Of a DNA stretch of 64,000 bases, positions 1-64,000 are shown one piece after another. The notes under the pieces were generated by a model. The model worked only from the letters and a program-made list of their open reading frames with translations, was not told the origin of the DNA and did not search any database. Both the position numbers and the translations under genes were made by a program. Numbering within the stretch: the first letter of the stretch is position 1; every line of letters begins with the position of its first letter. The DNA is from a virus, in the UHGV virus genome UHGV-1372779, one strand, 5' to 3'.

Positions 1-406
1 CAGAGAAGTTATTATCTGATAATACTTTGTCTCCGTCTTTATCGACCTTGTTAGCTAAAGTTGTTTCTATGTTAGAAATTTTAGCTACTTGTTCTTTTTC
101 TTGATTTGTATAATCATTAGTTGAGAGACCTTTTCCTTCTATTTTATCTACTTTAGTATTTAGTTTTTCTTGTGTTAATTGCTCTAAGTCAGAGATAGAA
201 TTATTAACTGATGTTTCTAGATCATTTAATTTCTTATCAGTGTCTTTTTCTAGATTAGAGATACTTTCAGTGACTTCTTTTTGTAGTTCAGTAACTTCCT
301 CCTTAGAAGCTGTTTCTGAAAGGTTTCCATTTAGTTTAACTACAATGTCTCTTAAAGTATCTCCTCCCTGATTATGGGGAGGGATACCAATTTTAAATTT
401 TTCCAT
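1..406 (-). CDS. Tail fibre-like protein, N-terminal part (C-terminus lies beyond window start)
   Basis: ATG at 406 on minus strand, open to position 1. N-terminus MEKFKIGIPPHNQGGDTLRDIVVKLNGN resembles the N-terminus of the 2230-aa fibre (MERFRIGRYPFNFQGDLLRDVVVKLNYN). Contains VDKxEGKGLSTNDYT phage-fibre repeat motifs. Confidence 0.5.
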   Translation of the reverse strand, partial: MEKFKIGIPPHNQGGDTLRDIVVKLNGNLSETASKEEVTELQKEVTESISNLEKDTDKKLNDLETSVNNSISDLEQLTQEKLNTKVDKIEGKGLSTNDYTNQEKEQVAKISNIETTLANKVDKDGDKVLSDNNFS

Positions 407-435
407 AGAATTTTAATTAAAATTATGATTATATA

Positions 436-3400
436 TTATGAAGTTTTAAGAGCTTCTAATTGTTCTAATACCCATTCTTGAGTAGCTAATTTTTTTATTG
501 CTGACGCACCTAAACTTGATCCCCAGTAAGCACCATCAGATTTAATAAGAATGCAAGAATTATCACTTGATCTTTGGATAAAAGGTCCTCCACTAGTTTC
601 AGACCATCCAACTAAGAATCTATTGTAACCTTGTACTCTGAAGATTTGGATTATATCAGTTCCATCAGGGTTATGATTATTAATTACAAAAGGAGTTGAA
701 CCATTTCCACTGATAGTTAATGGGCCAATTTGACCTCCTCTTTCTGTAATTATTTCATATTTTGCCCCAGTTGTTATTTGATGATATAATTTTTGATCAG
801 CAGCAGTTCTTAAAGTCACATGTGTTGCCGCACTATTTCCTACTACTACTCCACCATCGTTGGAGAACCAGTACCATATTCCTCCTTTAGTACAGTTTCC
901 AATACCTCCACCAGCTCCTTCACTTCCAGCATAGAAATCTAAACTTTCTCCTGTAGATAATGCTCCTCCTTTTGATGTGAGTACATTATATTCGGTAACT
1001 GTCACGTCTTCGCCTGCTGTATATGCTTTAGTTTCTCCTACACCTAAGGTTAAAGCTCCAGCATGTATTTTTAGATAAGTTGGAGTTCCTGTTGTTGCGT
1101 ATGGGACATTATATCCAGCTTTCCCCATATTAGGATTGATAAATCTATACAGTACTAATGCTCCAGAAGAATATTCTGAACCCATTCCTCCTCCCATAGT
1201 TCCTGCGTAATATAGACCATATCCTAACTGACCATTAGTAATATTATTAGAGTATCCTACTAACATAGCAGTATCTGATTGGATTCTTCCTGATGAAAAT
1301 ATTCCGCCACTAGGTACTAAAGTTGTATTTGAATAATTAGGTGATACTAATAATGAACCAACTTTTAATTTTTTAGCTGTTCCGGTGTTTAATAAGCCTA
1401 TTTCATCAGCATTTCCTTCTAAGTGCATTCCAGTGCCACCAAAGTAATAATTATTAGCATAAATGTTAGCTGTATACACTTTTTGGAATGCCCACTCACT
1501 TGTACCTAATGATGACATACCTCCTGATGATAGATCAACCTTTGAATTAGGAATAAATCCAGCTGTTGGAGATCTTAGCCATGTTAATTCAACACTATTC
1601 TCAATAGACCATAATCCAGGGTAAGCACCTTCACCTATAACATATCCTGCTGGCTTTTCATCTGCAGTTATTACTCTCTTCCAGTTGGATGAATCACCGT
1701 ACCCTAGGTTGTTGGGAGTTCGGAAGTACATGTAACGAGTACTACCAGCGACATTATGATTAACGTCAAAGGCAAGTTGAGGCATTAATGAGAGTGAACT
1801 TCCTGATCCACTACCCCATATTTGGAGAACTGTACCATATTGCATATTAGTCGGACCGTTTATCCAGTAAGAAGGTCCTGTGTAATTATATGCAAGTTTA
1901 CCCTTATCTGGTCCTACTAAATCTATGTTTAAATCATAGGATGTTTTGTCTTCATGAACGAACCCGTAAGTCCACTTAGTGTTAGGTATGACAGATTCCC
2001 AGTTGAATTCATCAAGTATTTTATAATTAGTAGAGTTTTTAGTATGATATAAATCACTGTCTCCACTTCTGATATATGTTACTCCAATAGCTCTACCTAG
2101 ATGTTGTGAATCAGCATTATTATACAAAATAAGAAAAGTATCAGTTCCTGAATCTACCAACTCCCATGATGATGGCACATATAATTTATCTGGATAGAAT
2201 TTATATTGAGCAGAATAATATGCTACATCTCCTAACCCTATGTAAGCATACTTAGCATTAGTATCATTCCCGTATCCTGCGAACCTAATCATAGAATTTT
2301 GATTACTATTAGCCTTTAAACTTAAACCACGATCCCATCCCTCACCTTCTGAAACTGATAAATTAACTGTAACATCATTATCTGAACCTATTATAAACGA
2401 CCCAACGTTAAACTGTCCAGCAGTGAAGGAGTTATTACCTGTAAAGACATTATCTCCAGACTTTGTTACTGGATCTGAGAGGTTGCTAGCATCCCATATC
2501 TTATAATCAGTTAATCCCTTTCTATGAATCAAATCCACGGCTCCACTCCTTATCTTGGTGGTTCCTGATGAACGACCAAAAGTAGCAAGACTTTCACCTT
2601 CCAAATTAATAATAGTGTTATTTAAATCTTTCAAACACCATATTGATGGAACATTCCAACTTATTATATCAAACTTGTATTGTGCAGTACGAGAAGGAAC
2701 TCTACCAAAACGGAGATAAAAGTAATCAACATCACCTTCACTACCCCAACACCCGATCGAAACTGGGATTTTTCCAAGATTATTGTTGGTCCACGTAATA
2801 CCACTTTCAAAATTACTAGTTTCTGGTATGTGTATTACCATTGATCCTTCACTCAATACCTCTAACGGACCCACTGAAAAATTTCCTGCGACGAAACTGT
2901 TAGTCCCGGTGAAAGCGTTATTCCCTGATTTAGTAACAGGATCAATAAGATTATTTCCATCCCAAATCTTATATTCTGAACCAGATGTATAATGTACTAA
3001 ATCAGAATTAGAATATAAAACAGTCTTACCACTTGCTACTCCAACTCCTAATACATTATTACTGTCTAATCCTAGAACAGTTCTGTTATTCCCTTCTGAA
3101 TCTTTAATTATATACCCAGAATTATTAGGAGTTATAAATGCAGATCCTTCTATTTGAGCATCAGATGATAGAATATTCTCTTCTGATCCAGATACCTTAG
3201 TGCCATTAGCAAAATATAAATCACCTGTTAATTTATTCTCTGAACCAGCTGATAAGGGCAGATAATCAGTTAATACTACTTTCTTATAAGTACCATCATC
3301 CGATAGAAATCTATTACCTGTTCCAGATTTAGGCAAGGCAAAAAAATTCTCTTGAACAAAAATAGAACTTCCCGCAGTAATTTGAACACCATAATTTGCA

Positions 3401-6400
3401 ATATTTAAATCTAAAATTGCAGATCTGGAACCAGGAGTAGTACTAGTTATATAACTAGCAAATAATATTACTGAATCTCCAATAGAGGCAACAGCATTTA
3501 CTAATCTAAGTTCTGGCTCACTTCCAAATTTAAGATAAATATCTCTTCCAGATTTATGAGCCTGATAAATTTCTGTTATTTCTTCAGAAGTATATACTTT
3601 TTCTGTATCATTTATATCAATAACTATAGGCGATATAGAAGGAACTTGAATTTCTTTATATGTACCATCATTAGATAAATACTTATTTCCATTCCCAGTA
3701 CCTATAAGATTAGTATACTCACTACTAACTTGAATAGAACTACCTTCAGATAATTCATATTTATAGGAGATTAATATAGTATCTAATCCTGTATCTCCTG
3801 ATTTTTTCTCATGTAATATTTTAGGAACATAAAAACTTAAATAAGCCATTCCTTCTCCCTGACCTCTTTGTCCTACAACTTCTGTTGCTCTTATTATATT
3901 TTCTCCATCCAATATAAAGATAGGAACTCCTTTTGAATAAGCTTCTAATATACTATGTATTTCTTCTCTAGTGTATACTTTATTATCCTCTGAATCTATA
4001 ATTATTGGGGATATAGAAGATTCTATTTCCTTATAAGTTCCATCATTGGATAAAAATTTAGTTCCATTACCTAAAGAATCTAATACAAAATCCCTATCTC
4101 CATTAAACATTAAAGTAGGATCTTTTAATGTTACAGTATTATTAGCTTTGTCTAGTAAATAAGTGCCTACACTAATCATTGCATAATTTATACTGTTTCC
4201 TGCAATTATATTAAGAGAAATTATTGTATCACTTATAGGAATTACTGTACAAGGATAAATAGTTCCATTTACATTTAAATAAATCGCATACTTAGATTCT
4301 GCCTTTTCTTTAATCTCATCAAAATAATTTAATAATTCTGAATTATCATTGAATTGAGGTATAATATAAACTTTATCTAATAAGGACTCTTTAATACTAA
4401 ATTCTCTATAAGGAACCTTATTCTCATCTTCTTTTTTATCTCCTATATCAAATTGTTCTTTATTAGGCAGTGGAATTTCAGTAACATATTCTTTTAACCA
4501 TGCAGGATTATATAATCCTCCATAAGGCATTACACTTGAATTTGAAGGATAGGGATAAATTGTCGGATAGTTTTCTACTATTATTTCATTATTTTCAACT
4601 TTATGAGAACTGAAAGTTAAATAGAAATACTTATCGACTCTATAAGAGGATAAAGAAGGGTTTGCAAAATTTGACAAAGATCCATCAGGGATTCTACAGT
4701 TAAACTCTAAATAATTCCCATTCATTGACATTTGAACATTTAGAGGCAAAATTTGTGAATATCTTATATTTAAATTCTCTTTGTCCGCATCTGGCATATA
4801 GCCTCCTATCGCTGGGTTCTTTAAAAAGCAAGTTCTTATAAATATCGGAGTTCCTTCTTTAACTGCTTGGATAAATTTATTCCAAAAATCTAAGGTATAA
4901 AATTTAGGGTAAAGAACAAAACTCGGATATTTATCATAATCCACACCTGCGAAATCCCCATATCTAGACATATTTGAATACATTTGACTTAAAGCTCCAT
5001 AAATAGTATAGATGCCTCCAGTTCCTGTAACATTGGGATTCTCTTGCTCAGCAAATGTCATGTCCCAAACAAAGCTTCCTCCTTTAACTTCTAAATATTC
5101 ACCATTATCAGATAAATATTTATTACCTTCTCCACTAGTAATAATCTTATCAACTTTAGATTTATCAGAATCAGAATAATCATTACTAGATAATCCCTTA
5201 CCTTCTTCTTTGTCAACCTTCCGATTTAATAACTCCTTAATATCATTAATCTCTTCTCTAGAAATATTATCTCCATACTTAATACCTTGGAACATAATAT
5301 ATCTATTATCAGTAATGAAGTATAAAGTACCTTGATCTATCTCATTTAAAGATGAATATTCTTGAGAAGTTACATATTTTAACTTAATTTCTTGATCTTC
5401 TCCATCCCATTTAAATTGGGCTACTAACCCATCTTCAGTTTTAACTAATCGAACTCCACTATCACTTTTAGCTAAAACTAAATTAGCTTGAAGTCCTATA
5501 CTTGTTTGGATTAATTCAACAGTAGGAAGAGGATTAGAGTTATCTAATGATATACTAGAAGGTCTTTTTATAATAATAACATGAAATGTACTTTCAATAG
5601 TAATCTCAGTTGTAGTAGTTCCGTCTGTAATGACTAAGAAAATATCCCTATTAGTGAAATTTAAATACTCTTGTCTTATAACTGAATATGTAATAACATT
5701 AATAGGCTCAGCAGCTCTAAGACTGAATGGAGAAACATCCGATCTATTTATAGAATTTAAAACAATGTGTCTATTATTTATAATAGCATTAGCTATTTTA
5801 TTATAAATTTCTTCAGTTACATATTCTACTTGTAGATCCTCTATGTTTATAATCTCAATATCAGAGAATATAATTCCTTCTCCAGTTATTTCTACAAATG
5901 TTCCATTATCCATAAGAGCCTTGTTTCCGGCCCCAGTTAGTTCTGGATAACTGTCTAACTTATTCTTTCTTGCTTCAGTTAAATCATATGTAGATAATCC
6001 TTTTCCTTGAACCTTATCAACTTTGTTAATAATAGTTCCTACTAATGTTTTTTCTTCACTTGTGTAATCATTACTGGATAATCCTTTTCCAGGCTCTTTA
6101 TCTACCTTATTATCCACTGACTCTTTAGTTGCAAGTTCAACTTTCTCAGTTTTGATTAAATTATTGAGCTTGGAGATAATTATATTTTTCTCTGTTAAAT
6201 TATTATCCTTAACTGTTAATATAATCTCATTATCAGTGTCTGATATTAATATGACTGATTTAATTAATCCTGTATTATCAGTAGTATAAATATCTGCATT
6301 ATTCTCTATAGCTAGAACTAATCTATTGTAATTCTCATCTGATATTCTTCCTCCGCTTGGTATATCATTTATTTCTGATAAAATTAAAGTTTCTGAGGAT

Positions 6401-7128
6401 GGAGCTAAAGATTCAGTTAAACTAGGAGATCCTATTAATTCCTTAGTATTAGAATTATATGTAAATTTAACTGTTATTAAATTTTCTCCAGTTATAAATT
6501 TTAGCTCATGTGCTATTTCATTATCTGAAACAATAGTAGATAATATAGATTGATGAGGAATAAGATTAGTAGTTGAAGAATTGTCTTGAATAGATAACTC
6601 AACACTGTTACTATTAGAAGGGTCTTTTAGAGCCTCTCCAACTAATTTTAAATCCTCCTCATCTATAAATTCTAGAGGTTTAGTTCTTATTCTTATAACT
6701 CTAAAACCACTTATATTATATTCTCTTTTACTATTTTCTGAAGTTACATTAAGAATATTACCCTCAGAATCTAAATCGCAAGTAATAATATAAGTACTAG
6801 ATACAATCTTACCATCTTTTATTATAGATCCTTCAAAAATCAAGTTTACTTTATCATCTGAGAACTCTATATCAGAAAGGAAATGATAAATTCCGTCATA
6901 GTAAACATAAACTAAATAATTTAGCTCATTACTTATCTTATCATTTATTACTTGTATTAGCTTCTCAATGTTGTTTATTGTTATTAAATTATCTGGATCA
7001 ATAGAAACTCCTCCTTGTCTAAGAAGATCTTCTATCAATGAGAAATTATAATTTAACTTAACAACAACATCTCTAAGTAAGTCACCTTGAAAATTAAATG
7101 GATACCTACCTATTCTAAATCTCTCCAT
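436..7128 (-). CDS. Giant tail fibre / receptor-binding protein (2230 aa)
   Basis: Six-frame ORF. Repeated VDKxxGKGLSxNDY(T/S) motifs typical of the phage tail-fibre repeat. Gly/Ser/Thr/Asn-rich beta-rich composition. C-terminal modules shared with the 1740-aa fibre (e.g. LGTSEWAF..YYFG..VGSLLVSPNYS). Confidence 0.7.
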   Translation of the reverse strand: MERFRIGRYPFNFQGDLLRDVVVKLNYNFSLIEDLLRQGGVSIDPDNLITINNIEKLIQVINDKISNELNYLVYVYYDGIYHFLSDIEFSDDKVNLIFEGSIIKDGKIVSSTYIITCDLDSEGNILNVTSENSKREYNISGFRVIRIRTKPLEFIDEEDLKLVGEALKDPSNSNSVELSIQDNSSTTNLIPHQSILSTIVSDNEIAHELKFITGENLITVKFTYNSNTKELIGSPSLTESLAPSSETLILSEINDIPSGGRISDENYNRLVLAIENNADIYTTDNTGLIKSVILISDTDNEIILTVKDNNLTEKNIIISKLNNLIKTEKVELATKESVDNKVDKEPGKGLSSNDYTSEEKTLVGTIINKVDKVQGKGLSTYDLTEARKNKLDSYPELTGAGNKALMDNGTFVEITGEGIIFSDIEIINIEDLQVEYVTEEIYNKIANAIINNRHIVLNSINRSDVSPFSLRAAEPINVITYSVIRQEYLNFTNRDIFLVITDGTTTTEITIESTFHVIIIKRPSSISLDNSNPLPTVELIQTSIGLQANLVLAKSDSGVRLVKTEDGLVAQFKWDGEDQEIKLKYVTSQEYSSLNEIDQGTLYFITDNRYIMFQGIKYGDNISREEINDIKELLNRKVDKEEGKGLSSNDYSDSDKSKVDKIITSGEGNKYLSDNGEYLEVKGGSFVWDMTFAEQENPNVTGTGGIYTIYGALSQMYSNMSRYGDFAGVDYDKYPSFVLYPKFYTLDFWNKFIQAVKEGTPIFIRTCFLKNPAIGGYMPDADKENLNIRYSQILPLNVQMSMNGNYLEFNCRIPDGSLSNFANPSLSSYRVDKYFYLTFSSHKVENNEIIVENYPTIYPYPSNSSVMPYGGLYNPAWLKEYVTEIPLPNKEQFDIGDKKEDENKVPYREFSIKESLLDKVYIIPQFNDNSELLNYFDEIKEKAESKYAIYLNVNGTIYPCTVIPISDTIISLNIIAGNSINYAMISVGTYLLDKANNTVTLKDPTLMFNGDRDFVLDSLGNGTKFLSNDGTYKEIESSISPIIIDSEDNKVYTREEIHSILEAYSKGVPIFILDGENIIRATEVVGQRGQGEGMAYLSFYVPKILHEKKSGDTGLDTILISYKYELSEGSSIQVSSEYTNLIGTGNGNKYLSNDGTYKEIQVPSISPIVIDINDTEKVYTSEEITEIYQAHKSGRDIYLKFGSEPELRLVNAVASIGDSVILFASYITSTTPGSRSAILDLNIANYGVQITAGSSIFVQENFFALPKSGTGNRFLSDDGTYKKVVLTDYLPLSAGSENKLTGDLYFANGTKVSGSEENILSSDAQIEGSAFITPNNSGYIIKDSEGNNRTVLGLDSNNVLGVGVASGKTVLYSNSDLVHYTSGSEYKIWDGNNLIDPVTKSGNNAFTGTNSFVAGNFSVGPLEVLSEGSMVIHIPETSNFESGITWTNNNLGKIPVSIGCWGSEGDVDYFYLRFGRVPSRTAQYKFDIISWNVPSIWCLKDLNNTIINLEGESLATFGRSSGTTKIRSGAVDLIHRKGLTDYKIWDASNLSDPVTKSGDNVFTGNNSFTAGQFNVGSFIIGSDNDVTVNLSVSEGEGWDRGLSLKANSNQNSMIRFAGYGNDTNAKYAYIGLGDVAYYSAQYKFYPDKLYVPSSWELVDSGTDTFLILYNNADSQHLGRAIGVTYIRSGDSDLYHTKNSTNYKILDEFNWESVIPNTKWTYGFVHEDKTSYDLNIDLVGPDKGKLAYNYTGPSYWINGPTNMQYGTVLQIWGSGSGSSLSLMPQLAFDVNHNVAGSTRYMYFRTPNNLGYGDSSNWKRVITADEKPAGYVIGEGAYPGLWSIENSVELTWLRSPTAGFIPNSKVDLSSGGMSSLGTSEWAFQKVYTANIYANNYYFGGTGMHLEGNADEIGLLNTGTAKKLKVGSLLVSPNYSNTTLVPSGGIFSSGRIQSDTAMLVGYSNNITNGQLGYGLYYAGTMGGGMGSEYSSGALVLYRFINPNMGKAGYNVPYATTGTPTYLKIHAGALTLGVGETKAYTAGEDVTVTEYNVLTSKGGALSTGESLDFYAGSEGAGGGIGNCTKGGIWYWFSNDGGVVVGNSAATHVTLRTAADQKLYHQITTGAKYEIITERGGQIGPLTISGNGSTPFVINNHNPDGTDIIQIFRVQGYNRFLVGWSETSGGPFIQRSSDNSCILIKSDGAYWGSSLGASAIKKLATQEWVLEQLEALKTS

Positions 7129-7219
7129 TTAGTTTGATTTTAATTATTCATAATTTTTGTACTTCTCTACTTATCTTGCAAATATAGTAAAAACTTAAAG
7201 TCTTTCCAAATATAATATA

Positions 7220-7256
7220 TAGACATAAAAAAAAGAAGAGGATTACTCCTCTTCTT
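7220..7256 (-). terminator. Intrinsic terminator (potentially bidirectional) at end of ORF 7243..7965
   Basis: aagaagagg-attact-cctcttctt with A8 upstream (T8 on minus strand) and a T-run downstream. Confidence 0.6.
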
Positions 7257-7965
7257 TACTTTTTAAAAATCTATGGAAATGCCAAAATGCTTTACCATCT
7301 GGTATACACTCATCCTTTAACCAAGCATGAGCACATTTAGCATATGACTGAAGGTTATCTTGTAAAACTGATGAGAATAAGAAATACATTAGATTTAGTG
7401 CATAAGTCCAATCATGTTTATTAAACTCTTCACCAAATTTAACCCCAAATTTCTCTGCGATTTGCTTAGCTTCTTCACATTTCCATCTAGGCTCTCTTTT
7501 TCCAAAATGTTCAGCTACTTCTTCTAAAGCATCTTCTACATAATCTTCATCAAAATGTGGGCCTTTTATAGCTTTCCATAAATCACATTTTAACATACAG
7601 AATAATTCTGGATCTTCTTTCTTAATCTCTTCAATATATTCCCAAACTTCTTCTTCAAGGTCTTTTAATTCTTCAGGAACTTCTCTATCATCCTCGTCGT
7701 CCTCATCATCAAATCTATTTCTCATAGATCTGTTTCTATTGGATCTTCCATACCTTTCTCTTTCTTCCTCTTCCTCATTCCTTCCAAATCTTCCTCTTCT
7801 ACTATATCTATTCATTCTACTATTGTCTTCTTCATCGTCTTCATCTCTAAAACCTCTTCTAGAGTATCTACTATCTTTTCTTCCAAATCTGTCTTCCATA
7901 TCATGTTTGTGGTAAGGTCTTTTGTTCCGACCCATTTCCTCTAACAGTCTCTTGATTTTTTCCAT
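7243..7965 (-). CDS. Hypothetical zwitterionic low-complexity protein (240 aa)
   Basis: ORF with alternating R/S-rich and D/E-rich blocks (RYSRRGFRDEDDEEDN..RNRFDDEDDEDD) followed by a Cys/His/Trp-containing C-terminal domain. Confidence 0.4.
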   Translation of the reverse strand: MEKIKRLLEEMGRNKRPYHKHDMEDRFGRKDSRYSRRGFRDEDDEEDNSRMNRYSRRGRFGRNEEEEERERYGRSNRNRSMRNRFDDEDDEDDREVPEELKDLEEEVWEYIEEIKKEDPELFCMLKCDLWKAIKGPHFDEDYVEDALEEVAEHFGKREPRWKCEEAKQIAEKFGVKFGEEFNKHDWTYALNLMYFLFSSVLQDNLQSYAKCAHAWLKDECIPDGKAFWHFHRFLKSKEEE

Positions 7966-8470
7966 TGCTTATAAGTTTAGTAAGTTCTTCAATTTTCTTT
8001 TCCAAAGCTAAAAATCTACTATCATCTGGGATATTAGGAGATAAATTAGGTTCCTCACCTAGTAATTCTTTTTCAACTCTCTCACATTCTTCAAGGATTT
8101 TATTATATCTATCTAGAGATTTAAGTTGATTAGTAGCATCAGTTTTTCTGACTCTTATTTCTTGTAATACATCTTCTCTAGTTATACATATTGTCCTATT
8201 ATCAGCTCTAGCTATGGACATCTCTTTAGTTACTGTGAAAGGAAATTGAACTCCATTGAATAATGCTGTGATTGTAATACTCTGAGGAGGTTGTTGGTTA
8301 CCCAATCCGGCCTTCTGCATGAGTTGATACATATTATTCATGTTATCCTTAGGTGGTTCATTAATTACAGAGGATTGTACTAATCCTTTTATATATGTTA
8401 GATCCTTCTTAAATTGATTATAATCAATTAAATATAAAGTATCACCTGGTTTTAATTCTCCAAAATTCAT
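7901..8470 (-). CDS. Hypothetical protein (189 aa)
   Basis: ORF in the structural block. Its start region overlaps the end of the downstream gene, so the true start may be internal. Confidence 0.4.
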   Translation of the reverse strand: MNFGELKPGDTLYLIDYNQFKKDLTYIKGLVQSSVINEPPKDNMNNMYQLMQKAGLGNQQPPQSITITALFNGVQFPFTVTKEMSIARADNRTICITREDVLQEIRVRKTDATNQLKSLDRYNKILEECERVEKELLGEEPNLSPNIPDDSRFLALEKKIEELTKLISNGKNQETVRGNGSEQKTLPQT

Positions 8471-8498
8471 ATGACATAGATTTTTAAATTGTTAATAA

Positions 8499-8924
8499 TT
8501 AAGCTGCGGGTGCTGCTGCTACATTAAATTCTAATGTAACATTTCTTACAAATTTATTAAATGCTCCGTCTGGACATCCACCGCAGGTGTTTATAAATGT
8601 TTCATCTCCTAAAACTGTAGTTTCATCTATTGTTGGCAATGTACCTACTGCTGGAGGATTAGTTAATCTTAATGGAATAGAAATTGTGTAGTTCTTTACA
8701 GTGGTCTTAAGATTACATTCTGTAACAGGTCTATAGGTCATCGTGTGCACTAGCGTATAATTTACTAGGAATGTATCTGAAGTTCCTTGTCTGATTATAT
8801 TCTTTTCCACTACATTAATTAAACTAGAGAATCCTTCTCTTGCTACATTAACTGGGAATCTTTCTACAACTTGTAGATAGGTAACTCCTGTGTCTACAAA
8901 ACCTTTATTATTTATTACACTCAT
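8499..8924 (-). CDS. Hypothetical structural protein (141 aa)
   Basis: ORF followed by a hairpin at 8943..8962. Confidence 0.4.
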   Translation of the reverse strand: MSVINNKGFVDTGVTYLQVVERFPVNVAREGFSSLINVVEKNIIRQGTSDTFLVNYTLVHTMTYRPVTECNLKTTVKNYTISIPLRLTNPPAVGTLPTIDETTVLGDETFINTCGGCPDGAFNKFVRNVTLEFNVAAAPAA

Positions 8925-8979
8925 AACTTATTAATTTAAAGAAAGGGAGATTTCTCTCCCTTAGTTATTATTAATTAAA

Positions 8980-9915
8980 TTAGGCAGGCGTTACAGTTGT
9001 TGAAGCAGCTGCACATCCGCATCCACATCCAGTTTGAGGAGCTATATAAGCTGGAACTGGTCTAGGTGGGATTATACACTCTAAATAAGATAATTTAGTG
9101 TTTATAGGATTGATAAGAGCTTGCAATGCATTGTATTGTTGTAATGTTTGAACATTATTATTTAACTCAGCATTTCTTAATTGTAAGCTTTCGATCTTAT
9201 AATCACATAACATATCTTTCAAGTTTTGGAATCCTTGATTGATAGCAATAGTTTGCTGATCTATCTTAGCTCCTACATTAGCAAACCCAACATTCATATT
9301 ATTATTAATGTTGCAAGTTTGTTCTTGACATCTTAATTGTTCTTGATAACCTAAGCTAGTTAAGTTTAGATTTACAGCATCAATTGATCTTTGAGTTGTG
9401 CAGCAGCATTGGTTAATAGCATTTTCTATACTACATCCTGTAGATTGTACAGTTGTTAAGATTGCACTATTAGATTGGCAGATTTGATTGATTATATCTT
9501 TCTGTCCTAATCCCACTGTTTGAGCAACTTGGTTGATTGCATTTTGAATTGCATTAGTGTCACAATTTAATTGTGTAGCTAAATTCTGTACGAAATTAGC
9601 ATTATCTTTAGAAGCTGTTTGGATAGCTGTTAGTAAGTACTCATTAGATAAAGCTGATTGAACTTCTGGTGTTGATAGAACTCCTCCAAGTCCTCCACCT
9701 CTGTTTCCAAATCCACCCCATCCGCCGTTACAGAAAGCTAAGATGAAGATTAACCAAACTGCCCATTGTCCTCCCCAACCATTATCGTTGTTGTTATTAC
9801 CATCTCTTGTAAGAGCTAGTAACCCAGGAAGATCATTCATTCCACTTGATTTACTCTCAGGAATAAAATTAAAAATGTTAGGCATTCCTTCCATGCCTGC
9901 ACTATAATTTCCCAT
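8980..9915 (-). CDS. Membrane-anchored Q/N- and Cys-rich protein (311 aa)
   Basis: One hydrophobic helix (WAVWLIFILAFC), a Gly-rich GGWGGFGNRGGGLGG segment, a Q/N-rich coiled-coil-like region and a Cys-rich C-terminus (TGCGCGCAA). Confidence 0.45.
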   Translation of the reverse strand: MGNYSAGMEGMPNIFNFIPESKSSGMNDLPGLLALTRDGNNNNDNGWGGQWAVWLIFILAFCNGGWGGFGNRGGGLGGVLSTPEVQSALSNEYLLTAIQTASKDNANFVQNLATQLNCDTNAIQNAINQVAQTVGLGQKDIINQICQSNSAILTTVQSTGCSIENAINQCCCTTQRSIDAVNLNLTSLGYQEQLRCQEQTCNINNNMNVGFANVGAKIDQQTIAINQGFQNLKDMLCDYKIESLQLRNAELNNNVQTLQQYNALQALINPINTKLSYLECIIPPRPVPAYIAPQTGCGCGCAAASTTVTPA

Positions 9916-9940
9916 AATTTAAAATAATTTAAAATTAGAC

Positions 9941-9995
9941 ATAAAAAAACTATCTTCGCGCTATTGATCGTTTTCAATAGTACAAAGATAGTTCA
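9941..9995 (-). terminator. Nested-hairpin terminator downstream of the DnaA-C-like gene
   Basis: Outer actatctt/aagatagt enclosing ctattga-tcgttt-tcaatag. A7 on plus strand gives a U7 tract on the minus strand. Confidence 0.55.
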
Positions 9996-10000
9996 TTTTA

Positions 10001-10309
10001 TTAGGATTTTAAATTATTTTCTATCTGCAATTCACACATGCGATATTTTGTATAGAAGTCTTTATCTAAGCCTTTAAGTGATTCACATTTGTTTACTGAT
10101 CTAATGATTATACTATGATGTTTATCATAGTATCTTGATAATCTATAGAAGGAGATGTAGTACTTAACATGCAATATGTGGAATAATACACTCCTTGCAT
10201 CAGTATGAGATCTAAATTTTCTATTTCCTCTAAGATCTTCTAGAGTTATATTGAATACTTTACAGACTATTTCTTCTATTTTAGGAATAAGGTTCATATT
10301 CTCATTCAT
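10001..10309 (-). CDS. DnaA C-terminal-domain-like HTH protein (102 aa)
   Basis: RSHTDARSVLFHILHVKYY..SFYRLSRYYDKHHSIIIRSV matches the pattern of the DnaA C-terminal DNA-binding domain (R..ARqiAMYL....sl.eIg..fgrdHsTV). Confidence 0.45.
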   Translation of the reverse strand: MNENMNLIPKIEEIVCKVFNITLEDLRGNRKFRSHTDARSVLFHILHVKYYISFYRLSRYYDKHHSIIIRSVNKCESLKGLDKDFYTKYRMCELQIENNLKS

Positions 10310-10331
10310 AATATTATAAGTTTAGATGAAT

Positions 10332-10397
10332 ATTAAATTACTCCCTCAATGTCAAAAAGATTGTATTAAATTACTCCCTCAATGTCAAAAAGATTGT
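10332..10397. repeat. Perfect 33-bp tandem direct repeat x2 (ATTAAATTACTCCCTCAATGTCAAAAAGATTGT)
   Basis: Two exact adjacent copies immediately upstream of the start of the DnaA-C-like HTH gene at 10309 (minus strand). Confidence 0.85.
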
Positions 10398-10444
10398 ATT
10401 TAATATAGATTAATGTTATAATATATGATGAGATATGATATTAA

Positions 10445-13400
10445 TTATGCATCTGTTACTATATATATTGTAGTGCTTGACCTGGATGATGGAAGCTGTG
10501 ATTCTGTTCCTACCCAGATGTCATAACCATTCCATTTAGTGGCCGTAGTAGAGGTAGCTGCATTACCAGTAATTGATACTCCTAAAGTAGTAGAACATTG
10601 AGTAATGGTTCCTGCATTCATATAAACTGGAACTGTTGAGGAGCCTACTGTGGCTGAACAAGCTGTTGCAGTACCTGCACTTAGATAAATAGGTTTAGCT
10701 GTACCTCCTACTGTAGAAGAGCCTAATTTAGATGCAGTAGTTGCTGTTGTAGCATTTCCACTTAAAGCTCCTACAAATGTTTCTGCAGTAATTTTTACTC
10801 CTGAATTGGAACCTTGACCATTACAAAATTTATACTCAGTAATAGGATTAGTAGTATTTCCACTAACTCCTGATCTATAATTAATATATATACTAGTAGT
10901 ATTAGTATTGGCAAAGTTAAATTCATTTGAATTAACTATAAGATTATTACCACTTGCTTGTACAGCATAATTTTTATTATTTACCCACGATTGAGTGGCA
11001 TATCCAGAAAGAGAAGAACTAGTTAAGAATCCACTATTGTTGGTTAAATCACTTGTTCTAGTAGGAATTTCATCAGTTGTGGCTAATTTTTTTCTAACCC
11101 AAGTAGATTTATCAGTGCTATTTGGTCCTGACATTATGTAAGCACTAGGAGTTGCAGCTTTTACTACTCCAATAGCTGTTGCATAGGGCACATCACTCCA
11201 TGAATATGCATTCATTAATATCCAATCACAATATCCTCCTCCACTTGATTCAGCATTAGTATACATCATGTTACATTGTAATTTGTATGTGCCTATAGAA
11301 CCTGGAGCTATAACACCTCCAGAACCAGTATATCTACCAACAATATATTCATGAGTATGTGCAGAAGGAGTAAATGAGGAAGGTTTTCCTGTAATATCAT
11401 TCCATGATACTGACACAGACGCTGATCCTTTAGTAACTGTTAGGGTATGCCCACTTGCTGATATTCCTGTTACTACACTGCCACTTCCAGAAGTAGTTAT
11501 AGAGATAGATGGTATAGTAGGTATTTGATCTACTGTTGCAAGTGTTTTATTACCAAAAGTAACTTTATCTGTATAGACCTTAAGATTATTTACAGCAGAA
11601 TAACTTAAGTTTGTGCCAACACCTATATAAGCATAACTTGGAGTGTCTCCATTTCCATATCCACCAAATGTAACTCCAGATGTACTAGCTGAATTAGTAT
11701 TTCCAATCCAATAACCTCTAGCCCAACCCCCTGTTCCAGCATTAGCAGCTAAATACACTCCACTAGTAAATAATGGAGAAGATGATCCAGATTTATAATA
11801 ACCTTGACTAGTAACCCAGTTTTGAGTTGCAGGATTTGGGAGATTATAAGCATCCCACATTACATAATCTGTTCCACTAGAGCCATCTGTACTTCTATAG
11901 TGTAATATATCAGAAGCATTAGATAAAAGGAAAGTTCTCATCTTACTAGTATAATTACCTATCATTACATAACCAGCACCATCTGACTTATTTACATTAA
12001 TGGCATTATGATATGACCCATTGTGGGAATATTGTAATATGGCTTGCCCATCACACTGGAGTGATGTGGTTGCCCTAATAAATCCATTTGCTATGATATA
12101 CCCAGTTCTAAAATTATACCATCCTGGGGTACTATCCCACCATTCTAAATATTTAGCAGCTCCTGCTGAAGCTTGTGCAGCTTTAGATAAACTTACATTT
12201 ACATAATTTTCTCCTCCAACTGCAGTTATAACATTATCATCTGTAGTAAGGAGTTTTACATTAGAGCTAGGTGTTCCAAAATAAGCACCATCAGTTCCTA
12301 CAAATAAATATTTATTGCTTTCATAGTTATATATATAGCTTCCAATGCTAGACAAGAATCCAATAGCTGCCTTATCAGTTCCGTTTAATTTAACCTTAAT
12401 AAAAGATTCGTTTCCACCAGAACTTGTATTATTTATTATTAGTGAATTAGATGCTGCATTGATAATTAATTGTCCAGTTAATGTTCCTCCTGTTAGTGGT
12501 AAATAGCCAGCAGCTTTAGAATTTACATAATCTTCAGTAGCTAATACTGTCCAATTATTCCATTCTACAGAAGAATAAGTTTTAGTACTTCTATATCTTA
12601 ATTTACCATTATTTTCAGCAGTGTTAGTTTGATCAATCCATAATTGAGTGTTCCAATGCCCTGATCTGCTATTAATTTGTAATACACTTCCATAAGCACT
12701 AGGTTTGTTTTCTGCATCTGTACTAACTCTCCAAACTTTTAAAGATCCTTCAACCTCTTTATAAACACCACCTTCATTAGTCCAATCATTATTTGAGAAT
12801 GCAAGCCATCCTCCATTTAATCTAAGACTACCAGTCATAGTATCTCCACTCTTAAGAACATATCTACTATCTCCAACACTAGAGATATTAGACCATGTGG
12901 GAACACCACCAGTAGAAGTTAGCACTTGACCACTAGTTCCAGCAGCAGTTGGAGCATATATAGATGTAGTAGCTGCATTAGTTGCTGATAAGAAAGTCCA
13001 TTGAGAGCCATTAACTCCTAGATTTCTGTTATAAACAGTTGTTGGAGTTGCAGCAGTGCCTGAAGCATATAATAATGGAGAAGTGAGGTTAAAAGCATCC
13101 CATATTCTATATGAGGTCCCATTTCTTATATGAGAAATATCTGCAGCATCACTATATAAGAATGTATGCCCATCAGAATCTCCAATATAAGTTACATTAT
13201 CACTTCCCTTTCCAATTAATCTTTTTGAATTGCCACTAGAATCTTTAGATTGTATAGTGATATTATTACTCATTATAATGCTGCCAGTCATAGTGCCCCC
13301 AGCCAATGGAAGATAATTACCAGCCACAGAAGTTATCTTATTACTAACCCAATTAGTATCAGCTAAAAATTTCCAAGTACCAGAAGCTCCAGTAGAAGGA

Positions 13401-15667
13401 GTATATCTTCTATACGCCATTCCAGTGCCATCAATATCTCCCACAAGTTGGAAGGCAAAATCACCTTGCCAGAAGTAAGTTAAAGCAACTCCATCATTTA
13501 TTACCTGACTACTTATAGGATCAGTCCCTGGCCTATTTTCAGGATCATTTGCAAATGAGGAAATATGTAACACATCGTTTCCAGTCCTTGCTATAGTAAG
13601 ATTGGAGATTCTAAAATCACTTGTAAATCCTGTGTATGACTTAATAGCTCCTTTAGAATATATTCCATTATTAGGAACTTTTGTCTCATCACTATAATTA
13701 TTAGAAACAAGTAATGATCCTACATTCATTCCAATAGCAGCTCCTGTTGTTTTAGCAGATATTCTAGTTGTAGAAGCATCTAAGAATACATCATTTGTTC
13801 CAAAATAATATTTATTAGAATGATTATTGGCTATATAAGCATTAGCAAATGCCCAACTACTAGTTCCTAAATATCCATTACCTCCAGAAGCTAGATTACC
13901 ACTAACATTAGGTAAAAATCCACTCGTACAGGCTCTTAAATACCCTGGAGAAGTTCCATCCTGATTTATTATTTCTGGATAACCATTAGCATCATATTTA
14001 TATACTGCAATTCTATTATTTTCTATTGCCCAATAACTTCCATAATATCCCATATTAGAAAGTTTATTCCCATCTTGATCTACCGAAGATATAAGATTAT
14101 AATTATCTTCATCAGTAGATTTAAGATAAAGTTTAACATCATTTGGGCCAGCAATAATGATATAATTCTTAAATTCAGTATTCTCTAAATCTGCATGATA
14201 TAATACTTCTGAACCATCAGAAGCTCTGTTAAAAGTGATAGCTGTTACTGGGACAGTAAACTGTGCAACTGTATCTTTTAGAGATAATTTAGTAACATCA
14301 CTTCTTTTAAATAGAAAATCAGATACAGAAGATATTGTACTAGGAAGTAAAATATTTTTGTGGAAATAGAAACCAGTTTTATCTGTATCTAAATTAAGAT
14401 TAGTGTTTCCTGCACTTATAAATATTCCTCCTAATGAGTTAGAATACCTTAGTGTTTGATTTAAAGCATCTCCTGAAAATGAGTGACTTGTTAATTGAAG
14501 ATAAGAATTATTATCTGTAAAAGCTAACTTCCTATCAGAGGGAATTATATTAGTAGTTTTCAATCTTTTAGTAGAAGAATCCCAAGATGTAAACATTCCA
14601 TTTAACATATCAGCATCATCATCTCTAAGAGCTAGACACCATAAATCTCCTTCCTCTCCAGCTTTAAATCTCCTATCTGATTCATCAAATAATATTTGGA
14701 ATTTAGGTAACGTACCTCTATCAATTTCAATTCCTGCAAATCCTTTAGATACCCCTGCTGCAGTTTCTCCTCTATTTAAAAGAATTGTATTATCTCTCAC
14801 CTCAACTGTCTCAGCTTGAGTTATAAAACTCTCTCCTTTTTGAGTTACATTTCCTTCTATAATTATATCCCCTAACGTAACAGGAGCATAGGAGTTATCT
14901 TGATTATTTCTTACTTCTAACTTACCTCCACTGTTTTTGATAATAACTCCCCCATTTGGATCTAATCTAGTATCTATATCACTTTTCTGTAATTGCCAAG
15001 TTTGAGAAGTAGTCCCTGTATTAGATAATCCATCAGCATTGTCCATCCAGTGTTTCTTTTCTGGAGAAACTAATCCATTATTATCATCTGTAACAAGAGG
15101 AATGTTTAAATTAGTAGTAACAGATTCATCAGTATCTGGATTATATTTAGTAACAGTTAAAAATAATGATTCTGTTTCTGCATCAGATATAATCTTAGCA
15201 TCTGTTTGATAACCAGTTACATTATTTAATCTATTAACATAGAACTTAGAAAGTAATCCATTATATAATGTTCCATCACCTAAAACTGTAGCTTCTGGAA
15301 TACTATAATCTCTTAAGGAGGTTATATTAGTATTAGGATCATAACTATGTTCTCTATATAATAAGTTATTATCTTTATCATAGATAATCTCTGTATCTAC
15401 TAGATAATTTTTTATATTCTCTAATTTATCTTTTTCTTCTTTTTCAAATTTGGATAATATTACCCATTTATTTTCATCTTTATGATACACATATTCACTA
15501 TCTGTTTCTTTCACATATACCTTCATTCTATCATAGGCTATGTGTTTAGTTACAAGAGAATCTCTCTCTTCTATTGTTTCAGGATTTAACCTAGGATCTA
15601 ATGGAACCTCCGATTGTATTTTTAAACTATTTATAACCGGAGTCCCATTAGCATAAAAAAGATTCAT
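10445..15667 (-). CDS. Giant tail fibre protein (1740 aa)
   Basis: Six-frame ORF with G/S/T/N-rich beta composition. Shares internal modules with the 2230-aa fibre (LGTSSWAFANAYIANN..YYFG..VGSLLVSNNYS; HYRSTDGSSGTDYVMWDAYNL). Confidence 0.7.
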   Translation of the reverse strand: MNLFYANGTPVINSLKIQSEVPLDPRLNPETIEERDSLVTKHIAYDRMKVYVKETDSEYVYHKDENKWVILSKFEKEEKDKLENIKNYLVDTEIIYDKDNNLLYREHSYDPNTNITSLRDYSIPEATVLGDGTLYNGLLSKFYVNRLNNVTGYQTDAKIISDAETESLFLTVTKYNPDTDESVTTNLNIPLVTDDNNGLVSPEKKHWMDNADGLSNTGTTSQTWQLQKSDIDTRLDPNGGVIIKNSGGKLEVRNNQDNSYAPVTLGDIIIEGNVTQKGESFITQAETVEVRDNTILLNRGETAAGVSKGFAGIEIDRGTLPKFQILFDESDRRFKAGEEGDLWCLALRDDDADMLNGMFTSWDSSTKRLKTTNIIPSDRKLAFTDNNSYLQLTSHSFSGDALNQTLRYSNSLGGIFISAGNTNLNLDTDKTGFYFHKNILLPSTISSVSDFLFKRSDVTKLSLKDTVAQFTVPVTAITFNRASDGSEVLYHADLENTEFKNYIIIAGPNDVKLYLKSTDEDNYNLISSVDQDGNKLSNMGYYGSYWAIENNRIAVYKYDANGYPEIINQDGTSPGYLRACTSGFLPNVSGNLASGGNGYLGTSSWAFANAYIANNHSNKYYFGTNDVFLDASTTRISAKTTGAAIGMNVGSLLVSNNYSDETKVPNNGIYSKGAIKSYTGFTSDFRISNLTIARTGNDVLHISSFANDPENRPGTDPISSQVINDGVALTYFWQGDFAFQLVGDIDGTGMAYRRYTPSTGASGTWKFLADTNWVSNKITSVAGNYLPLAGGTMTGSIIMSNNITIQSKDSSGNSKRLIGKGSDNVTYIGDSDGHTFLYSDAADISHIRNGTSYRIWDAFNLTSPLLYASGTAATPTTVYNRNLGVNGSQWTFLSATNAATTSIYAPTAAGTSGQVLTSTGGVPTWSNISSVGDSRYVLKSGDTMTGSLRLNGGWLAFSNNDWTNEGGVYKEVEGSLKVWRVSTDAENKPSAYGSVLQINSRSGHWNTQLWIDQTNTAENNGKLRYRSTKTYSSVEWNNWTVLATEDYVNSKAAGYLPLTGGTLTGQLIINAASNSLIINNTSSGGNESFIKVKLNGTDKAAIGFLSSIGSYIYNYESNKYLFVGTDGAYFGTPSSNVKLLTTDDNVITAVGGENYVNVSLSKAAQASAGAAKYLEWWDSTPGWYNFRTGYIIANGFIRATTSLQCDGQAILQYSHNGSYHNAINVNKSDGAGYVMIGNYTSKMRTFLLSNASDILHYRSTDGSSGTDYVMWDAYNLPNPATQNWVTSQGYYKSGSSSPLFTSGVYLAANAGTGGWARGYWIGNTNSASTSGVTFGGYGNGDTPSYAYIGVGTNLSYSAVNNLKVYTDKVTFGNKTLATVDQIPTIPSISITTSGSGSVVTGISASGHTLTVTKGSASVSVSWNDITGKPSSFTPSAHTHEYIVGRYTGSGGVIAPGSIGTYKLQCNMMYTNAESSGGGYCDWILMNAYSWSDVPYATAIGVVKAATPSAYIMSGPNSTDKSTWVRKKLATTDEIPTRTSDLTNNSGFLTSSSLSGYATQSWVNNKNYAVQASGNNLIVNSNEFNFANTNTTSIYINYRSGVSGNTTNPITEYKFCNGQGSNSGVKITAETFVGALSGNATTATTASKLGSSTVGGTAKPIYLSAGTATACSATVGSSTVPVYMNAGTITQCSTTLGVSITGNAATSTTATKWNGYDIWVGTESQLPSSRSSTTIYIVTDA

Positions 15668-17545
15668 TTACTTATTGTAATTAAAATTAATTGCAAAATT
15701 ATCAACAGTAGTTAAATTTGATGCATAGAATATATATGGAACTGATGTATTATCTGTGGTCAACGTAGCATAAATCTTTTTAAAGAATCCGTTGACATTT
15801 AACCCATTTTCATCCCTTATAATAGCTAAATCTCCATAATATTCTGGATAACCAAATACTAATCTCTGATAATCTGCAGTAAAATCTACTTGTTTATTGG
15901 ATTTTAACTCCACTATTTTCTCTAACCTATCGAAGTTTATATCTTCCTCATCTGCCATTACTCCATAGAAGTATGGGTAAATAAACTGGAACTTCTTTGT
16001 GAGTATTTCTACTTGTCCATTTTGCTTATCTGTAACTCTTACTCTAAAAAATATCTCACTTCTATTAGTTGTATCTAGTATTTTTGGAACATTAAAGTTA
16101 AACACTCCACCATCTTTTATATATAAATCATTAAATGTATAAAGAAGATTATAATTATCATCTAATATCTCTATCCTATCTATATCATAGGACTTTTTAG
16201 TTACTCCAATTTCCAGAATATTTAACTTAACCTCTGATTCTTTTTCAAATACCCCACCATTAGGATCAGTATAAGCAAAATTAATAATAGGTTTAAGATG
16301 AGGATATAAGATTTTATTAATTAAATCGTCATAAGGAGTATCTTCAAAAACTTCTCCTTTCTTAAATCCTCTAAAATCTTCTACTATTGGAGTTAAATTG
16401 GTAAATGTGCCTAGGCTTTCATATATTTCCTTATTAAATAATCCTGCTCTCCCGGTTTTAGGGTCATAAGATTCAATAAGAATATCAGTGCCATCATTAC
16501 CTTTTATATAATAATTATTCTGATCTCTAGTTACTTTAAATTTTTCATTAGTTAATAAAGCTCCATCATATCTAACCTCTGATATAGCCTGATTTACATA
16601 TGAAAAAGAAAACTTATCAATCATTCTCTTGTCAAATTTAGAGAATAATCCATTAGTATTCTTAGTAACTAAAGGAATAGTTATAGAATGTGTCTTAGTT
16701 TGTAGAGTATAAGGGTCTTTAGTTATGTAAAAATAAGTAAGACCATCTTCATTAGAGGTAAATTTAGAATCTATTTCAATAACTGATTCATAGAAACTTT
16801 CTAATAGTTCTTTATGTTCAGGAGTCATTAATCCATTTTGGGTTAATGTTACTTCTGGAAGTAAGAAAGTTTCTTCAGTAGTTTCATTATTCTTTACATT
16901 ATAATGAACTACCTTCATATATATGTTAGGAGATAGATTATCTTCAACTAAATCAGTGTCAGTTATATAGCCTCTAATTCTATCTAATTTAATCTTATCC
17001 TCAGAAGTCATTACTCCGGCCTTAGAATGTGTAGCAGGGGTTAATGTAATCCCATCTCCTTTAGAGTTTGAGATATTTATATAGGAATCAGTAAATTCTA
17101 TATCTAAATCTACATTAGAGACATTAGTTAGTTCTCCATTTTCTAATCTATATTTAGTCTTAGTTTTTAAATCATAGAACTCATATCCTTCTTCCAACTT
17201 AACACTAAAATATCTATTTAATTTATCACTCCATGAATAATAGTAATACTCAGAACCTTCTTTCCTTACTATATGAGTGTTTTCACTTATCTTTAATGGT
17301 AGTTCTTCAGATGTTATATATAGAACAGGATTCAAGTGGGATAAATCTTCTAAAGTTATCCCACTTTTAATTTTCACTTTCTTAACAACATCTGGGTTTT
17401 GTTTGACAAGTAATTCAAATGTATATTCATTATACTCAACATTTTTAATCCTAAAGTCTATATATTGAGGAACTGAACAATTTGGATTCTCCATACCATA
17501 TAGGTTATCACTGCAATTGCTGGAAAGTTGTGTTGTTAAGTCCAT
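15668..17545 (-). CDS. Tail fibre-associated / baseplate-like protein (625 aa)
   Basis: ORF immediately upstream of the fibre gene. Contains GVMTSEDKIKLDRI and GLMTPEHKELLESF motifs (the AG(L/V)MSxxDKxKLD fibre repeat). Confidence 0.55.
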   Translation of the reverse strand: MDLTTQLSSNCSDNLYGMENPNCSVPQYIDFRIKNVEYNEYTFELLVKQNPDVVKKVKIKSGITLEDLSHLNPVLYITSEELPLKISENTHIVRKEGSEYYYYSWSDKLNRYFSVKLEEGYEFYDLKTKTKYRLENGELTNVSNVDLDIEFTDSYINISNSKGDGITLTPATHSKAGVMTSEDKIKLDRIRGYITDTDLVEDNLSPNIYMKVVHYNVKNNETTEETFLLPEVTLTQNGLMTPEHKELLESFYESVIEIDSKFTSNEDGLTYFYITKDPYTLQTKTHSITIPLVTKNTNGLFSKFDKRMIDKFSFSYVNQAISEVRYDGALLTNEKFKVTRDQNNYYIKGNDGTDILIESYDPKTGRAGLFNKEIYESLGTFTNLTPIVEDFRGFKKGEVFEDTPYDDLINKILYPHLKPIINFAYTDPNGGVFEKESEVKLNILEIGVTKKSYDIDRIEILDDNYNLLYTFNDLYIKDGGVFNFNVPKILDTTNRSEIFFRVRVTDKQNGQVEILTKKFQFIYPYFYGVMADEEDINFDRLEKIVELKSNKQVDFTADYQRLVFGYPEYYGDLAIIRDENGLNVNGFFKKIYATLTTDNTSVPYIFYASNLTTVDNFAINFNYNK

Positions 17546-17735
17546 TATTTAAGAAATATTCTAGTATTGAGTTAAAATAAGAATCTTTTATACAGTCTGT
17601 ATCTAATAATTTCATGAATTGAAGTTCTTCAAATAGGAAGGAATAATCAATTGGGTATCTTCCATATTCAAAGTCTTCTAATATTTCATTAAATTCTTCT
17701 AATGCTTTTTCTAGTAATCTGTCCAATTTGCTCAT
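17508..17735 (-). CDS. Hypothetical protein (75 aa)
   Basis: Small ORF, contiguous with neighbouring genes. Confidence 0.3.
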   Translation of the reverse strand: MSKLDRLLEKALEEFNEILEDFEYGRYPIDYSFLFEELQFMKLLDTDCIKDSYFNSILEYFLNNGLNNTTFQQLQ

Positions 17736-17736
17736 A

Positions 17737-18189
17737 TTATTCTATAGTTATTGAACTAACATTAAAACGGTAATTCCAATATTGATCCTGAGAATTTCTT
17801 ATAGATGCTCTCCAATATTCTCCTACTGGTATATCCTTGTCTGTATAATAATCCCAATGTTCTGATGTGTCAGTTGTGAAGATATTGATTATATAATCCT
17901 CTCCAGAATTATTCTTAATATCTATTACTAGATCAGAGAATCTTGGAAGATTAAGATCATTTGGAGTTATTCTAAATACTACATTATTATTTTCATCTCT
18001 ATATTGAGATAGTGAAAATGTATATACTTGAAGACGATATTGATAGAAAGTATCCTCATAAGCTAAGTGAAATGTAGAATCTACTCTTCCAATAATATTA
18101 TCATCTTTATAAATTAATCCTAAGTATATTGGAACTGGCTTACCATCTTTGAATACATAAATACTCTCAGCCTTCATTATATTACTCAT
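17737..18189 (-). CDS. Hypothetical protein (150 aa)
   Basis: ORF tightly packed between fibre-related genes. Confidence 0.4.
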   Translation of the reverse strand: MSNIMKAESIYVFKDGKPVPIYLGLIYKDDNIIGRVDSTFHLAYEDTFYQYRLQVYTFSLSQYRDENNNVVFRITPNDLNLPRFSDLVIDIKNNSGEDYIINIFTTDTSEHWDYYTDKDIPVGEYWRASIRNSQDQYWNYRFNVSSITIE

Positions 18190-19829
18190 CTTCCAGGAGC
18201 ATTATAAGGTTTAATCCATATAGCACCATCTACTCTTAAATTAGGATCAGTAGGTTCTGTATCACTAACTGTCATAATAGGTTTAGCTAATGTAACATCC
18301 ACCCATTCTCCATTTGCATTAAGAATTTTATTAGCTTTAGTAGCTAATCCCAATGTTGAAGGAACTAGAGCTCTTTTAACTCCAACTGAAGTTAATACTT
18401 GAGGTGCATTTTTTATATAAGCTACATCTTCTGGATCTGTTATATCATAATCAGCTTGCTTTTGAACCATTACTGATAATGAGTCTAATTTAATTTTATC
18501 ATCTTTAGATAATAAACCATTTCTAGTTACAGTAGCAGTAGGTAAAGCAAAGTAATCTGAGATTAAATCTCCAGAATTAGCATTGTATTTCTGATAAGTA
18601 ATTCTTAAATCTTCAAGATTGTGCTCATATCCAACTAATGTTATCATTCCAGTTATTCCATCTAATTTTTCCATGTTTTCTCCTGAAATGACTCCATCTT
18701 TATAGTTCTTATCCTGATAAGAAGCTATAGGAAAAGGAATTTTATCAATACTAATAGATCCAGAATCTAAATCAACTGTAGTATTTTCTAATATTAGTGT
18801 GGATCCATCATGATTTAATGAGGAATTACTTGTTTTATTAGGTAAACTAGTTAGTCTAATTTTATCAGTAGATGAAAGTAGTCCGTTAGTAGTATCAGTA
18901 GCTAAAGGAATGATTATATTCTTAGGAGCTTCTGATTGAGATTCTAATACTCTCTCTGTGTAATTTAAGGATAATCCTCCTTGATTTTGAACTAATCCAT
19001 CTATAGTCTTTATTCCAGAAAATTTAGATATTGCATCTTTAGAATCTGCAGATAAAAGTCCTGCAGCTTGTGAAGTTGCTGACTGTATAGTAACTCCTTC
19101 TCCAGCTGAATTAGATATAACATTAGTAGTCCTACTTGTTTGAATACCTAAGTTTACCTTAACACTTGTAGTTCCTATTACAACCCATTTAGACCCAGTC
19201 CATAAGAGAACATCTTCTGATTTATAAGTTTTATCATCATATGGATTTACTATAGTTTTAGATGGATCTCCTAAATCAGCTATATTATACATCATTCCTT
19301 GAGATAAATTATCCGGATTTGGGAATCCGGTACTTAAATTTATCTCTCCCATGTACTTCATTTGAGATAAAGTAACCCAAGTTCCTTTAGAGGTTAAATA
19401 ATGCTCTTCATCTTGAGTTTTTGGACTTGGAACAGTTCCAGAAGTTGTTACCTCAGTAAATTCTTCAATGTAAAATCCATTTCTATCTAAATGTACATGT
19501 TCATTATTAGCTTTAAGAGTTAAGGTGATTTTAGTTCCAGATAATTCTCCTCCTCCACCTAATCCATCTGTTGTATCTATTACAAAAGTATTTTCTACTT
19601 TATTTTTATTTAAAGTATCTATATCTGACTTAAACCCCTCTAATTGAGGTATTTTAGCTTTTAAAATATTTCTAGGATTCTGATATATTACTAATGTATC
19701 TCCATTCTGAAGTTCAAACTTAGTAATTGTGTAATCAAACTGATCATAGCAATTAGTTCTTACATGTTCAGTAGAGTAGCAGCTTTCAGATCCTAACACT
19801 GTAGGGTTTCCACTTGTTTTCATTAGCAA
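18186..19829 (-). CDS. Tail fibre-like protein (547 aa)
   Basis: Repeated GLLSSTDKIRLTSL / GLLSKDDKIKLDSL / GENMEKLDGI fibre repeats. Confidence 0.55.
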   Translation of the reverse strand: MLMKTSGNPTVLGSESCYSTEHVRTNCYDQFDYTITKFELQNGDTLVIYQNPRNILKAKIPQLEGFKSDIDTLNKNKVENTFVIDTTDGLGGGGELSGTKITLTLKANNEHVHLDRNGFYIEEFTEVTTSGTVPSPKTQDEEHYLTSKGTWVTLSQMKYMGEINLSTGFPNPDNLSQGMMYNIADLGDPSKTIVNPYDDKTYKSEDVLLWTGSKWVVIGTTSVKVNLGIQTSRTTNVISNSAGEGVTIQSATSQAAGLLSADSKDAISKFSGIKTIDGLVQNQGGLSLNYTERVLESQSEAPKNIIIPLATDTTNGLLSSTDKIRLTSLPNKTSNSSLNHDGSTLILENTTVDLDSGSISIDKIPFPIASYQDKNYKDGVISGENMEKLDGITGMITLVGYEHNLEDLRITYQKYNANSGDLISDYFALPTATVTRNGLLSKDDKIKLDSLSVMVQKQADYDITDPEDVAYIKNAPQVLTSVGVKRALVPSTLGLATKANKILNANGEWVDVTLAKPIMTVSDTEPTDPNLRVDGAIWIKPYNAPGR

Positions 19830-20635
19830 TTACATCCTCCAGTTTTTATTTTATTATTAAATTTACTTAGAGTTTTAGTACAGAATGTATTACAAGTACT
19901 TATCCTTTCTAGCAATCTCTGTGCCTCAAAGAAATTACATTGAGAGATTAATCTTCTTATAAGCTCCAAAGCCATCCATACTATATCTCTATTTCTATAT
20001 ATATTATTTAAATCATTATCTTTATATAAACAGGCTTCAAATAAATTATTATATAATATAAATTTAATCATATCCTCATAACATTTTTCTAGTTTTCCTA
20101 TTAAGAACAATTGTTCTTCAATTCCTACTAGATTTATATTATTTAAATGTTCTTTTATATAATATATATCAATTTTATGGGCTGTATAAATTCCAGATAC
20201 TATATCTAATTGAAGATACTCCTGTGAATCTGTATCATATACTATATATGATCCATCAAATAGAACTTCTTCACTTCTAGCTGCACCTGCCACAGTTTCT
20301 GCAACAAAGTTTTTCATATAATTTAAAGTAGGAAGAACTAAATGGTCAACTGTAAACCATCCATCTACTGTAGATTTATATTCTAACTTATAAGCTTCAT
20401 ATCTAGCATCTGATCCAACCACATATTTAAATCCTGTAAGTTTATTATCTGATAATTTATTATAATTTACTAAATCTAAAAATATTACATCTGATGTTCT
20501 ATAATACTCTGAAGACACCCCAGACTGTTCTGGCATAAATTTTAAATACCCTATACCTGTTGTATCTTTTAAAGTAAACCCAGTAGTTCCATTTTCAGAA
20601 AAGGTTGCTTTTAAGTTTATATTTACGTTTCTCAT
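19823..20635 (-). CDS. Hypothetical structural protein (270 aa)
   Basis: ORF between the portal and fibre genes. Confidence 0.45.
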   Translation of the reverse strand: MRNVNINLKATFSENGTTGFTLKDTTGIGYLKFMPEQSGVSSEYYRTSDVIFLDLVNYNKLSDNKLTGFKYVVGSDARYEAYKLEYKSTVDGWFTVDHLVLPTLNYMKNFVAETVAGAARSEEVLFDGSYIVYDTDSQEYLQLDIVSGIYTAHKIDIYYIKEHLNNINLVGIEEQLFLIGKLEKCYEDMIKFILYNNLFEACLYKDNDLNNIYRNRDIVWMALELIRRLISQCNFFEAQRLLERISTCNTFCTKTLSKFNNKIKTGGCNC

Positions 20636-22851
20636 TAGTATTTAACTTCATTATTATGAGGATTATTATCAAACATCTGTGCTAATTCAAGATCAACCTT
20701 TTTATTGTCAACCTCAATCTTACTCTTATTAAATTCATCTTGTAATTTAACTTTAGCCCATTCAATTTTATTTTTCTCTGAATCATCCTGAGCTTGTTGT
20801 AATTGTTGCTGAGCTTGTTGTAATTGTTGTTGCATTTGTTGAAGTTGCTGTTGAAGCTCTTTAATAACTTGATCAGATTGTTCAAGATTTTGTTGCATTT
20901 GTTGTATCTGTCCAGCTTCTTCTTTTCTTCTCTTAATAGCTTCAAGACTTTTTTGTTTATAATCGGTAAGACTTTTACATCCAACTGTTGATAAAACTAC
21001 TTCTGCATCAACTTGTCCAGCTTTAACTAATTCAAGATTTAATTCTCTAATACTTTCCATATCTCTAACAGCCTCTTGTCCATCTGCTATATGTATATCA
21101 AAGTCTGTAAGAGTATAATATTCTGGTAGAGCAGTAAAGATTTTTTGTCCTTTATCTCCTAATATAATAGCTCCAGTCAATCCATCCTTGTAAACTATTT
21201 TCCCTAAATTTAATGCATCTAACATTAGCTCTTTTAATATTAGATTCATATTAGCAAAATAAGACTTAGTTATTATAAAGGACTGTTCCATACCTACTTT
21301 AACATTGTGAACAGCATCTTTTTGCTCTATTCCCCCAATCATTTCTCTAAATACTCCTGTAATACTAGATGCTGAAAGTTCTACTCTCTCTAATGATATA
21401 TCAATGGCTTGAATTGCATTAAGAGGAACTGTATCATCATATCCATTATATATTGTATTAACAGGTGCAACTCCAGGTTCTATTTGAGAAAAATCTAATG
21501 GTGCGAATCCTTGTTTTTTATATCCTACGAATTTAAGTAATCTCATAGTCTCATCTTCGTCTAGCCAAGTTGGAATTTTACTTACATCAATGTATCCTCC
21601 TTTAGATCCTGAATTGGCTATAAGATTTTCTCTATGGAAATGTAAAATATTATACATATCTTGAAGATCAGCAGTAGCTAAGACTAATGAAAATGGTTGA
21701 TTTTGTCTAGTAGTCATAAATACTCCATTGATTGATAAAGTACAATGTTTCTTATTATCTACTGATCTAATAACATTTATATCTTTCTTTCTTATGATAT
21801 AAATATCTTCTCCAATTTTGGCATCAGAATATCTATGTTCTACACCATGTTCATCAGTATCTATATATTCAATCTCATGAACTACTATATCTCTTCTTGA
21901 TGCTGTATATATAGAATAATTTCCATCCCAAGTAGGAGATACTTCTAATCCTCCTAAAACTCCAGTACCTAATTCTGTGTTATTATCAGTTACAGCACTT
22001 ACTGGACCAGTAGATCTAATTACATAAACTTGTCCATCTTGACTTCCATGTCTAATTAATCCTTCTTCAAGTTTTTTCCTAGACTCATCGTCTAATTCTT
22101 TATGATATTTGTGAAGGATTTGTTCTGGAGTCATGTAATATCTACATACTGCTCTAGGTGAATCTTTTAAATAATAACTATTAGGATTTCTTTCAATAAA
22201 AGTATTTATAGGATTTAATGTTTCTAATTCTATATTATTTCCACTTTCACTAGGATACTCTTTATAATAAGCTGTACCTGTTATCAATAAGTCTGTAAAT
22301 AAGATTCTAGATTTAGTTCTTAAATCTATATTTCTAGATTGAGATAAATATGTAATAAGATTCTGAGCAGTTATTTCATACTCTGAAATGAAGTTCTTAT
22401 TTAAATCATTAACTAAATTATTTAAATATTCCTCTGTTAAAGGGTCAGTGGGAGGAGTTCCTTGAAGTCCAAATTTAGTTAATATTTGATTTTGAAGATC
22501 TTTGATATATATGTCTCTTATTTGGGAATCTATATATAATTGTTTTTCTCTAAATATATTAGATAATGTATTAGAATCTTTACAAGATATTTGAATATTT
22601 AAAGGTAAATCTAAAAAGTGTCCCACCAATGCATCTACATGTTTTTTAATTAATGGAATAAATTTAATTTGTGTGGGAGTTCCTATTCCATAATTTTCTT
22701 CTAGATGTTTATATTGATCTAAGTCCATTTTACCATGATAATAATTATAGGCTTTCTTTAAAGCTATCTTATCATAAACAAGATCCGAGATTGTATGATT
22801 TATTTTCTGAATTCTCTTGTCCCGCTCTTCTGTTTCTTTTTTTGTAGTCAT
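20635..22851 (-). CDS. Portal protein (738 aa)
   Basis: Size and position next to the terminase. C-terminal QQLQQ coiled coil. No capsid or terminase motifs. The call rests on synteny and size. Confidence 0.55.
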   Translation of the reverse strand: MTTKKETEERDKRIQKINHTISDLVYDKIALKKAYNYYHGKMDLDQYKHLEENYGIGTPTQIKFIPLIKKHVDALVGHFLDLPLNIQISCKDSNTLSNIFREKQLYIDSQIRDIYIKDLQNQILTKFGLQGTPPTDPLTEEYLNNLVNDLNKNFISEYEITAQNLITYLSQSRNIDLRTKSRILFTDLLITGTAYYKEYPSESGNNIELETLNPINTFIERNPNSYYLKDSPRAVCRYYMTPEQILHKYHKELDDESRKKLEEGLIRHGSQDGQVYVIRSTGPVSAVTDNNTELGTGVLGGLEVSPTWDGNYSIYTASRRDIVVHEIEYIDTDEHGVEHRYSDAKIGEDIYIIRKKDINVIRSVDNKKHCTLSINGVFMTTRQNQPFSLVLATADLQDMYNILHFHRENLIANSGSKGGYIDVSKIPTWLDEDETMRLLKFVGYKKQGFAPLDFSQIEPGVAPVNTIYNGYDDTVPLNAIQAIDISLERVELSASSITGVFREMIGGIEQKDAVHNVKVGMEQSFIITKSYFANMNLILKELMLDALNLGKIVYKDGLTGAIILGDKGQKIFTALPEYYTLTDFDIHIADGQEAVRDMESIRELNLELVKAGQVDAEVVLSTVGCKSLTDYKQKSLEAIKRRKEEAGQIQQMQQNLEQSDQVIKELQQQLQQMQQQLQQAQQQLQQAQDDSEKNKIEWAKVKLQDEFNKSKIEVDNKKVDLELAQMFDNNPHNNEVKY

Positions 22852-23128
22852 TTAAGTCTATTTTTTCTCCTACACTAAATTTAGTTAAATTGAGGTTTCT
22901 ATTTAAGAGATCCTCTCTTACATAGTCTAGAAACTCATCTATTGAAGTACATTGTACATAGATTTTACATGTAGGAGTAAGAAAATCTTTATTCATATAA
23001 AGACTAAGAATAAATCCATCCTCTTTTTCTTCTATCTTCATTTTTCCTACATATATTGCTTCATATACTTCAAGTATTATATCTTCTATTTTGCAAATTA
23101 GCTCTTGCTCTTGCGACTTTGTCATCAT
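22772..23128 (-). CDS. Hypothetical small protein (about 118 aa)
   Basis: ORF bridging the terminase and portal genes. It overlaps both neighbours in other frames and the true start is probably at ATG 23125. Confidence 0.3.
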   Translation of the reverse strand: MMTKSQEQELICKIEDIILEVYEAIYVGKMKIEEKEDGFILSLYMNKDFLTPTCKIYVQCTSIDEFLDYVREDLLNRNLNLTKFSVGEKIDLNDYKKRNRRAGQENSENKSYNLGSCL

Positions 23129-24743
23129 TTATATCATATTGTAAATTAGCTAAATCTTGTAAATCTTGAATTGGATCAGGCTTAACTCCATAGTGTTTAA
23201 TCCCATTATCATCATACCAATATCCAAAAGGTTTCATCTTATTTGCATTCATTTTCTTTGCAACAGCTCCCCATGTTCTCATCTCTTGATCACCTATTTC
23301 ACACATCCCCATCGCAGCAATAATATCGAATTTTCTCTTGTCTTCAAAAGAGTATTTACTTAACTCTTCTAACATAGCTAAATCATCTATTGTAAAGCAA
23401 TATTCCAACACAAAATCAGCTATAAGTTCTAGATAATATTCAATTGTTTGTTTAGATGGGTATACCCCAAACATATCAGTATTAGTTACTTTATTAGTAG
23501 GGTTAACTGAGCTTGGCCGCCTCATTAAAAGACCTTGCTTTTTTCTATCCTTAAAATGGTTTACAATAGCAGTTCTTGAACTTTCAAGTACAGCTTGACA
23601 ACCATAAAATTCTAATAATTTAATTGTTTGATTATATGCTTCTTTAATATTTCTAGGACGATCTTTATATATAGCCACATATTTAGGAGGCTCCAATCCA
23701 AATGTTCTTCTTTTAATTACTAAACAGTAATCAGAAACATCTTTTTGACCAGTCGATTGATCTATACCTTGGTCAATAGAGTCAATTCCTGCTACATACA
23801 AATTCTTAAACAGAGCTCCATTCTCATCATGTCTGGGAAGCTCATATATTCTAACTTTGCCATTAGGAGAAGGTAAAAATTTGAGAATGTCTTGATTTAA
23901 ATCTTTACTATAGGAGTAGTCTACTATTCCAACTTTAGGTTTAATTCCGGAACCATGAACTTTAATATCCGTTATTCTAGCTGCTATAGCTACTGAATCA
24001 AAGATATTATCACCCTGTCTAGAAAGTGCTTCATCTGGGTTGTAACAATATTCAGCACAATATGTAAGATAACCTTCTGGAGATCCAGCTTTGGCATCTC
24101 TTTTCTTATTATAGTACTCAATCGCTTTTTTCTTATTACATACTCCTCTTTTATCTATAATTCCATCTATAATAACTACACTATATGCAGGAATAAAATA
24201 AGATGTAACTACATATTCACCATCTGCCGTGTGATTATGTTTATATGGAAGTATATCATATTCTTTTGGGTTATAAAATAATTCATTTAATCCAGCTACG
24301 GCAGGACCTTCATCACCTCCAGTACCATATCCTATCTTAAATCCTATTCTAGATCCACCCACTATAATAAGAGCATCACCTTGAATCCATTTTTTAATCA
24401 AAACTGGATCAGATCCAACCTCTTCATATAATAACATCTCAGCTCTATCACCTCTAACCTTACTAGGTTTATCAGCAACAATTCCAGTAATCATAGATCC
24501 AAAACCAGACTCATTACCTTCTCTATCTTTCTTAGAGGCTTTTTTCTGAGTAGCTGTATTAACAGCTTGTCTAAGATGTTTAAACCCTCCTTCTGTTTCT
24601 GTATTTAAATAGTCTAATTGTCTCCAACATTTTTCTAATGTCTTAGAAACAAATAGATCTGTGAATGCTGTGTATATAGCTTGTTGTCTTCTCTTAACTG
24701 TATAAAGATTTACACCTAAACAGGCTCCCATTTCTGACCATCC
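23070..24743 (-). CDS. terL: Terminase large subunit, exon 2 (Walker B plus RNaseH-like nuclease domain)
   Basis: RAEMLLYEEVGS is Walker-B-like. YVAGIDSIDQG...DYCLVIKRR matches the start of a terminase nuclease domain. The ORF lacks any Walker A, and its frame is open upstream only to the stop at 24744..24746. Confidence 0.6.
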   Translation of the reverse strand, partial: GWSEMGACLGVNLYTVKRRQQAIYTAFTDLFVSKTLEKCWRQLDYLNTETEGGFKHLRQAVNTATQKKASKKDREGNESGFGSMITGIVADKPSKVRGDRAEMLLYEEVGSDPVLIKKWIQGDALIIVGGSRIGFKIGYGTGGDEGPAVAGLNELFYNPKEYDILPYKHNHTADGEYVVTSYFIPAYSVVIIDGIIDKRGVCNKKKAIEYYNKKRDAKAGSPEGYLTYCAEYCYNPDEALSRQGDNIFDSVAIAARITDIKVHGSGIKPKVGIVDYSYSKDLNQDILKFLPSPNGKVRIYELPRHDENGALFKNLYVAGIDSIDQGIDQSTGQKDVSDYCLVIKRRTFGLEPPKYVAIYKDRPRNIKEAYNQTIKLLEFYGCQAVLESSRTAIVNHFKDRKKQGLLMRRPSSVNPTNKVTNTDMFGVYPSKQTIEYYLELIADFVLEYCFTIDDLAMLEELSKYSFEDKRKFDIIAAMGMCEIGDQEMRTWGAVAKKMNANKMKPFGYWYDDNGIKHYGVKPDPIQDLQDLANLQYDINDDKVARARANLQNRRYNT

Positions 24744-24746
24744 TCA

Positions 24747-25771
24747 TGGTCTTGTTGTCCTATAAGCTTTTTATCCTATAGTTCTGGGAGTTTCCTCCTT
24801 ACTTATTACCGAAATAGAAATAATAAGATATTCTGATTTAATCATCAGACAGTTCAGCGTACATTTTCACCCAAACAATGGGGCCGACACTCTTGGAGAT
24901 ATTATTTCAATCTCTACGCGTTACGGTGGTCAATTAATAATTGACTTACCTCGGTATTAACATAGTAATTAAATTTATTGAACTTTCTACTCATATAAAA
25001 ATTAGAATTATCATATAGTAAATGGAATATTTTAGAAACCTCCTTCTTTGATGATGTACTTATTCTATACATATCATCTCTAGATAAATAATTTAAGTTG
25101 ATTTTAATATTATTTAATCTAAAGAAATCTATTATATCTTCTAATATAGAAGAATATTTAGAACAGATCTCAAACTTAAATCTAAACCTATCTGATTTCC
25201 CTTTTTCAGAAGCAATCCATCCAATAATAGATCCATCTCCATCAAAATACCCTCTAATAAAATGAGGAATGAGATCTTGAGAAATATTAGGAATTTTTAA
25301 TTCTTTATAAGTTTTATTATAACCAAATCCTATATCATTTAGAGAATTTACCAATATGGTGCTATTTATATCAACTCCTTCTTGAGGTCTTCCAATATAG
25401 GTTTTATCTCCTCTTCCTTTAATTTCATAAGAATCAATATGAAACCTTCTACTATTAGGAGAAATATATTTAGATATTAACTCTATAATGTCCCTGTCTT
25501 CTTCACATAATTTAACTCTAAAAGTTTTTCTTTTCTCATCAATAGACCCATCAGCAGCAAAAAATCCTAATAGGTATGCTTGAATTTCAGTTACAATATT
25601 ATTAAAAAATTCATGTCTAACTTCTCTTTTACTTCCATTATTAGTATATAATGGACAAATCTTGTTAAGAATCACTTCTTGGTCATTTACATTCATAATT
25701 TTTATATTTTTAATCGTGTTATTTTTTAATCACCTTAGCCTTCACCGATTTTGCCGGATTTAAAATATACA
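24747..25771 (-). mobile_element. Putative group I intron with LAGLIDADG homing endonuclease, interrupting terL
   Basis: About 1 kb separates two terminase-like ORFs. It contains a LAGLIDADG ORF flanked by GC-enriched, structured, non-coding segments (24747..24913 and 25697..25771). Exon 1 ends in ..FALKSRG (P-loop-like) followed by a stop inside the putative intron. Confidence 0.5.
24914..25696 (-). CDS. LAGLIDADG homing endonuclease (260 aa)
   Basis: Two LAGLIDADG motifs: LLGFFAADGSI and IRGYFDGDGSI. Confidence 0.8.
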   Translation of the reverse strand: MNVNDQEVILNKICPLYTNNGSKREVRHEFFNNIVTEIQAYLLGFFAADGSIDEKRKTFRVKLCEEDRDIIELISKYISPNSRRFHIDSYEIKGRGDKTYIGRPQEGVDINSTILVNSLNDIGFGYNKTYKELKIPNISQDLIPHFIRGYFDGDGSIIGWIASEKGKSDRFRFKFEICSKYSSILEDIIDFFRLNNIKINLNYLSRDDMYRISTSSKKEVSKIFHLLYDNSNFYMSRKFNKFNYYVNTEVSQLLIDHRNA

Positions 25772-26617
25772 TTACTGTATATTGGGACAGGCATTTATCC
25801 CTCTAGACTTTAATGCGAAGACATTTAGTCCTAATTTTTTACAAAGTTCCACATAGTGGAAATATTTATATTGTTCTGCAATAAATGTAGGAAATGAATC
25901 ATTTCTTACAGTTACCTTAGCCTTAGAATCAGATTTAAGAACAGCAGGAGAATCCATTCTATAGAAATTTAAATAGAAGTAATTATCTCCTGTTAAAGTA
26001 TATCCATTATATGTATAACCATATATACATCTTCTTTGTTGCTCTAACCAATATTTAACATAAGAAGGACCATTTATCTCAAATGAACTATACTTGCCAG
26101 TAGCTTCTTTAGTCATAGCAGGCTCTCTAAACCAATCTGGATCAAAATCTAATCCCTGTGTTTCAGTGATTGGTCTATATCCAGTTAATTCATAAGATAA
26201 ATCTGGGTCAAAATATTCTATTGGATCATCTATTCTCACATCCCAATTTGTGAACTTAACATCTTCTCCATTTACATGATATAACTTTCTAAATTCTTCA
26301 TTATCAAAGTTTTCTCTAGTCTGATCTGCAATTTCTAAAGATTGTCTTATGTAATCATTATCGTACAAAACTAAATCTTCTTCTTTTGGATCATCTAATA
26401 AATGCTCTGGAATGTGATAAATAGTTGCTATTTCTTCATCTACTAAATCTTGAGAGTTTATTTTATCTAATAATTCCTGTGTTGTTTCTCTTTTACGATA
26501 AGCTCTTTTAGGCTTAGATTCCTTTTCGAGTTTAGCTTTTTCCCTGGCTTTCTTCTCTTCCTCTTTCTTTCTAAGCTTTTCAGCATTACCTTTAGCCCCA
26601 AAAGTCTTCTTAGCCAT
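25772..26617 (-). CDS. terL: Terminase large subunit, exon 1 (N-terminal region up to Walker A), 3' end approximate
   Basis: Basic N-terminus. Ends ..LNVFALKSRG (KSRG P-loop-like) then reads through into the intron to a stop. Together with exon 2 it gives about 830 aa. Confidence 0.45.
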   Translation of the reverse strand: MAKKTFGAKGNAEKLRKKEEEKKAREKAKLEKESKPKRAYRKRETTQELLDKINSQDLVDEEIATIYHIPEHLLDDPKEEDLVLYDNDYIRQSLEIADQTRENFDNEEFRKLYHVNGEDVKFTNWDVRIDDPIEYFDPDLSYELTGYRPITETQGLDFDPDWFREPAMTKEATGKYSSFEINGPSYVKYWLEQQRRCIYGYTYNGYTLTGDNYFYLNFYRMDSPAVLKSDSKAKVTVRNDSFPTFIAEQYKYFHYVELCKKLGLNVFALKSRGINACPNIQ

Positions 26618-26619
26618 AA

Positions 26620-27198
26620 TTAATCAAATAAACCAGGAGTCTGATCTCCTTTGATTTTACTTTGCTTTTCTAATGCCTTCTTATATCTAATCTCAGCATC
26701 TTTAATTTCATCTAATAATGGCCCAACACTTTTAGCTTCAGCTATTACATCTTTAGCCTTAAACACAGGACTTCCATCTTCTTTTCTCTCATTTAGATCT
26801 ACCAAATAATCAAAATATATAGTTAATTTGTCTACTATATTATATACTGATTTAAGAAGTTTCCAAGTCCTATCATTCTCCTTCATCTCTTTAAAAGCTC
26901 TACAAGCTTTTCTAAATGTTTCATCATCAAACTCAGCTTGAGTCAGTTTAGAGTCTTTTAAAGCCATCTTATGTCTATCCTGCTCAGGATAATCAGCATA
27001 AGGAGATTTCCAATTAAGCATTAGGTAAATATATTTAAATTCCCTAAATGCTCTTAATTTATATCTCCCTTCTACATCCTCAACACATTTATTTCTTTCT
27101 GGTTCTATTAATGCCTCAAACTCTTCCGTTAGTAAAATCGCAGGTTCTACTAACTCTAATTGTCCAGTAGCATTATTATACTGAAAAAAGTCTAACAT
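26620..27198 (-). CDS. Hypothetical protein (192 aa)
   Basis: ORF upstream of terL, possibly a small terminase subunit by position. No motif supports this. Confidence 0.35.
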   Translation of the reverse strand: MLDFFQYNNATGQLELVEPAILLTEEFEALIEPERNKCVEDVEGRYKLRAFREFKYIYLMLNWKSPYADYPEQDRHKMALKDSKLTQAEFDDETFRKACRAFKEMKENDRTWKLLKSVYNIVDKLTIYFDYLVDLNERKEDGSPVFKAKDVIAEAKSVGPLLDEIKDAEIRYKKALEKQSKIKGDQTPGLFD

Positions 27199-27264
27199 AT
27201 ATCATTATTTAAATTAAAAAAGAGTAACATAATTTTTATCTAAAAATTACATTACTCCTTAAAG

Positions 27265-27516
27265 TTATTCACTGGCTTTAACCAGTTCTAAATCTTTAGT
27301 TGAAATCACCATTTCATGAGGAACTTCTTCCTTATCAAACCACAAGCACTTCATTCCTAGAAGCACTTTATTGCAATCAGTTACTTTTTGTGTAATAAGC
27401 ATATTTATTGGAGTATTCTGTAATTCAGAATGTTTAATTCTTACTATATCTCCTGGTTTGAACATTACGTCTTTTTTATTCTCATAGTACATATTACTCT
27501 TCTTTTTTAAATCCAT
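27265..27516 (-). CDS. Hypothetical protein (83 aa)
   Basis: Small ORF. Confidence 0.35.
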   Translation of the reverse strand: MDLKKKSNMYYENKKDVMFKPGDIVRIKHSELQNTPINMLITQKVTDCNKVLLGMKCLWFDKEEVPHEMVISTKDLELVKASE

Positions 27517-28078
27517 AAACTACTACATTACCTCCTTGAATAATATACCATGTATCATCTCCTTCATCAGTAGTTACTGGAAGAGATCTTTCTCCTCCTT
27601 TTATATACATGATTTCCATTCCAGGTTTTATATTTTTAACATCAGGTCCAACTTCTAAAACTAAACCAGTTCCAATAAATCTCATATCCTCCATATCTTC
27701 AGTAGTTCCAGATTTAGAATTATATACTTTATCTCTTACTAAAATTATACCACTATTTCCAACTTCTGGAGCTAAATATGGACTTCTTTCATAGGGTTTA
27801 AACATAATAAAATTTCCTGTTACTTGAAGACACCAGTTTTTGCTCAATCTTTCCTCATATAGAGCTTTTTGTTTTCCATATTCTGTTTGTTGAACCTCTT
27901 CAATGTTTCTTCTTTTTCTTTCTGCCTCTAAAGAATTCCTTTTATTATCCTCTCTTAGTTGTTCTAAGGTCATTGGGATATTATTAAGTTCACAATCTTT
28001 AAGAGTTTTTCTTTCTAAATCAGTCATAATTTCATTAAATTCTTTACTCATATTCATTAATTTTAAATCATTAAACAT
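27494..28078 (-). CDS. GroES-like co-chaperonin with N-terminal coiled-coil extension (194 aa)
   Basis: C-terminal 100 aa (YLAPEVGNSGIILVRDKV...GTGLVLEVGPD..IKPGMEIMYIKGG...GDDTWYIIQGGNVVVYGF) follows the Cpn10/GroES pattern (kPLgdRVlV...GiilP...vlAvG.G....Gd.V.f..y.g......y.i.re.dIlav). Confidence 0.45.
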   Translation of the reverse strand: MFNDLKLMNMSKEFNEIMTDLERKTLKDCELNNIPMTLEQLREDNKRNSLEAERKRRNIEEVQQTEYGKQKALYEERLSKNWCLQVTGNFIMFKPYERSPYLAPEVGNSGIILVRDKVYNSKSGTTEDMEDMRFIGTGLVLEVGPDVKNIKPGMEIMYIKGGERSLPVTTDEGDDTWYIIQGGNVVVYGFKKEE

Positions 28079-28348
28079 TTACCATTTATTTATAATACAA
28101 TGATTATCTTTATTTCTAGCTTTAGCTCTTAATCTGCATCCACATCCTCTAAACCAACCATATAATGGAATATCAGATGTTTCATTAGTATCTGGATTTA
28201 TCCATAAGGAACTATCACACATACCACCTAATTTATCTAAGTACAGAGGACATTGTTTGCATATTTTAATTCTCTCTAAATATAAGTCCTCATTTAATTC
28301 TAAGAACTCTTTAACATGTCCTCCAACTATATCAGAAATTTTCCCCAT
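28079..28348 (-). CDS. Cys-rich zinc-ribbon protein (89 aa)
   Basis: CKQCPLY...CDSS...CGCRLRAKARNKDNHC. Confidence 0.4.
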   Translation of the reverse strand: MGKISDIVGGHVKEFLELNEDLYLERIKICKQCPLYLDKLGGMCDSSLWINPDTNETSDIPLYGWFRGCGCRLRAKARNKDNHCIINKW

Positions 28349-28349
28349 A

Positions 28350-29318
28350 TCAAAATATAACAGGTTTATTTCTCTCTTCTAAGTCTTGTAAAACAAGTTG
28401 TTTTTTATAATATTTAAGCATCCTAATTATATCTTCTTTTCTGTAATCAAGAACATATTCATTAACTTGACCATCATGGGTAAAGTGAACTATTCTTAAT
28501 TCATCTATAATAAAATTAGGATTCATTTTTTGAACCATCCAAGCATATAAGGATAATTGTAATGTATAATGCATGTAATTACAATCTTGGATATTATTTA
28601 AAGGATATTTCATCATTTCATGAGATCCTTTTTTCTTATCATAATAAGACTCCATTTTTAGTTCCTTATTAGTCTTCCAGTCCCAAATTTTAATATGATT
28701 ACCATCTTTAATAAGTAAATCAGATTGACCAGCTATTCTTAATAATCCATCTTTAGATACTGATGATAAAAGTATTTCAGGATAAATAGCTCTTTCTAAA
28801 TCTAATTTATGGTAATTTTTATTTACTTTGAATTTATTCCCAACATTAAATTTATCAATCATTTTCTGTGGGTTCATGTAAAAAGTATTTTCTTGTTTGG
28901 CATGAACTCTAGTCCCATGCTCACAGGCTTCTTTATTAGTGTCTTTCCACCCAGATTTAACCTCTTCACATTTAGATTCAAAGTCTTCTGGAGAGATTCC
29001 AAAATTTAAATAATAAGAATCATCCCATATTTTTTTATCTAATAACTTCTTTTTTACTGAAGAAAATTGATCAGCTCCAACTAAAGCTTCTAAGGCTTTA
29101 TATTTACTCCAAAAATCACCATCGAATTTATTCTCAAATAATCCTATTAGAGTAGTCACTGATATAAACTTTTTATCTTGTACTAATCCAGACTTACCTA
29201 CGTATATATGCTTTTCATCATTATATACAACATCATCTGTTTCCTTATCTATCACTAATTCTTCACCACCAAATCGGAAATGTTTACTTACATCTCCATC
29301 ATTCATACTCATTGTCAT
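28350..29318 (-). CDS. PD-(D/E)XK family nuclease (RecB/Cas4-like fold, 322 aa)
   Basis: GQSDLLIKDGNHIKIWDWKTNKE fits the hhhD(x)n..hxhhD(W/Y)KT catalytic core of RecB-family nucleases. Confidence 0.5.
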   Translation of the reverse strand: MTMSMNDGDVSKHFRFGGEELVIDKETDDVVYNDEKHIYVGKSGLVQDKKFISVTTLIGLFENKFDGDFWSKYKALEALVGADQFSSVKKKLLDKKIWDDSYYLNFGISPEDFESKCEEVKSGWKDTNKEACEHGTRVHAKQENTFYMNPQKMIDKFNVGNKFKVNKNYHKLDLERAIYPEILLSSVSKDGLLRIAGQSDLLIKDGNHIKIWDWKTNKELKMESYYDKKKGSHEMMKYPLNNIQDCNYMHYTLQLSLYAWMVQKMNPNFIIDELRIVHFTHDGQVNEYVLDYRKEDIIRMLKYYKKQLVLQDLEERNKPVIF

Positions 29319-29325
29319 AATATCA

Positions 29326-30009
29326 TCATTTTTTCTTTAATTTTCCCTCATAGTCAAATAGATCACTTAAATCCCTTAATGCAACTGATTCCTCATAGAA
29401 AATTTTATTAGTATCTCTATAAGTAGAATCAGCATAACTTACTCCAACAAACCCAATCGGTGTGCCATGTAATTCAAAATACATCAAGTACATTTGTTTA
29501 GTAGAATTCTTTTTAACCATAGTATAAGTAATAGGATCATAATATTTAATTTCCTCTATATCCCTTATTGCTACAGTATTCTCAGTAAACACTCTTGACA
29601 TAGTTTTAAAATTGGAATTGTTTTGCTTTTGGTAATTACTGGCAATTGAAGTAATTCCGGGTTTAACATCTTCATTATTAATGGTAAAGTATAAGAAGTG
29701 AAGTCCAGTTAATCCAGTAACAGTGTTACTATACTCACCAAGAAAAGTTCTGTCAGCACCTAATCTAAGTCTTAGATTTTTTAAGATTTTATCAATCTCT
29801 CCAGAAATCTCTCCTCGATATTTAATAATCCTATCTTGCATATCTCGTCTTTCCACAAAAACAGAATGAACTCCATTTTCAATAGCATTCTTTACATAAC
29901 TAGGAACGCCAAGCATAGCAAGTATAAGAACTGTTATTAAAAAACACTTAGGATGTTTAATGACTTTGTGCTTTATCAAAGTATTAAACAATTCAATTAA
30001 TTTTATCAT
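29326..30009 (-). CDS. Membrane-anchored hypothetical protein (227 aa)
   Basis: N-terminal TM helix (FLITVLILAMLGV). Confidence 0.4.
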   Translation of the reverse strand: MIKLIELFNTLIKHKVIKHPKCFLITVLILAMLGVPSYVKNAIENGVHSVFVERRDMQDRIIKYRGEISGEIDKILKNLRLRLGADRTFLGEYSNTVTGLTGLHFLYFTINNEDVKPGITSIASNYQKQNNSNFKTMSRVFTENTVAIRDIEEIKYYDPITYTMVKKNSTKQMYLMYFELHGTPIGFVGVSYADSTYRDTNKIFYEESVALRDLSDLFDYEGKLKKK

Positions 30010-30120
30010 TCCTATACCCTAATTAATTTATGATTAGATTTACTTTTTATTCTGCAAATATAATTATATCTTGCAACATAAAAAAGATATAATATGAGTT
30101 TTTAAAATTTTTATCATGAA

Positions 30121-30438
30121 GTGATTATTAGACAATTAAATTATATTGATATGAGTTTAAGTATAAAAGATTTTCAAAATTTAAACATAGACTTATCTGG
30201 CATAGACTTGTCAGAATATATAGATGAAACAGAAAATTCATTGGATGAACAAATGGAATTATTTCTAAAGAAAGGTGGTAAGATACATATAAAGAAAGCT
30301 AATAGAGGTAAGTTTACTAAATATTGTGGAGGAAAAGTTACTTCCAAATGTATTGCTAAGGGAAAGAATAGTTCTGATCCCGCAGTTAGGAAGAGGGCTA
30401 CCTTTGCTCAAAATGCCAGGCGCTGGCATAAGAAATAA
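30121..30438 (+). CDS. Small basic protein (105 aa)
   Basis: Lys/Arg-rich C-terminus. First gene of the plus-strand block after a divergent intergenic region. Confidence 0.4.
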   Translation: MIIRQLNYIDMSLSIKDFQNLNIDLSGIDLSEYIDETENSLDEQMELFLKKGGKIHIKKANRGKFTKYCGGKVTSKCIAKGKNSSDPAVRKRATFAQNARRWHKK

Positions 30439-30446
30439 TTCTAAAA

Positions 30447-31106
30447 ATGGGAATTAAGAAATTTAAAAAGTGTTCTTGTTGTGAAAAAGAGCTCCCAGCT
30501 AATAAAAACTATTTTAAAAGAATAAAAAATAAAGAGACTTCTAAGGAAGAACTAAGTAATGTTTGTAGAGGGTGTGAAAACAAATTACTGTTAGAAGAGA
30601 ATTGGAAGGACGGTAAATTAAAATGTTTTATATGTGGAGAATATTTAGATGAAGATAACTTTTCACATAGTGAGCATTACGAGTATAGAAATCATAGAGA
30701 TAAAAGATGTACAAAATGTAAAACTTTACAAAGTAAATTAGCAAGATCAAAATATTCAGATGATCAGAAGCTGGAGAAGACTCTTAGAAATAGACTAGAT
30801 GGAGCTAAAAGAAGAGCCATAAAGAAAAATATTCCTTTTGATTTAGATTTGGAATTTATAAGAAAACTGTGGGATGAACAACGTGGACTGTGTAAAGTAT
30901 CTAAGCTGCCTATGACATATACTTTAGATAGTGGAAGAACTTTTTCTAATGTAAGCATTGATCAAATAAATCCTTCTTTAGGATATACTAGAGATAATAT
31001 ACAACTTGTATGTATGTCTATAAATCAATTAAAATCAGATTTTGATATGAATACAGTTTTACTAATTTGCTCTAATGTAGTTAAAAATTACGAAAATGTC
31101 AAGTGA
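30447..31106 (+). CDS. Zn-finger plus HNH_3-like (beta-beta-alpha-Me) domain protein (219 aa)
   Basis: Four CxxC pairs at the N-terminus. The C-terminus SIDQINPSLGYTRDNIQLVCMSINQLKSD resembles the HNH_3 motif (hIDgnk.Nn...NLe.v....N). Paralogous C-terminus in ORF 39168..40151. Confidence 0.45.
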   Translation: MGIKKFKKCSCCEKELPANKNYFKRIKNKETSKEELSNVCRGCENKLLLEENWKDGKLKCFICGEYLDEDNFSHSEHYEYRNHRDKRCTKCKTLQSKLARSKYSDDQKLEKTLRNRLDGAKRRAIKKNIPFDLDLEFIRKLWDEQRGLCKVSKLPMTYTLDSGRTFSNVSIDQINPSLGYTRDNIQLVCMSINQLKSDFDMNTVLLICSNVVKNYENVK

Positions 31107-31821
31107 AAAATATGTAAAAGATATTAGTAAATTTCAAATGGGAGGAACTATGAATGGTTTATCTCCTTTACCCATTTGGAGTTTATTTAAATCTAGTAAA
31201 GAAGTTAGGGAAGAACCTAAAAAAGTATCTAAACAACCTCAATTTGAATCTAATAAATCAATCTATGAGGATAAAATTAAATCTAATCCTAAATTTGATA
31301 AGAGAATAAATTGGGATAATATAGATTGGCTACAGCAATTTTTTCATAAAAATCTAGGATATAAAACATCCTTAGGAATATTACCCTCTGTTATTAAAGA
31401 AAGTTTTGGGAATCCTAAAATTAAACAGATAGGTGGAGGGCCTGGATATGGATTATTACAGTGGGAGAAAGGATCTGATAGATATAATAGAATGATGAAG
31501 TATCGCACTGATAGTATTATTCCAGGAGTAGATCCAGAGCTTCAAAGGCAAGCAGAATTTATTATTAACACTACACTTGACTCTCAGCATCCAGATGATT
31601 GGCATCATGGAGGTAAAGGAAGTGGGTTTAATACTGCTGAAGATGCAAGAAAGGCTTTTATTAGTAGAAAAAGTTCTGCTGAAGAAAAAGCTTATGCATT
31701 GTCTGCTGGATATGTAAGACCTAAAGAAGGATTAAATGAAGCTAAGAGAAGAAGTAAAATGACACACTCATTAGATTCTTTATATAATAGTAAGTATTTT
31801 AAAATGTTATCAAATAAGTAA
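31096..31821 (+). CDS. Phage-tail-lysozyme-like peptidoglycan hydrolase (241 aa)
   Basis: GGGPGYGLLQWEKGSDRY...LQRQAEFIINT...YVRPKEG..AKRR resembles the Phage_lysozyme2 pattern (GlaQWtggR...aQl.Fi..E....yerP....R). Confidence 0.5.
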   Translation: MSSEKYVKDISKFQMGGTMNGLSPLPIWSLFKSSKEVREEPKKVSKQPQFESNKSIYEDKIKSNPKFDKRINWDNIDWLQQFFHKNLGYKTSLGILPSVIKESFGNPKIKQIGGGPGYGLLQWEKGSDRYNRMMKYRTDSIIPGVDPELQRQAEFIINTTLDSQHPDDWHHGGKGSGFNTAEDARKAFISRKSSAEEKAYALSAGYVRPKEGLNEAKRRSKMTHSLDSLYNSKYFKMLSNK

Positions 31822-31823
31822 TT

Positions 31824-32018
31824 ATGTTAGGAGGAATAATATTTGTATTCATAGTTTGGTTCGTCCCTATGATTTTATGGTTGATATTCCAAAATCCATT
31901 TAAAAAGAATTCTTCTTGTGAAAGTGGTAAAACTGAGAATAAGTTAGATAAGAAAATATTTTGGGCTGCTTTATCTATTGGTATAGCAATTTTATTAGGA
32001 ATAATTATATTAGCATAA
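31824..32018 (+). CDS. Holin candidate (64 aa, two TM helices)
   Basis: Two hydrophobic helices with a charged loop. Located in the lysis cassette. Confidence 0.4.
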   Translation: MLGGIIFVFIVWFVPMILWLIFQNPFKKNSSCESGKTENKLDKKIFWAALSIGIAILLGIIILA

Positions 32019-32019
32019 A

Positions 32020-32697
32020 ATGTCAGAGTTAGGTAAGAATTATATAGATGTAGAAGTAGGAGACAATGATTATGTCTGTAGAGTAGCCTACGATACTTGG
32101 GAAAAAGGTAGAGGATTAATGAATGAGGAGAATCTGGGAGATAATGAGGGGATGTTATTTATATATGATGAACCTCAAGAAGAGATCTCCTTTTGGATGA
32201 AGGATACTCCTTTAGATTTAGATATTGTATTTATATGTCCATGTAAAAAAGTTATTTCAGTTGGACAAGGAATAGCTAATACCACTGATCTAATAACAGA
32301 GAATAATGTTCAATTTGTACTAGAGGTAAAAGCTGGATCAGGAATAAAAGAAGGAGATGAAGTAGAATTCGATGGGTTAGAAGATTTTATTGAAGATAGA
32401 ATTGAATCATTACCACAAGAAAATGTTGAAAAAGTTCTTGATTCTGAAAGAGAAAAACTCTCTGCTCTTCTTAAAGTATTAGATCCTGAGGGAGAAGTTC
32501 AATTGGTTATAAAAGGAGATGTTAGAATATTCTCTAGAAAGAATACTAAAGTCCTAATTAGACAAGCCAAGAAAGCTGATAAATTAAAAACTGATTCAGC
32601 CTATAAAAGATTAGGAAAATCAATATTTAAATACATGAAAATACAAGATGAGAATGGGGAAGAATATGTAAAACCTAATAAGAAGAATAATGAGTAA
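32020..32697 (+). CDS. DUF192-family protein (225 aa)
   Basis: GRGLMNEENL..GMLFIYDEP..ISFWMKDTPLDLDIVFICPCKKV...VLEVKAGSGIKEGDEV matches the DUF192/COG1430 consensus (GLMgr..l...GMLF.f.....fWMknT.ipLDiiFid..g.V........PC.....vLEv.aG.....i..Gd.V). Confidence 0.65.
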   Translation: MSELGKNYIDVEVGDNDYVCRVAYDTWEKGRGLMNEENLGDNEGMLFIYDEPQEEISFWMKDTPLDLDIVFICPCKKVISVGQGIANTTDLITENNVQFVLEVKAGSGIKEGDEVEFDGLEDFIEDRIESLPQENVEKVLDSEREKLSALLKVLDPEGEVQLVIKGDVRIFSRKNTKVLIRQAKKADKLKTDSAYKRLGKSIFKYMKIQDENGEEYVKPNKKNNE

Positions 32698-33262
32698 AAA
32701 GATAAATCTAATCAATTTAATTCTTGAAGGAGAAGGAGGATATGTAAATGATCCAGATGATTCTGGAGGAAGAACTTATAAAGGAATCTCTGAAAAGAAT
32801 TTCCCTAATTGGGAAGGTTGGAATATAATTAATAAGTATGAACCACTGAAAAGAGGACAAGTGATTAGGGATGAGGATTTAGAGGAAGAAATATATGAAT
32901 TTTATTTAGTTCACTTCTATTCCAAACTAAAAATAGATCAGATTAATAATTTATATATCTCAGCTCATCTATTGGATCATGGAGTTAATGCTGGAATCTC
33001 TAATGGTGTTAAATGTTTACAAAGAGCAGTTAATAAGACTTGTCCAGCTAATTTATCTGTAGATGGTAAAATTGGCCCTAGGACAATTAATGAGGCAAAT
33101 ACCTGTAGTCCCAGAATACTTTTAGATAATTTTATTAAAGAAAGACAAGAATACTATAAATCTATTGTGACCAAGAATCCTAAACAAGAGAAATTTTTGA
33201 AGGGATGGTTAAATAGAATAGATAATGTAAATAAATATATTAACAATTTAAAAGAGAAATAA
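32690..33262 (+). CDS. Endolysin, glycoside hydrolase family 108 (N-acetylmuramidase, 190 aa)
   Basis: EGEGGYVNDPDDSGGRTYKGISE matches the GH108 signature (EGGYvndp.DpGG.TkyGIt). Confidence 0.8.
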   Translation: MSKKINLINLILEGEGGYVNDPDDSGGRTYKGISEKNFPNWEGWNIINKYEPLKRGQVIRDEDLEEEIYEFYLVHFYSKLKIDQINNLYISAHLLDHGVNAGISNGVKCLQRAVNKTCPANLSVDGKIGPRTINEANTCSPRILLDNFIKERQEYYKSIVTKNPKQEKFLKGWLNRIDNVNKYINNLKEK

Positions 33263-33353
33263 TTATGGCTTGTAAAGGTAGTAAAAAATCTGGATCTTCT
33301 AAAGGAAAATCCGGAAAAGGAAGTAAATAATTAATTAATAATTTAAATTAGGT

Positions 33354-33844
33354 ATGGCAATATATGTAGGAAACACATTAGTTGCTGATGTAGGAGGGGG
33401 GGGGTAAACCTCTCTACCTCTACTGCAACTAGATATTTAGTTGGATCGGCTTCTACTACAGGAGATACTGAAAATTTGTATACTAATTCTAATTGTTATA
33501 TGAGTAATAATAATTTATATAGTAATGGTAATAAAGTAGTGACAGAAACTGACTATCTTAAATTAGTAGGGGATCATAGGGCAACTGTTAATGGATATAT
33601 AACATTGGGGAGAATAAAAATTAATTGGGGAACATTATCTATAGGCCCAAATACTAGAGGAAGCACAAATTTTGCTAGTTCTTTTGGTGGAAATCCTTAT
33701 ACGGCAGTTTGTACATGGGATTATGATGCTGTAGGAGGACAAGAAAATTATGCAATTTATCAGTTATCTTCCTCAACAATTTATATTGTTAATGGTGAAG
33801 GAACCACCAGATTATTTAGATATATAGCTATAGGTCCAGCATAA
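33354..33844 (+). CDS. Candidate gene interrupted by G9 homopolymer (leader MAIYVGNTLVADVGGGG, then 122-aa ORF in the +1 frame)
   Basis: The ATG at 33354 reads 17 codons into a G9 tract (33396..33404) and stops. One extra G fuses it in frame to ORF 33476..33844, whose annotated start is TTG. The leader resembles the start of ORF 34492 (MAVYVG..). Confidence 0.4.
33396..33404 (+). repeat. G9 homopolymer tract
   Basis: Nine consecutive G in a roughly 30% GC genome, at the junction between an ATG leader and a +1-frame ORF. Confidence 0.9.
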
Positions 33845-33845
33845 T

Positions 33846-34253
33846 ATGAAAATTAAATACTCTTCATTGATTCCATTTAAAGGATTTTATGCAATAAATC
33901 TTTATGGAACTATGTATATTAGGAAAGAATTTAAAGATAGTCCTTTGAGATTAGATGAGTATGATATAAATCATGAAGAAATTCATTCAGCTCAAGCAAG
34001 GGACTTCTGTAAGATAAACTGGATAGGATATACTATATTCTATATATTTTATTTCTTATTCTGGTTAGTAGAATTAGTAAGACCTCCATATGATGAGGCA
34101 TATCATGATATATGTTTTGAAAAGGAAGCATATATTCATGAAAATAATTTAGATTATTTAAAACAAAGAACTAGGTGGTGTTGGTTAAAAGAAAAGTATT
34201 GGAGAAATTATGAAGAACCTAGGAAAAATAAGACTAAAAAGTATAATCAATAA
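33846..34253 (+). CDS. HExxH-motif small membrane protein (135 aa)
   Basis: NHEEIHSAQ (HExxH) followed by a hydrophobic segment (WIGYTIFYIFYFLFWLV). Confidence 0.4.
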   Translation: MKIKYSSLIPFKGFYAINLYGTMYIRKEFKDSPLRLDEYDINHEEIHSAQARDFCKINWIGYTIFYIFYFLFWLVELVRPPYDEAYHDICFEKEAYIHENNLDYLKQRTRWCWLKEKYWRNYEEPRKNKTKKYNQ

Positions 34254-34264
34254 ATTTAAATGAT

Positions 34265-34483
34265 ATGAATAAAATTAGAGAAATAATTAATAAAATTTTA
34301 TCTACTAAAGTAGGAAAGTTCTTATTTGAATTTACTAACATGGTTGCATTGATATTCTTAACTATTTATATGTTTGCACATGTTGAAATTGTTTTTGGAA
34401 TAATTGCATTATTCTGTGCATTTTCTAATGCTTTAGTATTAGTTGATAAATATTTTATTAAGAATAAAAGTAAAGTAAAGTAA
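34265..34483 (+). CDS. Small membrane protein (72 aa)
   Basis: Two hydrophobic helices. Confidence 0.4.
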   Translation: MNKIREIINKILSTKVGKFLFEFTNMVALIFLTIYMFAHVEIVFGIIALFCAFSNALVLVDKYFIKNKSKVK

Positions 34484-34491
34484 AGTAAAAT

Positions 34492-35361
34492 ATGGCTGTA
34501 TATGTAGGAGCCGATGAGTTATCTAAAATATATGTTGGAAATTCTAATGGAAATAGTATTTATTTAGGAGATAAAAAGGTTTGGCCTAATTATCCTGATT
34601 TAGATCCTATAGTAGCACAGATAACAAAAGATTTAAAAATAGTGCCTATCCATTATTGCAAATTTGATGGAAATATAACACAAACTCCTTTACTTATTGA
34701 TGGAGTTCAAATGAGTCCTATTAACTTTATCAGTACTCCAAACAGTCCTACATATGAAAAAGGTGTTGGAGGGAGGAAAGCACTGAAATGTAGTTATGTT
34801 GATATTTCTTTAGCTCAATTAGCTAAAGCACAACATAGTGTATTCATATCAATGCTAATAAAACAAACTACTTCAAATAGTACTTATTCAGGAGTTTTAG
34901 GAGGAACTATATTTGGATTAAATACTAAAGGATATGGATATGCTTTAGGATGGGGTCCTAGTATACAAAATAATAAAATCTGTGCTGAAAGTTATGCTGG
35001 TGGTGCAGCAGCAACTTCTTATAATACTGTTATGACTGCCAATAAATGGCATCATGTTATGATGGAATTTAGAAGTCCAATAACTGCAACAGGAGATGGA
35101 ACACCAACATCTTTTCTTTCTATAAATGGTTCTGAATTTACTAAAGGTGTTGGAGCAGGTAGTATAGGTAGTCCATTAGATTATAGTGATTTATCTAGTG
35201 AGCAAGGTGATAGTTACATTCATTTGGGTTGTGTATGGCAGAGTGGAAAAAAATACTTTAAAGGACTTATTCAAGATTTTGTATTATGGATAGATAACAA
35301 ACTTACAGATGCTCATGTAGAATTATTAAAAAATTATTATAGAGAACTTGGAGTATATTAA
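34492..35361 (+). CDS. LamG/concanavalin-like domain protein (289 aa)
   Basis: C-terminus ...SYIHLGCVWQSGKKYFKGLIQDFVLWIDNKLTDAHVELL follows the LamG jelly-roll pattern (...G.iddv.iwn.aLs..ei). Confidence 0.5.
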   Translation: MAVYVGADELSKIYVGNSNGNSIYLGDKKVWPNYPDLDPIVAQITKDLKIVPIHYCKFDGNITQTPLLIDGVQMSPINFISTPNSPTYEKGVGGRKALKCSYVDISLAQLAKAQHSVFISMLIKQTTSNSTYSGVLGGTIFGLNTKGYGYALGWGPSIQNNKICAESYAGGAAATSYNTVMTANKWHHVMMEFRSPITATGDGTPTSFLSINGSEFTKGVGAGSIGSPLDYSDLSSEQGDSYIHLGCVWQSGKKYFKGLIQDFVLWIDNKLTDAHVELLKNYYRELGVY

Positions 35362-35364
35362 AAT

Positions 35365-35402
35365 AAAAAAGGACTAATCAATTAAGATTAGTCCTTTTTT
35401 GT
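35365..35402. terminator. Bidirectional intrinsic terminator between convergent genes
   Basis: A-run, then ggactaatc-aattaa-gattagtcc, then T6. Confidence 0.65.
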
Positions 35403-35617
35403 TATACTTTTATTTCATTTATTAGATTAGTAGAACAATAAACTTTTCCATTTTTCCACCAATCATTCCAATTGCCCGAGCCAGTATTCCAAGGAGTGCT
35501 AGTTATAGTGTAGGGTCGACTATTTTTTATATTTATTTGAATATCTATATCTAAATCTTTTATATTACTTAGCTTTTCTAAAGCTTCAGCAATTTCTTTC
35601 AATTCACTTATTCCCAT
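35402..35617 (-). CDS. Hypothetical protein (71 aa)
   Basis: Small ORF convergent with the LamG gene and sharing the terminator at 35365..35402. Confidence 0.35.
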   Translation of the reverse strand: MGISELKEIAEALEKLSNIKDLDIDIQINIKNSRPYTITSTPWNTGSGNWNDWWKNGKVYCSTNLINEIKV

Positions 35618-35619
35618 AT

Positions 35620-36594
35620 TTAATCATTTAATAATTCAAAAGCATTTACAGTATCAACAGTTTTAATTCCCATAGATTCTAATAATTCTAAAAATCCAGT
35701 GATAACTGGGTTGTCATTATATAAATCTTTAGCCTCTTCTATTGTTAATTTATTTCTTGATAATTCCTTTTCAGATTTACCAATCTTAGCATATTCTGGA
35801 ATCTTATCTAATTTCTCCTCAGGATCATTAGTCGATGTAGAAGTATAAGTATCTTCTACTTTATTTCCTTCTTTCTTTCCAACATATGCCTCAAGTTCCC
35901 ATCTAGCATAATCTTCACAGAATTTTCTATAGTTTTCATCAAGTCTATCAAGCTCAATTCTTTCATATTGCTCAGCTAACTTTTTCCATTGATTATAATT
36001 ATGTATTGCTAGAGCCTTAGCTTGATTTAATTGATCCTTTAATCTAACTATCTCTTCCTCTGCATTTTTCTTATATGTGTCATTTTCAATATAATCACTT
36101 TGCCATTTTACAGTTTCTTCAAGTTGAGATATTTGCTCTTTTGATTCACATAATTTTTCTCCTAAATTGGCAACTCTTTCCCTCTCTATACCAATAGCTT
36201 CTTTCAAATCATCTATAGTATCATCATAGGCCACTTCATTATTTTTATATTCCTCAATCTCACGATGTAATTTTATATTTTCATCATGTAATTCTTCAAT
36301 AGTTTGATATAATCCTTCTTCTTTATTTCTTAATACATAGTTCTCAGAATTAACAGCTTCTAGAAGTTCCTTATTTTCTGATAATTCTTCCTTTAAAGAA
36401 GTTCTTTCAGCTATATAACCACTTACCATCTTTTTTAACTTAGAAATTTCTTGATTCTTAGCCTCAATCAAATCATCCATATTCTTGATAATCTTTAATA
36501 AAGATCCTTCCAATTCACAAAGTTTTCCAACTTCATCATTCATAAAAGAGTCAATCTTTTCGTAAAATTCTTCACTAATTTTTCCCATAATCAT
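35620..36594 (-). CDS. Coiled-coil protein (324 aa)
   Basis: Heptad-rich E/K/L sequence throughout. Confidence 0.5.
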   Translation of the reverse strand: MIMGKISEEFYEKIDSFMNDEVGKLCELEGSLLKIIKNMDDLIEAKNQEISKLKKMVSGYIAERTSLKEELSENKELLEAVNSENYVLRNKEEGLYQTIEELHDENIKLHREIEEYKNNEVAYDDTIDDLKEAIGIERERVANLGEKLCESKEQISQLEETVKWQSDYIENDTYKKNAEEEIVRLKDQLNQAKALAIHNYNQWKKLAEQYERIELDRLDENYRKFCEDYARWELEAYVGKKEGNKVEDTYTSTSTNDPEEKLDKIPEYAKIGKSEKELSRNKLTIEEAKDLYNDNPVITGFLELLESMGIKTVDTVNAFELLND

Positions 36595-36724
36595 ATTTAA
36601 TATTAAATTAATTTATAAAAACAAAGATACTATTTAGAATCTACTTTTCCAAGTAATCCGATTCTAAATAGTATCTAAATAAGGTTATCATACTCAACAT
36701 TTAAATCTTTATGGATTCATCTAA

Positions 36725-37000
36725 TTATCTTAGTTTCTCTCTAAATTCTGGAAGTAGTTCTTTAAGCTCTTCCTTAACTATTCTTTGTCTATCTAAATAA
36801 CTTTTATTTGGATACTTGATTGCACCTAATTCATTAACTATTTGTGTAGCTTCTGGAGATGTTAAATCTGGATCTTCAGACAATATCTTTTGCATTGATT
36901 GCATATTATTTTGTATATAATTTAACATCTTTAAAGCATTTTGTATTACTCTAGGATCAAATTGAGAAAAATCAAAATTCCCAAAATTAAAATTAGCCAT
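36725..37000 (-). CDS. Hypothetical protein (91 aa)
   Basis: ORF. The upstream intergenic region contains the palindrome ACGTGCGCACGT. Confidence 0.4.
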   Translation of the reverse strand: MANFNFGNFDFSQFDPRVIQNALKMLNYIQNNMQSMQKILSEDPDLTSPEATQIVNELGAIKYPNKSYLDRQRIVKEELKELLPEFREKLR

Positions 37001-37131
37001 ACCTGATTCAATTTAATATTAATATCATTTGTTATTTATTAATACAAAGATAGTAAATATTTAATAAAGTATAGCTTAGATTATGAATTTATATTATCAT
37101 GTGCTATTTAAAATTATACCTTTATTATATA

Positions 37132-37143
37132 ACGTGCGCACGT
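37132..37143. promoter_or_regulatory. Perfect 12-bp GC-rich palindrome ACGTGCGCACGT in AT-rich intergenic DNA
   Basis: Self-complementary 12-mer upstream of ORF 36725..37000. Confidence 0.4.
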
Positions 37144-37275
37144 ATAATTTAAAATCATATTTCCAAATTAATTTTGGGAATTTTTATTTATCTAATAGGA
37201 GAATTTATTAGAGTAATATTATTGCTGATAATAGTGCAACTATTGCTATAAATAACTTTAATGCTTTACTAGTCT

Positions 37276-37503
37276 TCATATTGAGGTTAATTTATATTTA
37301 AGTTCTCTTAGATTATTTTCTAATTGAACAACCTTATTTATTTCAAATGATTTTATTGCTATGATCTTAGCTTCTAAATCTCCTACACTTAATTTAAGAT
37401 CTATTATAGCTTTTATTAATAACTCCCACTTATCCTCAGGATTCATTAATTTATTCTTACAATCCTCTAATTGATTTATTGTCACTGAATTTATCATACT
37501 CAT
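37276..37503 (-). CDS. Hypothetical protein (75 aa)
   Basis: Small ORF. Confidence 0.3.
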   Translation of the reverse strand: MSMINSVTINQLEDCKNKLMNPEDKWELLIKAIIDLKLSVGDLEAKIIAIKSFEINKVVQLENNLRELKYKLTSI

Positions 37504-37774
37504 TAATCATATTTAATGCCATATTGGCAGCATTATGTAATAAATTATTATTTACTTCAACATTTATTATATTAGAATAACTTTCTAATATACTTATTAT
37601 CTTATTCATACATTCCTGTTTAGCAAATGTTTTATAAAATACGGATTCAAGTATTGCTTTTTGCATTTCTGAATCTGGAGCATCATCAGAATCTAAAGGA
37701 AATCTTACTTCTGAATCTCCAAATTCTGAATCAGTAAATATTGTATAACCATTTTCTACGTCAACTCTTAGCAT
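37457..37774 (-). CDS. Hypothetical acidic protein (105 aa)
   Basis: Small ORF. Confidence 0.35.
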   Translation of the reverse strand: MLRVDVENGYTIFTDSEFGDSEVRFPLDSDDAPDSEMQKAILESVFYKTFAKQECMNKIISILESYSNIINVEVNNNLLHNAANMALNMINEYDKFSDNKSIRGL

Positions 37775-37930
37775 CTTCCCAGCTTTTGTCTAATAATTTC
37801 CAAAAATCATAATCATTAACTCCCATTTCCTCTAAGTCTTTATAAAAGCTTTTAGAGTTATCTAATAATTTTTCTTCAAATTCTCTAAGAGCTTTTATTA
37901 GTTCTTCTTTTACAAATACTTCATTTTCCA

Positions 37931-38677
37931 TTACTCTGTTTCACATTTAATTACATCCTCATAATTTACATGAATATAAGATTCCTTATCACGATCTCTA
38001 TTTATAATATTTATTTGATCTATTAAACTCTTAATTATCCTATCCTTCTCTTGGTCTTTTCTTTTCAATTCCATAATATCTTCTGTATTTTCTTGCACCT
38101 GTGCAGCCAAAAATAAAACTGCTTGTCCTACCTTATTTAAATCAAATACAAAAGATTTATCCATTTTGGATATAATACTTTTCTCCTCTAAACCTGTAAT
38201 AATTTTTTTAGTTACATGAGGAGAACATCCCATTATCTTTGAAATCTTATTAGTAGTTAAATTCACATTTCCCATTCCGGTATTAGGATCTTTCTCCATT
38301 TTATTCTGAATACATAAAAATAATGCCTTCTCAGACCCAGTATACTCTTTACTCCTAATAAACTCCATAGTAAACTCTTCTTTATCTCTTAAACTCTTTG
38401 GAGGCCTTTTTAAAGTATATAAATTAGATTTCCCCTTCTTTCCGATTTCTAAATTCCCATTTTCTTGTAACTTCTTTAATCTATTAGAAATAGTATTCTT
38501 TGCCATATTGGCCTCCTTAGATAAAGTATCTAAAGAAACAAAAGTTTGGAATGTTTCTTTATCTGCATAACTTAATAATATCCCATATAACAATACATCT
38601 TTATAATCTAAATTCTCATCATTTGGAATATCATTATCCAATTGAATTCTTTGCGGCTTTTTCTTTCCATTAATCAT
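37931..38677 (-). CDS. Tandem winged-helix DNA-binding protein (248 aa)
   Basis: Two HTH-like segments (LYGILLSYADKETFQTFVSLDTLSKEANMAKNTISNRLKKLQENG; FLCIQNKMEKDPNTGMGNVNLTTNKISKIMGCSPHVTKKIITGLEEKSII). Confidence 0.5.
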   Translation of the reverse strand: MINGKKKPQRIQLDNDIPNDENLDYKDVLLYGILLSYADKETFQTFVSLDTLSKEANMAKNTISNRLKKLQENGNLEIGKKGKSNLYTLKRPPKSLRDKEEFTMEFIRSKEYTGSEKALFLCIQNKMEKDPNTGMGNVNLTTNKISKIMGCSPHVTKKIITGLEEKSIISKMDKSFVFDLNKVGQAVLFLAAQVQENTEDIMELKRKDQEKDRIIKSLIDQINIINRDRDKESYIHVNYEDVIKCETE

Positions 38678-38886
38678 TCTGTTTCATGAAATATTTTTAT
38701 TTTATTTAATCATTTATCAACATTACAAAGATAATAATTATATTTTTGAAAACCGATTGAATATAGAAAATTATAAAATTTTGAACTAATGAGCTCTTCT
38801 TAAATACTATATTTAAAAATGATTATATCTCAATATAATATACTTATTAAAATAATCATTTTATTTAAATATCCAATATAAAACCG

Positions 38887-38928
38887 ATTGTTTGCACTGG
38901 TTGAGATTGAAGTTTGCACTGGTTGAGA
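38887..38928. repeat. Direct repeat GTTTGCACTGGTTGAGAT x2 (tRNA-Phe-derived sequence)
   Basis: ATTGAAG plus TTTGCACTGGTT matches the anticodon-loop and variable/T-stem segment of the window's own tRNA-Phe (ATTGAAGATCTAGGTTTGCACTGGTTCGAT) with TCTAGG deleted. Confidence 0.5.
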
Positions 38929-39167
38929 TATAGAAAATTATTCTTCCAGTTTAATTTAACATTTTTTAACTATTAAAAGTATATATTTAATAAGCTTATA
39001 ATATCATTAACTTAAAATTTTGGATCACAAAAGTTTGCATATATTGACACCTATCTATACTAGCAACTTGGAATCCAGCTACCGACCCTACCCTAGCCAG
39101 GGTTTACAACTCTTCTTCGAAGAGTTTGAAGATTTAAGTTTATTTTAAGCCCCTCCCGTTCTATTGT

Positions 39168-40151
39168 TTAAAAGTTATTTATATTATTATAAAGATTAGT
39201 AATCATTTCTTTAAATTGATCTATAGTTAAATCAGATTTAGCTTTATTCACCACACTAGAACATATACATACATTTCCTTTTATATACCCTTTATTAGAA
39301 TCAATTCTATCTAAAGAAGGATTGGAATGAAGACTTTCTGAATCTAATTTAATTCCAGAATAATAACATCTCCCCTCCTGTTTATTTAGTAAATCTAAAA
39401 GATATTCCTCATCTAAATTAAACTCTAATTTAGATTTTAATATACCTTCTCTTTTTCTCCTAGTTCTCAAAGATTTTTTACAATTGGTTAAAAGATTTTT
39501 TACTATATTTAATTTTGATCTTTTATTTATACAAGATGTACATATAGATTTACTTTTGCAATTACCAAATTTATTAGGATCTGTTTCTCCACATATTTTG
39601 CACTGAAACTCAGAAGTTTTAATATTAACATCACCAGAATTTAGAGTGTTATCTATTTGAATTTGACCTTCATGATTTATTACTATTCCAAAGTTATTAT
39701 CTTTTAAATTTCTTCTTACAACAGAAGACTTATTTTTAAGTACCTCAAAAACATCCCCCTCTCCGAAGTCTTTTATCTTGTTGTTAATTCTGTATATAAC
39801 ATTTATGTCTAGAGATGGATCTATTTCAACTATCTTCCTAGGAGGAATTTTCTCAAATGAAGGCAGTATTTTTATTAGCCTACATAGTATTTCTTTCATT
39901 TGATAAGTCAATTTATCATCTAGTATAAACTCATAACAGTCCAAAGTCTCATTTAGTTTATACATAGGGTAAAATCCATTTTTATTAATCTTTTCTATTT
40001 TTCCCAATTCCAATAGATTATCTAAAGCCTTTTTAAGATATGTCTGCTTGAATCCATACTGAGATAAAATTTTGTACGATATAGTTGAAATTCCAGATTC
40101 TGAAAAACAATTTAATACTCTCAAAACTACTTCTAAATTTAAATTTTCCAT
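39168..40151 (-). CDS. Winged-helix plus Zn-finger plus HNH_3-like domain protein (327 aa)
   Basis: N-terminal wHTH. CKICGE...CKSKSICTSC zinc finger. C-terminal LDRIDSNKGYIKGNVCICSSVVNKAKSD is paralogous to the C-terminus of ORF 30447..31106. Confidence 0.45.
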   Translation of the reverse strand: MENLNLEVVLRVLNCFSESGISTISYKILSQYGFKQTYLKKALDNLLELGKIEKINKNGFYPMYKLNETLDCYEFILDDKLTYQMKEILCRLIKILPSFEKIPPRKIVEIDPSLDINVIYRINNKIKDFGEGDVFEVLKNKSSVVRRNLKDNNFGIVINHEGQIQIDNTLNSGDVNIKTSEFQCKICGETDPNKFGNCKSKSICTSCINKRSKLNIVKNLLTNCKKSLRTRRKREGILKSKLEFNLDEEYLLDLLNKQEGRCYYSGIKLDSESLHSNPSLDRIDSNKGYIKGNVCICSSVVNKAKSDLTIDQFKEMITNLYNNINNF

Positions 40152-40408
40152 TTTTGCTAATTTTAATTAAACATTATTTTTCTTATACAAAGGTAGGTGT
40201 TTTAGAAAATAAAAACAATAAAAATAGGAAAAATTATTTTATTGAGTAGGATATTATTTTATCTTTAAATTTTTAAGTTGAATGAAGAAAAATTTAGAAT
40301 TAATCGAGCGACAGATGTATTCCCCCAAAACACCCCCTAACCACCTTGAGGAAAAAGTGAAATTCCTCGCCAAAATAAAAAATAATAAACCACTTAAATT
40401 TTACGATT

Positions 40409-40804
40409 ATGGCAGTAAATAGAAGCCTATCAAAAGAAGATTTGGAAAAAATCGCATTTGTAGCATCAGAATTTGGTTCTAGTGCTCAAGTAAATGACAC
40501 CATTAAAGTTCCTGCAGATCCACACTTTGATGAGGTAAAACAAGAAATTGGTGGACAAGACAGAACTTGGTACGTTGTTAAAGACATTCTTTACAATGGA
40601 AAGAGTAAAGAGTCTCAATCAGTCAATTTCGCAAAAAGAGGTAAAAAGTCAGAAAGATCTCAGGCTACCAATGACAAGTTGGCCAACACTCATACTTTAC
40701 TTGATCTATACAAGCTGATTGCCGGAACCACTTGGAAATGTGTCTATGTTGAAACAAATCCATTTGGAACTACCAATGCAACTTGGGATTTGGTAACTGA
40801 GTAA
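40409..40804 (+). CDS. Hypothetical protein (131 aa)
   Basis: ORF followed by a 30-aa micro-ORF and an intrinsic terminator at 40917..40943. Confidence 0.45.
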   Translation: MAVNRSLSKEDLEKIAFVASEFGSSAQVNDTIKVPADPHFDEVKQEIGGQDRTWYVVKDILYNGKSKESQSVNFAKRGKKSERSQATNDKLANTHTLLDLYKLIAGTTWKCVYVETNPFGTTNATWDLVTE

Positions 40805-40916
40805 TAACAATAAAAATTTACAATCATGAATAACATTATCGAAGATTACTGGTCTGATGACTACGGTTACGTAGAAGTTCTTTACCTAAATGGTGAAATA
40901 TATCAGATACAAAGAT

Positions 40917-40943
40917 AAAGGGTTAAAACCCTTTATCTTTTTT
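40917..40943 (+). terminator. Intrinsic terminator after ORF 40409..40804 and micro-ORF
   Basis: aaggg-ttaaaa-ccctt followed by tatctttttt. Confidence 0.55.
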
Positions 40944-41042
40944 AAGTATTTTTTTAATCTTCATCATGTTATTCAATTGTGAATTTTAATGCAGCCAAAG
41001 ACTGTCTCAAGCCAGTAGAATGCAGAGAGTTATTCATGATTG

Positions 41043-41263
41043 GGCACTCCTGAACATGAGTATAAACTGTTCATATAATATTAAAAATTTATTTTACTAT
41101 ATTAAAACCTCTTAGTGTATAGGATAACTAAGATACTATGGTTAAAACAGCTTAGCCCAGCGAAAAAGTGAGTACTCAATCTCACCCATGCCTAATAAAG
41201 GATGTGCAAAGGGCAATTAGGCTTTATAAGCCAAGTAATACTCCTGAGTATGAGTATAAACTA
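41043..41263 (+). promoter_or_regulatory. Two copies of ACTCCTGA(NN)ATGAGTATAAACT about 196 bp apart
   Basis: 41043..41066 and 41238..41263. The second lies about 25 nt upstream of the ATG at 41291. A related GAGTATAAAT occurs at 41588. Confidence 0.4.
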
Positions 41264-41290
41264 CTCTATTAATTTTAAATATAACACACT

Positions 41291-41506
41291 ATGGAAACAG
41301 TTGAAAAGAGAAAGAAATTATTTGAAAAAGCATGTGAAGGATTTCTAAATGCTTTATATGCTGAAAAAGGAAAGAGTGATAATATTACATCAGATGATAT
41401 TGATGTAGTTTGGGAAGCATTATTGTTATCTTTACATAAATTTGAGCCAAATTTAAGAGAGATTGCGGAAGAGGTTTGTGATAAAATTGTTGAAAATAAA
41501 ATATAA
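41291..41506 (+). CDS. Hypothetical protein (71 aa)
   Basis: Chosen over the overlapping low-complexity minus-strand ORF. Preceded by a repeat/promoter-like motif and followed by a terminator at 41624..41657. Confidence 0.35.
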   Translation: METVEKRKKLFEKACEGFLNALYAEKGKSDNITSDDIDVVWEALLLSLHKFEPNLREIAEEVCDKIVENKI

Positions 41507-41623
41507 CTCGAATTCATGCTGACGATTACTGGAAATTAATGTCCAGATTTACCATGATTAGTATATCTAATGTAGGTAGGCTTAAACGAGTATAAATAAA
41601 AGCCGAAAAACACTTGATTGTGA

Positions 41624-41657
41624 AAATCCTAGTGAAGTAGAGTAACTAGGATTTTTT
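41624..41657 (+). terminator. Intrinsic terminator
   Basis: atcctagt-(11 nt)-actaggat followed by T6. Confidence 0.6.
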
Positions 41658-42376
41658 ATTTTGATTATATTGGTGTATTTATATATTTTGGGTTTTAGGA
41701 TGTTTAGGATAATTATTATAATTATCTAATTGATGTGAGATGTGTGGTGAGGTTGTGAGGCAAGTGTAACTCCAACTCCACCATCTCCATCTTTTTCATC
41801 CAAATCATCACCAAAATTATCTCTACAACTAGGTAAATTTTTAAGATTTCTTTCATCGGGAATAAATATTTTGTAACGTAGTTCATGATTTTTAATTAGT
41901 TTTAACTTGTTATGCATTTTATTTGCTTCAACTTTTTGTTTTAAGTTTTTTTTGAAAAAAATTAAACATTAGATTAATATAAAGTCGTGAGATTCATATT
42001 AATCGAATAATCTAAATCATGTTATATCTAGTTGATATATTATTATACAACATAAGTTTATAATAGTGATTTAGATTATGAATAATATCTAATTCTGGAA
42101 GGTACCAATAAGTTCGGGTTAGATATTATTAGTTACTAATAGGAAGGAGAAATCCTTCCTATTTTTATTTAGGATATTATGAAGAAAAGATATATAAAAC
42201 ATTTAAAAATAGTGCTTATTATATTAAACATAATAAGTGCTGCATTAGTACTTGCAACTGAGGACGATTGGACCTGGGTTGCGTTTATTATTTGTATAAT
42301 TGTTTCATTTGTAGTATTCCTTGTGGAAGAGGATATTACTTATTAATTTTTAAATAACACTAAAACACTAAATATT

Positions 42377-42895
42377 ATGGAATTATACAATAAAAAGGAA
42401 TTATTAGAATATGCTAAAGCTTGTAATTTATCAGATGTAGCTGATAGAGCTTTGATGTCAATTCTTAAATTAAGTGATACAGAGAAAGAAATGGGACTTA
42501 ACCCAAGTTTGGATTTTTCTAAGATTCAGATAAAGATTCAGGATAGTAGAACTAAGTGTAGAAAGTTATTAAATGTATTAGAAGAGAAGTTCTATGATAC
42601 TTTTAGAGGATTTAAGGAAGATTTAGATAAATCTGAGATGATTGTAGAGAAATTTGAATTATATGCAAATAGAAGTATTTCCAAAGGTGAATATGTATAC
42701 GATAACTATTTAAATATTAAGATAAGGGATAAAGATGGTCATTTAAATATTATTAATACACTTATTCAATCTTCTGGAGATAAACTTGCATGTTGTATAG
42801 GAAAGCATAGTAATGCGGAATTAGATAGTATTTGCGAAAAATATTTTCAAGTAGTACCTGCAATATTGTTTAAACCAGAACTTATTTATTTATAA
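42377..42895 (+). CDS. Hypothetical protein (172 aa)
   Basis: ORF. AACACTAAA leader upstream of the ATG. Confidence 0.45.
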   Translation: MELYNKKELLEYAKACNLSDVADRALMSILKLSDTEKEMGLNPSLDFSKIQIKIQDSRTKCRKLLNVLEEKFYDTFRGFKEDLDKSEMIVEKFELYANRSISKGEYVYDNYLNIKIRDKDGHLNIINTLIQSSGDKLACCIGKHSNAELDSICEKYFQVVPAILFKPELIYL

Positions 42896-43050
42896 AAAAA
42901 TTATCCACCTTGTGTTCCCTTCTTGCCTATTTTAGTACGTCAGACTTGCAACACAATACACACATAAGCTTATATTTAAGTTCAACACAAGGTGGATTTT
43001 ATAAGATATTTATATTAAATTATTAGATAACATATTAAAACACTAAAACT

Positions 43051-43578
43051 ATGGAAAATTATCAAAACACTAAAGAGAGAAGAGATCAAGAAGTTGAAAG
43101 ATGTTCAACTTTAGTTACTAAAGTTTTAAATACTCTAAGATTAGACTCCAAAGATGGAGTGTTTTATAAGGAGAGTTTAAAGCAATTGTTGGGAGAGATT
43201 TCTGGAACAAAGAGATCTATAATTATTCAGAGGTTAATTGGGAGGAAAATTATTAGTAAGATAGGGAAGGATAACATTGGGTCATTATATGTTATTAATA
43301 ACTTTTCCAAACCTGTTTATATTGGGAATGTGAGAGAGGCTGTAAGAGCAGCTTGTGATTATTATAATAAGAACTATCTTGATTATAAGAGAAATGAGCG
43401 AAGAGTTGAAGTTGGCCCAATTGAGAGAGTTTCTGATAGTAAAAAGTTCTTTTTAGATAGAGATAAATTATCTCAAGAAGAAAAGGAAAGAATGTGTGTT
43501 GAATTCTTACTGAGAGTTGAAGGGAATAGAAGATATAGAATTATTAAAGAAACTTCTGAGGAATTGAAACTTCAATAA
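43051..43578 (+). CDS. Hypothetical protein (175 aa)
   Basis: ORF with the same AACACTAAA-type leader. Confidence 0.45.
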   Translation: MENYQNTKERRDQEVERCSTLVTKVLNTLRLDSKDGVFYKESLKQLLGEISGTKRSIIIQRLIGRKIISKIGKDNIGSLYVINNFSKPVYIGNVREAVRAACDYYNKNYLDYKRNERRVEVGPIERVSDSKKFFLDRDKLSQEEKERMCVEFLLRVEGNRRYRIIKETSEELKLQ

Positions 43579-43659
43579 CTATTGAGGTAATAATGTATAT
43601 AGAGTTAAATAAATTAAATTACTCGAATTAGTTTCTTTCATTCATAGCAAATATACATT

Positions 43660-43845
43660 ATGAAAACAATAGGTATGATAGTTATATTTGTGATTTTGAT
43701 TTTATTTTGGTTTATGATTGGAAGAATAGGTGCTATTATATTATTTATAATAATGATAGCTCTGTTCCTTATTGTCCAAATCATCCAAACTTATTTAGAA
43801 GATCGAAAGAACAAACTAAACAACAAAAACAAAAACAAAAAATGA
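43660..43845 (+). CDS. Small membrane protein (61 aa)
   Basis: Two hydrophobic helices and a KNK-rich tail. Confidence 0.35.
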   Translation: MKTIGMIVIFVILILFWFMIGRIGAIILFIIMIALFLIVQIIQTYLEDRKNKLNNKNKNKK

Positions 43846-43895
43846 TTGACTTTAGGCTGTGGTAGAAATATCACAGCCTTTTTCTATTTAATCCA

Positions 43896-44129
43896 ATGGC
43901 AAAGAAAAAAGAAGTTGATTATAGGAGAGCTTGGAATAGTGTAACATATTTAAATAATATGTACAGCAGAACCAAGAAGAGTATCTACTTTGATTTAGCT
44001 ATATTATATAAAATGGCTATTGATTGGTATGATATGGACAATGCAAATACAGAGGGAGGAAAGAAATTTGATGAACAATGTTATTTAAATAATGTTGAAG
44101 CAGAGTTCTATACTCCTTGGAGAATATAA
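43896..44129 (+). CDS. Hypothetical protein (77 aa)
   Basis: ORF. Confidence 0.4.
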   Translation: MAKKKEVDYRRAWNSVTYLNNMYSRTKKSIYFDLAILYKMAIDWYDMDNANTEGGKKFDEQCYLNNVEAEFYTPWRI

Positions 44130-44572
44130 ATTTATCCATTTTTATCTGAGATTTCTATTAAGACTTCATCAGGCTTGGAAATATATCTGAAGAAGACTTA
44201 AACCAAGTAAAATAAAAGTTGAAACCTCTTATATCATGGAAGAGCTGTTAGGCTAGAACTAACAGAGTAATTCTGGGGGGGAATATAATTCCGATATGAG
44301 TTAGATAAGGAGAAAATCCTTATCTATTAAAAGGTTATATATTAAAATCCGAAAGGGTTTAAGATATGTATAGGGTTAATATTGTATAAAGGGTCATCTA
44401 GCTAGTGACCCTTTAAAGAAGGGAATAGTTAATTTAAATATTATGAAGAAGATTAGAGATATTTTAGAGAAGCTATTCTTATGGTTTATATTAATCTTAG
44501 TAATAGCTGTTGGGATCTCATACTTATTAGTATGGATAGGGATATTATTTGTCTTGATTAAATATTAAGAGT

Positions 44573-44791
44573 ATGATTACATATTTAATTCTTCACAGGG
44601 TATTTTTGTTTCTGTGTATAATAGACTTTACATTTTCATTAATATTTGGAATTTCTTACGCAGAATTTGAAGGAAGACTTACAAGAATAATAGCTATAAT
44701 CTCAGTTGTAACCTTTATTATAAGTGGGATTTTAACTATAATTTTTGGAACACTTTATGATCCAAATCCTTGTTTTCATATAACTAACTAA
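44573..44791 (+). CDS. Small membrane protein (72 aa)
   Basis: Hydrophobic ORF. A 41-aa membrane micro-ORF at 44441..44566 precedes it. Confidence 0.3.
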   Translation: MITYLILHRVFLFLCIIDFTFSLIFGISYAEFEGRLTRIIAIISVVTFIISGILTIIFGTLYDPNPCFHITN

Positions 44792-44896
44792 GTATCAATG
44801 ATGTGCAATTTATTTTAAACTTTCTTATTAAATAATTTGGAAGTGTTAAATGAATTGCATATCTTTGTACTCACATTTTGATAATAAAGACGTAAT

Positions 44897-44983
44897 GCCG
44901 AAGTGGTGAAACTGGATATACACGTTAGACTTAAGATCTAATGGTCAGTAATGGCCGTGTGGGTTCGAGTCCCACCTTCGGTA
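44897..44983 (+). tRNA. tRNA-Leu (anticodon UAA), class II
   Basis: Acceptor gccgaag/cttcggt. Anticodon arm ttaga-cuUAAga-tctaa. Long variable arm. T-arm gtgggttcgagtcccac. Confidence 0.7.
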
Positions 44984-45036
44984 CACTTTTCTCTTTTATG
45001 ATATTTTTTCATAAAGGTTAGTATTTAGTGTGTTAG

Positions 45037-45069
45037 GTAAGGAGTAGAAATACTCCTTACTATTTATTA
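45037..45069 (+). terminator. Rho-independent terminator-like hairpin after tRNA-Leu
   Basis: gtaaggagta-gaaa-tactccttac followed by tatttatt. Confidence 0.45.
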
Positions 45070-45301
45070 GATTTTAAAATTAAATATATGACTTTAGAAA
45101 TAATTTTATGGATAATTAGCTCTGCATCATTTTTAACTTCAATGCTCATTATAACACTAATACTTGCTGATGATAGGGTTCTTTCTTCACTACAACGTGC
45201 AATAAGTTGCATTATGTTACTCTTTTATTCATAATGAGCTTTATTCAAGCAATAAGTTCAATGATTGAATTAACAATTCAACAATTAAAATAAATTACAT
45301 A

Positions 45302-45372
45302 GCCTCAAGGTCAAATGGTTAAGATGTCCGACTGTCTATCGGTACGGAGCGGGTTCGATTCCCGTTGGGGCT
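45302..45372 (+). tRNA. tRNA-Asp (anticodon GUC), isotype tentative
   Basis: Acceptor gcctcaa/ttggggc (one G-U). Anticodon loop cuGUCua. T-arm gcgggttcgattcccgt. Confidence 0.5.
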
Positions 45373-45378
45373 GCATAT

Positions 45379-45453
45379 GTGAAGTTACCAGAGTGGCTTA
45401 ATGGCTCAGACTGCAAATCTGTTGATTCGGGAGTTCGAATCTCCCACTTCACT
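45379..45453 (+). tRNA. tRNA-Cys (anticodon GCA)
   Basis: Perfect acceptor gtgaagt/acttcac. Anticodon loop cuGCAaa. T-arm gggagttcgaatctccc. Confidence 0.7.
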
Positions 45454-45482
45454 CAGTATTAATTAAATTTAAATTTAAGATT

Positions 45483-45863
45483 ATGTGGTTAATAATTATT
45501 TTAGCAGTAGTATTTATTATTTGTGTTATAGGAGCATTTAAGTTAAATGATGATTACTTTGAGCCACAAATATTTTGTGGATTTGCATCTTTTGCAACTG
45601 GAATTACAATATTAGTGATGTTGTGTAGTATTCCTGATAATGATTATGAGAAGAAGATCCTTCAAAAATCTGAGCTTATCACACTACAATTAAGTGATAC
45701 TACTTTGTCTAATATAGAAAGATCTATTATTATAAAAGAGGCTATAGAATTAAATAATACTTTATTAGATAATAAGGTATATCATAATAATAAATTCTAT
45801 GGAGTTATTTATTCTGATAAAATTGCAGAAATTCCTTATGTTAAATTGAGAAAAGATAAATAA
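45483..45863 (+). CDS. Membrane-anchored hypothetical protein (126 aa)
   Basis: N-terminal TM helices. ORF between tRNA genes. Confidence 0.4.
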   Translation: MWLIIILAVVFIICVIGAFKLNDDYFEPQIFCGFASFATGITILVMLCSIPDNDYEKKILQKSELITLQLSDTTLSNIERSIIIKEAIELNNTLLDNKVYHNNKFYGVIYSDKIAEIPYVKLRKDK

Positions 45864-45917
45864 ATTATTAATCCATTTTAACACAGAGTTTGCAAGTTCT
45901 CTAAAAACTTGCATTAT

Positions 45918-46000
45918 TCCTCCTTCGCATAGTGGTTGATTGCACTGGCTTTGTAACCCAGTCCTGAAAAGGCACGTCAGTTCGAATCTGACAGGAGGAT
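45918..46000 (+). tRNA. Atypical class II tRNA-like gene (long variable arm, 9-nt anticodon loop cuuuguaac or 7-nt loop with a C-C closing mismatch); isotype unresolved
   Basis: Perfect acceptor tcctcct/aggagga. D-arm gca-agtggttgatt-tgc. Stem actgg/ccagt. Variable arm tcctgaaaaggcac. T-arm gtcagttcgaatctgac. Confidence 0.45.
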
Positions 46001-46043
46001 CAATTAAATAACACATTAAATAACACATTAAATAGATAACAAT

Positions 46044-46568
46044 ATGACATTAGATGAGTATTATGAGAAAGTAAAAGAAGAAATTTCTCAAATCAAAAAA
46101 GATTATCCTTGTATTTTACCTAAAAATCAAAAAATTCAGTGTGTAAAAGAAATGATTAGAGATATAGATCAAGGATATAGAGTATATGTTTGTACGAGAG
46201 TTATGCATAAATATCAGACGATTTTAGAAATTGTATTTCCTTACAATAAGGCAATTCTAGTTCCTAAAAGATCTTTTACACCACCTATTCTTGATGATCC
46301 TACTATGTATGAGTATTATCTCTCAGCTATTGTAAAAATGGAAGAATATGAAAAGCTTATGAAAGAAGAAATAGAGGAAAATAATCCCACAAAAGCACTT
46401 GCACTCATTAATGATGCAGATTCTTTTGTGACTCTTGCACTAGGATTACCTGAATTTCTTGACTACTTTCCTAAAATGCTTTGGTATGATGGTGGATGGT
46501 TTAGCTCTATGGAAGACAGAAGAAAAGCTTTAGTAGAAACTTTAATGAAATTGGAAAATCATGACTAA
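46044..46568 (+). CDS. Hypothetical protein, tandem paralogue A (174 aa)
   Basis: Shares a YPCIL-containing N-terminus with ORF 46561 and a C-terminal domain (LPEFLDYFP...RRKAL) with the minus-one frame downstream of ORF 46561. Confidence 0.45.
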   Translation: MTLDEYYEKVKEEISQIKKDYPCILPKNQKIQCVKEMIRDIDQGYRVYVCTRVMHKYQTILEIVFPYNKAILVPKRSFTPPILDDPTMYEYYLSAIVKMEEYEKLMKEEIEENNPTKALALINDADSFVTLALGLPEFLDYFPKMLWYDGGWFSSMEDRRKALVETLMKLENHD

Positions 46569-47158
46569 AGAAGAATATATAGAATATCTTGAAAGGAGAA
46601 AAGAAGATTTCAAAAGAATGTATCCTTGTATATTATCAATTAAAGAAAAAATTGATATTATAGAAAACATTTTAGACGCTATTAAAATCACCAAAAGAGG
46701 AATAGGAAGAGTTTATATTTGTCATGAGTTACAAAACATGAGCACAAAATATAATTTATCCTCTGTAAATATAGGACTTGATGATAATGTTTTATTTACA
46801 ATTCTTGCTAAAAAAGAAGATTTTTGGTATCTACTTGACGAAGGAGATAATGATACTCCTCTTTCTGAAGAAGATGTATTAAAGAGAATTTTAGAAAAAA
46901 ATTCCTTCTGCAGAATACTTAGAAGATGCTTCTTATTATCAACCTTCTTTTCACTCATCTTATGATATATTAGAAGATGATTTTTATGAATTATATGAAG
47001 ACTCCTCTTCCCTATCAATTATAGCATTAATGCTTCCAGAATTAATTGATTATATGCCTTTAACTCTATATGAAGATGTAAGTTATTTTGATTCTACAGA
47101 GGAAAGAATTCAAGCATTAGAAAATATATTACAAGACTTAAAAACACAAATCCAATAG
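46561..47158 (+). CDS. Hypothetical protein, tandem paralogue B; needs a minus-one frameshift at the A7 run 46895..46901 to reach the conserved C-terminal domain (0-frame ORF ends at 46965)
   Basis: The 0-frame stops at 46965 with a junk hydrophobic tail. The minus-one frame after G-AAA-AAA-T reads ...KKIPSAEYLEDASYY...SLSIIALMLPELIDYMPLTLYEDVSYFDSTEERIQALENILQDLKTQIQ, which is homologous to the paralogue A C-terminus. Confidence 0.45.
46895..46901 (+). repeat. A7 run within slippery heptamer-like G-AAA-AAA-T
   Basis: At the point where paralogue B's reading frame diverges from its conserved C-terminal domain. Confidence 0.8.
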
Positions 47159-47457
47159 GGCAGTGAAACTTCATCACTGGTAGAATTCTAGTTAAGGGTG
47201 GATATTATAATTTGTTCGAAAATACTAGATATTAGGTTACTTTGGGACTATGTTCAATCTCCTGATTTAACAAGAACTACTAACAAAGAATTGAGCCTCT
47301 TAGATAGTGATTTATTTAACATTGACACAGAGGTAGTTTATCTATCATAAAGTCCAAATGGTTAGACCATCAGGGATATTAATAGAGTTAGGCTTTACTT
47401 ATAGTTATCCTTATGTTAAATAATCTCACTATCTAAGATTATATTAAATAGTTAGAT

Positions 47458-47730
47458 ATGAAAATAGATTATAGAAAAGCATTTATATCAATGGAGAATA
47501 TATCAGAATGTGCTTGTAGATTTAAGGCATTCAAGATATATGATGATCTTCAAATTGCATTAGATTTGTTAAGAGAATATTCAGAATTGATTAGATTCTG
47601 TTCTGGATCTTCTAATATAAAGGAGTATGAAAGGCTTAAATCAGCCTTTAAACTTCATGTAGACAAAATCAAATCTGATTTTAGTAGAATAGATCTAATC
47701 AATAACCTTTATTTTCCTGATGAGTTATGA
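47458..47730 (+). CDS. Hypothetical protein (90 aa)
   Basis: ORF. Confidence 0.4.
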   Translation: MKIDYRKAFISMENISECACRFKAFKIYDDLQIALDLLREYSELIRFCSGSSNIKEYERLKSAFKLHVDKIKSDFSRIDLINNLYFPDEL

Positions 47731-47978
47731 TTATTAATTTAGATTACACAGGGAAATCTCTGGAGGAAATATATCGTCCTGATGAGAATGATATAATTAT
47801 TGATAATAACAATAACATTATTCATGAGAAGGAGATAGAAAGAAGTCCAAAAGTTGTTCTTAATGGTGTTACATTTTACTATTATAGAACATCTAAATTA
47901 GCTGAAAAGTTAGCTGGACACAAAGTAACTCTTGAGATTGATATAACTACTAGAAAGTTAGAGTTTATATTTAAATAA
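47727..47978 (+). CDS. Hypothetical protein (83 aa)
   Basis: ORF overlapping the previous stop (ATGA). Confidence 0.4.
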   Translation: MIINLDYTGKSLEEIYRPDENDIIIDNNNNIIHEKEIERSPKVVLNGVTFYYYRTSKLAEKLAGHKVTLEIDITTRKLEFIFK

Positions 47979-48090
47979 TATTAAAATCCTTGTCCAGTAC
48001 TAATAATTCACTGCAGGATCTGTTATTAATGTCATGGACTAAAGTAATGATGAGTAAGGGATCTCATCTTATCTTTTTACAAAACTTTAA

Positions 48091-48486
48091 ATGTTTAGCA
48101 ATTGTGTTAATTTCAAGAAACAGGGTGATGTGGGAATGTGTTATGCTATAGCATATTATTCGAAACTGGGATGGACAATCTCAATTCCAGTTACTGATTC
48201 TCAAGATTATGATTTAATAGTAGATACAGGAACTAAGTTGTTAAAGGTGCAAGTAAAGACTACTACTCAAAAAAGTAATTATGGTGTTTATATTGCAAAT
48301 TTAAAAACTTGTGGAGGTAATAGGAGCGGAGACACTATTAAGACCTTTGAAAGTAATCAGTCAGATTTAATATTTATACTAACAGATAGTGGTGATTGTT
48401 ATTCAATTCCTAGAGATGCTGTTTCTTCTAAGACTACAATTAATTTAGGCGAAAAAGTTTTAATGTACAAGGTGTCATTATTTTAA
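48091..48486 (+). CDS. PD-(D/E)XK-like small nuclease (resolvase/AHJR-like, 131 aa)
   Basis: YDLIVDTGTKLLKVQVKT fits the D..(E/Q)xK core of small restriction-endonuclease-fold proteins. Confidence 0.4.
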   Translation: MFSNCVNFKKQGDVGMCYAIAYYSKLGWTISIPVTDSQDYDLIVDTGTKLLKVQVKTTTQKSNYGVYIANLKTCGGNRSGDTIKTFESNQSDLIFILTDSGDCYSIPRDAVSSKTTINLGEKVLMYKVSLF

Positions 48487-48490
48487 TAAT

Positions 48491-48579
48491 GGGTATGCAG
48501 CGACGATGGTGGTGTCGTGCGAGACTGTAAATCTCGTCCCTTAGGGTAAACATTGGTAGTTCGAATCTACCCATGCCCA
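48491..48579 (+). tRNA. tRNA-Tyr (anticodon GUA), class II
   Basis: Acceptor gggtatg/catgccc. Anticodon arm cgaga-cuGUAaa-tctcg. Variable arm tcccttagggtaaacat. T-arm ggtagttcgaatctacc. Confidence 0.75.
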
Positions 48580-48581
48580 CA

Positions 48582-48660
48582 TGCGGGTGGGTGAAATGGA
48601 TATACAAATCATTCCAGCCTCATAAGCTGGAGATACTAGGTTCGATTCCTAGACCCGCTA
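48582..48660 (+). tRNA. tRNA with CAU anticodon (Met or Ile2); U1-U72 terminal mismatch
   Basis: Anticodon arm ccagc-cuCAUaa-gctgg. T-arm ctaggttcgattcctag. Confidence 0.6.
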
Positions 48661-48690
48661 CAAAAGTCACTTACAATACTGCATATTTAA

Positions 48691-48762
48691 GAACGAATAG
48701 CTTAGCGGATAAAGCAATTATCTTGGATATAATAGTTCTGGGTTCGATTCCCAGTTTGTTTA
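48691..48762 (+). tRNA. tRNA-Pro (anticodon UGG), AT-rich
   Basis: Acceptor gaacgaa/tttgttt (G-U pairs). Anticodon arm attat-cuUGGau-ataat. T-arm ctgggttcgattcccag. Preceded by the ACTTACAATA motif at 48669. Confidence 0.6.
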
Positions 48763-48771
48763 GTAAAATTA

Positions 48772-48984
48772 GTGACTATTTTTAAATTAAAATCAAAATC
48801 AAAGATTATGGAAACTTATATTAAAATGTATAAACAAAGATATTATGGTTATTACTGTAATATGTGTAAGGATTTAGGAATTAAACCTGTTCCATACTGT
48901 GACTTTGATAAGAATTTATACAAAGAAACAAAACTTTTATTAAAAGATTCAATATTTTGGGCTAGTTCTGGATTTGACAGGTGA
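48772..48984 (+). CDS. Hypothetical protein (70 aa)
   Basis: Small ORF after the tRNA cluster. Confidence 0.3.
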   Translation: MTIFKLKSKSKIMETYIKMYKQRYYGYYCNMCKDLGIKPVPYCDFDKNLYKETKLLLKDSIFWASSGFDR

Positions 48985-49719
48985 TTAGAACAGTATTAAG
49001 ACATGTAGGAAGGCAGTTTCCTTATAAAGGCAAAACTAATAAATGCTAAAGGTAGAGTAATCTCCTTCTCTAGACCTGCAGCTATTGCAGCGTAAGAGTT
49101 GGGTTGTCAACTGACCTAGAAACAGAATAGTTGTAAATATTAAAAAAGGATTGTATTAATATAAGCAAACCAGAATCCTTGAACCTGTGAATCTCTAGGT
49201 TGTAAATATATTTTTTATATTTCCCTTTTAGAAGGTGACAGACCATTGGGTAATTCCATAGGAGCGCTGTTAGGCTTATGAAGTTTCCTTATTCTTTAAA
49301 AATAAGGTGGTGGAGTAGTAATCCATGATTACCCCAAAGTTTGGTAGTTTGTGTATAGCTGAAAAATGGACAGTTGTGTGATATTGTATAAGCACACAAG
49401 TCAGTAAAACTATCTATAATTGATCTATGTGATTTATAGATCATAAACATGTATATCTTAATACTAAGTAAATTGTCTGGACCGGAGTTCGACTCTCCGC
49501 TAGTCCACGGGAACAAGTTAGGTGTGCTCAGGGTAAAGCTCTGAGGGTTAGATATGGATGGAATCAGAAGTACTAGTCTCCTTCTGGATTGAACTAAGAA
49601 AAGAGTATATAAGCATAGTGGACGCACTAAATTTGTGAAATTACTCCACCAAAAGAGATTTTGGTCTAGTAGCATCTAACTTTTTTAAAAATATTAACAT
49701 TTTAAATAACAAAAACAGT
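48985..49719. ncRNA. 735-bp ORF-free structured region: degenerate group I intron-like element or other structured RNA
   Basis: No plausible ORF (only a low-complexity minus-strand ORF). Contains group-I-like blocks: ATTGCAGCG..GGGTTGTCAAC (P-element-like, 49093..49120), GATATGGATGGAATCAGAAGTACTAGTC (J6/7-R-like, 49551..49578) and AAGCATAGTGGAC (S-like, about 49618). Long-range pairing GGTGGAG-TAG-TAAT (49308..) with ATTACTCCACC (49640..). tRNA-T-arm-like hairpin tggac-cggagttcgactctccg-ctag-tcca at 49479..49508. Confidence 0.35.
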
Positions 49720-50166
49720 ATGGAAAGAATTAACTTCACAGAAGAGAACTTAGCTCAGCTAAAAGATCTTGCAGTAGAGTTCTTATTTAATAGAACTACA
49801 TTTAATGGTCCTATGAGTACTCAATATGATGTAACTCAAGTGATACATGACACTACTATGAGTTCTTTAAAGTCTATGTTCAATAGCATTAAATCTGCAA
49901 TAGATAAGAAATCTAATGTAAGTAGATGGACTACTTCAGCTGCAGAACAAAAAGAATTGAAGATTCTTGAGGATAAGAAAGAGTTCTTAGACCTACTAAT
50001 GGGATATAAACTCTATCAAGCTCAGGAAGCTGAAGTTGCCAGAGAAGCAGAAGCTCTTAGAGCTGAGATTAAATCTCTTGAGGAAGATACAAAAACTCCT
50101 GAAGAGAAGCTTAAAGAGAAGAAAGAAGCTTTATCTAAGTTAGAAAATTTCTTCAAAATGGTTTAG
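49720..50166 (+). CDS. Hypothetical coiled-coil protein (148 aa)
   Basis: ORF with its own ATG immediately after an in-frame stop. Confidence 0.45.
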   Translation: MERINFTEENLAQLKDLAVEFLFNRTTFNGPMSTQYDVTQVIHDTTMSSLKSMFNSIKSAIDKKSNVSRWTTSAAEQKELKILEDKKEFLDLLMGYKLYQAQEAEVAREAEALRAEIKSLEEDTKTPEEKLKEKKEALSKLENFFKMV

Positions 50167-50312
50167 GTTTATAAAACAGTAGCAAGGTTATAGTTTATAT
50201 TTCTTGCTACTGCATGTTACTTACAATCTAACAAACTTGTCTGATCTGCAAGTAAAAAAGGATCTCCATAGCTATCATCTTTATTAATAATTAAGTTTAA
50301 TCAAGTAACATT

Positions 50313-51836
50313 ATGAAAGTAGAATTAAATAACAAAGAAACAAATCCTTTTTCTGGGTTAAGAAACTGTTTGAAGATTTTTAACAACGGTGGTCAAGGCA
50401 TTACATTAAGTCAAGATGATTTAAATAAAGCCTGGGAAGAGGTAAAAGATAGTAAAGAGAAGAAAGAGATGTTTTTCTCTCTATTATTCTCATTAGGAGA
50501 TATTACTGCCAGACAACACAACATCTTTAGAGGTCAAAAAGTTGATTCTGGAGGTAATTCTCAAAGGGAAATTTTTTTCAACTGTATGGAGTGGATGAAA
50601 AAGAATATCCCAGATCAATTCTTTAAATTCATGAAATCTCATTTATTTAATGAGTACACTTGTTTTGATAATCTATTTAGGAATAGAGTCCAAACTCAGG
50701 GTAAGAAGATCATATCTATTAAATCTGTGTTGAACACATCTGATAATAGATATTTCAATGAGTTATTAGATTACACTGAATCTATTATCAAAGGTAAGAA
50801 TCCTTATGATAAGATGCTTGTAGCTAAATTCTTAACTCTTCCTAGATTATCACCAAGAAAAGAGCATAAACAAATGCTTCCTCAAACTAAAGAATTGATG
50901 AAAGCAAAGGCTAAATTCTTAGAAGAATTATCTAAGAGAATGAATTGGCCTTATAAAATTGAAGGAAATATACTAAACTTCAAAGGATATAGAGAGTGGA
51001 GGAAGGAATACAACTCTACATTAGAATCTGTTCTTTTCAGTACTGGAAAGATTAAAGATTTTGATGAAATTCAGTTTTTGGAATGGTTGGATAGAATCCC
51101 TGCACAAGCTAGATTCAGAGTGAGAAACAGAATCATGTTTGAGAAAGAGGGAACATTTAAATATCCTAAACTGAAAGAGTGGTATGAAAAGTGGGAGAAA
51201 TACAAAGAAGAGAAACAGGCAGAGCAAAGAGTTCTTGAAGAGAAAGTTCGCCAAGGACAGGCTAGTGTAGAGGATAAAGTTAAATTGGAAAAGGTTAAAA
51301 AAGAAGCCAAGGTAACAGTTGGATCTACTAACTTCCAAGAACTTTATAAAGAGATCCTTAGTGGAAGGATTGATAAACTTAAATTGGAGTCTTTTGTGAA
51401 TAACAAAGTAAGTCTTCAATATAATAGTTTAGTGATTATTGATGACTCCGGATCTATGGGTGGTGCGCCTTTTAACTTTGCTAAATTTATTGCATCTGTT
51501 TGTCTTGTTAAAAATCCAGATGATGATGGAAGAAACCTTTTAGGATTCTTCAATTATGATTCTAGACTATACGGAAGTATGGATAGAGCTGGAAGTAAGA
51601 CTCCTAATAGCTTAATGAGATCAAGTGTGAAGAATATTGTTAAGAAGCCTTTTGTAGATCCTCATAAGAGTTTCTATGAAAACTATCAAAACATTTCTTC
51701 ATTCTGCCAAGGTGTATTCCAAGGTGGAGGTACTAGAATAAATAGTATCCCAAAAGGATTTGCTGAACAAGCTAATAATAATCCTGTATTATTAGATGAA
51801 CTTATGCAATACCCAGTTTGGACAATTGTTAGTGAT
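50313..51836 (+). CDS. Ro60/Rsr-like protein, exon 1: helical N-terminal (TROVE-like) region plus first part of vWA domain
   Basis: About 370 aa helical N-terminal region, then a vWA domain starting VIIDDSGSMGG (MIDAS DxSGS at residues 376..381) with GGGTR downstream. Ends ...YPVWTIVSD followed by a stop at the intron boundary. Confidence 0.45.
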
Positions 51837-53045
51837 TAAATTCTATTCATAGTCACTCCCAATAGTAATATTGGTGTAAAAATGCTTTAAATTGCGGGAA
51901 ACTCCTTAGAGACTAATTAACTAAGTATAAACAGTGATGTTTATATGGCCTTATTAATGATTAAGGGTATAGTAAAATCAATTAGTATTGGAAAATCCGC
52001 AGCCAAATCTCTTTTATAAAATAATTTAATAAATTCTACAATCATTTTGATTTCTGAATTTAATTGTTTATATTTGTATTATGTTAAACTAATACAAATA
52101 AACATGAGAAAATTAGAACAAAATGAAATTAATAAAATTCTTCAGCTTTACACTGAAGAAAAATATTCAATATCTAAAATAAGAGCACTTTTCAAACTTC
52201 AATTTGATGATGTAAAACATATTCTAGAAGAAAACGGAATAAAGACAAAATCTCAAAGAGAAAGTAGAAAGACTTATGATTATAATGAAAACTATTTTTC
52301 TGAAATAAACACAAAAGATAAAGCCTATTGGTTAGGATTTATTTACGCTGATGGATTTATTACTAAAAAGGCTAAAGGAAGTCCAGTTTTTGGAATGACT
52401 TTAGGAGAAATAGAGCCATTAGAAAAGTTAAATAAATATATGGATTCTAACAAACCTATAGGAATATATAAGAAGAAAAATAGTTATTCTGAAAAATCTA
52501 TTGAATATAAATTAGCTTTCTGTTCTCCTAAATTAGTTTCAGATTTAGAGAAATGGGGAGTTGTAGAAAACAAAACATTCAAATTAAAATTTCCTAACTT
52601 TCTATCTCCAAACCTCATTCCTCATTTTATTAGAGGGTATTTTGATGGAGATGGGAGTGTATATCTTCACATTCAAAAAACTAAGGATAAGGAATATATA
52701 TTCTTGGGTTCCCAGTTTTGCGGAACCAAAAGTTTTCTTTCAGACTTATCTAAATATATAAACTTAGAAACTTGCTTATATAAAGATAGTAGAAAACAAA
52801 CTGATTGTTGGAGGATACAATTAAATTCAAACATAAGAAGCTTAACCTTATATCATTATTTATATAATAATTGTGAAGATTTATTCTTATCAAGAAAAAG
52901 GGAAAAATTTGAAAATTTTATAAAAGAGAGAGGTTCAACGACTACAATAAGCAATCCTATCTATGGTGATCCAGAATATTTAACTCTGTGTTATCTAGAG
53001 GATTAAGGTATAGTCTAATCTTATATGAAAGTATAAGTAGTTATG
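51837..53045 (+). mobile_element. Group I intron with LAGLIDADG homing endonuclease ORF
   Basis: AAATTGCGGGAAA (51893..51905) is identical to the Tetrahymena-type P element. Q-like AATCCGCAGCCAA at about 51993. GACTA/TAGTC P7 candidates at 51915 and 53012. Near-identical GATTAAGG(G)TATAGT blocks at 51962 and 53002 flank the endonuclease ORF. The 5' exon ends in U and the intron ends in G (53045). Confidence 0.6.
52047..53006 (+). CDS. LAGLIDADG homing endonuclease (319 aa)
   Basis: Two LAGLIDADG motifs: YWLGFIYADGFI and IRGYFDGDGSV. Confidence 0.8.
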   Translation: MISEFNCLYLYYVKLIQINMRKLEQNEINKILQLYTEEKYSISKIRALFKLQFDDVKHILEENGIKTKSQRESRKTYDYNENYFSEINTKDKAYWLGFIYADGFITKKAKGSPVFGMTLGEIEPLEKLNKYMDSNKPIGIYKKKNSYSEKSIEYKLAFCSPKLVSDLEKWGVVENKTFKLKFPNFLSPNLIPHFIRGYFDGDGSVYLHIQKTKDKEYIFLGSQFCGTKSFLSDLSKYINLETCLYKDSRKQTDCWRIQLNSNIRSLTLYHYLYNNCEDLFLSRKREKFENFIKERGSTTTISNPIYGDPEYLTLCYLED

Positions 53046-53354
53046 GGTGAATGGAATAATATGTATTCTCCAGAAGCTTCGATGAATGAATTCTTCAGAG
53101 ATTGTGAGAATCTTTTAGGATTTAGACCATTTATCATTGCGATAGATATTCAAAATCCTAATTGGGCATATCAGACATTTAAAGCTGATAGATTCACTGG
53201 TATAGATAATATGATCTATATTCCAAGTAACCCAGCTCAAATTGAGCAAATTCTTACAAATTTCAAGGACATTGAAATCTTTGATGTCTATACTCCGTTA
53301 CTCTCTTTATACAGAAGTAATAGATATGATCTAGTAAGGACTAATGTAATTTAG
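53046..53354 (+). CDS. Ro60/Rsr-like protein, exon 2 (C-terminal part of vWA domain)
   Basis: Joining ...TIVSD to GEWNNMYS... recreates the vWA h-h-h-(T/S)DG-x-x-N motif (IVSDGEWN). Continues with FIIAIDIQNP... Confidence 0.5.
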   Translation, partial: GEWNNMYSPEASMNEFFRDCENLLGFRPFIIAIDIQNPNWAYQTFKADRFTGIDNMIYIPSNPAQIEQILTNFKDIEIFDVYTPLLSLYRSNRYDLVRTNVI

Positions 53355-53429
53355 TCCTTACTATTAAAATGACTCAATTATTATAAAGAACAATACAGAT
53401 ACTTACAATATTACAAGAATCAATTTATG

Positions 53430-53454
53430 CAGGTTCAACTCCTGTCTTTTGCAT
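53430..53454 (+). pseudogene. tRNA 3' fragment (T-arm plus 3' acceptor strand) without upstream D/anticodon arms
   Basis: gcaggttcaactcctgt plus cttttgc plus a. The complementary 5' strand gcagaag, with a D-arm and a cuGAGaa anticodon arm, lies just downstream (53466..53510). This could be a permuted or rearranged gene. Confidence 0.35.
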
Positions 53455-53589
53455 TAGCAGAAGTGGCGAAATTGGTATACGCACTGGTCTGAGAAACTAG
53501 GAATATAATATTCAATAGTATCTATTTATGACTTTTCTTTTCCTTGCATGATATACTGATACTTACAAAATCAAAACCATCTGTGGGTC

Positions 53590-53648
53590 GAGGGTTCGAA
53601 TCCTTCAAATCGCGCGTTTTGCGAATTTAGCTCAGTAGGTTTAGAGCA
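53590..53648 (+). pseudogene. tRNA 3' fragment followed by a tRNA 5' fragment (acceptor plus D-arm only)
   Basis: gagggttcgaatccttc-aaatcgc-g, then gcgaatt-ta-gctcagtaggtttagagca. The two acceptor strands are complementary except for one A-A. No anticodon arm follows. Confidence 0.35.
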
Positions 53649-53731
53649 ATAGACAAAAAAGTATCATTCAGATAAGGAAATAATATTTTAGAATAAAAAT
53701 TATAAAGTCACTTACAATATTATCATAATTC

Positions 53732-53805
53732 GTAGAAATAACTCAATAGGATAGAGTACAAAACTTATAATTTTGGTGTTCAGGGTTCGATCCCCTGTTT
53801 TTACA
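53732..53805 (+). tRNA. tRNA-Ile (anticodon UAU), AT-rich
   Basis: Acceptor gtagaaa/tttttac. D-arm actc-aataggata-gagt. Anticodon arm caaaa-cuUAUaa-ttttg. T-arm cagggttcgatcccctg. Confidence 0.6.
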
Positions 53806-53840
53806 GTGTAATTATTATAGTGACTAATTTTATATTTTAA

Positions 53841-53952
53841 GGGGATGGTTTATAACTATTAGTAAATTTATATTTACTTACAAAATCATAAACTGTACGG
53901 AAAAATTTACACCACAAATGTAAACAAGCAGGTTCGAATCCTGCCATCCCCG
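53841..53952 (+). ncRNA. 112-nt tRNA-like RNA (Y-RNA/YrlA-like candidate) with perfect acceptor-type stem ggggatg/catcccc
   Basis: Terminal 7-bp stem plus discriminator g. Canonical T-arm gcaggttcgaatcctgc. Anticodon-arm-like hairpin tttaca-ccacaaa-tgtaaa. No D-arm. Contains the internal ACTTACAAAATC motif. Confidence 0.45.
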
Positions 53953-53980
53953 CAAAAGCTACTTACAATAAGATTTAAAT

Positions 53981-54053
53981 ATAACAATAGCTCAGTTGGT
54001 TGAGCAAATTTTTGGTAAAAATTAGGTCGTAGGTTCAAGTCCTACTTGTTAAA
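53981..54053 (+). tRNA. tRNA-Thr (anticodon GGU)
   Basis: Acceptor ataacaa/ttgttaa. D-arm gctc-agttggtt-gagc. Anticodon arm aattt-uuGGUaa-aaatt. T-arm gtaggttcaagtcctac. Confidence 0.65.
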
Positions 54054-54082
54054 TAAATTTAAAAGTAGCTATTTTATAACTT

Positions 54083-54199
54083 GGGGAGGTTGAAATGTTG
54101 GAGTAAGAGTATCAGTTCATTGTGATACTTACAAAATCAAATTAATTTCGAATAAATTTGGGTTTTATCTTAACGCAGGTTCGATTCCTGTCCTCCCCA
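54083..54199 (+). ncRNA. 117-nt tRNA-like RNA (Y-RNA/YrlA-like candidate) with perfect acceptor-type stem ggggagg/cctcccc
   Basis: Terminal 7-bp stem plus discriminator a. T-arm gcaggttcgattcctgt. Internal ACTTACAAAATC motif. No canonical D or anticodon arms. Confidence 0.45.
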
Positions 54200-54241
54200 C
54201 TACGTTTCGTAAGAGCAAATAGTCAGACACTTACAATACTA

Positions 54242-54314
54242 TAAATTGTAGCTCATTGGGTAGAGCATTTGATTTTTAATCAAAGGGTAGTGGGTTCAAG
54301 TCCCATCTTAGTGT
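54242..54314 (+). pseudogene. tRNA-Lys(UUU)-like body with non-complementary acceptor strands (pseudo-tRNA or non-canonical)
   Basis: D-arm tagctcattgggtagagca. Anticodon arm tttga-uuUUUaa-tcaaa. T-arm gtgggttcaagtcccat is identical to that of tRNA-Lys at 59069. 5' taaattg and 3' cttagtg do not pair. Outer stem cagacact/agtgtctg flanks the unit. Confidence 0.35.
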
Positions 54315-54326
54315 CTGTTTTTAAAT

Positions 54327-54398
54327 TGAGACATCGTATAATGGTTAATACATCAGATTTTGATTCTGAGAATCTAGGTTCGAATCCTAGTGCCTCAA
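54327..54398 (+). tRNA. tRNA-Gln (anticodon UUG)
   Basis: Acceptor tgagaca/tgcctca (one mismatch). D-arm gtat-aatggtta-atac. Anticodon arm tcaga-uuUUGau-tctga. T-arm ctaggttcgaatcctag. Confidence 0.55.
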
Positions 54399-54488
54399 CA
54401 TTTATTCTTGTTTATTGTTCCATATGTGTTATTGGATGAGTGTATAGGTAGAAATACTTATACACTCTTTTTATTTAAAATTAGTTAT

Positions 54489-55940
54489 ATGTTATTTAAG
54501 AAAGAATATAAGATAGGAGATGTAGTTACATTTTTCCTTAGAGATGGTAAAGAAGAATTTATTGCCACTTTTAAAGTTGAGCTTGAGTCACTGCCTACAG
54601 TATCATTTTATTATTTAAAAGGATTTACTGAAAAATATGGTGAAGAGTATGGTAGTCATTATTCCACTTGGAATAAAATTCTTTCCATGTATGAAAGTTG
54701 GGCGGTACAGGCAAGTGAGAGAACTTTAAAAAATCTTGTTAAAGATTGTCAAGATCAAAAGTCATTCAAATGTAATTGTCCTGAGGGAAGTATATCACCA
54801 GAATTTGCTAATCTGGGAGAGTTAAATGTTTTCATTAGGGCTTTTAGATTATTATTAATAGATAAGTACCTTAATCTTTGTTCTACTTCAGAATCTATAC
54901 AAAAATTAATAAGCAAAGCTAATGAAAACTATGAAGAATTCTCTTCAACTATTTACAAAGATACCTTATCTTATAGTCAGGCAAAGGAGTATTTATACCG
55001 GTATGTTACTTATAAAAATTCCATTCAAGAACAACCTATTAATATAATAGGTAATGGAACAATTACAGCATCTACTATATCTCCTCAGGAATTTACAATT
55101 ACTCAAGTTAAGAAAGAAGAAGAAAAACCTGTTATAAAAGAAAATTTAATTATGAAAGAAGATGTATTATTCTCAAAAGAAGGAAAAGAAGCAACTTTTG
55201 CAAATCCGTTAAACAATATCTTTGGAAATATGTTCAAAGGTATGAATATGCAAGGAGCTAACATTGAATTTGGATTTATTCAAGATCAATCAATTGCTAT
55301 CTCACCTAAAGGAATCGCATTTTTTGATCCAGAAACTCAAGGATACAAAGCATGGGATGCCAATAATAAAGAGTTAGTAGATATGGGAACTTTTGCTATG
55401 CAAGGTATCTTTATGAAAGTTCCTGTGAAGAGAGAAAGTCTTAAAGAAGGAGATATTCTTCTCATTCAAGATGAGTACAGAATCTTTGATGGTTTTGCTA
55501 CTAAGACCATGAAATTGATTAACCCTCTTACAGGAGTACAGACTAATAAACAAAAACAAACTAACATTTTGAATTTTAATGTATTCATTAAAGTTGTTTG
55601 TGCAATGAATCCCTTTGCTAAAGGAACTATGAATGAATTCATGAAAATTAGCATGATGAGTTCTATGTTTGGAGGTCAAGGAATGCAGGGAATGTTTGGA
55701 GGTAATTGTGGAGGAGATATGGTATCTCAGATGTTCCAACTACAAATGTTAAGTAGTCTTTTTGGAAATGGTAAAGGATTTGATCTAAATTTCGATATGG
55801 ATTTTGGATCTGTTTTTGATTCAGTGTTAGGAACTGAAGCTACTGAAGAATCAGAGTTGAAAAAGAAGCTCAAGGCTCTTGAAAAAGAAAATGCTAAACT
55901 CAAAGCAGCAAAAGAAGAACTTAAAGATAAAGAAGATTAA
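54489..55940 (+). CDS. Hypothetical protein with Met/Gly/Gln-rich segment and C-terminal coiled coil (about 484 aa from ATG 54489)
   Basis: The track ORF starts at 54390 and overlaps tRNA-Gln. The first in-frame ATG outside the tRNA is 54489 (MLFKKEYKIG..). Confidence 0.45.
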   Translation: MLFKKEYKIGDVVTFFLRDGKEEFIATFKVELESLPTVSFYYLKGFTEKYGEEYGSHYSTWNKILSMYESWAVQASERTLKNLVKDCQDQKSFKCNCPEGSISPEFANLGELNVFIRAFRLLLIDKYLNLCSTSESIQKLISKANENYEEFSSTIYKDTLSYSQAKEYLYRYVTYKNSIQEQPINIIGNGTITASTISPQEFTITQVKKEEEKPVIKENLIMKEDVLFSKEGKEATFANPLNNIFGNMFKGMNMQGANIEFGFIQDQSIAISPKGIAFFDPETQGYKAWDANNKELVDMGTFAMQGIFMKVPVKRESLKEGDILLIQDEYRIFDGFATKTMKLINPLTGVQTNKQKQTNILNFNVFIKVVCAMNPFAKGTMNEFMKISMMSSMFGGQGMQGMFGGNCGGDMVSQMFQLQMLSSLFGNGKGFDLNFDMDFGSVFDSVLGTEATEESELKKKLKALEKENAKLKAAKEELKDKED

Positions 55941-56126
55941 GATTTAGATAGGAATAATTTTTATGAAAATTTCTTATAAAATTATTTGGAATTTGAAAAT
56001 TATTACCTTATCTTTGTATTCATCTTCGATAAGATAAACTGTTGAAAGGAATATAATAGTTCCAAGTAAATAAAGGATGAGAGTTTCATAAAATATTATC
56101 ATATTTTACTTTAAATCATCCTAAAT

Positions 56127-56201
56127 GGGTTCTTAGCCAAGTAGGTAAAGGCACCTGACTCATAATCAGGAGATACGCTGGTTCGATCCCAGCAGAGCCC
56201 A
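56127..56201 (+). tRNA. tRNA with CAU anticodon (Met or Ile2)
   Basis: Acceptor gggttct/agagccc. D-arm tagccaagtaggtaaaggca. Anticodon arm cctga-cuCAUaa-tcagg. T-arm gctggttcgatcccagc. Confidence 0.7.
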
Positions 56202-56211
56202 CATATACTAT

Positions 56212-56287
56212 ATAGGTGTAGTTCAGTTGGTAGAACGCTGCATTTGGGATGCAGAGGCCGCTAGTTCAAGTCTAGTCACCTATACCA
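56212..56287 (+). tRNA. tRNA-Pro-like (anticodon UGG) with genomically encoded 3' CCA
   Basis: Perfect acceptor ataggtg/cacctat plus a plus CCA. D-arm gttc-agttggta-gaac. Anticodon arm ctgca-uuUGGga-tgcag. T-arm gctagttcaagtctagt. Confidence 0.55.
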
Positions 56288-56404
56288 AGATTGTAATCAT
56301 TGATACTTTAAATCCAAGTTGGTGGTAAGGACTTTAACATCACTTTATACTTTGTTGTATAATAAACCCATGTGAGTAGTATTTAAAATGGAGGCTCACA
56401 AATT

Positions 56405-56492
56405 GGAAGATTGCTAGAACGGTAATAGAACAGTCTTGAAAACTGATGTAACGTAATCATTCGTTGAGCAGGTTCGACTCCTGCATCTTCCT
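56405..56492 (+). tRNA. tRNA-Ser (anticodon UGA), class II
   Basis: Perfect acceptor ggaagat/atcttcc. Anticodon arm cagt-cuUGAaa-actg. Long variable arm. T-arm gcaggttcgactcctgc. Confidence 0.65.
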
Positions 56493-56504
56493 CATCAATA
56501 TAAT

Positions 56505-56576
56505 GCTCCAATAGTTTAACGGATAAAACAATTCTCTTCTAAAGAATAAATTCTAGTTCGATTCTAGGTTGGAGTA
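56505..56576 (+). tRNA. tRNA-Arg (anticodon UCU)
   Basis: Acceptor gctccaa/ttggagt. D-arm gttt-aacggata-aaac. Anticodon arm attct-cuUCUaa-agaat. T-arm tctagttcgattctagg. Confidence 0.65.
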
Positions 56577-56585
56577 CTAATTTAT

Positions 56586-56658
56586 ATACTCATAGCTCAA
56601 TCGGTAGAGCACCAGTCTCCAAAACTGAAGGTTCTAGGTTCAAGTCCTTGTGAGTATG
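56586..56658 (+). tRNA. tRNA-Trp (anticodon CCA)
   Basis: Perfect acceptor atactca/tgagtat. D-arm gctc-aatcggta-gagc. Anticodon loop cuCCAaa. T-arm ctaggttcaagtccttg. Confidence 0.65.
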
Positions 56659-56672
56659 CTAATTCAAACAAC

Positions 56673-57065
56673 ATGAATGTAACAAATTTATCTAAAGAAG
56701 AAAGATTGAAGCTCTTTCAAGAGTGGATGGATGCTAATAAGAAAGCTAATGAAGAGGGATACAATCCAGATATAACATCTAAAGATGGATATTATCTTAC
56801 ATTTGGCCATGATTATGATATATCTAAAGAAGAATTAGAAGATCCTAACTTCTATTTAATAGAATGGGGAGAAAGTTCTAAACTTCCTTACTGGATGAGA
56901 CAAATGGCTGATAAAATAGGTAAAAGATGTACTATAGATTGTTCTGGAGAAACAGGGATATTTCTGGGATTTACAGCTTCTTATGAGGATTTTTATTATA
57001 GAATAAAGCTTGATACAGGTGAGAATACATTAGAAACTTGTGTAAGTAATTTATTATTTGAATAG
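56673..57065 (+). CDS. Hypothetical protein (130 aa)
   Basis: ORF between tRNA genes. Its 3' end abuts tRNA-Ile. Confidence 0.45.
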   Translation: MNVTNLSKEERLKLFQEWMDANKKANEEGYNPDITSKDGYYLTFGHDYDISKEELEDPNFYLIEWGESSKLPYWMRQMADKIGKRCTIDCSGETGIFLGFTASYEDFYYRIKLDTGENTLETCVSNLLFE

Positions 57066-57135
57066 GATTATCTTCCAAAGGTTAGGAAACTTGACTGATA
57101 CTCAAGCAATCATGGTTCGAATCCATGTAATCCTA
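57064..57135 (+). tRNA. tRNA-Ile (anticodon GAU)
   Basis: Perfect acceptor aggatta/taatcct. D-arm ttcc-aaaggtta-ggaa. Anticodon arm cttga-cuGAUac-tcaag. T-arm catggttcgaatccatg. Confidence 0.7.
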
Positions 57136-57139
57136 CCCA

Positions 57140-57428
57140 TTAAGTAGTAATACTTGGTGCTGTTCAGAGTTAAGTTGAAAGTACGCCTCTGCAACCGGGA
57201 AATGTTGTAAAACTAATTAGAAAAAACTTATCGTACCATGAGAGGGAGACAGTTGACCTCTCACTTTTGAAACAAAATATGTAAAAATATTCACATAGTT
57301 GGTGACTATGTGCGTACAAGGTAGCACAAGGTTGTACAGAGGAGCTAACCACTCAAACCGTGCTAAAAATGTGATCATCTGTACTGATGAGAGTATGTAC
57401 AGGACTTTTTAAGTCAAATCTCTCACTT
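57140..57428. other. ORF-free, hairpin-rich spacer between tRNA-Ile and tRNA-Ala (possible sRNA or processing region)
   Basis: Multiple perfect hairpins: gagagg..cctctc plus cttttg; cacatagt-tggtg-actatgtg; gtacaa..ttgtac; ctgtac-tgatgagagtat-gtacag. Only a low-complexity minus-strand ORF. Confidence 0.3.
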
Positions 57429-57500
57429 TGGGGTCATAGTATAAAGGCTATTATACTAGATTTGCATTCTAGTGATCTGGGTTCGATTCCCAGTGATTCC
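57429..57500 (+). tRNA. tRNA-Ala (anticodon UGC)
   Basis: Acceptor ggggtca/tgattcc (two G-U). Anticodon arm ctaga-uuUGCau-tctag. T-arm ctgggttcgattcccag. Confidence 0.6.
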
Positions 57501-57511
57501 ACAATTATTTA

Positions 57512-57597
57512 AGTACCTTTGGCCGAGTGGACGATGGCACATGACTGTTAATCATGCAGGAGAAATCCTCACCGTAAGTTCGAATCTTACAGGGTAC
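57512..57597 (+). tRNA. Atypical tRNA: class II architecture (GCCGAGUGG D-arm, 17-nt variable arm, G73) with a GUU (Asn) anticodon
   Basis: Acceptor gtacctt/agggtac. D-arm gcc-gagtggacgat-ggc. Anticodon arm catga-cuGUUaa-tcatg. Variable arm caggagaaatcctcacc. T-arm gtaagttcgaatcttac. Confidence 0.5.
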
Positions 57598-57729
57598 GCT
57601 CATTCTTAACCTACATCTTAGGATGCTAATATAGTTGTACAAGAATGTCTTTGTAGTGTTAGGTGAATACAAAGACGCTGGCTGCAGCGTGATACTCAAT
57701 GGTGGAATTAAGAGCAGCACCACCAATTT

Positions 57730-57800
57730 GCAGGTATAGCACAGTGGTAGTGCAGGAGCCTTCCAAGCTCACTACGTGGGTTCGATTCCCATTACCTGCT
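57730..57800 (+). tRNA. tRNA-Gly (anticodon UCC)
   Basis: Perfect acceptor gcaggta/tacctgc. D-arm gcac-agtggta-gtgc. Anticodon loop cuUCCaa. T-arm gtgggttcgattcccat. Confidence 0.7.
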
Positions 57801-57831
57801 CTATTAACATATTAAATAAGATAAGATAATT

Positions 57832-58188
57832 ATGATCAATTTAGAAGAAAAAATTAAAAATAATGAAGATTTAATTAGAAAGTATACATTAGATCAATGG
57901 ATTGCATTATTAAAACATATATGTATATCCTGCATAAGAATTCCTTCTAAAAAGGAAATAGAATCTATTATGAATGCAAATTCATTTAAAGTAGAATATG
58001 CAGAAGGAAGGATTATAAAAATAGAACTTTACACAAATGATCTGTGTTGGGAAGACTTTAAAATGGAGTTAAATATATTAAATATAGTAATTTCTAGACA
58101 GAAAGGATATAACACATTTGAACAAATTACATTTATTCCTCTTGAAGTGTTTAAAATATTAAATGATGGTATTTTTAAATGTAAATAA
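57832..58188 (+). CDS. Hypothetical protein (118 aa)
   Basis: ORF between tRNA genes. Confidence 0.45.
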   Translation: MINLEEKIKNNEDLIRKYTLDQWIALLKHICISCIRIPSKKEIESIMNANSFKVEYAEGRIIKIELYTNDLCWEDFKMELNILNIVISRQKGYNTFEQITFIPLEVFKILNDGIFKCK

Positions 58189-58194
58189 TTATAT

Positions 58195-58268
58195 TGCGGG
58201 ATAGACTGGAGAGGTTCCAGCTCAGTCTCATAAGCTGAATTACGTGAGTTCGATTCTCACTCCCGCAA
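58195..58268 (+). tRNA. tRNA with CAU anticodon (third CAU tRNA; Met/fMet/Ile2 unresolved), non-standard D region
   Basis: Acceptor tgcggga/tcccgca. Anticodon arm tcagt-cuCAUaa-gctga. T-arm gtgagttcgattctcac. Four nt between acceptor and D-stem. Confidence 0.55.
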
Positions 58269-58295
58269 CTATTTATTACTTAAATTAGATAAATT

Positions 58296-58703
58296 ATGAT
58301 TAATCTACAAGTTATTCCTTTTGAAGAATTACTTCAATGGAAAGAGAAAATTCAAGAAGAACTAGATAGAAGAGATCTCTATGCATTCGACATTACTGTA
58401 AAAGCATTATTTGAACTTCATCCAGAAAAGAAAGTATTAGTGTTAGGAATGTCTTATAAAGCATATGATACCCCTTATGAAACAGGTACTAGTTCTGCAA
58501 TTTGGGTTGATGAAGCATTTGGCAAATATGGAGAAGATGATCTAATCAACCTCTGCGAGGATGAGGAGACAGAGAATCTTATTCAAAAGTTAGCAAGATA
58601 CTTTAACCTTGAAGAAGACAATGAATTATATCCTGGACAAAGATGTATTTATTATATAGATAGATCTGATCCAGAGAATATTCAGACATATATAGAGGGT
58701 TAA
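58296..58703 (+). CDS. Hypothetical acidic protein (135 aa)
   Basis: ORF between tRNA genes. Confidence 0.45.
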   Translation: MINLQVIPFEELLQWKEKIQEELDRRDLYAFDITVKALFELHPEKKVLVLGMSYKAYDTPYETGTSSAIWVDEAFGKYGEDDLINLCEDEETENLIQKLARYFNLEEDNELYPGQRCIYYIDRSDPENIQTYIEG

Positions 58704-58715
58704 TAATCCTCTAAT

Positions 58716-58789
58716 GGAACTATAGCTCAGTAGGTAGAGCACTAGATTGAAGATCTAGGTTTGCACTGGTTCGATCCCAGTTAGTTCCA
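58716..58789 (+). tRNA. tRNA-Phe (anticodon GAA)
   Basis: Perfect acceptor ggaacta/tagttcc. D-arm gctc-agtaggta-gagc. Anticodon arm ctaga-uuGAAga-tctag. T-arm actggttcgatcccagt. Confidence 0.75.
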
Positions 58790-59068
58790 CGTTTAATATT
58801 CTATAAGAGAGACTATTATGTAGTATAGTTTTATTATGTTGAATATATGTTTTGAGCAGTTGTATCATTGAAAACTCCTCCCTCTTAGTGCTTTGGTTGG
58901 TAAAATAAAGCAGGCGAAAGTTTTAGCTCCTTCTAGAGAGTTTTTCAGACAGCCATAAGGAATTTGAAAAAGACCGTGTTCTAGACCTTTCATACTAGAA
59001 GGTTAAAAGTATGATATTTATTGTGCACAATTTTAGGGGAGAGGTACATGTACTATCTCCCTAAATAT

Positions 59069-59140
59069 TACCCTGTAACTCAATGGCAGAGTACTACACT
59101 TTTAATGTAGGAGTTGTGGGTTCAAGTCCCATCAGGGTAA
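59069..59140 (+). tRNA. tRNA-Lys (anticodon UUU)
   Basis: Perfect acceptor taccctg/cagggta. D-arm actc-aatggca-gagt. Anticodon arm ctaca-cuUUUaa-tgtag. T-arm gtgggttcaagtcccat. Confidence 0.7.
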
Positions 59141-59150
59141 CTAATTTTAT

Positions 59151-59224
59151 AGAGGATTAACTCAGCGGTTGAGAGTGTCACTTTTACACAGTGAAAGTCA
59201 TAGGTTCGAATCCTATATCCTCTA
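59151..59224 (+). tRNA. tRNA-Val (anticodon UAC)
   Basis: Perfect acceptor agaggat/atcctct. Anticodon arm tcact-uuUACac-agtga. T-arm ataggttcgaatcctat. Confidence 0.65.
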
Positions 59225-59226
59225 CT

Positions 59227-59300
59227 GTGTTATTAGCTTAGTTGGTTAAAGCGCTGGGTTGTGGTTCCAGAGATCATGGGTTCAAGTCCCATATAACACC
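59227..59300 (+). tRNA. tRNA-His (anticodon GUG)
   Basis: Perfect acceptor gtgttat/ataacac. D-arm gctt-agttggtta-aagc. Anticodon loop uuGUGgu. T-arm atgggttcaagtcccat. Confidence 0.6.
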
Positions 59301-59316
59301 TAATGTTTAATTTTAT

Positions 59317-59404
59317 GGAAGGTTACTCAAATTGGTTAAGAGGACACATTGCTAACGTGTTAGAGCAGTAAAATGCTGTGAGAGTTCGAACCTCTCACCT
59401 TCCT
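59317..59404 (+). tRNA. tRNA-Ser (anticodon GCU), class II
   Basis: Perfect acceptor ggaaggt/accttcc. Anticodon loop uuGCUaa. Variable arm agagcagtaaaatgctgt. T-arm gagagttcgaacctctc. Confidence 0.7.
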
Positions 59405-59422
59405 CAAATAATAAATAATGCA

Positions 59423-59563
59423 ATGGAAAAGAGATTTAAAGTAATAACTAAAATGAATCAGATTCATTTAGTTACAATAGAAACAGAAGAGAAGTATAAA
59501 TTAGGGTTATACTTATCCTATTTAACAGAATTATTTGGTGAATCAGAAATAATTTCTCTATAA
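59423..59563 (+). CDS. Hypothetical small protein (46 aa from ATG 59423)
   Basis: The track ORF begins inside tRNA-Ser. The first ATG after the tRNA is at 59423. Confidence 0.25.
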   Translation: MEKRFKVITKMNQIHLVTIETEEKYKLGLYLSYLTELFGESEIISL

Positions 59564-59568
59564 TAAAT

Positions 59569-59874
59569 ATGGAAAGTAATATTGAGATAAATGACGGAGA
59601 TATTATCCAATTTAAGAATGAAAATAATTCAAGATATTGGGTTGCAATACATCATTCTAAATGTAATATGGATAATAGAGAGAAATTTAGAAGAAATATC
59701 GCTGATCATACTGGATATTATTTATTTAGTGGAATTTGGTATGAGGGAGATATTTTAACTGATAAACCTTATGGAAAATGTATAGAACAGCTCAGAAGAG
59801 GTATGTTTCCTAATATAGAAATAGTAGGAAATATTATTAAAGATTTTGAGAGGTTTAAAGAAATGTTAGTGTAG
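59569..59874 (+). CDS. Hypothetical protein (101 aa)
   Basis: ORF. Confidence 0.45.
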   Translation: MESNIEINDGDIIQFKNENNSRYWVAIHHSKCNMDNREKFRRNIADHTGYYLFSGIWYEGDILTDKPYGKCIEQLRRGMFPNIEIVGNIIKDFERFKEMLV

Positions 59875-59885
59875 TATTTATATAA

Positions 59886-59957
59886 GTCGGGTTCATCTAG
59901 GGGTCAGGATTACAGATTTTCGATCTGTTCACAGGGGTTCAAATCCCCTACCCGATA
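59886..59957 (+). tRNA. tRNA-Glu (anticodon UUC)
   Basis: Acceptor gtcgggt/acccgat (G-U at 1-72). Anticodon arm acaga-uuUUCga-tctgt. T-arm aggggttcaaatcccct. Confidence 0.65.
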
Positions 59958-60067
59958 CAAAATTTAGTTAAACAATAATGGCAGCTTAATAGTATAGGTG
60001 ATGCTTTTTTATCTAATTAGAAATAATTTAATTAAGAAGCACTCAACCTATATTATTAAGATTTTAA

Positions 60068-60141
60068 GCACCTGTAGCCCAATTGGCAGAGGCAATAGAT
60101 TTAGGCTCTATCCAGTGTGAGTTCGAATCTCACTAGGTGTA
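60068..60141 (+). tRNA. Atypical tRNA: class I body (5-nt variable loop) with UAG anticodon (a Leu-type anticodon normally found on class II tRNAs)
   Basis: Acceptor gcacctg/taggtgt (two G-U). D-arm tagcccaattggcagaggc. Anticodon arm ataga-uuUAGgc-tctat. Variable ccagt. T-arm gtgagttcgaatctcac. Confidence 0.5.
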
Positions 60142-60427
60142 CGAAAATCAAGAAAGAACAGGTTTTCGATTTTTTGGTGCAGTTTGGGGTATTTGAAGAT
60201 TGATTTCATCTTTAAATACCCCATTTTTATTTTTATACTTAACTTCAAAATATGAGCCTATTTTATACCCAAAATGATGTAATTTTTAGAATCTCATTCT
60301 GGAACTGTATATTGAAAATAATAAAAATTTCATAAGGTGTATATATAATGAAATTATGAGTAATTTAGTTAAATATTTTTAAATTTATTTGATGTTGAAT
60401 TTTATAAATAATAGATAGAATATAGTT

Positions 60428-60883
60428 ATGAATGATTACGCATGTAAAAATCCCTATTGCGAGGATGGCAGAATATCTACATTCCATAATTGTGCTGAAT
60501 TTAAAGAAAAGTTCAGGGAATTTTTGAGAGTATTTAGTAGGTTTAGTTCTGATGTCCTTGGTTACAAAGAGGATAAAGAAGAGAGAATTTGGTCTGGAAA
60601 CAGGTTTGACAGAAGAGAAGATTGTGAACGTTTTGAAGAAGAACTTCTTTTGTATTTAAGATTAAGAGCATATCTTAGTTTTAGGAATTGGTTGGTGACT
60701 AAGAAAGATTATGTATCAAATATAAGAGTAGTATACTCTTACAATGAAAACAAATGGGTAGTAAGCAGTGAAAAGAATAAGGGAATCTTAGCTTTGTATA
60801 TAGATACACTTGAACATGCTGAGAAGGTTGCTAATATGCTTAACTATAGTAAAGTAGAGTTTGATAATTTATTTTCCGAATGA
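60428..60883 (+). CDS. Hypothetical protein (151 aa)
   Basis: ORF. Cys/His pattern at the N-terminus (CKNPYCEDGRISTFHNC). Confidence 0.45.
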   Translation: MNDYACKNPYCEDGRISTFHNCAEFKEKFREFLRVFSRFSSDVLGYKEDKEERIWSGNRFDRREDCERFEEELLLYLRLRAYLSFRNWLVTKKDYVSNIRVVYSYNENKWVVSSEKNKGILALYIDTLEHAEKVANMLNYSKVEFDNLFSE

Positions 60884-60886
60884 TTT

Positions 60887-61378
60887 ATGAAAAGATTTAT
60901 TTTAATTATTAGTATCATATTTATATCACTATCAGGTTTTTCTCAGGAAGTAGTATCTAAGGATTCTACAAATATATTATCAGAGAAAATATATAATGAT
61001 GTAAAACAGGCTATAGTAGGTGTCTCTCAAGCCCTTAAAGTAGGAGCTGAGAATGTTTATGAAATTGTTAAAGCTCAACAGGCTGTTAATAGTATTATCA
61101 ATCTTTGTGTGATTGTATGTGGTGTTCTTCTAACTTTACTTATATTTCGTTATCTTAAATCTACTATAAAAGTAGTAACAAAGAAGGATGAGAAGGGAAA
61201 AGCCATTGATTGGTATTATAATAAAGACTCAGAAACATGGGTATTTGCACATGTATTAGGAGGAGTGATGTTGGCAGTACTAGTAGTATTTACTATGGTC
61301 ACTATTAAAAATACTATAACAGGATTTTTAAATCCAGACTTTGGAGTTATTAATTATTTATTAGAATTTATAAAATGA
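60887..61378 (+). CDS. Membrane protein with signal peptide (163 aa)
   Basis: N-terminal signal-like segment plus two to three TM helices. First gene of the NfeD/flotillin cluster. Confidence 0.45.
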   Translation: MKRFILIISIIFISLSGFSQEVVSKDSTNILSEKIYNDVKQAIVGVSQALKVGAENVYEIVKAQQAVNSIINLCVIVCGVLLTLLIFRYLKSTIKVVTKKDEKGKAIDWYYNKDSETWVFAHVLGGVMLAVLVVFTMVTIKNTITGFLNPDFGVINYLLEFIK

Positions 61379-61905
61379 TAGATATTATATTGACATTAGC
61401 TATAGTAGTTTCTGCGATATTTGTAATCCAATTCTTAGTATCTATATTAGGTATGGGAGTAGACATGGATGTTGACTTAGATTCTAGCTTTGACACTGAT
61501 ATAGATAGTACAGGTTCTACAGTAGGAGACTTAATATCCTTTAAAGGAGTATTGCATTTCTTATTAGGATTCTGTTGGACTTTAGTATTATTGAAAGAGA
61601 TTAAGGCTCTAACTGTAGCTGTTGCTATAGGAGTTGGAATATTATTTGTAATAGTACTATATCATGTATATAAAGGTATTAATAAATTAAAATCTGAACC
61701 AACTAGAGAAACTTTATCAGATCTAGTAGGAAGATCCTGCACTATATATTGTAAACTACCTAATGAGAATGGGTATATGGTGAGTATAGTTGTTAATGGT
61801 TTAGTAACAGAAAAGACTGTATTTTCTCAATCTAATATACCTTATGAGGTAGGAGATATAGTATTTATCACAGATTGTAATGATGAGTTTTTATTTATTG
61901 AATAG
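61375..61905 (+). CDS. NfeD-like membrane protein (176 aa)
   Basis: N-terminal TM helices plus a C-terminal soluble beta domain (LVGRSCTIYCKLPNENGYMVSIVVNGLVTEKTVFSQ..IPYEVGDIVFITDCND) resembling the NfeD/YuaF OB-fold. Stop overlaps the start of the flotillin gene. Confidence 0.55.
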   Translation: MIDIILTLAIVVSAIFVIQFLVSILGMGVDMDVDLDSSFDTDIDSTGSTVGDLISFKGVLHFLLGFCWTLVLLKEIKALTVAVAIGVGILFVIVLYHVYKGINKLKSEPTRETLSDLVGRSCTIYCKLPNENGYMVSIVVNGLVTEKTVFSQSNIPYEVGDIVFITDCNDEFLFIE

Positions 61906-61929
61906 TTATATAATTTTAATTAGTTAAAA

Positions 61930-63756
61930 ATGGAAGGATTAGATTTAAGTTCGCTATTAATTGTAGCAGGAATTTTAGTTGTAGTAATTATTATTACTAT
62001 CATTGCGGTTTTATCAAGATATAGGAAGTGTCCTCCTGATAAAATCTTAATAATTTATGGTAAATCTTCTAAGGATAAAGAAGGTAACAAGAAACCTTCT
62101 AAGGTTATTCATGGAGGATCTACATTTGTTTGGCCTTACTTCCAAGGTTATACTACAATGTCCTTAATTCCAATTCAATTTAAATGTACTATTGCTGATG
62201 CATTATCAAGTCAGTATATTAGAGTAACTGTGCCTATTACAGCTACAGTTGCTGTAAATTCTGAGGAACCATTTGTTCAAAATGCAGTAAGTAGATTAGC
62301 TGGATTGACTGAGGACACTATTATAGAAATGACTAGAGAAATTATCTATGGCCAATTTAGGGAAATTATTTCTAAATCTTCTATTGAACAGTTAAATGCT
62401 GACAGAGATGCTTTTAGAACTAACTGTGAGCAAAGTATTGCTAGTGAGTTAAATAAACTAGGATTGAAACTTATCAATATTAACATTGTGGATATTCAAG
62501 ATGAAGCTGGATATATTGCAAATATTGGTAAGAAGGAAGCAGCTAAAGCAGTTAATCAAGCTAAAGTAGAAACTGCAGAGGAAGACAAACAAGGAGCAAC
62601 TAAGAGTGCTGAGATTGAAAAGGATAAAGCAACCCAAGTAGCAGAAACTGAAAAGAATAGAATTAGTATTTTAGCAGAAACCAAGAAAGAGGAGGCTATT
62701 AAGGTTGCAGAAACTGAGAAGAATAGAGTGAGTGCTTTAGCAGAGATTGAGAAAGAGAAAGCTACTCAAGTAGCAGAGGCTGATAGAATCAGAGAGACTA
62801 CTGTAGCTGAAACCAAAGCTCAAGAAAGTGCAAGTATTGTACAATCTAAGAATAATGCAGCTGTAGAAATTGCTAAATCAGATGCAGAAAGGGAATCTAA
62901 ACAAGTAGAGTTTGATAACTCTAAGGAAATTAAGATTGCTCAATCTAACTCTGAAATGGAAATTAGAAAAGCAGAAGCTGAGAAGAATGCAATGGTTGGG
63001 AAGAATGAAGCAATGAAAGCTGTTGCAACCTCTGAAGGAGAATTGAAGGTAACTGAAGCAGAAGCAGAGAGAAAAGCTAGAGAGGCTCAAGTAATTGCAG
63101 ATGCTAAGGTTAAAGAAAGACAAGAACTTCAACAAAAAGCTGTAGAGGAAGCTAGAGCGCAAAAAGTTGAAACTCAGTTAAAAGCTGAAAAGATTGTTCC
63201 TGCAGAAATTGAGAAGGAGAAAGCTCGTCTTAATGCGGAGGCTTATCAGAATGAAGTAACTGGTAAAGCTAAAGCCGAAGCTGAGGCTATTAAACTCAAA
63301 GCAGAAGCAGAAGCGGCTGCAATTAGATTAAAACAAGAAGCAGAAGCAGCAGGTATTCAGGCTAAACTTGAAGCTGAGGCTGAGGGTAAGAGAAAGTCTG
63401 CATTAGCTGAGGCTGAGGGATTTAAAGCAACCATGGAAGCAGCTAAAGGAAATGAAACCTTAGCAATTCATTACAAAATGGTTACTCAGTATAAGGAAAT
63501 TGCTGGTGAGCAGGTTAAAGCATTTGAGAAGATGAACCTTGGAAATATCAATATCTTTGATACTGGTGATGGTAAAGGTGCTGGGAAGTTCATGAAGGAT
63601 ATTGTTAATACAGTTGCGCCTGCAACTAGTGTGTTATCCGAAATGCCAGTAATTGGAAAAGCTGTGAAAGCATTAGAGAGTGCTTTAGATAAGAAGAATG
63701 AGAGTGAGAATGGGGAGGGAGATGTTAAATCTTCTGCTTTCGAAGAGGTAAAGTAA
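61930..63756 (+). CDS. Flotillin-like SPFH/Band-7 protein with EA-repeat coiled coil (608 aa)
   Basis: N-terminal TM helix. SPFH-type domain (PPDKILIIYGK..GGSTFVWPYFQ..). Long Ala/Glu-rich coiled coil with repeated AEAEA/EAEAA units as in FloT/YuaG. Confidence 0.65.
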   Translation: MEGLDLSSLLIVAGILVVVIIITIIAVLSRYRKCPPDKILIIYGKSSKDKEGNKKPSKVIHGGSTFVWPYFQGYTTMSLIPIQFKCTIADALSSQYIRVTVPITATVAVNSEEPFVQNAVSRLAGLTEDTIIEMTREIIYGQFREIISKSSIEQLNADRDAFRTNCEQSIASELNKLGLKLININIVDIQDEAGYIANIGKKEAAKAVNQAKVETAEEDKQGATKSAEIEKDKATQVAETEKNRISILAETKKEEAIKVAETEKNRVSALAEIEKEKATQVAEADRIRETTVAETKAQESASIVQSKNNAAVEIAKSDAERESKQVEFDNSKEIKIAQSNSEMEIRKAEAEKNAMVGKNEAMKAVATSEGELKVTEAEAERKAREAQVIADAKVKERQELQQKAVEEARAQKVETQLKAEKIVPAEIEKEKARLNAEAYQNEVTGKAKAEAEAIKLKAEAEAAAIRLKQEAEAAGIQAKLEAEAEGKRKSALAEAEGFKATMEAAKGNETLAIHYKMVTQYKEIAGEQVKAFEKMNLGNINIFDTGDGKGAGKFMKDIVNTVAPATSVLSEMPVIGKAVKALESALDKKNESENGEGDVKSSAFEEVK

Positions 63757-63762
63757 ATCTTT

Positions 63763-63797
63763 AGAGGAGTTAGGAAACTAACTCCTCTTTTTATTTA
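63763..63797 (+). terminator. Rho-independent terminator after the flotillin gene
   Basis: agaggagtta-ggaaac-taactcctct followed by ttttatttaaat. Confidence 0.7.
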
Positions 63798-63804
63798 AAT
63801 GTAA

Positions 63805-64000
63805 ATGAAACAAGTATTAGTTTTTGTAAAGGCTAAGAATTCTTTATTGTTTAGACAATATTCAACTTGTGTTCCTAAGGGAGAATTACTTCCAGATGAA
63901 ACTCCAGTTAAAGCAGCAATGAGAATTCTTAAAGAAATATATGGATTAAGATTTAAAGAATTACAATTTATAGAGCTAGATAATAATGAAAAGCATGTAA
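63805..64000 (+). CDS. NUDIX hydrolase-like protein, partial (runs off window end)
   Basis: GELLPDETPVKAAMRILKEIYGL approximates the Nudix box Gx5Ex7REuxEExGu. Preceding ..VLVFVKAKNSLLFRQ fits the Nudix fold start. Confidence 0.45.
   Translation, partial: MKQVLVFVKAKNSLLFRQYSTCVPKGELLPDETPVKAAMRILKEIYGLRFKELQFIELDNNEKHV

Follow-up and report, generated by a model that had tools for sequence, protein, structure and literature searches.

In the window (the whole 64,000-nt stretch of virus genome UHGV-1372779), the large terminase (TerL) gene of a crAss-like gut phage appears to be interrupted within its Walker A motif by a mobile intron of group I, 1052 nt long, which carries a LAGLIDADG gene, a reading to which we assign a probability of roughly 0.9 on the evidence of sequence. 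The predicted parts of the gene are as follows.

25797..26617, minus strand: TerL exon 1, codons 1 to 273 plus the first two nucleotides of the Ile274 codon
24745..25796, minus strand: putative group I intron, 1052 nt, starting with AAAUGCCUGUCCC and ending in ...GACCAUG, with the terminal G at 24745
24914..25696, minus strand: predicted LAGLIDADG homing endonuclease ORF, 260 amino acids, two motifs
23070..24744, minus strand: TerL exon 2, beginning A GGA TGG TCA GAA ATG GGA (…I G W S E M G…)

Both outer ORFs were present as originally described. The one at 25772..26617 (minus strand) encodes 281 amino acids and ends in ...FALKSRGINACPNIQ before its stop, while the one at 23070..24731 (minus strand) encodes 553 amino acids that include LLYEEVG, YVAGIDSID and DYCLVIKRR. 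That they might be unrelated proteins was contradicted by a profile search, in which both matched phrog_6681 (“terminase large subunit”) over different parts, one at profile positions 71 to 187 (E value of 2.4e-17) and the other at 242 to 734 (E value of 2.4e-45). Since these are consecutive positions of a single PHROG, the two ORFs are confirmed as halves of one large-terminase gene on the minus strand. The upstream ORF does run into a stop, as had been noticed, but exon 1 ends before it, at 25797 (...AAG TCT AGA GGG AT), and the final eight codons of the ORF (NACPNIQ and the stop) are intron rather than exon sequence. The first base of exon 2, at 24744, precedes the ATG at 24731 by 13 nt. 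This exon contains the remainder of the Walker A motif (GWS), followed by the Walker B segment LLYEE, TGGD as the C-motif and a nuclease domain with AGIDSID.

Alignment to the Pfam models Terminase_6N/6C, which had been proposed as a check, gave no terminase match up to an E value of 1, whether the query was one of the halves or the complete protein, and a PDB sequence search with the protein gave no match; this TerL family is too divergent for the Pfam terminase models. By tblastn, it showed 25 to 30% identity to annotated crAss-like TerL and 40 to 46% to unannotated human-gut phage contigs. The best PDB matches of an AlphaFold model of the predicted spliced protein (mean pLDDT of 74.9) were T4 gp17 (E value of 1e-13) and other large terminases (T7, D6E, HK97, Sf6 and P74-26), in line with an ATPase joined to an RNase H-like nuclease. 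Residues K270, R272, G275, S277 and E278, invariant in 22 homologues, correspond in this model to the loop between the strand at 265-270 and the helix at 276-290. The equivalent motif is SRQLGKT in T4 gp17 and KSARVGYS in lambda gpA; we take K-S-x-x-h-G-aromatic-S here to follow the lambda pattern and S-R-x-h-G-x-S/T that of T4. On the basis of conservation, the modelled fold and these motifs, KSRGIGWS is a candidate lambda-like deviant Walker A.

Removal of 25796..24745 (1052 nt) joins the two exons into an ORF of 2496 nt. The intron boundaries were set by comparison with an intron-less allele from another metagenome (L001, protein P0001), with which the predicted spliced gene is co-linear (L001:6001-8496), equal in length and 99.2% identical (21 mismatches in 2496 nt); the window exons contain no frameshifts or stops. 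The insertion point falls between the second and third bases of an Ile codon, after K-S-R-G-I and before G-W-S. At the predicted junction, ...AGAGGGAU is followed by AGGAUGG in the RNA and ...FALKSRGI by GWSEMGAC in the protein, and L001 reads KSRGIGWSE at the same place. The GWSE codons (GGA TGG TCA GAA) lie 5' of the first ATG and directly follow an in-frame TGA, which leaves splicing as the only way to express them. The suggestion that splicing alone restores a lambda-like KSRGxxxS motif agrees with this position, with the L001 sequence and with the invariance of the residues. The same codons bear on a reading without splicing, in which the 281- and 553-amino-acid polypeptides would assemble non-covalently as a fractured TerL, around a free-standing endonuclease gene and spacers. 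Public gene callers do give the C-terminal part as a protein of its own starting at MGAC (P0003, P0008-P0011 and P0100), but the invariant G275, S277 and E278 would, owing to the location of their codons, be missing from both polypeptides. We consider this reading very improbable, since the spacers also hold a covarying group I structure whose splice-site pairings follow the exon sequence, and ORF-less versions retain a structured RNA segment of some 290 nt at the exact site.

The predicted intron RNA has a core of P3 to P9 with the P3/P7 pseudoknot, and four P9-type hairpins. Its elements, assigned with RNAalifold and pair counts and, for the 3' segment, also fold stability, are the following.

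25784..25791 (-): internal guide sequence, CCU (25791..25789) for P10 and GUCCC (25788..25784) for P1
25697..25783 (-): 5' ribozyme segment
25783..25764 (-): P2 hairpin with GUAA loop
25757..25753 (-): P3 5' strand, CCGGC
25748..25743 (-): P4 5' strand, UCGGUG, followed by J4/5 AA
25740..25738 (-): P5 5' strand, GGC
25733..25725 (-): P5a 5' strand, GUGAUUAAA
24745..24973 (-): 3' ribozyme segment
24973..24965 (-): P5a'
24961..24959 (-): P5'
24956..24951 (-): P4', UACCGA
24950..24925 (-): P6/P6a
24919..24915 (-): P7 5' strand, GCGUA
24914..24896 (-): P7.1, an extra hairpin between P7 and P3'
24888..24884 (-): P3', GUCGG
24882..24870 (-): P8
24861..24857 (-): P7 3' strand, UACGC
24849..24832 (-): P9
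24827..24802 (-): P9.1
24798..24787 (-): P9.2 with GAAA loop
24781..24760 (-): P9.3

P1 pairs the last five bases of exon 1, GGGAU (25801..25797), with the guide GUCCC, leaving a U·G pair at the 5' splice site, and P10 pairs the guide CCU with AGG, the first three bases of exon 2. The non-coding 3' segment had been described as GC-enriched and structured, and both properties were found: its GC content is 0.38 (24700-24899), compared with 0.21 to 0.29 over the endonuclease ORF and roughly 0.30 for exon sequence, and its RNA fold is more stable than those of shuffled sequences (z = -2.46).

The splice-site rules (U at -1 and G at the intron end) were satisfied in 7 of 7 related copies, all of which form five of five P1 pairs with the U·G and 3 to 7 bp of P10. 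Because the MAFFT alignment misplaces P1 in two members, the pairs of P1 and P10 were additionally counted manually. In L129, a divergent copy, P1 (GGGCU/GGCCU) and P10 (ACCG/CGGU) co-vary with the exon, the change from A-U to C-G in P1 being compensatory, and in the L005 copy at a second TerL site both pairings track the exon sequence (P10 UCACAU/GUGUGA). RNAalifold independently recovered P2, P4-P6, P7, P7.1, P8 and the P9 hairpins, with compensatory changes in 33 of 61 pairs. For the full P1-P10 structure with the P3/P7 pseudoknot, 94.3% of cells were paired in eight sequences (some closely related, and in part the source of the structure), versus 36 to 44% when the partners were slid; compensatory double changes affected 37 of 78 pairs, versus 5 to 10 in the slid controls, and none of 500 shuffles reached the observed pairing and covariation values. 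By helix, all cells were paired in P3 and P7 (100%), 96.8% in P4/P5, 97.2% in P6 and 75% in P8, and pairs with compensatory changes numbered two in P3, two in P7, seven in P6 and three in P8.

A profile of the intron family (nhmmer) matches the window at 24983..24734 (E value of 6e-76). Testing with group I and group II covariance models, as had been suggested, gave a divided result. Neither type matched the window, where RF00028 in particular had no match at its gathering threshold (50 bits) or at an E value of ≤10, while this group I model aligned over its whole length to the ORF-less homologue in L004 (33.3 bits, E value of 4.9e-7, below the 50-bit gathering score), putting P1, P2, P3, P4, P5, P8 and P9 where they are assigned here. 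The ORF-less homologue in L005 scored 16.3 bits, also below the gathering score. Insertion of the 783-nt ORF and the presence of P7.1 as an additional hairpin account for part of the shortfall. The R- and S-like elements here are xxAACGCGUA and AAAAUGUACGCU, where the RF00028 consensus has AACGACUA and AAGAUAUAGUCU. Overall, group I rather than group II is the class supported by the sequence features.

An element of another kind, be it a group II intron, an intein or a site of programmed translational bypassing, is extremely improbable, even though inteins are found elsewhere in the TerL of relatives P0004 and P0007 and group II introns were recently reported from phages (PMC12350094). For a group II intron, the ORF is of the LAGLIDADG type with no reverse-transcriptase ORF in the insert, Rfam gave no group II match, and the 5' end is AAAUG, not GUGYG. 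An intein is incompatible with the TAA found eight codons into the insert in the TerL frame and with a length (1052 nt) that three does not divide. A gap of this size with its own ORF far exceeds, to our knowledge, the known bypassing gaps.

The middle ORF was correctly recognized as LAGLIDADG, with matches to Pfam LAGLIDADG_3 (1.8e-9, 38.2 bits against a cut-off of 22.5) and phrog_4645 (1.1e-32), as well as to LAGLIDADG_1 (second half) and WhiA-type models. It is intact, with the motifs LLGFFAADGSI and IRGYFDGDGSI, and shares 60% gap-free identity with the ORF of L129; its codon differences from the L006 ORF are nine synonymous and four non-synonymous. The ORF loops out of the P5a stem as a P5 extension, and its last ~25 codons double as P5a', P5', P4', P6/P6a and the P7 5' strand, with the stop codon UAG overlapping P7.

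The intron with its ORF is present in near-identical form in the independent assemblies L006 and L058, and absent from L001, despite its 99.2% identical exons, and from L132/L133. Such presence and absence between near-identical alleles is, as far as sequence can tell, the signature of homing. Copies without the ORF (280 to 319 nt) occupy the identical site in L003, L004 and L005 and keep the 3' end of the ORF that doubles as ribozyme core, and at the second TerL site L005 has a sister intron that carries an HNH gene. The insert might instead be a decayed relic that no longer splices, in the TerL pseudogene of a defective phage, as the RF00028 result in the window and the metagenomic origin of the assembly would allow. 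This is improbable, because at least three independent assemblies (window, L006 and L058) share the intron, its ORF intact, with 21 differences in 1052 nt, compensatory changes maintain the helices across copies in TerL genes that are only 59 to 73% identical, and the exons are open and nearly identical to an intact allele. The original prediction of a TerL gene interrupted at Walker A by a LAGLIDADG-bearing intron is upheld, at the level of sequence, by the intron-less allele, the group I architecture and the covariation.

The terminase intron of Lactobacillus phage LL-H, described by Mikkonen and Alatossava in 1995, reportedly belongs to group I. In Bastillevirinae, group I introns are known in TerL, often with a homing endonuclease ORF, and their splicing is required for TerL; it has been demonstrated in vitro and in vivo for the SIOphi intron, and some phage TerL introns require cell factors (PMC11878797). 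The intron described here, from sequence alone, likewise is of group I, lies in the essential packaging ATPase gene and has an endonuclease ORF. However, it belongs to a Crassvirales-like phage with hosts of another phylum, is inserted inside Walker A, has an RNA too divergent for RF00028 and carries a LAGLIDADG ORF, whereas HNH/VSR types are listed there (PMC11878797). The crAss-like phages of the Delta and Zeta groups, which are dense in introns and inteins (Yutin et al. 2021, PMC7886860), are of the same TerL lineage by the tblastn matches given above and have similar features: related contigs of 145 to 186 kb, many tRNAs, core genes that hold several introns of group I bearing endonuclease ORFs, and relatives with TerL inteins. 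Introns were identified there via endonuclease domains, and inteins, not introns, are given as typical for TerL of the Delta group; the parts of that paper considered here describe neither this Walker A insertion site nor the RNA structure or ORF-less copies. The arrangement had been judged unusual, but phage terminase genes with introns are not exceptional in themselves (PMC11878797; PMC7886860). TerL of mycobacteriophages has inteins in its P-loop, the Walker A motif (Kelley et al. 2016, PMC5050341), and these too are selfish elements with a homing endonuclease at the most conserved motif of the enzyme. Because this motif is targeted, inexact loss of the element would be lethal in both cases, although removal takes place at the protein level there (in-frame intein) and would do so at the RNA level here. 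In the subgroup IA introns in td, nrdB and nrdD of T4, the enzymes are of the GIY-YIG or HNH type and are encoded in loops of P6 or P9, and both P7.1 and P7.2 are present. The window intron resembles them in the additional hairpin separating P7 from P3', in the placement of the ORF in a loop of a peripheral stem and in the overlap of the ORF end with the core, but has a LAGLIDADG ORF in a P5 extension and a single P7.x hairpin; its assignment to subgroup IA is tentative.

TerL introns and intron-dense crAss-like phages are already published, and the window intron is a familiar type of phage parasite that leaves the understanding of how such elements work unchanged. It is a clean case of a homing element within an essential enzyme, at the motif where conservation is highest, with a consequence for annotation: Rfam does not flag it, and public gene calls split TerL in two (8 of the best 120 homologue clusters begin with MGAC or MGAN). 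Since TerL is the main phylogenetic marker of crAss-like phages, unrecognized introns in it distort both trees and gene counts. A covariance model for the lineage could be seeded with the alignment and structure obtained here. The empty-site allele, the ORF-less derivatives and the second-site sister form a natural series for intron gain, endonuclease loss and retargeting. It is also conceivable, if rather unlikely, that these introns are a distinct IA-like group I lineage specialized on crAss-like terminase genes and missed by current covariance models, with TerL production possibly regulated. On this view, one ribozyme scaffold would recognize a GGGAU 5' exon at both TerL sites and would have exchanged its endonuclease gene, a LAGLIDADG ORF in the loop of P5 at one and an HNH gene adjoining P7.1 at the other. 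The P-loop position and the overlap between ORF and core could then place production of the packaging ATPase under regulation, with splicing GTP-dependent and competing with translation, and the intron would not be merely a neutral parasite.

For the mobile group I intron that we favor, the RNA would fold after transcription into a ribozyme with P1, the P3-P8 core and the P3/P7 pseudoknot. An external guanosine would cut 3' of the U at 25797, releasing exon 1 to attack 3' of the terminal G at 24745, with P10 (CCU/AGG) positioning exon 2, to yield a continuous TerL mRNA of 831 codons. The unspliced transcript would give only the 281-amino-acid fragment without a complete P-loop, so packaging would depend on splicing. 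We infer splicing, including catalysis in vivo, as well as the activity and target of the endonuclease, which most likely cleaves intron-less TerL alleles at the conserved site during co-infection; repair of the cleaved allele would copy the intron and short exon flanks into it. GGGAU followed by AGG is retained around the insertion point in all intron-bearing alleles. Five of the 21 exon differences from L001 are synonymous and located ≤12 nt from the junction (Poisson P of ~1.6e-6), a clustering that could reflect co-conversion or a cleavage-resistant intron-less allele.

The three minus-strand ORFs described in the original prediction were recovered in the ORF list with the same coordinates and motifs, and they are followed by a portal gene:

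25772..26617, minus strand, ORF of 281 aa ending in ...NVFALKSRGINACPNIQ and a stop codon
24914..25696, minus strand, ORF of 260 aa encoding a LAGLIDADG protein
23070..24731, minus strand, ORF of 553 aa that starts MGACLGVNLY and contains LLYEEVG, YVAGIDSID, and DYCLVIKRR
20635..22851, portal gene after the three ORFs, intact in the window

The two outer ORFs match consecutive parts of the phrog_6681 profile "terminase large subunit" (positions 71-187, E = 2.4e-17, and 242-734, E = 2.4e-45). Pfam scans, the check that had been proposed, assigned no terminase family to either half or to the full-length large terminase (TerL), and PDB sequence searches with the protein, a 22-sequence profile, and the endonuclease gave no matches. 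Searching with the concatenated halves retrieved an uninterrupted 831-aa protein (P0001, 99% identical) that spans the position of the gap as ...FALKSRGIGWSEMGACLGV... and whose contig, L001, has the same gene neighborhood as the window. When positions 26617..25797 and 24744..23070 are joined, the resulting 2,496 nt equal L001:6001-8496 in length and align to it gap-free with 21 mismatches, which sets the limits of the intervening sequence at 25796..24745 (1,052 nt) and, together with the profile matches, bears out the proposal that the outer ORFs are a single TerL gene. The GC-enriched noncoding segment was also found as predicted (0.38 at 24700-24899 versus 0.21 to 0.29 within the endonuclease ORF).

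The insertion point falls between the second and third bases of the Ile274 codon (AGA GGG AU^A GGA UGG UCA GAA AUG, with ^ marking the insertion), and the predicted spliced junction on the minus strand is ...AAGUCUAGAGGGAU^AGGAUGGUCAGAAAUG. The codons for G-W-S-E are located between an in-frame TGA, which immediately precedes them, and the first ATG of the downstream ORF; three of the four specify residues invariant across 22 homologues (G275, S277, and E278). As judged from the sequence, they can only be expressed via RNA splicing, which argues against a terminase made of two polypeptides, and this alternative was rejected. Stop-codon reassignment and translational bypassing were considered and rejected as well. 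There is no suppressor anticodon among the 27 tRNA genes of the window.

The insertion site very likely corresponds to the Walker A loop. In the same 22 homologues, L269, K270, and R272 are also invariant, and G273 nearly so. In the AlphaFold structure predicted for the spliced protein (mean pLDDT of 74.9, with values of 75 to 92 around the site), residues 265-270 form a strand, 271-275 a loop, and 276-290 a helix, and the best PDB matches of the model are the large terminases of T4 (gp17, E = 1e-13), T7, D6E, HK97, Sf6, and P74-26. The sequence at the junction, KSRGIGWS, corresponds position by position to KSARVGYS of lambda gpA, and it also fits the S-R-x-h-G-x-S/T pattern of T4 gp17 (SRQLGKT). 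The junction sequence, the conserved residues, the modeled strand-loop-helix, and these motifs all agree with the lambda-like KSRGxxxS Walker A that had been suggested. Exon 2 contains Walker B (LLYEE, with E381 and E382 invariant) and the nuclease aspartates (AGIDSID, with D595 and D598 invariant).

The best explanation is a mobile group I intron that carries a LAGLIDADG homing endonuclease and interrupts a Walker A codon in TerL; we estimate a probability of about 0.9 that the intervening sequence is a group I intron removed by splicing. The intron-less allele, the group I pairings, and their covariation support the interruption postulated by the original prediction. A group II intron and an intein were considered as the Walker A insert and rejected. 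The last base of exon 1 is U and that of the intron is G. P1 is formed by exon GGGAU and intron GUCCC (25788..25784) and places a U·G wobble at the splice site; P10 is formed by CCU (25791..25789), adjoining the guide, and AGG at the start of exon 2. Both pairings follow the exon sequence: in L129, a contig with a divergent copy, P1 is GGGCU/GGCCU and P10 is ACCG/CGGU, and at a second TerL site in the contig L005 P10 is UCACAU/GUGUGA. R-like and S-like elements (AACGCGUA... and AAAAUGUACGCU) are recognizable, and the 3' 231 nt of the intron had a fold z score of -2.46 against shuffles.

Covariation was evaluated in an alignment of eight ORF-deleted copies. RNAalifold independently recovered P2, P4, P5, P6/P6a, P7, P7.1 (a hairpin between P7 and P3'), P8, P9, P9.2, and P9.3, with compensatory changes in 33 of 61 pairs. 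Our complete structure adds P1, P10, and the P3/P7 pseudoknot; 94.3% of its cells are paired, versus 36 to 44% when partners are slid by 1 to 3 columns, and double changes affect 37 of 78 pairs versus 5 to 10 in the slid controls, a comparison that is somewhat flattering because few copies were aligned and they also served in part to derive the structure. None of 500 shuffles attained any of the observed measures. P3 and P7 have two compensatory pairs each (in P7, for example, GCGUA/UACGC, GCAUA/UAUGC, and GCGCA/UGCGC). Given the effect size and the independent RNAalifold result, chance appears an unlikely explanation of the pairing. The intron may belong to subgroup IA of the Michel-Westhof scheme, judging from the presence of just one hairpin between P7 and P3'.

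Rfam scans, with gathering thresholds over the whole window and at E ≤ 10 over 24500-26000, reported only tRNAs and a tmRNA and no intron. The group I intron model RF00028 aligned over its whole length to the ORF-less copy of the contig L004 (33.3 bits, E = 4.9e-7), placing P1, P2, P3, P4, P5, P8, and P9 as in our structure, and scored 16.3 bits on L005; neither copy, nor anything in the window, reached the gathering threshold of 50 bits. A four-locus scan missed the TerL introns and a single-locus scan detected one, so the search filters matter. In the contig L003, a textbook group I intron (7103..7307; RF00028, 83.4 bits, E = 5.6e-20) interrupts the portal gene; its score in the four-locus scan indicates that the search method works and that the TerL intron belongs to a divergent lineage.

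The ORF between the TerL halves, proposed to be a LAGLIDADG protein, matches Pfam LAGLIDADG_3 (1.8e-9) and phrog_4645 (1.1e-32) and has two such motifs, LLGFFAADGSI and IRGYFDGDGSI, which predicts a single-chain enzyme. An extension of P5 closed by the stem GUGAUUAAA (25733..25725)/UUUAAUUAC (24973..24965) carries the ORF in its loop, and the counterpart of this stem in L129, GUAAUCAA/UUGAUUAC, differs by compensatory changes. The final ~25 codons (…NKFNYYVNTEVSQLLIDHRNA and the stop) double as P5a', P5', P4', P6, and the 5' strand of P7. The stop, UAG (window 24914..24916), aligns with CAG (Gln, ~1145) in L129, where the ORF extends 19 codons further, through P7.1 and P3' into P8; the reach of the ORF into the ribozyme core thus differs among copies. 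The ORF is 60% identical to that of L129 without gaps, and it differs from that of the IMG/VR contig L006 by nine synonymous and four nonsynonymous codons, small counts that are consistent with a functional endonuclease gene.

Related copies were gathered through split TerL homologues and by scanning for the pattern TCCGGCAAAATCGGTGAA. The scan of IMG/VR gave one true copy and two chance matches, and that of metagenomes gave 120 stretches, all but one of them GC-rich chance matches; the exception, L058, is a real intron. L006 and L058 carry near-identical intron-plus-ORF copies, L002 and L130 have partial copies at contig ends, and the host TerL of L129 is only ~59% identical. ORF-less introns occupy the Walker A site in L003 (293 nt), L004 (280 nt), and L005 (319 nt). 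The piece that they keep is the 3' part of the ORF that overlaps the ribozyme core, indicating that they are deletion derivatives of an ORF-carrying ancestor. No further copy was found within the window with nhmmer and an intron profile. In relatives, a second TerL site, AAMGM^CEIGDQ, holds a sister intron belonging to this RNA family, with the 5' exon GGGAU and guide GUCCC as at the Walker A site; the TerL of the window is uninterrupted there:

L005 ~5431..6298, sister intron with an HNH endonuclease ORF (5619..6137) adjoining P7.1
L129 2747..3022, sister intron, ORF-less
L130 1777..1881, sister intron

TerL alleles with and without the intron exist whose exons are 99.2% identical. Of the 21 exon differences, five are synonymous changes located ≤12 nt from the insertion point (TCT AGA GGG AT^A GGA..GAA in the window versus TCC AGA GGT AT^T GGT..GAG in the intron-less L001), where 0.19 would be expected in 22 nt (Poisson P of ~1.6e-6). 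All intron-bearing alleles keep GGGAT^AGGATGG, including those in TerL genes only 65 to 73% identical, and the intron-less L001 and L132/L133 depart from it (site sequences: "healed," AAAGTCTAGAGGGATAGGATGGTCAGAA; L001, natural, AAAGTCCAGAGGTATTGGTTGGTCAGAG; L132, AAAGTCTAGAGGAATCGGATGGTCTGAG). Three processes could account for this pattern: the flanks may have been co-converted during homing, P1/P10 pairing may be under selection, or the intron-less alleles may resist cleavage. The likely mechanism is homing by the LAGLIDADG enzyme, and active homing by the product of ORF 24914..25696 seems reasonably probable.

TerL is 25 to 30% identical to its matches in crAss-like phages and 40 to 46% identical to those in two unannotated human-gut phage contigs, and the related contigs measure 145 to 186 kb. 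According to Yutin et al. 2021 (PMC7886860), genomes of the crAss-like Zeta group span 145 to 192 kb, harbor as many as 14 group I introns and three inteins, and have many tRNAs. Group I introns have been documented in Bastillevirinae TerL genes, with splicing shown (PMC11878797), and TerL P-loop inteins have been called "classic" (PMC5050341), so a TerL intron that renders packaging dependent on splicing is a known situation. What appears to be new is this location of the insertion within Walker A, a divergent lineage of introns not called by Rfam, and the natural series of empty site, intron with ORF, ORF-less derivatives, and HNH sister copy at the second site.

Other interruptions were observed in these phages. 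L002 (550..3276, P0007) and the homologous protein P0004 have a TerL intein with a LAGLIDADG domain (Pfam Intein_splicing and LAGLIDADG_3) between GYG and TGGD, in the conserved C-motif region; the intein bearers also have the Walker A intron, and the TerL of the window lacks this intein. In MT835539.1 (30003..34283), an unannotated human-gut phage contig, the TerL match comes in three pieces over 4.3 kb, which suggests that this gene is also interrupted by introns or inteins. The 27 tRNA genes of the window form an array at 44897..60142 (plus strand) that covers most amino acids. Rfam called a tmRNA at 48959..49510 (49 bits versus a 47-bit threshold; 552 nt versus a 374-position model), where ARAGORN reports none, and this may be an interrupted tmRNA or a marginal call. 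A second LAGLIDADG ORF, 52047..53006, shares 33% identity with the enzyme of the TerL intron (tblastn, E = 2e-20) and lies in another candidate intron:

51837..53042, plus strand, candidate intron region flanked by ORFs 50313..51839 and 53043..53354

Rfam reported no match when 51750-53150 was scanned. The flanking ORFs resemble halves of one gene, the upstream one with a vWA-like DDSGSMGG motif. By eye, classic group I elements can be made out in the flanks of the insert, namely AAUUGCGGGAAAC ... AAUCCGCAGCC, AAGGUAUAGUCUAAUC, a possible P1 (AGUGAU/GUCACU), and a P9 hairpin, and the insert is probably the "first intron" of the original prediction.

What the first reader, a model, noticed from the sequence alone, without database searches (positions are those of the whole stretch)
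33354..33476. G9 homopolymer separates an ATG-initiated leader from its ORF: phase-variable or frameshift-controlled gene
The ATG at 33354 (MAIYVGNTLVADVGGGG) terminates right after a G9 tract. The downstream 122-aa ORF (annotated from a TTG, no ATG of its own) is in the +1 frame, so G10 (or G7) would give a single in-frame gene. The leader resembles the N-terminus of the neighbouring LamG-like protein (MAVYVG...). A G9 run in a 30% GC genome is unlikely by chance. It is the classic substrate for slipped-strand phase variation or transcriptional slippage, here in a cassette of surface- or lysis-associated proteins.
Basis: seen in the sequence. Interest (0 to 1): 0.6.

Follow-up and report, generated by a model that had tools for sequence, protein, structure and literature searches.

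The report
Hypermutable poly-G switch in phage fibre gene
A run of nine G's near the start of a small tail-fibre-like gene of a large crAss-like gut phage changes length between otherwise identical phage genomes, so it most likely acts as a slippage switch that turns this probable host-binding protein on and off.

Summary
An ATG at 33354 opens a 17-codon leader that ends at a TAA right after a G9 run (33396-33404). One extra G fuses it to the downstream frame and gives a 163-aa protein. In 42 related contigs the run sits at the same codon position in every lineage. Its length is G7, G8, G9, G10, G11 or G13, and one allele is interrupted (G5AG4); 20 alleles are in frame and 22 are not. Contigs with 0 mismatches over 4.8 kb of flanks still differ in run length. 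The run stays pure G although synonymous divergence reaches about 2 and GGG makes up only 10% of glycine codons. Out-of-frame alleles keep an intact downstream frame under purifying selection. The protein is one tail-fibre shaft repeat plus a gp53/pyocin-fibre-like knob. The phage is a distant crAss-like phage with contigs of about 180 kb. The best explanation is a phase-variable contingency locus driven by slipped-strand mispairing. This mechanism is known from Campylobacter phage receptor-binding genes, but I found no report of it in crAss-like phages. Heterogeneity within a sample, switching rate, RNA-level slippage and phenotype were not tested.

The parts
33354..33407 (+). Leader reading frame in the window's OFF state: ATG, 17 codons (MAIYVGNTLVADVGGGG), then TAA. 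Residues 1-13 are the N-terminal motif shared with the LamG and Kelch neighbours. The glycines form a linker encoded by the tract.
33396..33404 (+). G9 homopolymer tract, the switch. G10, G7 and G13 are in frame (ON). G8, G9 and G11 are out of frame (OFF).
33404..33844 (+). Body of the fibre gene in the frame one base back (-1) from the leader frame, running from the GTA codon at 33404 to the stop at 33842-33844. It corresponds to residues 18-163 of the fused protein. It is intact and under purifying selection in OFF alleles.
33404..33553 (+). Shaft repeat unit, fused residues 18-67 (..ATRYLVGSASTTGDTENLYTNSNCYMSNNNLYSNGNKVVTE). The same unit occurs in 2-8 copies in proteins of 500-3000 aa, some of them large tail fibres.
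33500..33502 (+). Internal in-frame ATG (M50), used by gene callers for the 114-aa product in OFF contigs. Whether it is used in vivo is unknown.
33569..33841 (+). C-terminal knob, fused residues 73-163. It is Gp53-like_C / pyocin-fibre-foot-like and is the probable receptor-binding domain.
33846..34253 (+). Next gene: a 135-aa HExxH membrane protein (phrog_15610). Its start lies 2 nt after the fibre stop, so it may be translationally coupled (inferred).
34492..35361 (+). LamG-like protein with the same N-terminal motif (MAVYVG...LGDKKVWP). A Kelch propeller with the same N-terminus takes its place in L018 (and lies next to the fibre gene in L044).
35362..35403 (.). Bidirectional terminator-like hairpin that closes the + strand cassette.
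32690..33262 (+). GH108 / PG_binding_3 endolysin immediately upstream (context only).

Best explanation
The G run is a hypermutable simple-sequence repeat, a contingency locus, placed 14 codons into a small tail-fibre-like gene of a large crAss-like gut phage.

Slipped-strand mispairing during phage DNA replication adds or removes G's. Lengths of 3n+1 (G7, G10, G13) give a 162-164-aa protein. It consists of a 13-residue N-terminal docking motif, a linker of 2-5 glycines encoded by the tract itself, one fibre shaft repeat and a gp53/pyocin-fibre-like knob. Other lengths stop translation after about 17-25 codons. The window (G9) is in the OFF state.

A phage population would therefore hold a mixture of virions with and without this accessory fibre. 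This would be bet-hedging on adsorption or host range against hosts whose surfaces also vary.

What is shown: the tract, its frame consequences, its conservation as pure G against codon bias, length differences between otherwise identical genomes, intact and selected OFF alleles, and the fibre-like fold.

What is inferred: the slippage mechanism, reversibility within a population, virion location, receptor binding, the fitness role, and any polar effect on the downstream HExxH and LamG genes.
For: 1. Tract lengths. Across 42 contigs the lengths are G7 x1, G8 x4, G9 x14, G10 x19, G11 x2, G13 x1 and one interrupted G5AG4. That gives 20 ON and 22 OFF alleles.

2. Clonal contigs differ only at the tract. 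With 0 mismatches in 4,800 flanking bases: L028 is G9 and L038 is G10; L031 is G11 and L036 is G10; L027, L032 and L034 are G8, G9 and G10. Nine A/T runs of 6-7 nt in the same flanks show one length variant in 23 contigs, while the G tract shows four lengths.

3. ON and OFF forms coexist. Each of five protein clusters (90% identity) holds both full-length forms (154-166 aa) and truncated forms (107-114 aa). My tally of the listed members is about 132 ON against 119 OFF contigs. The window's OFF product is indexed in 45 blocks of the collection and its ON counterpart in 26.

4. Selection on the tract itself. GGG is 9.7% of glycine codons, yet the tract is pure G in lineages separated by dS 0.2-2.

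5. OFF alleles are not decaying. The downstream frame is intact in every OFF allele, and dN/dS is 0.09-0.46 including OFF-OFF pairs.

6. Variants typical of repeat-driven phase-variable genes. In-frame alleles encode 2-5 glycines, and there are interrupted 'locked ON' alleles: GGGGGAGGGG in L035 and GGE in P0142.

7. Fibre identity. The knob domain occurs at the C-termini of 300-1900-aa proteins that pass the Pfam threshold for Gp53-like_C, one of which also carries phage fibre repeats. Foldseek matches R1/R2 pyocin fibres, AP22 gp53 and crAss-like putative tail fibres.

8. Precedent. Repeat-driven phase variation of a phage receptor-binding protein is known in Campylobacter phages (Sorensen et al. 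2021, Cell Rep 35:109214, as described in PMC11868660).
Against: - No read-level data were available, so heterogeneity within one sample and the switching rate are not shown. Assemblies report only a majority or arbitrary length.
- Some clonal contigs also carry 1-nt deletions at non-repeat sites in neighbouring genes (L027, L032, L035). So some indel noise, or real inactivating mutation, exists in these assemblies.
- Several clonal groups share one length (WIN/L023 at G9; L002/L007/L029 at G8). Some of these may be re-assemblies of the same sample, so they are weak evidence either way.
- The loci were partly collected through ON-length and OFF-length protein queries, so the 20:22 ratio is not an unbiased frequency.
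- The window protein itself scores below the Pfam threshold for Gp53-like_C (16.2 against 24.9 bits). The structure model is confident only for the C-terminal domain.
- The gene lies beside lysis genes, not in the main structural block.
- G9, which needs only a -1 shift and is followed directly by a stop codon, is the commonest OFF state. That pattern would also suit a recoding mechanism.
Confidence: 0.75

Rival explanations
1. Programmed recoding. The out-of-frame G9 allele is the normal genotype. The full-length fibre is made from it at a set low level, either by RNA polymerase stuttering on the G run or by -1 ribosomal slippage of tRNA-Gly on G GGG GGG next to the TAA.
For: G9 is the commonest OFF length (14 of the 42 contigs; 7 of the 10 OFF contigs retrieved, as measured). 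In most lineages a stop codon directly follows the run in the -1 state. Runs of nine or more identical bases are known slippage substrates for RNA polymerase (established knowledge, mainly for A/T runs). OFF alleles are under purifying selection, which recoding would also explain.
Against: The frame relation is not conserved. Directly in-frame alleles (G7, G10, G13 and the interrupted one) are as common as OFF alleles, and OFF alleles need different shifts (-1 for G9, +1 or -2 for G8 and G11). No stable RNA structure lies downstream of the run (z = +0.48). The 17-aa leader is unlikely to be a functional product in its own right. Recoding could still add leakiness on top of the DNA switch.
Confidence: 0.12
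2. Sequencing or assembly artefact. The true gene always has G10 and is intact. Other lengths are homopolymer errors of short-read assembly.
For: Long G runs are error-prone. Several contigs have low coverage (about 2x for L008, L010 and L042). Three clonal contigs carry other 1-nt deletions.
Against: About half of some 250 contig observations from many projects and assemblers are OFF. The same OFF length recurs in separate samples (L015-17 from three accessions, all G9; L018 and L019). In-frame G7 and G13 alleles and interrupted alleles exist. Other homopolymers in the flanks are stable. Conservation of a pure G run against codon bias needs explaining whatever the error rate.
Confidence: 0.07
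3. Decaying pseudogene. The window's copy is simply a dead gene hit by a frameshift at a mutation-prone site, with no regulatory meaning.
For: The window allele is out of frame. The gene is an accessory gene found in varied genomic contexts.
Against: All 22 OFF alleles keep 145-148 stop-free codons after the tract. dN/dS is 0.09-0.46 between OFF alleles. The tract is maintained rather than eroded to GGA/GGT codons. Clonal relatives are ON.
Confidence: 0.04

Closest known systems
Hypermutable polyG tracts in receptor-binding protein genes of Campylobacter phages (Fletchervirus/Firehammervirus; Sorensen et al. 2021, Cell Rep 35:109214; summarised in PMC11868660)
   Same: A poly-G run inside a phage gene for a host-recognition protein. 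Length changes switch expression on and off and would create mixed virion populations. The genome is AT-rich, so the G run stands out.
   Different: The phage lineage is unrelated (crAss-like, presumably infecting Bacteroidota). The protein is unrelated: tblastn of the fused protein finds nothing in 50,697 GenBank phage records. Only one such tract was seen in this 64-kb window. There is no experimental evidence here. The tract also encodes a glycine linker of variable length.
Bacterial contingency loci (poly-G/C tracts in surface-structure genes of Campylobacter, Neisseria, Haemophilus)
   Same: A 5'-proximal homopolymer of 7-13 G. Frame switching is reversible in principle. Lengths cluster around G9-G10. 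Interrupted 'locked' alleles occur. OFF alleles stay intact.
   Different: The locus sits in a virus genome replicated by phage-encoded or host machinery of unknown fidelity. The target is a virion protein, not a cell-surface modifier.
Phage contingency loci proposed for T2 agt and T4 rIIA (Gomez, Barrick, Waters; bioRxiv 10.1101/2025.10.21.683753)
   Same: Simple-sequence repeats in phage ORFs that produce frameshift variants, interpreted as bet-hedging.
   Different: Those repeats are mostly short runs (6 or more) in AT-rich coliphages, and that study found such runs under-represented in tail-fibre genes. Here the run is long, against compositional bias, sits in a fibre gene and is conserved across diverged alleles.
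Other phage tropism switches: the DGR of Bordetella phage BPP-1 (Mtd), and the Gin/Cin invertible tail-fibre segments of Mu and P1
   Same: Stochastic diversification of a receptor-binding tail-fibre protein within a phage population.
   Different: The mechanism is different: mutagenic retrohoming, or site-specific inversion that swaps C-termini. This locus is a plain on/off switch by repeat slippage. No reverse transcriptase or invertase is involved.
Programmed -1 frameshift of tail assembly chaperones (lambda G/GT)
   Same: Two overlapping frames in a phage tail-related gene, joined at a slippery run.
   Different: In G/GT the frame relation and slippery site are fixed across homologues and both products function. 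Here in-frame alleles are common and the short product is a 17-aa peptide.

Membership tests
SSR-mediated phase-variable (contingency) locus | Homopolymer or short repeat of mutable length (about 7 or more) inside the ORF or promoter | tested here: met
   G9 at 33396-33404, 14 codons into the ORF
SSR-mediated phase-variable (contingency) locus | Repeat number differs between closely related genomes and changes the reading frame | tested here: met
   G8, G9, G10 and G11 occur among contigs with 0 mismatches in 4.8 kb of flanks. The overall range is G7-G13.
SSR-mediated phase-variable (contingency) locus | The tract is maintained by selection, and OFF alleles stay intact | tested here: met
   The tract is pure G in all lineages despite dS up to about 2 and 9.7% GGG usage. 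OFF alleles are intact with dN/dS 0.09-0.46.
SSR-mediated phase-variable (contingency) locus | High-frequency, reversible switching within a clonal population | not testable with these tools
   This needs raw reads, or plaque-purified phage and fluctuation assays.
Campylobacter-phage-type polyG receptor-binding protein switch | The switched gene encodes a receptor-binding protein | tested here: inconclusive
   The fold and profile resemble tail-fibre knobs. There are no binding or virion data.
Campylobacter-phage-type polyG receptor-binding protein switch | Homology to the Campylobacter phage proteins or genomes | tested here: not met
   tblastn of the fused protein against 50,697 phage records gives no match. 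The terminase places the phage near Crassvirales.
Programmed ribosomal frameshift site | Fixed out-of-frame arrangement and slippery site conserved among homologues | tested here: not met
   About half of the alleles are directly in frame, and OFF alleles fall in both alternative frames.
Programmed ribosomal frameshift site | Downstream stimulatory RNA structure | tested here: not met
   Folding 33405-33500 gives -10.7 kcal/mol, z = +0.48 against shuffles.
Transcriptional slippage site | RNA-level length heterogeneity greater than that of the DNA | not testable with these tools
   This needs paired DNA and RNA sequencing or reporter assays.
Pfam PF21882 Gp53-like_C (tail fibre C-terminal domain) | Score at or above the gathering threshold | tested here: not met
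   The window protein scores 16.2 bits against a cutoff of 24.9. However, family members P0009 and P0017 carry a precomputed PF21882 hit. Profile hits P0022, P0023, P0024, P0034 and P0040 pass the threshold. Foldseek hits 4mtm, the AP22 gp53 structure. It is probably a divergent member.
Crassvirales (crAss-like phages) | Hallmark proteins nearest to those of Crassvirales | tested here: inconclusive
   The large terminase subunit is 26-30% identical to Crassvirales terminases, for example Culoivirus in Suoliviridae, and 45% identical to unclassified gut phage MT835470. The portal matches phrog_6547. No phylogeny was made.

The most novel reading that the evidence does not exclude
A widespread lineage of large (about 180 kb) crAss-like human-gut phages carries a conserved poly-G contingency locus. 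Besides switching a mini tail fibre on and off, the switch may decide which of several accessory binding proteins decorates the virion. The fibre, the LamG protein and the Kelch protein share the N-terminal docking motif MA[IVM]Y.G, so they may compete for one site. Early termination in the OFF state may also lower expression of the downstream HExxH and LamG genes. This would be a phage-side counterpart to the phase-variable capsules of Bacteroidales. Public metagenomes already show natural populations split roughly half ON and half OFF.
Probability: 0.3. Interest if true: 0.75.

Novelty: new member of a known kind. Interest (0 to 1): 0.6.

Why it matters
crAss-like phages are among the most abundant viruses of the human gut. 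They persist for long periods alongside hosts that phase-vary their own surfaces. A repeat-driven on/off switch in a probable receptor-binding fibre would give the phage its own stochastic diversity in adsorption. It could help explain stable coexistence and strain-level host-range differences.

In practical terms, gene callers currently annotate about half of these genes as truncated 107-114-aa proteins. The tract length is a ready marker for tracking phage subpopulations in metagenomes. The mechanism was so far demonstrated experimentally only in Campylobacter phages, so this case suggests it is used more widely.

Tried and rejected
- megablast of 32000-36000 against GenBank phages found only an 89-bp fragment match. 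No close annotated relative was available.
- PHROGs gave no family for the fused protein.
- tblastn of the fused protein against 50,697 phage records gave no match. There is therefore no detectable homology to Campylobacter phage receptor-binding proteins.
- A scan of 185,579 representative bacterial and archaeal genomes found no homologue. This gave no prophage copies and no host clue.
- The Sorensen 2021 paper itself is not in the held library. I relied on how PMC11868660 and PMC10877375 describe and cite it.
- Literature searches for poly-G, homopolymer or phase variation in crAss-like phages found nothing relevant.
- Distant homologues L004-L006 (40% identity, 47% GC) are large multi-repeat tail fibres without any G run. 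They helped identify the shaft repeat but are not part of the switch family.
- The first set of loci could not show hypermutability, because its near-identical pairs shared a tract length. The clonal pairs with different lengths only appeared after fetching contigs for the exact ON and OFF products.
- The promoter scan gave no more sites than shuffled sequence and was not used.
- The structure model has low confidence for residues 1-75, so nothing is claimed about the structure of the N-terminal anchor or shaft.

Full report
**1. The observation**

An ATG at 33354 opens MAIYVGNTLVADVGGGG. The last three glycine codons are a G9 run at 33396-33404, and a TAA follows at 33405-33407. The frame one base back is open from 33389 to the stop at 33842-33844. 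Adding one G joins the two frames into a 163-aa protein.

The run is the only G or C homopolymer of 8 or more in the 64-kb window, which is 30.3% GC; the next longest is a G7 at 44275. Dinucleotide-preserving shuffles give a mean of 0.04 G9 runs per window.

Two details need correcting. The downstream ORF does contain an in-frame ATG, at 33500, which gene callers use to call a 114-aa product. And the downstream frame is reached by a -1 shift (equivalently +2). The statement that G10 or G7 restores the frame is right.

**2. Related sequences**

A search of the protein collection with the fused sequence found full-length proteins of 161-166 aa (99% to 60% identical) and many 114-aa versions that start at M50. 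I then fetched the DNA for 41 related loci from IMG/VR, JGI/ENA metagenomes and Logan assemblies.

Every family member carries a pure G run at the same codon position. This holds for seven diverged lineages, including one with an unrelated N-terminus (L020, MSTRF...) and one in a different genomic context (L015-17).

With the window included, the 42 sequences have these tract lengths:

| Length | Contigs |
|---|---|
| G7 | 1 |
| G8 | 4 |
| G9 | 14 |
| G10 | 19 |
| G11 | 2 |
| G13 | 1 |
| interrupted (GGGGGAGGGG) | 1 |

Twenty alleles are in frame and 22 are not. In L018 and L019 the 3' context differs, so G10 is out of frame there.

**3. Is the tract hypermutable or just polymorphic?**

Among 26 contigs of the window's own allele type, I compared 2.4 kb on each side of the tract. 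Several groups are clonal, with 0 mismatches in 4,800 bases, yet differ in tract length:

- L028 is G9 and L038 is G10; they come from different projects.
- L031 is G11 and L036 is G10; they are two runs of one project.
- L027, L032 and L034 are G8, G9 and G10. L035, which differs from L034 at 3 flanking bases, carries the interrupted tract.

Other clonal groups share a length: the window and L023 are both G9, and L002, L007 and L029 are all G8. Some of these may be re-assemblies of the same sample.

Nine A/T runs of 6-7 nt in the same flanks show one length variant in 23 contigs, whereas the G tract shows four lengths plus an interruption.

Cluster membership shows the same thing on a larger scale. 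Each of five clusters (90% identity) holds both full-length and truncated forms. My tally of the listed members gives about 132 contigs with a full-length product and 119 with a truncated one. The window's exact 114-aa product is indexed in 45 blocks of the collection. P0141, which is identical to the window protein with one G added, is indexed in 26.

**4. Selection**

GGG is only 9.7% of glycine codons in the window's large ORFs. Synonymous divergence between lineages is 0.2 to about 2. Even so, every third position in the tract is G in all lineages. The homopolymer itself is therefore conserved, not merely the glycines.

All OFF alleles keep 145-148 stop-free codons after the tract. dN/dS is 0.09-0.46, including between OFF alleles, so these are not decaying pseudogenes.

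In-frame alleles encode 2, 3, 4 or 5 glycines. The tract thus lies in a linker that tolerates length change. Interrupted alleles (L035; P0142 with GGE) look like locked-ON variants. All of this is the usual anatomy of a repeat-driven phase-variable gene.

**5. What the gene encodes**

A profile search of 1.84 billion representative proteins shows two modules.

- Residues 16-67 match a unit that occurs 2-8 times in proteins of 500-3000 aa. The same unit is repeated in the large fibre proteins of L004-L006.
- Residues 73-161 match the extreme C-terminus of many proteins of 300-1900 aa.

Those longer proteins pass the Pfam thresholds for Gp53-like_C, one of them (P0023) also for Phage_fiber_rpt, and a shaft-repeat match (P0028) carries Peptidase_S74. 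The window protein alone scores below the Gp53-like_C threshold (16.2 against 24.9 bits).

An AlphaFold model is confident only for the C-terminal domain: pLDDT is 70-91 there and the mean is 59.8. Foldseek matches that domain to the R2 and R1 pyocin fibre C-terminal regions (6cl6, 6ct8, 6cl5), to the AP22 gp53 fibre (4mtm), and to putative tail fibres of crAss-like and other phages. One source names a cluster member 'putative tail fiber protein'.

I conclude that this is a minimal tail fibre: an anchor peptide, a glycine linker, one shaft repeat and a knob. Virion location and receptor binding are inferred.

**6. Context**

The window is from a phage. It has a portal (20635-22851) and a large terminase subunit whose closest matches are an unclassified human-gut phage (45% identity) and Crassvirales (26-30%, for example Culoivirus in Suoliviridae). 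It also has 27 tRNA genes. Related contigs are 180-186 kb.

The fibre gene lies in a + strand cassette with these members:

- tail lysozyme, 31096-31821
- small membrane protein
- DUF192 protein
- GH108 endolysin, 32690-33262
- the fibre gene
- 135-aa HExxH membrane protein, 33846-34253
- 72-aa membrane protein
- LamG-like protein, 34492-35361
- terminator-like hairpin, 35362-35403

The LamG protein starts MAVYVG...LGDKKVWP. In L018 a Kelch propeller starting MAIYAG...LGNTKVWP replaces it. The N-terminal motif of the fibre is therefore shared by swappable binding proteins, which suggests a common docking site (inference).

**7. Mechanism and rivals**

The best-supported explanation is slipped-strand mispairing at the DNA level. 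It would switch the fibre on and off and produce mixed virion populations.

- **Programmed recoding is not the main mechanism.** The frame relation is not conserved: half of the alleles are directly in frame, and OFF alleles occupy both other frames. No stable structure follows the run (z = +0.48). Slippage by RNA polymerase or by the ribosome on G9 next to the stop codon could still make OFF alleles leaky. G9 is the commonest OFF state, and this possibility is untested.
- **Pure assembly error is unlikely.** The OFF fraction is too high. The same OFF length recurs in separate accessions (L015-17). G7, G13 and interrupted alleles exist. The tract is conserved against codon bias. As a caveat, three clonal contigs carry other 1-nt deletions at non-repeat sites in the neighbouring HExxH and LamG genes. 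So some indel noise, or real inactivation of cassette genes, does exist.
- **A pseudogene is excluded** by the intact, selected OFF alleles.

**8. Comparison with what is known**

Repeat-driven phase variation of a phage receptor-binding protein was shown for Campylobacter phages (Sorensen et al. 2021, Cell Rep 35:109214; described in PMC11868660; cited in PMC10877375 and PMC12823448). A 2025 preprint proposes contingency loci in T-even and other phages. It reports that runs of 6 or more are under-represented in tail-fibre genes.

The present locus works like the Campylobacter case but is not a member of it. The fused protein has no match in 50,697 phage records, and the phage is crAss-like. 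I found no report of such a switch in crAss-like phages.

It is therefore a new member of a known kind. What is unusual is how strong the natural-population evidence is. Heterogeneity within a sample, switching rate and phenotype all remain to be tested.

Noticed in passing
window 48959-49510 (+): Rfam calls a tmRNA (RF00023) at 49.0 bits, just above the gathering score of 47. It lies inside the phage's 27-tRNA array (44.9-60.1 kb). ARAGORN did not report it. At 552 nt it is long for a tmRNA, so this is a borderline candidate for a phage-encoded tmRNA.
   Followed up: no
window 24741-25796 (- strand genes 23070-24731, 24914-25696, 25772-26617): The large terminase gene is split in the window by an insertion of about 1.06 kb that carries a 260-aa endonuclease ORF (phrog_4645). 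Relative L011 has one uninterrupted 831-aa terminase that matches both halves at 98.6-99.6%. This looks like a mobile intron or homing-endonuclease insertion. Rfam called no group I intron at the gathering threshold.
   Followed up: partly
L027 about 3731, L032 about 3822 (135-aa HExxH gene); L035 about 4689 (LamG gene): Contigs that are otherwise clonal with L034 and L011 carry independent 1-nt deletions at non-repeat sites (CC to C, GG to G, AAA to AA). These frameshift the genes next to the fibre gene. They may be assembly errors or real inactivation of cassette genes. The two hits in the HExxH gene are both in contigs whose fibre gene is OFF.
   Followed up: partly
window 34492-35361; L018 6038-7054; L022 6085-6975; L044 138-1166: The LamG-like protein and a Kelch beta-propeller protein that replaces it in some strains share an N-terminal module (MA[IVM]Y.G ... 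LG..K[VI]WP). Its first part equals the fibre's leader. This suggests a set of swappable binding domains on one common anchor.
   Followed up: partly
L011 15801-15809 (G9 on the - strand): A second G9 run occurs in a 183-kb relative. It lies 10 nt downstream of the stop of a 319-aa ORF that lies at the position of the window's 327-aa endonuclease-like gene (39168-40151), in apparently non-coding sequence. It is absent from the window and from L012 and L013.
   Followed up: no
window 44275-44281: A G7 run, the second-longest G/C run in the window. It lies in a 310-nt stretch without ORFs (44130-44442), just upstream of the tRNA array.
   Followed up: no
window 30447-31106, 39168-40151, 52047-53006: Several HNH / endonuclease VII-like genes are scattered through the window. 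The 219-aa one at 30447-31106 is present in L012-L014 but absent from L011 and L018, as expected for mobile homing endonucleases.
   Followed up: partly
window 33267-33331 (+): A 21-codon ORF rich in Lys, Gly and Ser (MACKGSKKSGSSKGKSGKGSK) lies between the endolysin and the fibre gene. Whether it is expressed is unknown.
   Followed up: no
L015 1-17344: The P0016-type fibre allele (G9, OFF in three samples) sits in a different context of 34% GC. Its neighbours include an ankyrin-repeat protein, a glucosaminidase, RadC, Peptidase_M78, a Mutator-type transposase and an RHS-like protein. The fibre gene with its tract therefore moves between unrelated phage or mobile-element backbones.
   Followed up: no

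Follow-up and report, generated by a model that had tools for sequence, protein, structure and literature searches.

The segment from 48959 to ~49700 of the window, by which we mean the whole stretch of 64,000 nucleotides analysed from the virus genome UHGV-1372779, is very likely a composite RNA locus of an uncultivated tailed phage, consisting of a tmRNA gene, an RNA module nested within it (named here X5) and a structured spacer (named X3). The locus would be transcribed rightward, jointly with the adjacent tRNAs. Its main features are listed below; loci used for comparison carry L numbers.

48772..48984, + strand: ORF of 70 aa, whose last 26 nt overlap the 5' end of the tmRNA
48959..49507, + strand: tmRNA gene, 549 nt including the insertion (Rfam RF00023)
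49133..49283, + strand: insertion of 151 nt in the pseudoknot region of the tmRNA, replacing 15 nt of L058 (AAGGTGGTAAATGGG)
49141..49280, + strand: X5 motif, a four-helix pseudoknotted RNA module (128.7 bits with covariance model R1)
49508..~49700, + strand: X3, a structured spacer that separates the tmRNA from the start codon (ATG) of the 148-aa ORF
49720..50166, + strand: downstream ORF of 148 aa; synteny after the tmRNA/X locus is kept in relatives

An earlier note on this DNA had claimed a structured non-coding RNA locus at 48985..49719, and the match to the tmRNA family RF00023 bears this out; in the Rfam scan that it had proposed, tmRNA included, tmRNA was the match. The description of the region as relatively GC-rich also agrees with our values, the increase being modest (0.34-0.37, compared with 0.26-0.32 in the flanks). 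Its description as ORF-free is correct for the plus strand, on which no ORF of at least 60 aa was found in 48985..49719. The minus strand holds a 128-aa ORF (49289..49675), which we consider non-coding because its frame is broken in the near-identical L001. The region is not the longest non-coding stretch of the window, since the ORF-free stretch 53355..54389 in a tRNA area reaches 1035 nt. Its 5' boundary had to be moved as well: the upstream ORF of 70 aa already contains, near its 3' end, the first nucleotide of the RNA (48959), which is also the exact boundary of an indel with respect to L001. The 70-aa ORF sits in a 173-nt segment (48785..48957) that is missing in L001, L047 and L058, and no convincing Pfam or PHROG match was obtained for it. 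Pfam/PHROG searches likewise gave no family match for the 148-aa ORF, homologues of which are located directly after the tmRNA in L008 (with a gap of 33 nt) and after X3 in L005 and L058.

Searches with blastn and megablast against 50,697 GenBank phages revealed no relatives of the whole region or of X5. With nhmmer, the whole region gave partial matches only, and from this its mosaic make-up was recognised.

Identification of the tmRNA gene

The RF00023 match covers 48959..49510 and model positions 1-374, with a score of 49.0 bits (E 2.4e-16), only 2 bits over the gathering threshold of 47. The following parts could be assigned.

48959..48965 (GGGCUAG) with 49500..49506 (CUAGUCC), + strand: acceptor stem of 7 bp with G3·U70, followed by the discriminator A49507
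49483..49499, + strand: T arm CGGAG-UUCGACU-CUCCG (stem 49483-87/49495-99; RF00023 model positions 346-365)
49045..49095, + strand: tag reading frame, with resume codon GCU at 49045 and stop UAA at 49093-95; encoded tag AKGRVISFSRPAAIAA*

The T-arm-like minihelix of the earlier note does exist, as the tmRNA T arm, and is followed by CUAGUCC-A. The gene does not encode the complete CCA end, CGG coming after A49507. The G3·U70 pair, the identity pair for AlaRS, is retained in the tmRNAs of L058, L027 and L016 despite their other stems (GGGGCUA/UAGCUCC and GGGGCAU/AUGCUCC). A strict regular expression for the tmRNA ends matched only in L001, L002 and L027. The 5' strand of the acceptor stem is followed by a D-analogue of the GGAUUYGAC type (CUGGAUUUGACAGG, 48968-81). 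A long P2, built of GACAG/UUGUC, AGUAUUAAGA/UCUUAAUACU and ACAUGU/ACAUGU, connects the tRNA-like domain with the body. On inspection, P2 differs from that of L058 by A-U to G·U and G-C to G·U changes only, and in P2 and the hairpin stems all differences from L058 and L001 are wobble or compensatory.

A candidate PK1 (AAGG/CCUU together with AGUUU/AAACU) can be drawn at ~49008-49038, a region misplaced in the Rfam alignment; it lacks covariation support because no close relative differs in this sequence. The pseudoknot region outside the insertion resembles simple hairpins. The tag frame, which contains no AUG, was read by ARAGORN on the sequence from which the insertion had been deleted. The tag ends in AIAA and has a homologue in L058 (AKGKVVSFSRNRALAAA*); it is absent from the ARAGORN list of known tags.

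The gene thus shares with known RF00023 members an alanine-type tRNA-like domain formed from two ends, a long P2, a GCU resume codon after an A-rich stretch and an (I/L)AA tag end, and like phage-encoded tmRNAs it sits among phage tRNA genes. Such genes are known but rare in gut phages, ARAGORN having detected them in 7 of 788 genomes (PMC12291355). The role that we propose is standard trans-translation: the alanine-type domain would be charged by the host AlaRS, the charged tmRNA would enter stalled ribosomes with SmpB, and translation would resume at the GCU codon, adding AKGRVISFSRPAAIAA as a C-terminal degradation-type tag. The 151-nt inserted domain could impair this putative function.

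The insertion and the tmRNAs of related phages

Unlike a standard tmRNA gene, the gene in the window is 549 nt long, a length due to the foreign structured module in its pseudoknot region. For this reason it escapes ARAGORN, which makes no tmRNA call on the native sequence with default settings and only overlapping junk calls with lowered thresholds. When the insertion was deleted in silico, the program called the tmRNA with the same boundaries, and it also calls the 511-nt version of L001, in which X5 is 42 nt shorter, with the same ends. The miss is a limit of the tool's heuristics and not a biological criterion.

The gene is colinear with the 425-nt tmRNA that ARAGORN calls in L058, and the same syntenic position holds a tmRNA in L016 (73 bits), L027 (69.5 bits) and L008. 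Three independent assemblies (those of the window, L001 and L047) share the arrangement with the insertion; their tmRNA elements are near-identical and differ only in loops or by compensatory changes. In the alignment with the sister phage L058, the insertion lies in the dispensable pseudoknot region, between the hairpin that follows the stop codon and the next hairpin, is bounded by U|G...G|U and contains one copy of X5, the single copy that the R1 scan detected in the window. The orthologous X5 of L058 is located ~105 nt downstream of an uninterrupted tmRNA, which indicates that the lineage of the window has been rearranged (A-C-B-D, compared with A-B-C-D).

Structure and covariation of X5

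X5 is a well-supported, autonomous and compactly folded structured RNA. The copy in the window contains the following elements.

49146-52 with 49174-80, + strand: helix H1
49160-66 with 49274-80, and 49171-73 with 49267-69, + strand: helix H2, forming an H-type pseudoknot with H1
49183-85 with 49234-36, + strand: helix H3, with a variable insert at 49186-49233
49243-62, + strand: helix H4, with loop GUAAUU
49237-42 (GACAGA) and 49263-66 (AGCG), + strand: junctions

This copy fits the pattern of the family, which consists of the H1/H2 pseudoknot, H3, a junction (G/A)ACAGA, H4 with a GUAAUU loop and a junction AGYG, within a total length of 105-225 nt. Among the 55 aligned copies, paired cells amount to 97.3% (72.3% in shuffles), and 20 of the 25 pairs are changed on both sides. 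The covariation score of 0.644, compared with 0.156 in shuffles, was reached by none of 500 shuffles, and the top 13 pairs of an unbiased mutual-information scan are the X5 helix pairs. The pair counts of H1 and H4 lean less on the covariance model because these two helices are outside its structure, although their columns were nevertheless aligned with it.

The 42-nt length polymorphism between the window and L001 falls exactly in the variable hairpin H3. A core of 30 nt is near-invariant across the contigs found, part of it having been fixed in both scans. H4 varies by compensatory changes only, and two G-C pairs of H1 never vary; together with the GUAA-type loop of H4, these invariant pairs suggest a tetraloop-helix docking.

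Distribution and possible role of X5

X5 was found in 55 phage contigs. The exact 21-mer of its core occurs in 54 IMG/VR contigs, and a degenerate scan added further variants. The motif is present in many unrelated phage genomes, within or next to tRNA islands, and lies between genes at almost every one of the 55 loci. All 171 tRNA and tmRNA genes situated within 3 kb of a copy are co-oriented with it, and at four loci a tRNA begins 3-5 nt after H2. A host origin is unlikely, since among 185,579 species genomes the exact core was detected in only five MAG contigs, at least one of which is also an IMG/VR viral contig.

Three different copies of X5 gave no match in Rfam 15 at E<=10; with L005 and a compact copy, this threshold yielded only chance-level assignments (wcaG, drum, pan, snoRNAs and miRNAs). 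The novel ncRNA that the earlier note had offered as one option is partly correct, on account of X5, an uncatalogued element nested in the tmRNA that it had not foreseen. The core sequence had no match in the literature searched, and X5 may already be among the ~10,000 unnamed candidates of the published IMG/VR screens (PMC10690425).

A function as a riboswitch or cis-regulator is unlikely, the downstream genes being unrelated, and so is a partnership with a nearby protein, no protein family being present in more than 5 of the 55 loci. Because of this inconsistency of downstream genes and neighbouring proteins, the context gives no functional clue. When compared by eye, the topology fitted none of RNase P CR-I/CR-V, HDV-like, hammerhead or group I P3-P7-P8 folds. 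X5 would most likely be a stable small RNA domain on tRNA/tmRNA precursor transcripts, from which the tRNA-processing nucleases would trim it; its activity could consist in binding a host factor or in catalysis.

Possible fates of the insertion in the tmRNA

Within the tmRNA of the window, X5 would either be tolerated as a replacement pseudoknot domain or be cut out, and cutting would leave a two-piece tmRNA joined by the acceptor stem and P2. That X5 is an intervening sequence, excised by host RNases or by self-cleavage to give such a tmRNA and a free X5 RNA, seems to us rather unlikely. This explanation would agree with the autonomy of X5 elsewhere, with the four loci at which 3-5 nt separate the end of X5 from the start of a tRNA, where RNase P would release it, and with the U|G...G|U flanks. 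Natural tmRNAs made of two pieces that the acceptor stem and P2 keep joined are also known, and the permuted tmRNAs of alpha-proteobacteria and cyanobacteria would be similar to the excision product. The gene order in the window is, however, not permuted, and RF04321 gave just a partial match below threshold (36.3 bits, threshold 47). Against excision, no processing signal was identified and no Rfam ribozyme matched, and the topology H1-H2-H1'-H3-H4-H2' is, by eye, unlike the HDV-like, hammerhead and twister consensus.

A broader version of this idea appears improbable, namely that X5 represents an undescribed class of phage RNAs with an activity of its own (self-processing, or tight binding to some conserved host factor) that is deployed in tRNA islands, its nesting in the tmRNA giving a free X5 and a two-piece tmRNA. 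The near-invariant core and the suggested docking of the H4 loop are consistent with it. If true, two-piece tmRNAs would here have their first case in a virus, as well as the first in which the gene order is not permuted.

We also doubt strongly that the tmRNA is a pseudogene inactivated by X5, with only X5 and perhaps X3 functional. The failure of ARAGORN on the native sequence and the Rfam score barely over the threshold could be read in this way, and L004 and L005 retain X5 and X3 but none of the tmRNA parts, so the tmRNA is dispensable in the clade. However, the tRNA-like domain, the G3·U70 pair, P2, the resume region and the tag frame are all intact in the window. The near-identity of these elements in the three independent assemblies, with changes confined to loops or compensatory, and the ARAGORN call of the L001 version with the same ends also argue against inactivation. 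Moreover, the insertion is in the PK2-PK4 region, which is established to tolerate replacement in tmRNAs.

The X3 spacer

X3 is homologous only to the sequence after X5 in L004, L005 and L058; a pattern scan for further homologues gave only chance matches in coding sequence. The elements below were assigned.

49527-45, + strand: hairpin a
49603-07 (GAGUA) with 49642-46 (UACUC), + strand: second helix, with two compensatory changes with respect to L005/L058
~49649-64, + strand: CCAAAA-GAGA-UUUUGG

The minimum free energy is -48.7 kcal/mol (z = -2.7), and 13 pairs of the RNAalifold structure are changed on both sides, a count that derives from only three distinct lineages. X3 is a structured spacer or a 5' leader peculiar to this phage group. 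A second, degenerate tRNA-like 3' end (GGACGC...CUCCACCA) was considered within X3 and was dropped, since L005 and L058 read ...CCACCU there and the strand has a local pairing partner.

Of the long-range helix that the earlier note had drawn between the ends of the region, both strings, GGTGGAG-TAG-TAAT (49309-22) and ATTACTCCACC (49640-50), are present, but their pairing is at chance level. A helix of at least 7 bp with a 4-bp extension occurs in 67% of 300 mononucleotide shuffles (mean of 1.4 per shuffle, 4 observed), and the 3' strand of the proposed helix pairs locally, as the second helix of X3.

Group I intron and Y-RNA readings

A degenerate group I intron-like element or a ribozyme remnant is a highly improbable explanation of the region. 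Active introns do occur in these genomes, in the tmRNA T loop of L008 and in the DUF2828 gene 2 kb downstream, and the H1/H2/H3 topology of X5 superficially resembles P3/P7/P8. Nevertheless, Intron_gpI (RF00028) gave no match at E<=10 in 48700..50400, whereas the same model, as a positive control, gave 99.9 bits for the L008 intron (2073..2794 of that locus). The P, Q, R and S elements and the P4-P6 domain are absent; the resemblance to P, R and S blocks was thus not upheld, and the block cited for it (49551-78) is in the lineage-specific spacer and is not conserved outside the lineage. The T loop in the window is uninterrupted. Removal of X5 restores a tmRNA of standard length, yet at most other loci X5 is intergenic and therefore has no exons to ligate. 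A tmRNA gene with a group I intron in the T loop is also represented by ssrA of Clostridium botulinum. The window resembles L008, of the same phage clade, in that a tmRNA gene contains a large foreign RNA insertion, and differs from L008 and ssrA in the site of the insertion, here the pseudoknot region, and in its nature: it is no group I intron and bears no sign of splicing.

That the region provides a Y-RNA-like (YrlA-type) partner for the neighbouring Ro60-like/vWA protein, brought to mind by a tRNA-like element near a TROVE/vWA-like (DUF2828) gene and by the tRNA mimicry of bacterial YrlA RNAs, is hardly credible: no Y_RNA or YrlA match was found at E<=10 in 48700..50400, the tmRNA explains the T arm, and the terminal stem that had been proposed does not exceed chance and is contradicted by covariation. 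X5 is also present in many contigs that the DUF2828 search did not bring up, the overlap with the X5 scans being only 5 of its 45 contigs.

X5 among other RNAs of phages

Like X5, GOLLD and ROOL are structured phage or prophage RNAs whose function is not known and which are often found near tRNA islands. They differ from X5 in size (600-800 nt, compared with 105-225 nt), sequence and fold, and their Rfam models matched neither the locus nor X5, at the gathering threshold or at E<=10. The abutment of X5 on tRNAs and its interleaving with the tmRNA parallel the situation in GOLLD, whose linker in some cases contains tRNAs (PMC12286853).

X5 also resembles the theta ribozymes in being a small structured RNA that can lie only nucleotides away from phage tRNA genes. 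Theta ribozymes are located at tRNA 3' ends, whereas X5 is upstream of tRNAs, larger and of another helix order. The theta ribozymes of gut phages are minimal HDV-like folds whose cleavage site is within ~5 nt of a tRNA, and their neighbours include suppressor tRNAs (PMC10879173). In its setting in a tRNA cluster, X5 can be likened to T4 species 1 and 2 (rnaC and rnaD), although a sequence relationship is not expected. These are small stable RNAs of the T4 tRNA cluster, matured from tRNA precursor transcripts.

Significance

Phage annotation that relies on ARAGORN would miss the tmRNA gene of the window, and since pipelines depend on this program, phage tmRNAs, and insertions in them, may be more frequent than is now estimated. 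X5 is restricted to phage-like contigs, tied to tRNA islands and missing from Rfam 15. It is, as are GOLLD and ROOL, a candidate for a new phage RNA function, and its compact copies of 105-140 nt suit direct biochemical and structural work. In one phage clade, tmRNA genes are hot spots for RNA-level insertions, with a group I intron in the T loop in one case and a module in the pseudoknot region in the other, and the clade lends itself to testing, on natural variants, the amount of foreign structure that a tmRNA can accommodate.

A tmRNA gene at the flagged locus

The whole window was scanned with Rfam at the gathering threshold, which returned 26 tRNA matches and a single other one, a tmRNA (RF00023, 48959..49510, + strand, 49.0 bits with the threshold at 47, E 2.4e-16, full model). 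Relaxing the cutoff to E<=10 over 48700..50400 added only chance-level matches, with no Intron_gpI, Y_RNA, YrlA, RNase P, GOLLD or ROOL. The locus matches tmRNA and not Intron_gpI, and the group I intron-like element favoured in the earlier note was a wrong interpretation. The layout of the surrounding features is as follows.

Features around the locus
48491..48762, tRNA-Tyr, tRNA-Met and tRNA-Pro (ARAGORN)
48772..48984, + strand, 70-aa ORF
48985-49719, flagged stretch, between the 70-aa and 148-aa ORFs
49508..~49700, + strand, X3, 3' of the tmRNA
49720..50166, + strand, 148-aa ORF
50313..51839, 508-aa ORF

The acceptor stem is formed by GGGCUAG (48959-65) and CUAGUCC (49500-06) and includes the alanine identity pair G3·U70, which is kept in the L058, L016 and L027 tmRNAs despite differing acceptor sequences. 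The discriminator is A49507, and a canonical T arm (CGGAG-UUCGACU-CUCCG, 49483-99), already noticed in the earlier note as a tRNA-T-arm-like minihelix, lies directly 5' of the acceptor 3' strand. ARAGORN made no tmRNA call at the locus on the native window. The sister phage L058 has an ARAGORN tmRNA of 425 nt with the tag AKGKVVSFSRNRALAAA (followed by a stop), and the window tmRNA is colinear with it apart from one block (alignment A7). When this block was deleted in silico, default ARAGORN called a window tmRNA starting at 48959, with the resume codon GCU at 49045, the tag AKGRVISFSRPAAIAA and its stop at 49093-95. The near-identical contig L001 (IMG/VR 3300045988_127716) has a block 42 nt shorter, and there the same tmRNA ends were called on the unedited sequence. 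P2 and the hairpin stems differ from those of L058 and L001 only by wobble or compensatory changes, and syntenic tmRNAs are found 5' of the 148-aa ORF and DUF2828-like gene in the relatives L016 (73 bits) and L027 (69.5 bits). Judged by these sequence features, the tmRNA is genuine. The RNA locus is real, and it consists mainly of a gene of a known kind that has taken an unusual form.

The cysteine-rich 70-aa ORF, for which no family match was found, overlaps the tmRNA 5' end by 26 nt and is mostly encoded by a 173-nt segment (48785..48957) between tRNA-Pro and the tmRNA. This segment is present in the window only, being absent from L001, L058 and the related contig L047; the L001 indel stops just short of G48959, and T48958 is kept in both sequences.

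A motif resembling a phage promoter element, (C)ACTTACAAT, was observed at 48668..48677 and 50217..50227, shortly before tRNA-Pro and the DUF2828-like gene respectively; relatives have it at corresponding sites (L005 ~2045, L008 ~3310, and L058). Its absence from 48959..49719 points to a shared transcript for tRNA-Pro, the tmRNA, X3 and the 148-aa ORF.

Several observations concern the tRNAs. The window tRNA-Pro(UGG) (48691..48762) has orthologues in L001 (2592..2662) and L047 that are one base shorter, with the anticodon loop CUUCAA(A) instead of CUUGGAU, labelled 'tRNA-???' with a 2-nt anticodon by ARAGORN; this reflects either anticodon-loop remodelling (possibly UCA, opal-reading, or frameshift-type) or decay. 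Several tRNAs of the window exceed the usual length of their type (for example Asn 87 nt, Thr 84 nt, Tyr 90 nt), and a tRNA-model match at 54248..54307 (model positions 7-64) has no ARAGORN call. Numerous Rfam tRNA matches of 108-142 nt in related phages (among them L013 5658..5765; L016 5577..5712; L027 6183..6291 and 6355..6496) suggest intron-containing tRNA genes.

An insertion within the tmRNA

The block at 49133..49283 stands in place of 15 nt of L058. It contains a motif, named X5, which in L058 lies outside the tmRNA, in the order tmRNA, 105-nt spacer, X5, X3. The relatives L004 and L005, whose DUF2828-like protein shows 68% identity, have no tRNA-like domain and no tag; in them a homologue of the block is present and adjoins, on its 3' side, a homologue of window 49511..49660. 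With A and B as the tmRNA halves, C as X5 and D as X3, the observed positions give A-B-C-D in L058, C-D in L004 and L005, and A-C-B-D in three independent assemblies (the window, L001 and L047).

A pattern scan found X3 only in the window group, L004, L005 and L058, the other matches being coding sequences. RNAalifold on six X3 sequences gave several helices supported by changes on both sides, including hairpin a at 49527-45 (GCUCAGG/CCUGAGG vs AUUCAGG/CCUGAAU) and GAGUA (49603-07) with UACUC (49642-46), whose counterpart is GUAUA/UAUAC. The single-sequence fold is at -48.7 kcal/mol (z = -2.7), and no sigma-70-like promoter or terminator signal rose above shuffles. We tentatively regard X3 as a structured spacer, a 5' leader or a 3' domain that the X5 RNA has in this lineage only.

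These results also bear on the long-range helix proposed in the earlier note. Both strings, GGTGGAG-TAG-TAAT (49309-22) and ATTACTCCACC (49640-50), are present, but similar helices occur in 67% of shuffles, the 5' strand falls within the tmRNA body, and the 3' strand has the covariation-backed local partner GAGUA. X3 also holds the "group I-like" block (49551-78), which is not kept in L005 or L058. The region is GC-raised, though only slightly; it is not strictly ORF-free, having a 128-aa minus-strand ORF (frame-broken in L001), nor is it the longest ORF-free stretch, as longer ones were found in tRNA areas.

Structure of X5

The X5 covariance model, R1, finds one copy in the window (49140..49299, 128.7 bits), and its alignment holds 55 copies. 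From 5' to 3', X5 consists of an A-rich tail, the H1 5' strand, the loop AUAGUA(G), the H2 5' strand, the H1 3' strand, GA, the H3 hairpin (its length differs widely among copies), (G/A)ACAGA, H4 (CC-AN-NNN-GUAAUU-NNN-NA-GG), AGYG and the H2 3' strand. Standard pairs occupy 97.3% of cells vs 72.3% in shuffles, 20 of the 25 pairs show changes on both sides, and the covariation score is 0.644 vs 0.156 in shuffles (reached by 0/500); slid controls were 38-49% paired. Since H1 and H4 are outside the model's structure, their pair counts lean less on the fit, although the columns are still model-aligned. In a mutual-information scan of all column pairs, the top 13 were proposed X5 pairs.

H4 is missing in two copies (L130 and L024/L144), and is therefore a module. 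Two H1 G-C pairs are invariant while adjacent pairs covary freely, and the H4 loop starts with GUAA, from which we infer a putative tetraloop-helix docking contact. Alignment columns 2 (5' A-rich tail) and 17 (loop L1) covary as G/G in 38 copies and U/U in 12, a non-Watson-Crick coupling that may be a tertiary contact or merely a lineage effect. The H3 inserts of the unrelated L067, L069, L087 and L096 share CUCGUAAAUGYNNCGANNGCYUUAUGCAAAGNNGAG, which suggests an optional accessory domain.

Known systems

The closest known system is tmRNA itself, including the rare gut-phage tmRNAs (7/788 genomes; PMC12291355), followed by tmRNA genes that have a group I intron in the T loop. In L008 (1611..2813) the T loop GGACGAGGGTT / CGACTCCCTCTAGCTCCA is broken by a 722-nt group I intron (2073..2794; Rfam Intron_gpI, 99.9 bits), which has an antisense 141-aa ORF with the LAGLIDADG-type motif GFFDADGS. 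Two-piece tmRNAs would be relevant if X5 were excised.

The DUF2828/vWA-like ("Ro60-like") gene of the window is split by a 1209-nt insert (51837..53045), with the same arrangement in L047. The first exon closes with ...WTIVSD at 51836 and the second opens with GEWNNMYSPE at 53046, whereas homologues are mostly uninterrupted (~610 aa). The insert looks like a group I intron: it follows U, ends with G, and has P-like AAATTGCGGGAA at 51888, S-like AAGGTATAGTC at 53005 and a LAGLIDADG ORF (52047..53006; Pfam PF14528). The Rfam gathering scan did not report it.

Since tmRNAs tolerate replacement of their pseudoknot region, this one need not have been inactivated by the insertion. The tmRNA-defining sequence features, synteny, insertion boundaries, and X5 secondary structure and distribution are shown by the analysis; following established tmRNA biology, AlaRS would charge the RNA via G3·U70, SmpB-dependent entry into stalled ribosomes would follow, and stalled products would be tagged with AKGRVISFSRPAAIAA.

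Distribution and possible role of X5

The 21-nt X5 core GACAGACCATTGGGTAATTCC has exact matches in 54 IMG/VR contigs (7-355 kb) and in only five MAG contigs among 185,579 species genomes, one of them a 127,832-bp contig that is also an IMG/VR entry. Further variants, with changed cores, came from a degenerate scan that used the flanking helices as anchors. Three different copies gave zero matches in Rfam 15 (E<=10), blastn gave none in 50,697 GenBank phages, and the core was absent from the literature searched; an IMG/VR-wide screen (PMC10690425) may have X5 among its unnamed candidates. The RNAs most comparable to X5 are GOLLD and ROOL, which phages carry near tRNA islands and which have no known function (PMC12286853), and theta ribozymes (PMC10879173); none of these shares its fold.

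Within 3 kb of the 55 copies there are 171 tRNA/tmRNA genes, every one of them on the motif's strand, and for 33 copies the nearest tRNA is no more than 1 kb away. In L050, L076, L122 and L137 a tRNA, in L076 a suppressor tRNA, starts 3-5 nt past the H2 3' strand. Some copies are followed by terminator-like hairpins and others directly by ORFs of unrelated families, and each neighbouring protein family is seen at five of the 55 loci at most. This context suggests that X5 would be transcribed together with tRNAs, and that RNase P would set its 3' end where a tRNA abuts.

X5 is, by comparative sequence evidence, a widespread structured RNA. The candidate roles are, in order of decreasing belief, a stable host-factor-binding or decoy RNA, an element for processing or stability of tRNA-island transcripts, and a self-cleaving ribozyme. 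Within the locus it is X5, nested in the tmRNA, that merits follow-up.
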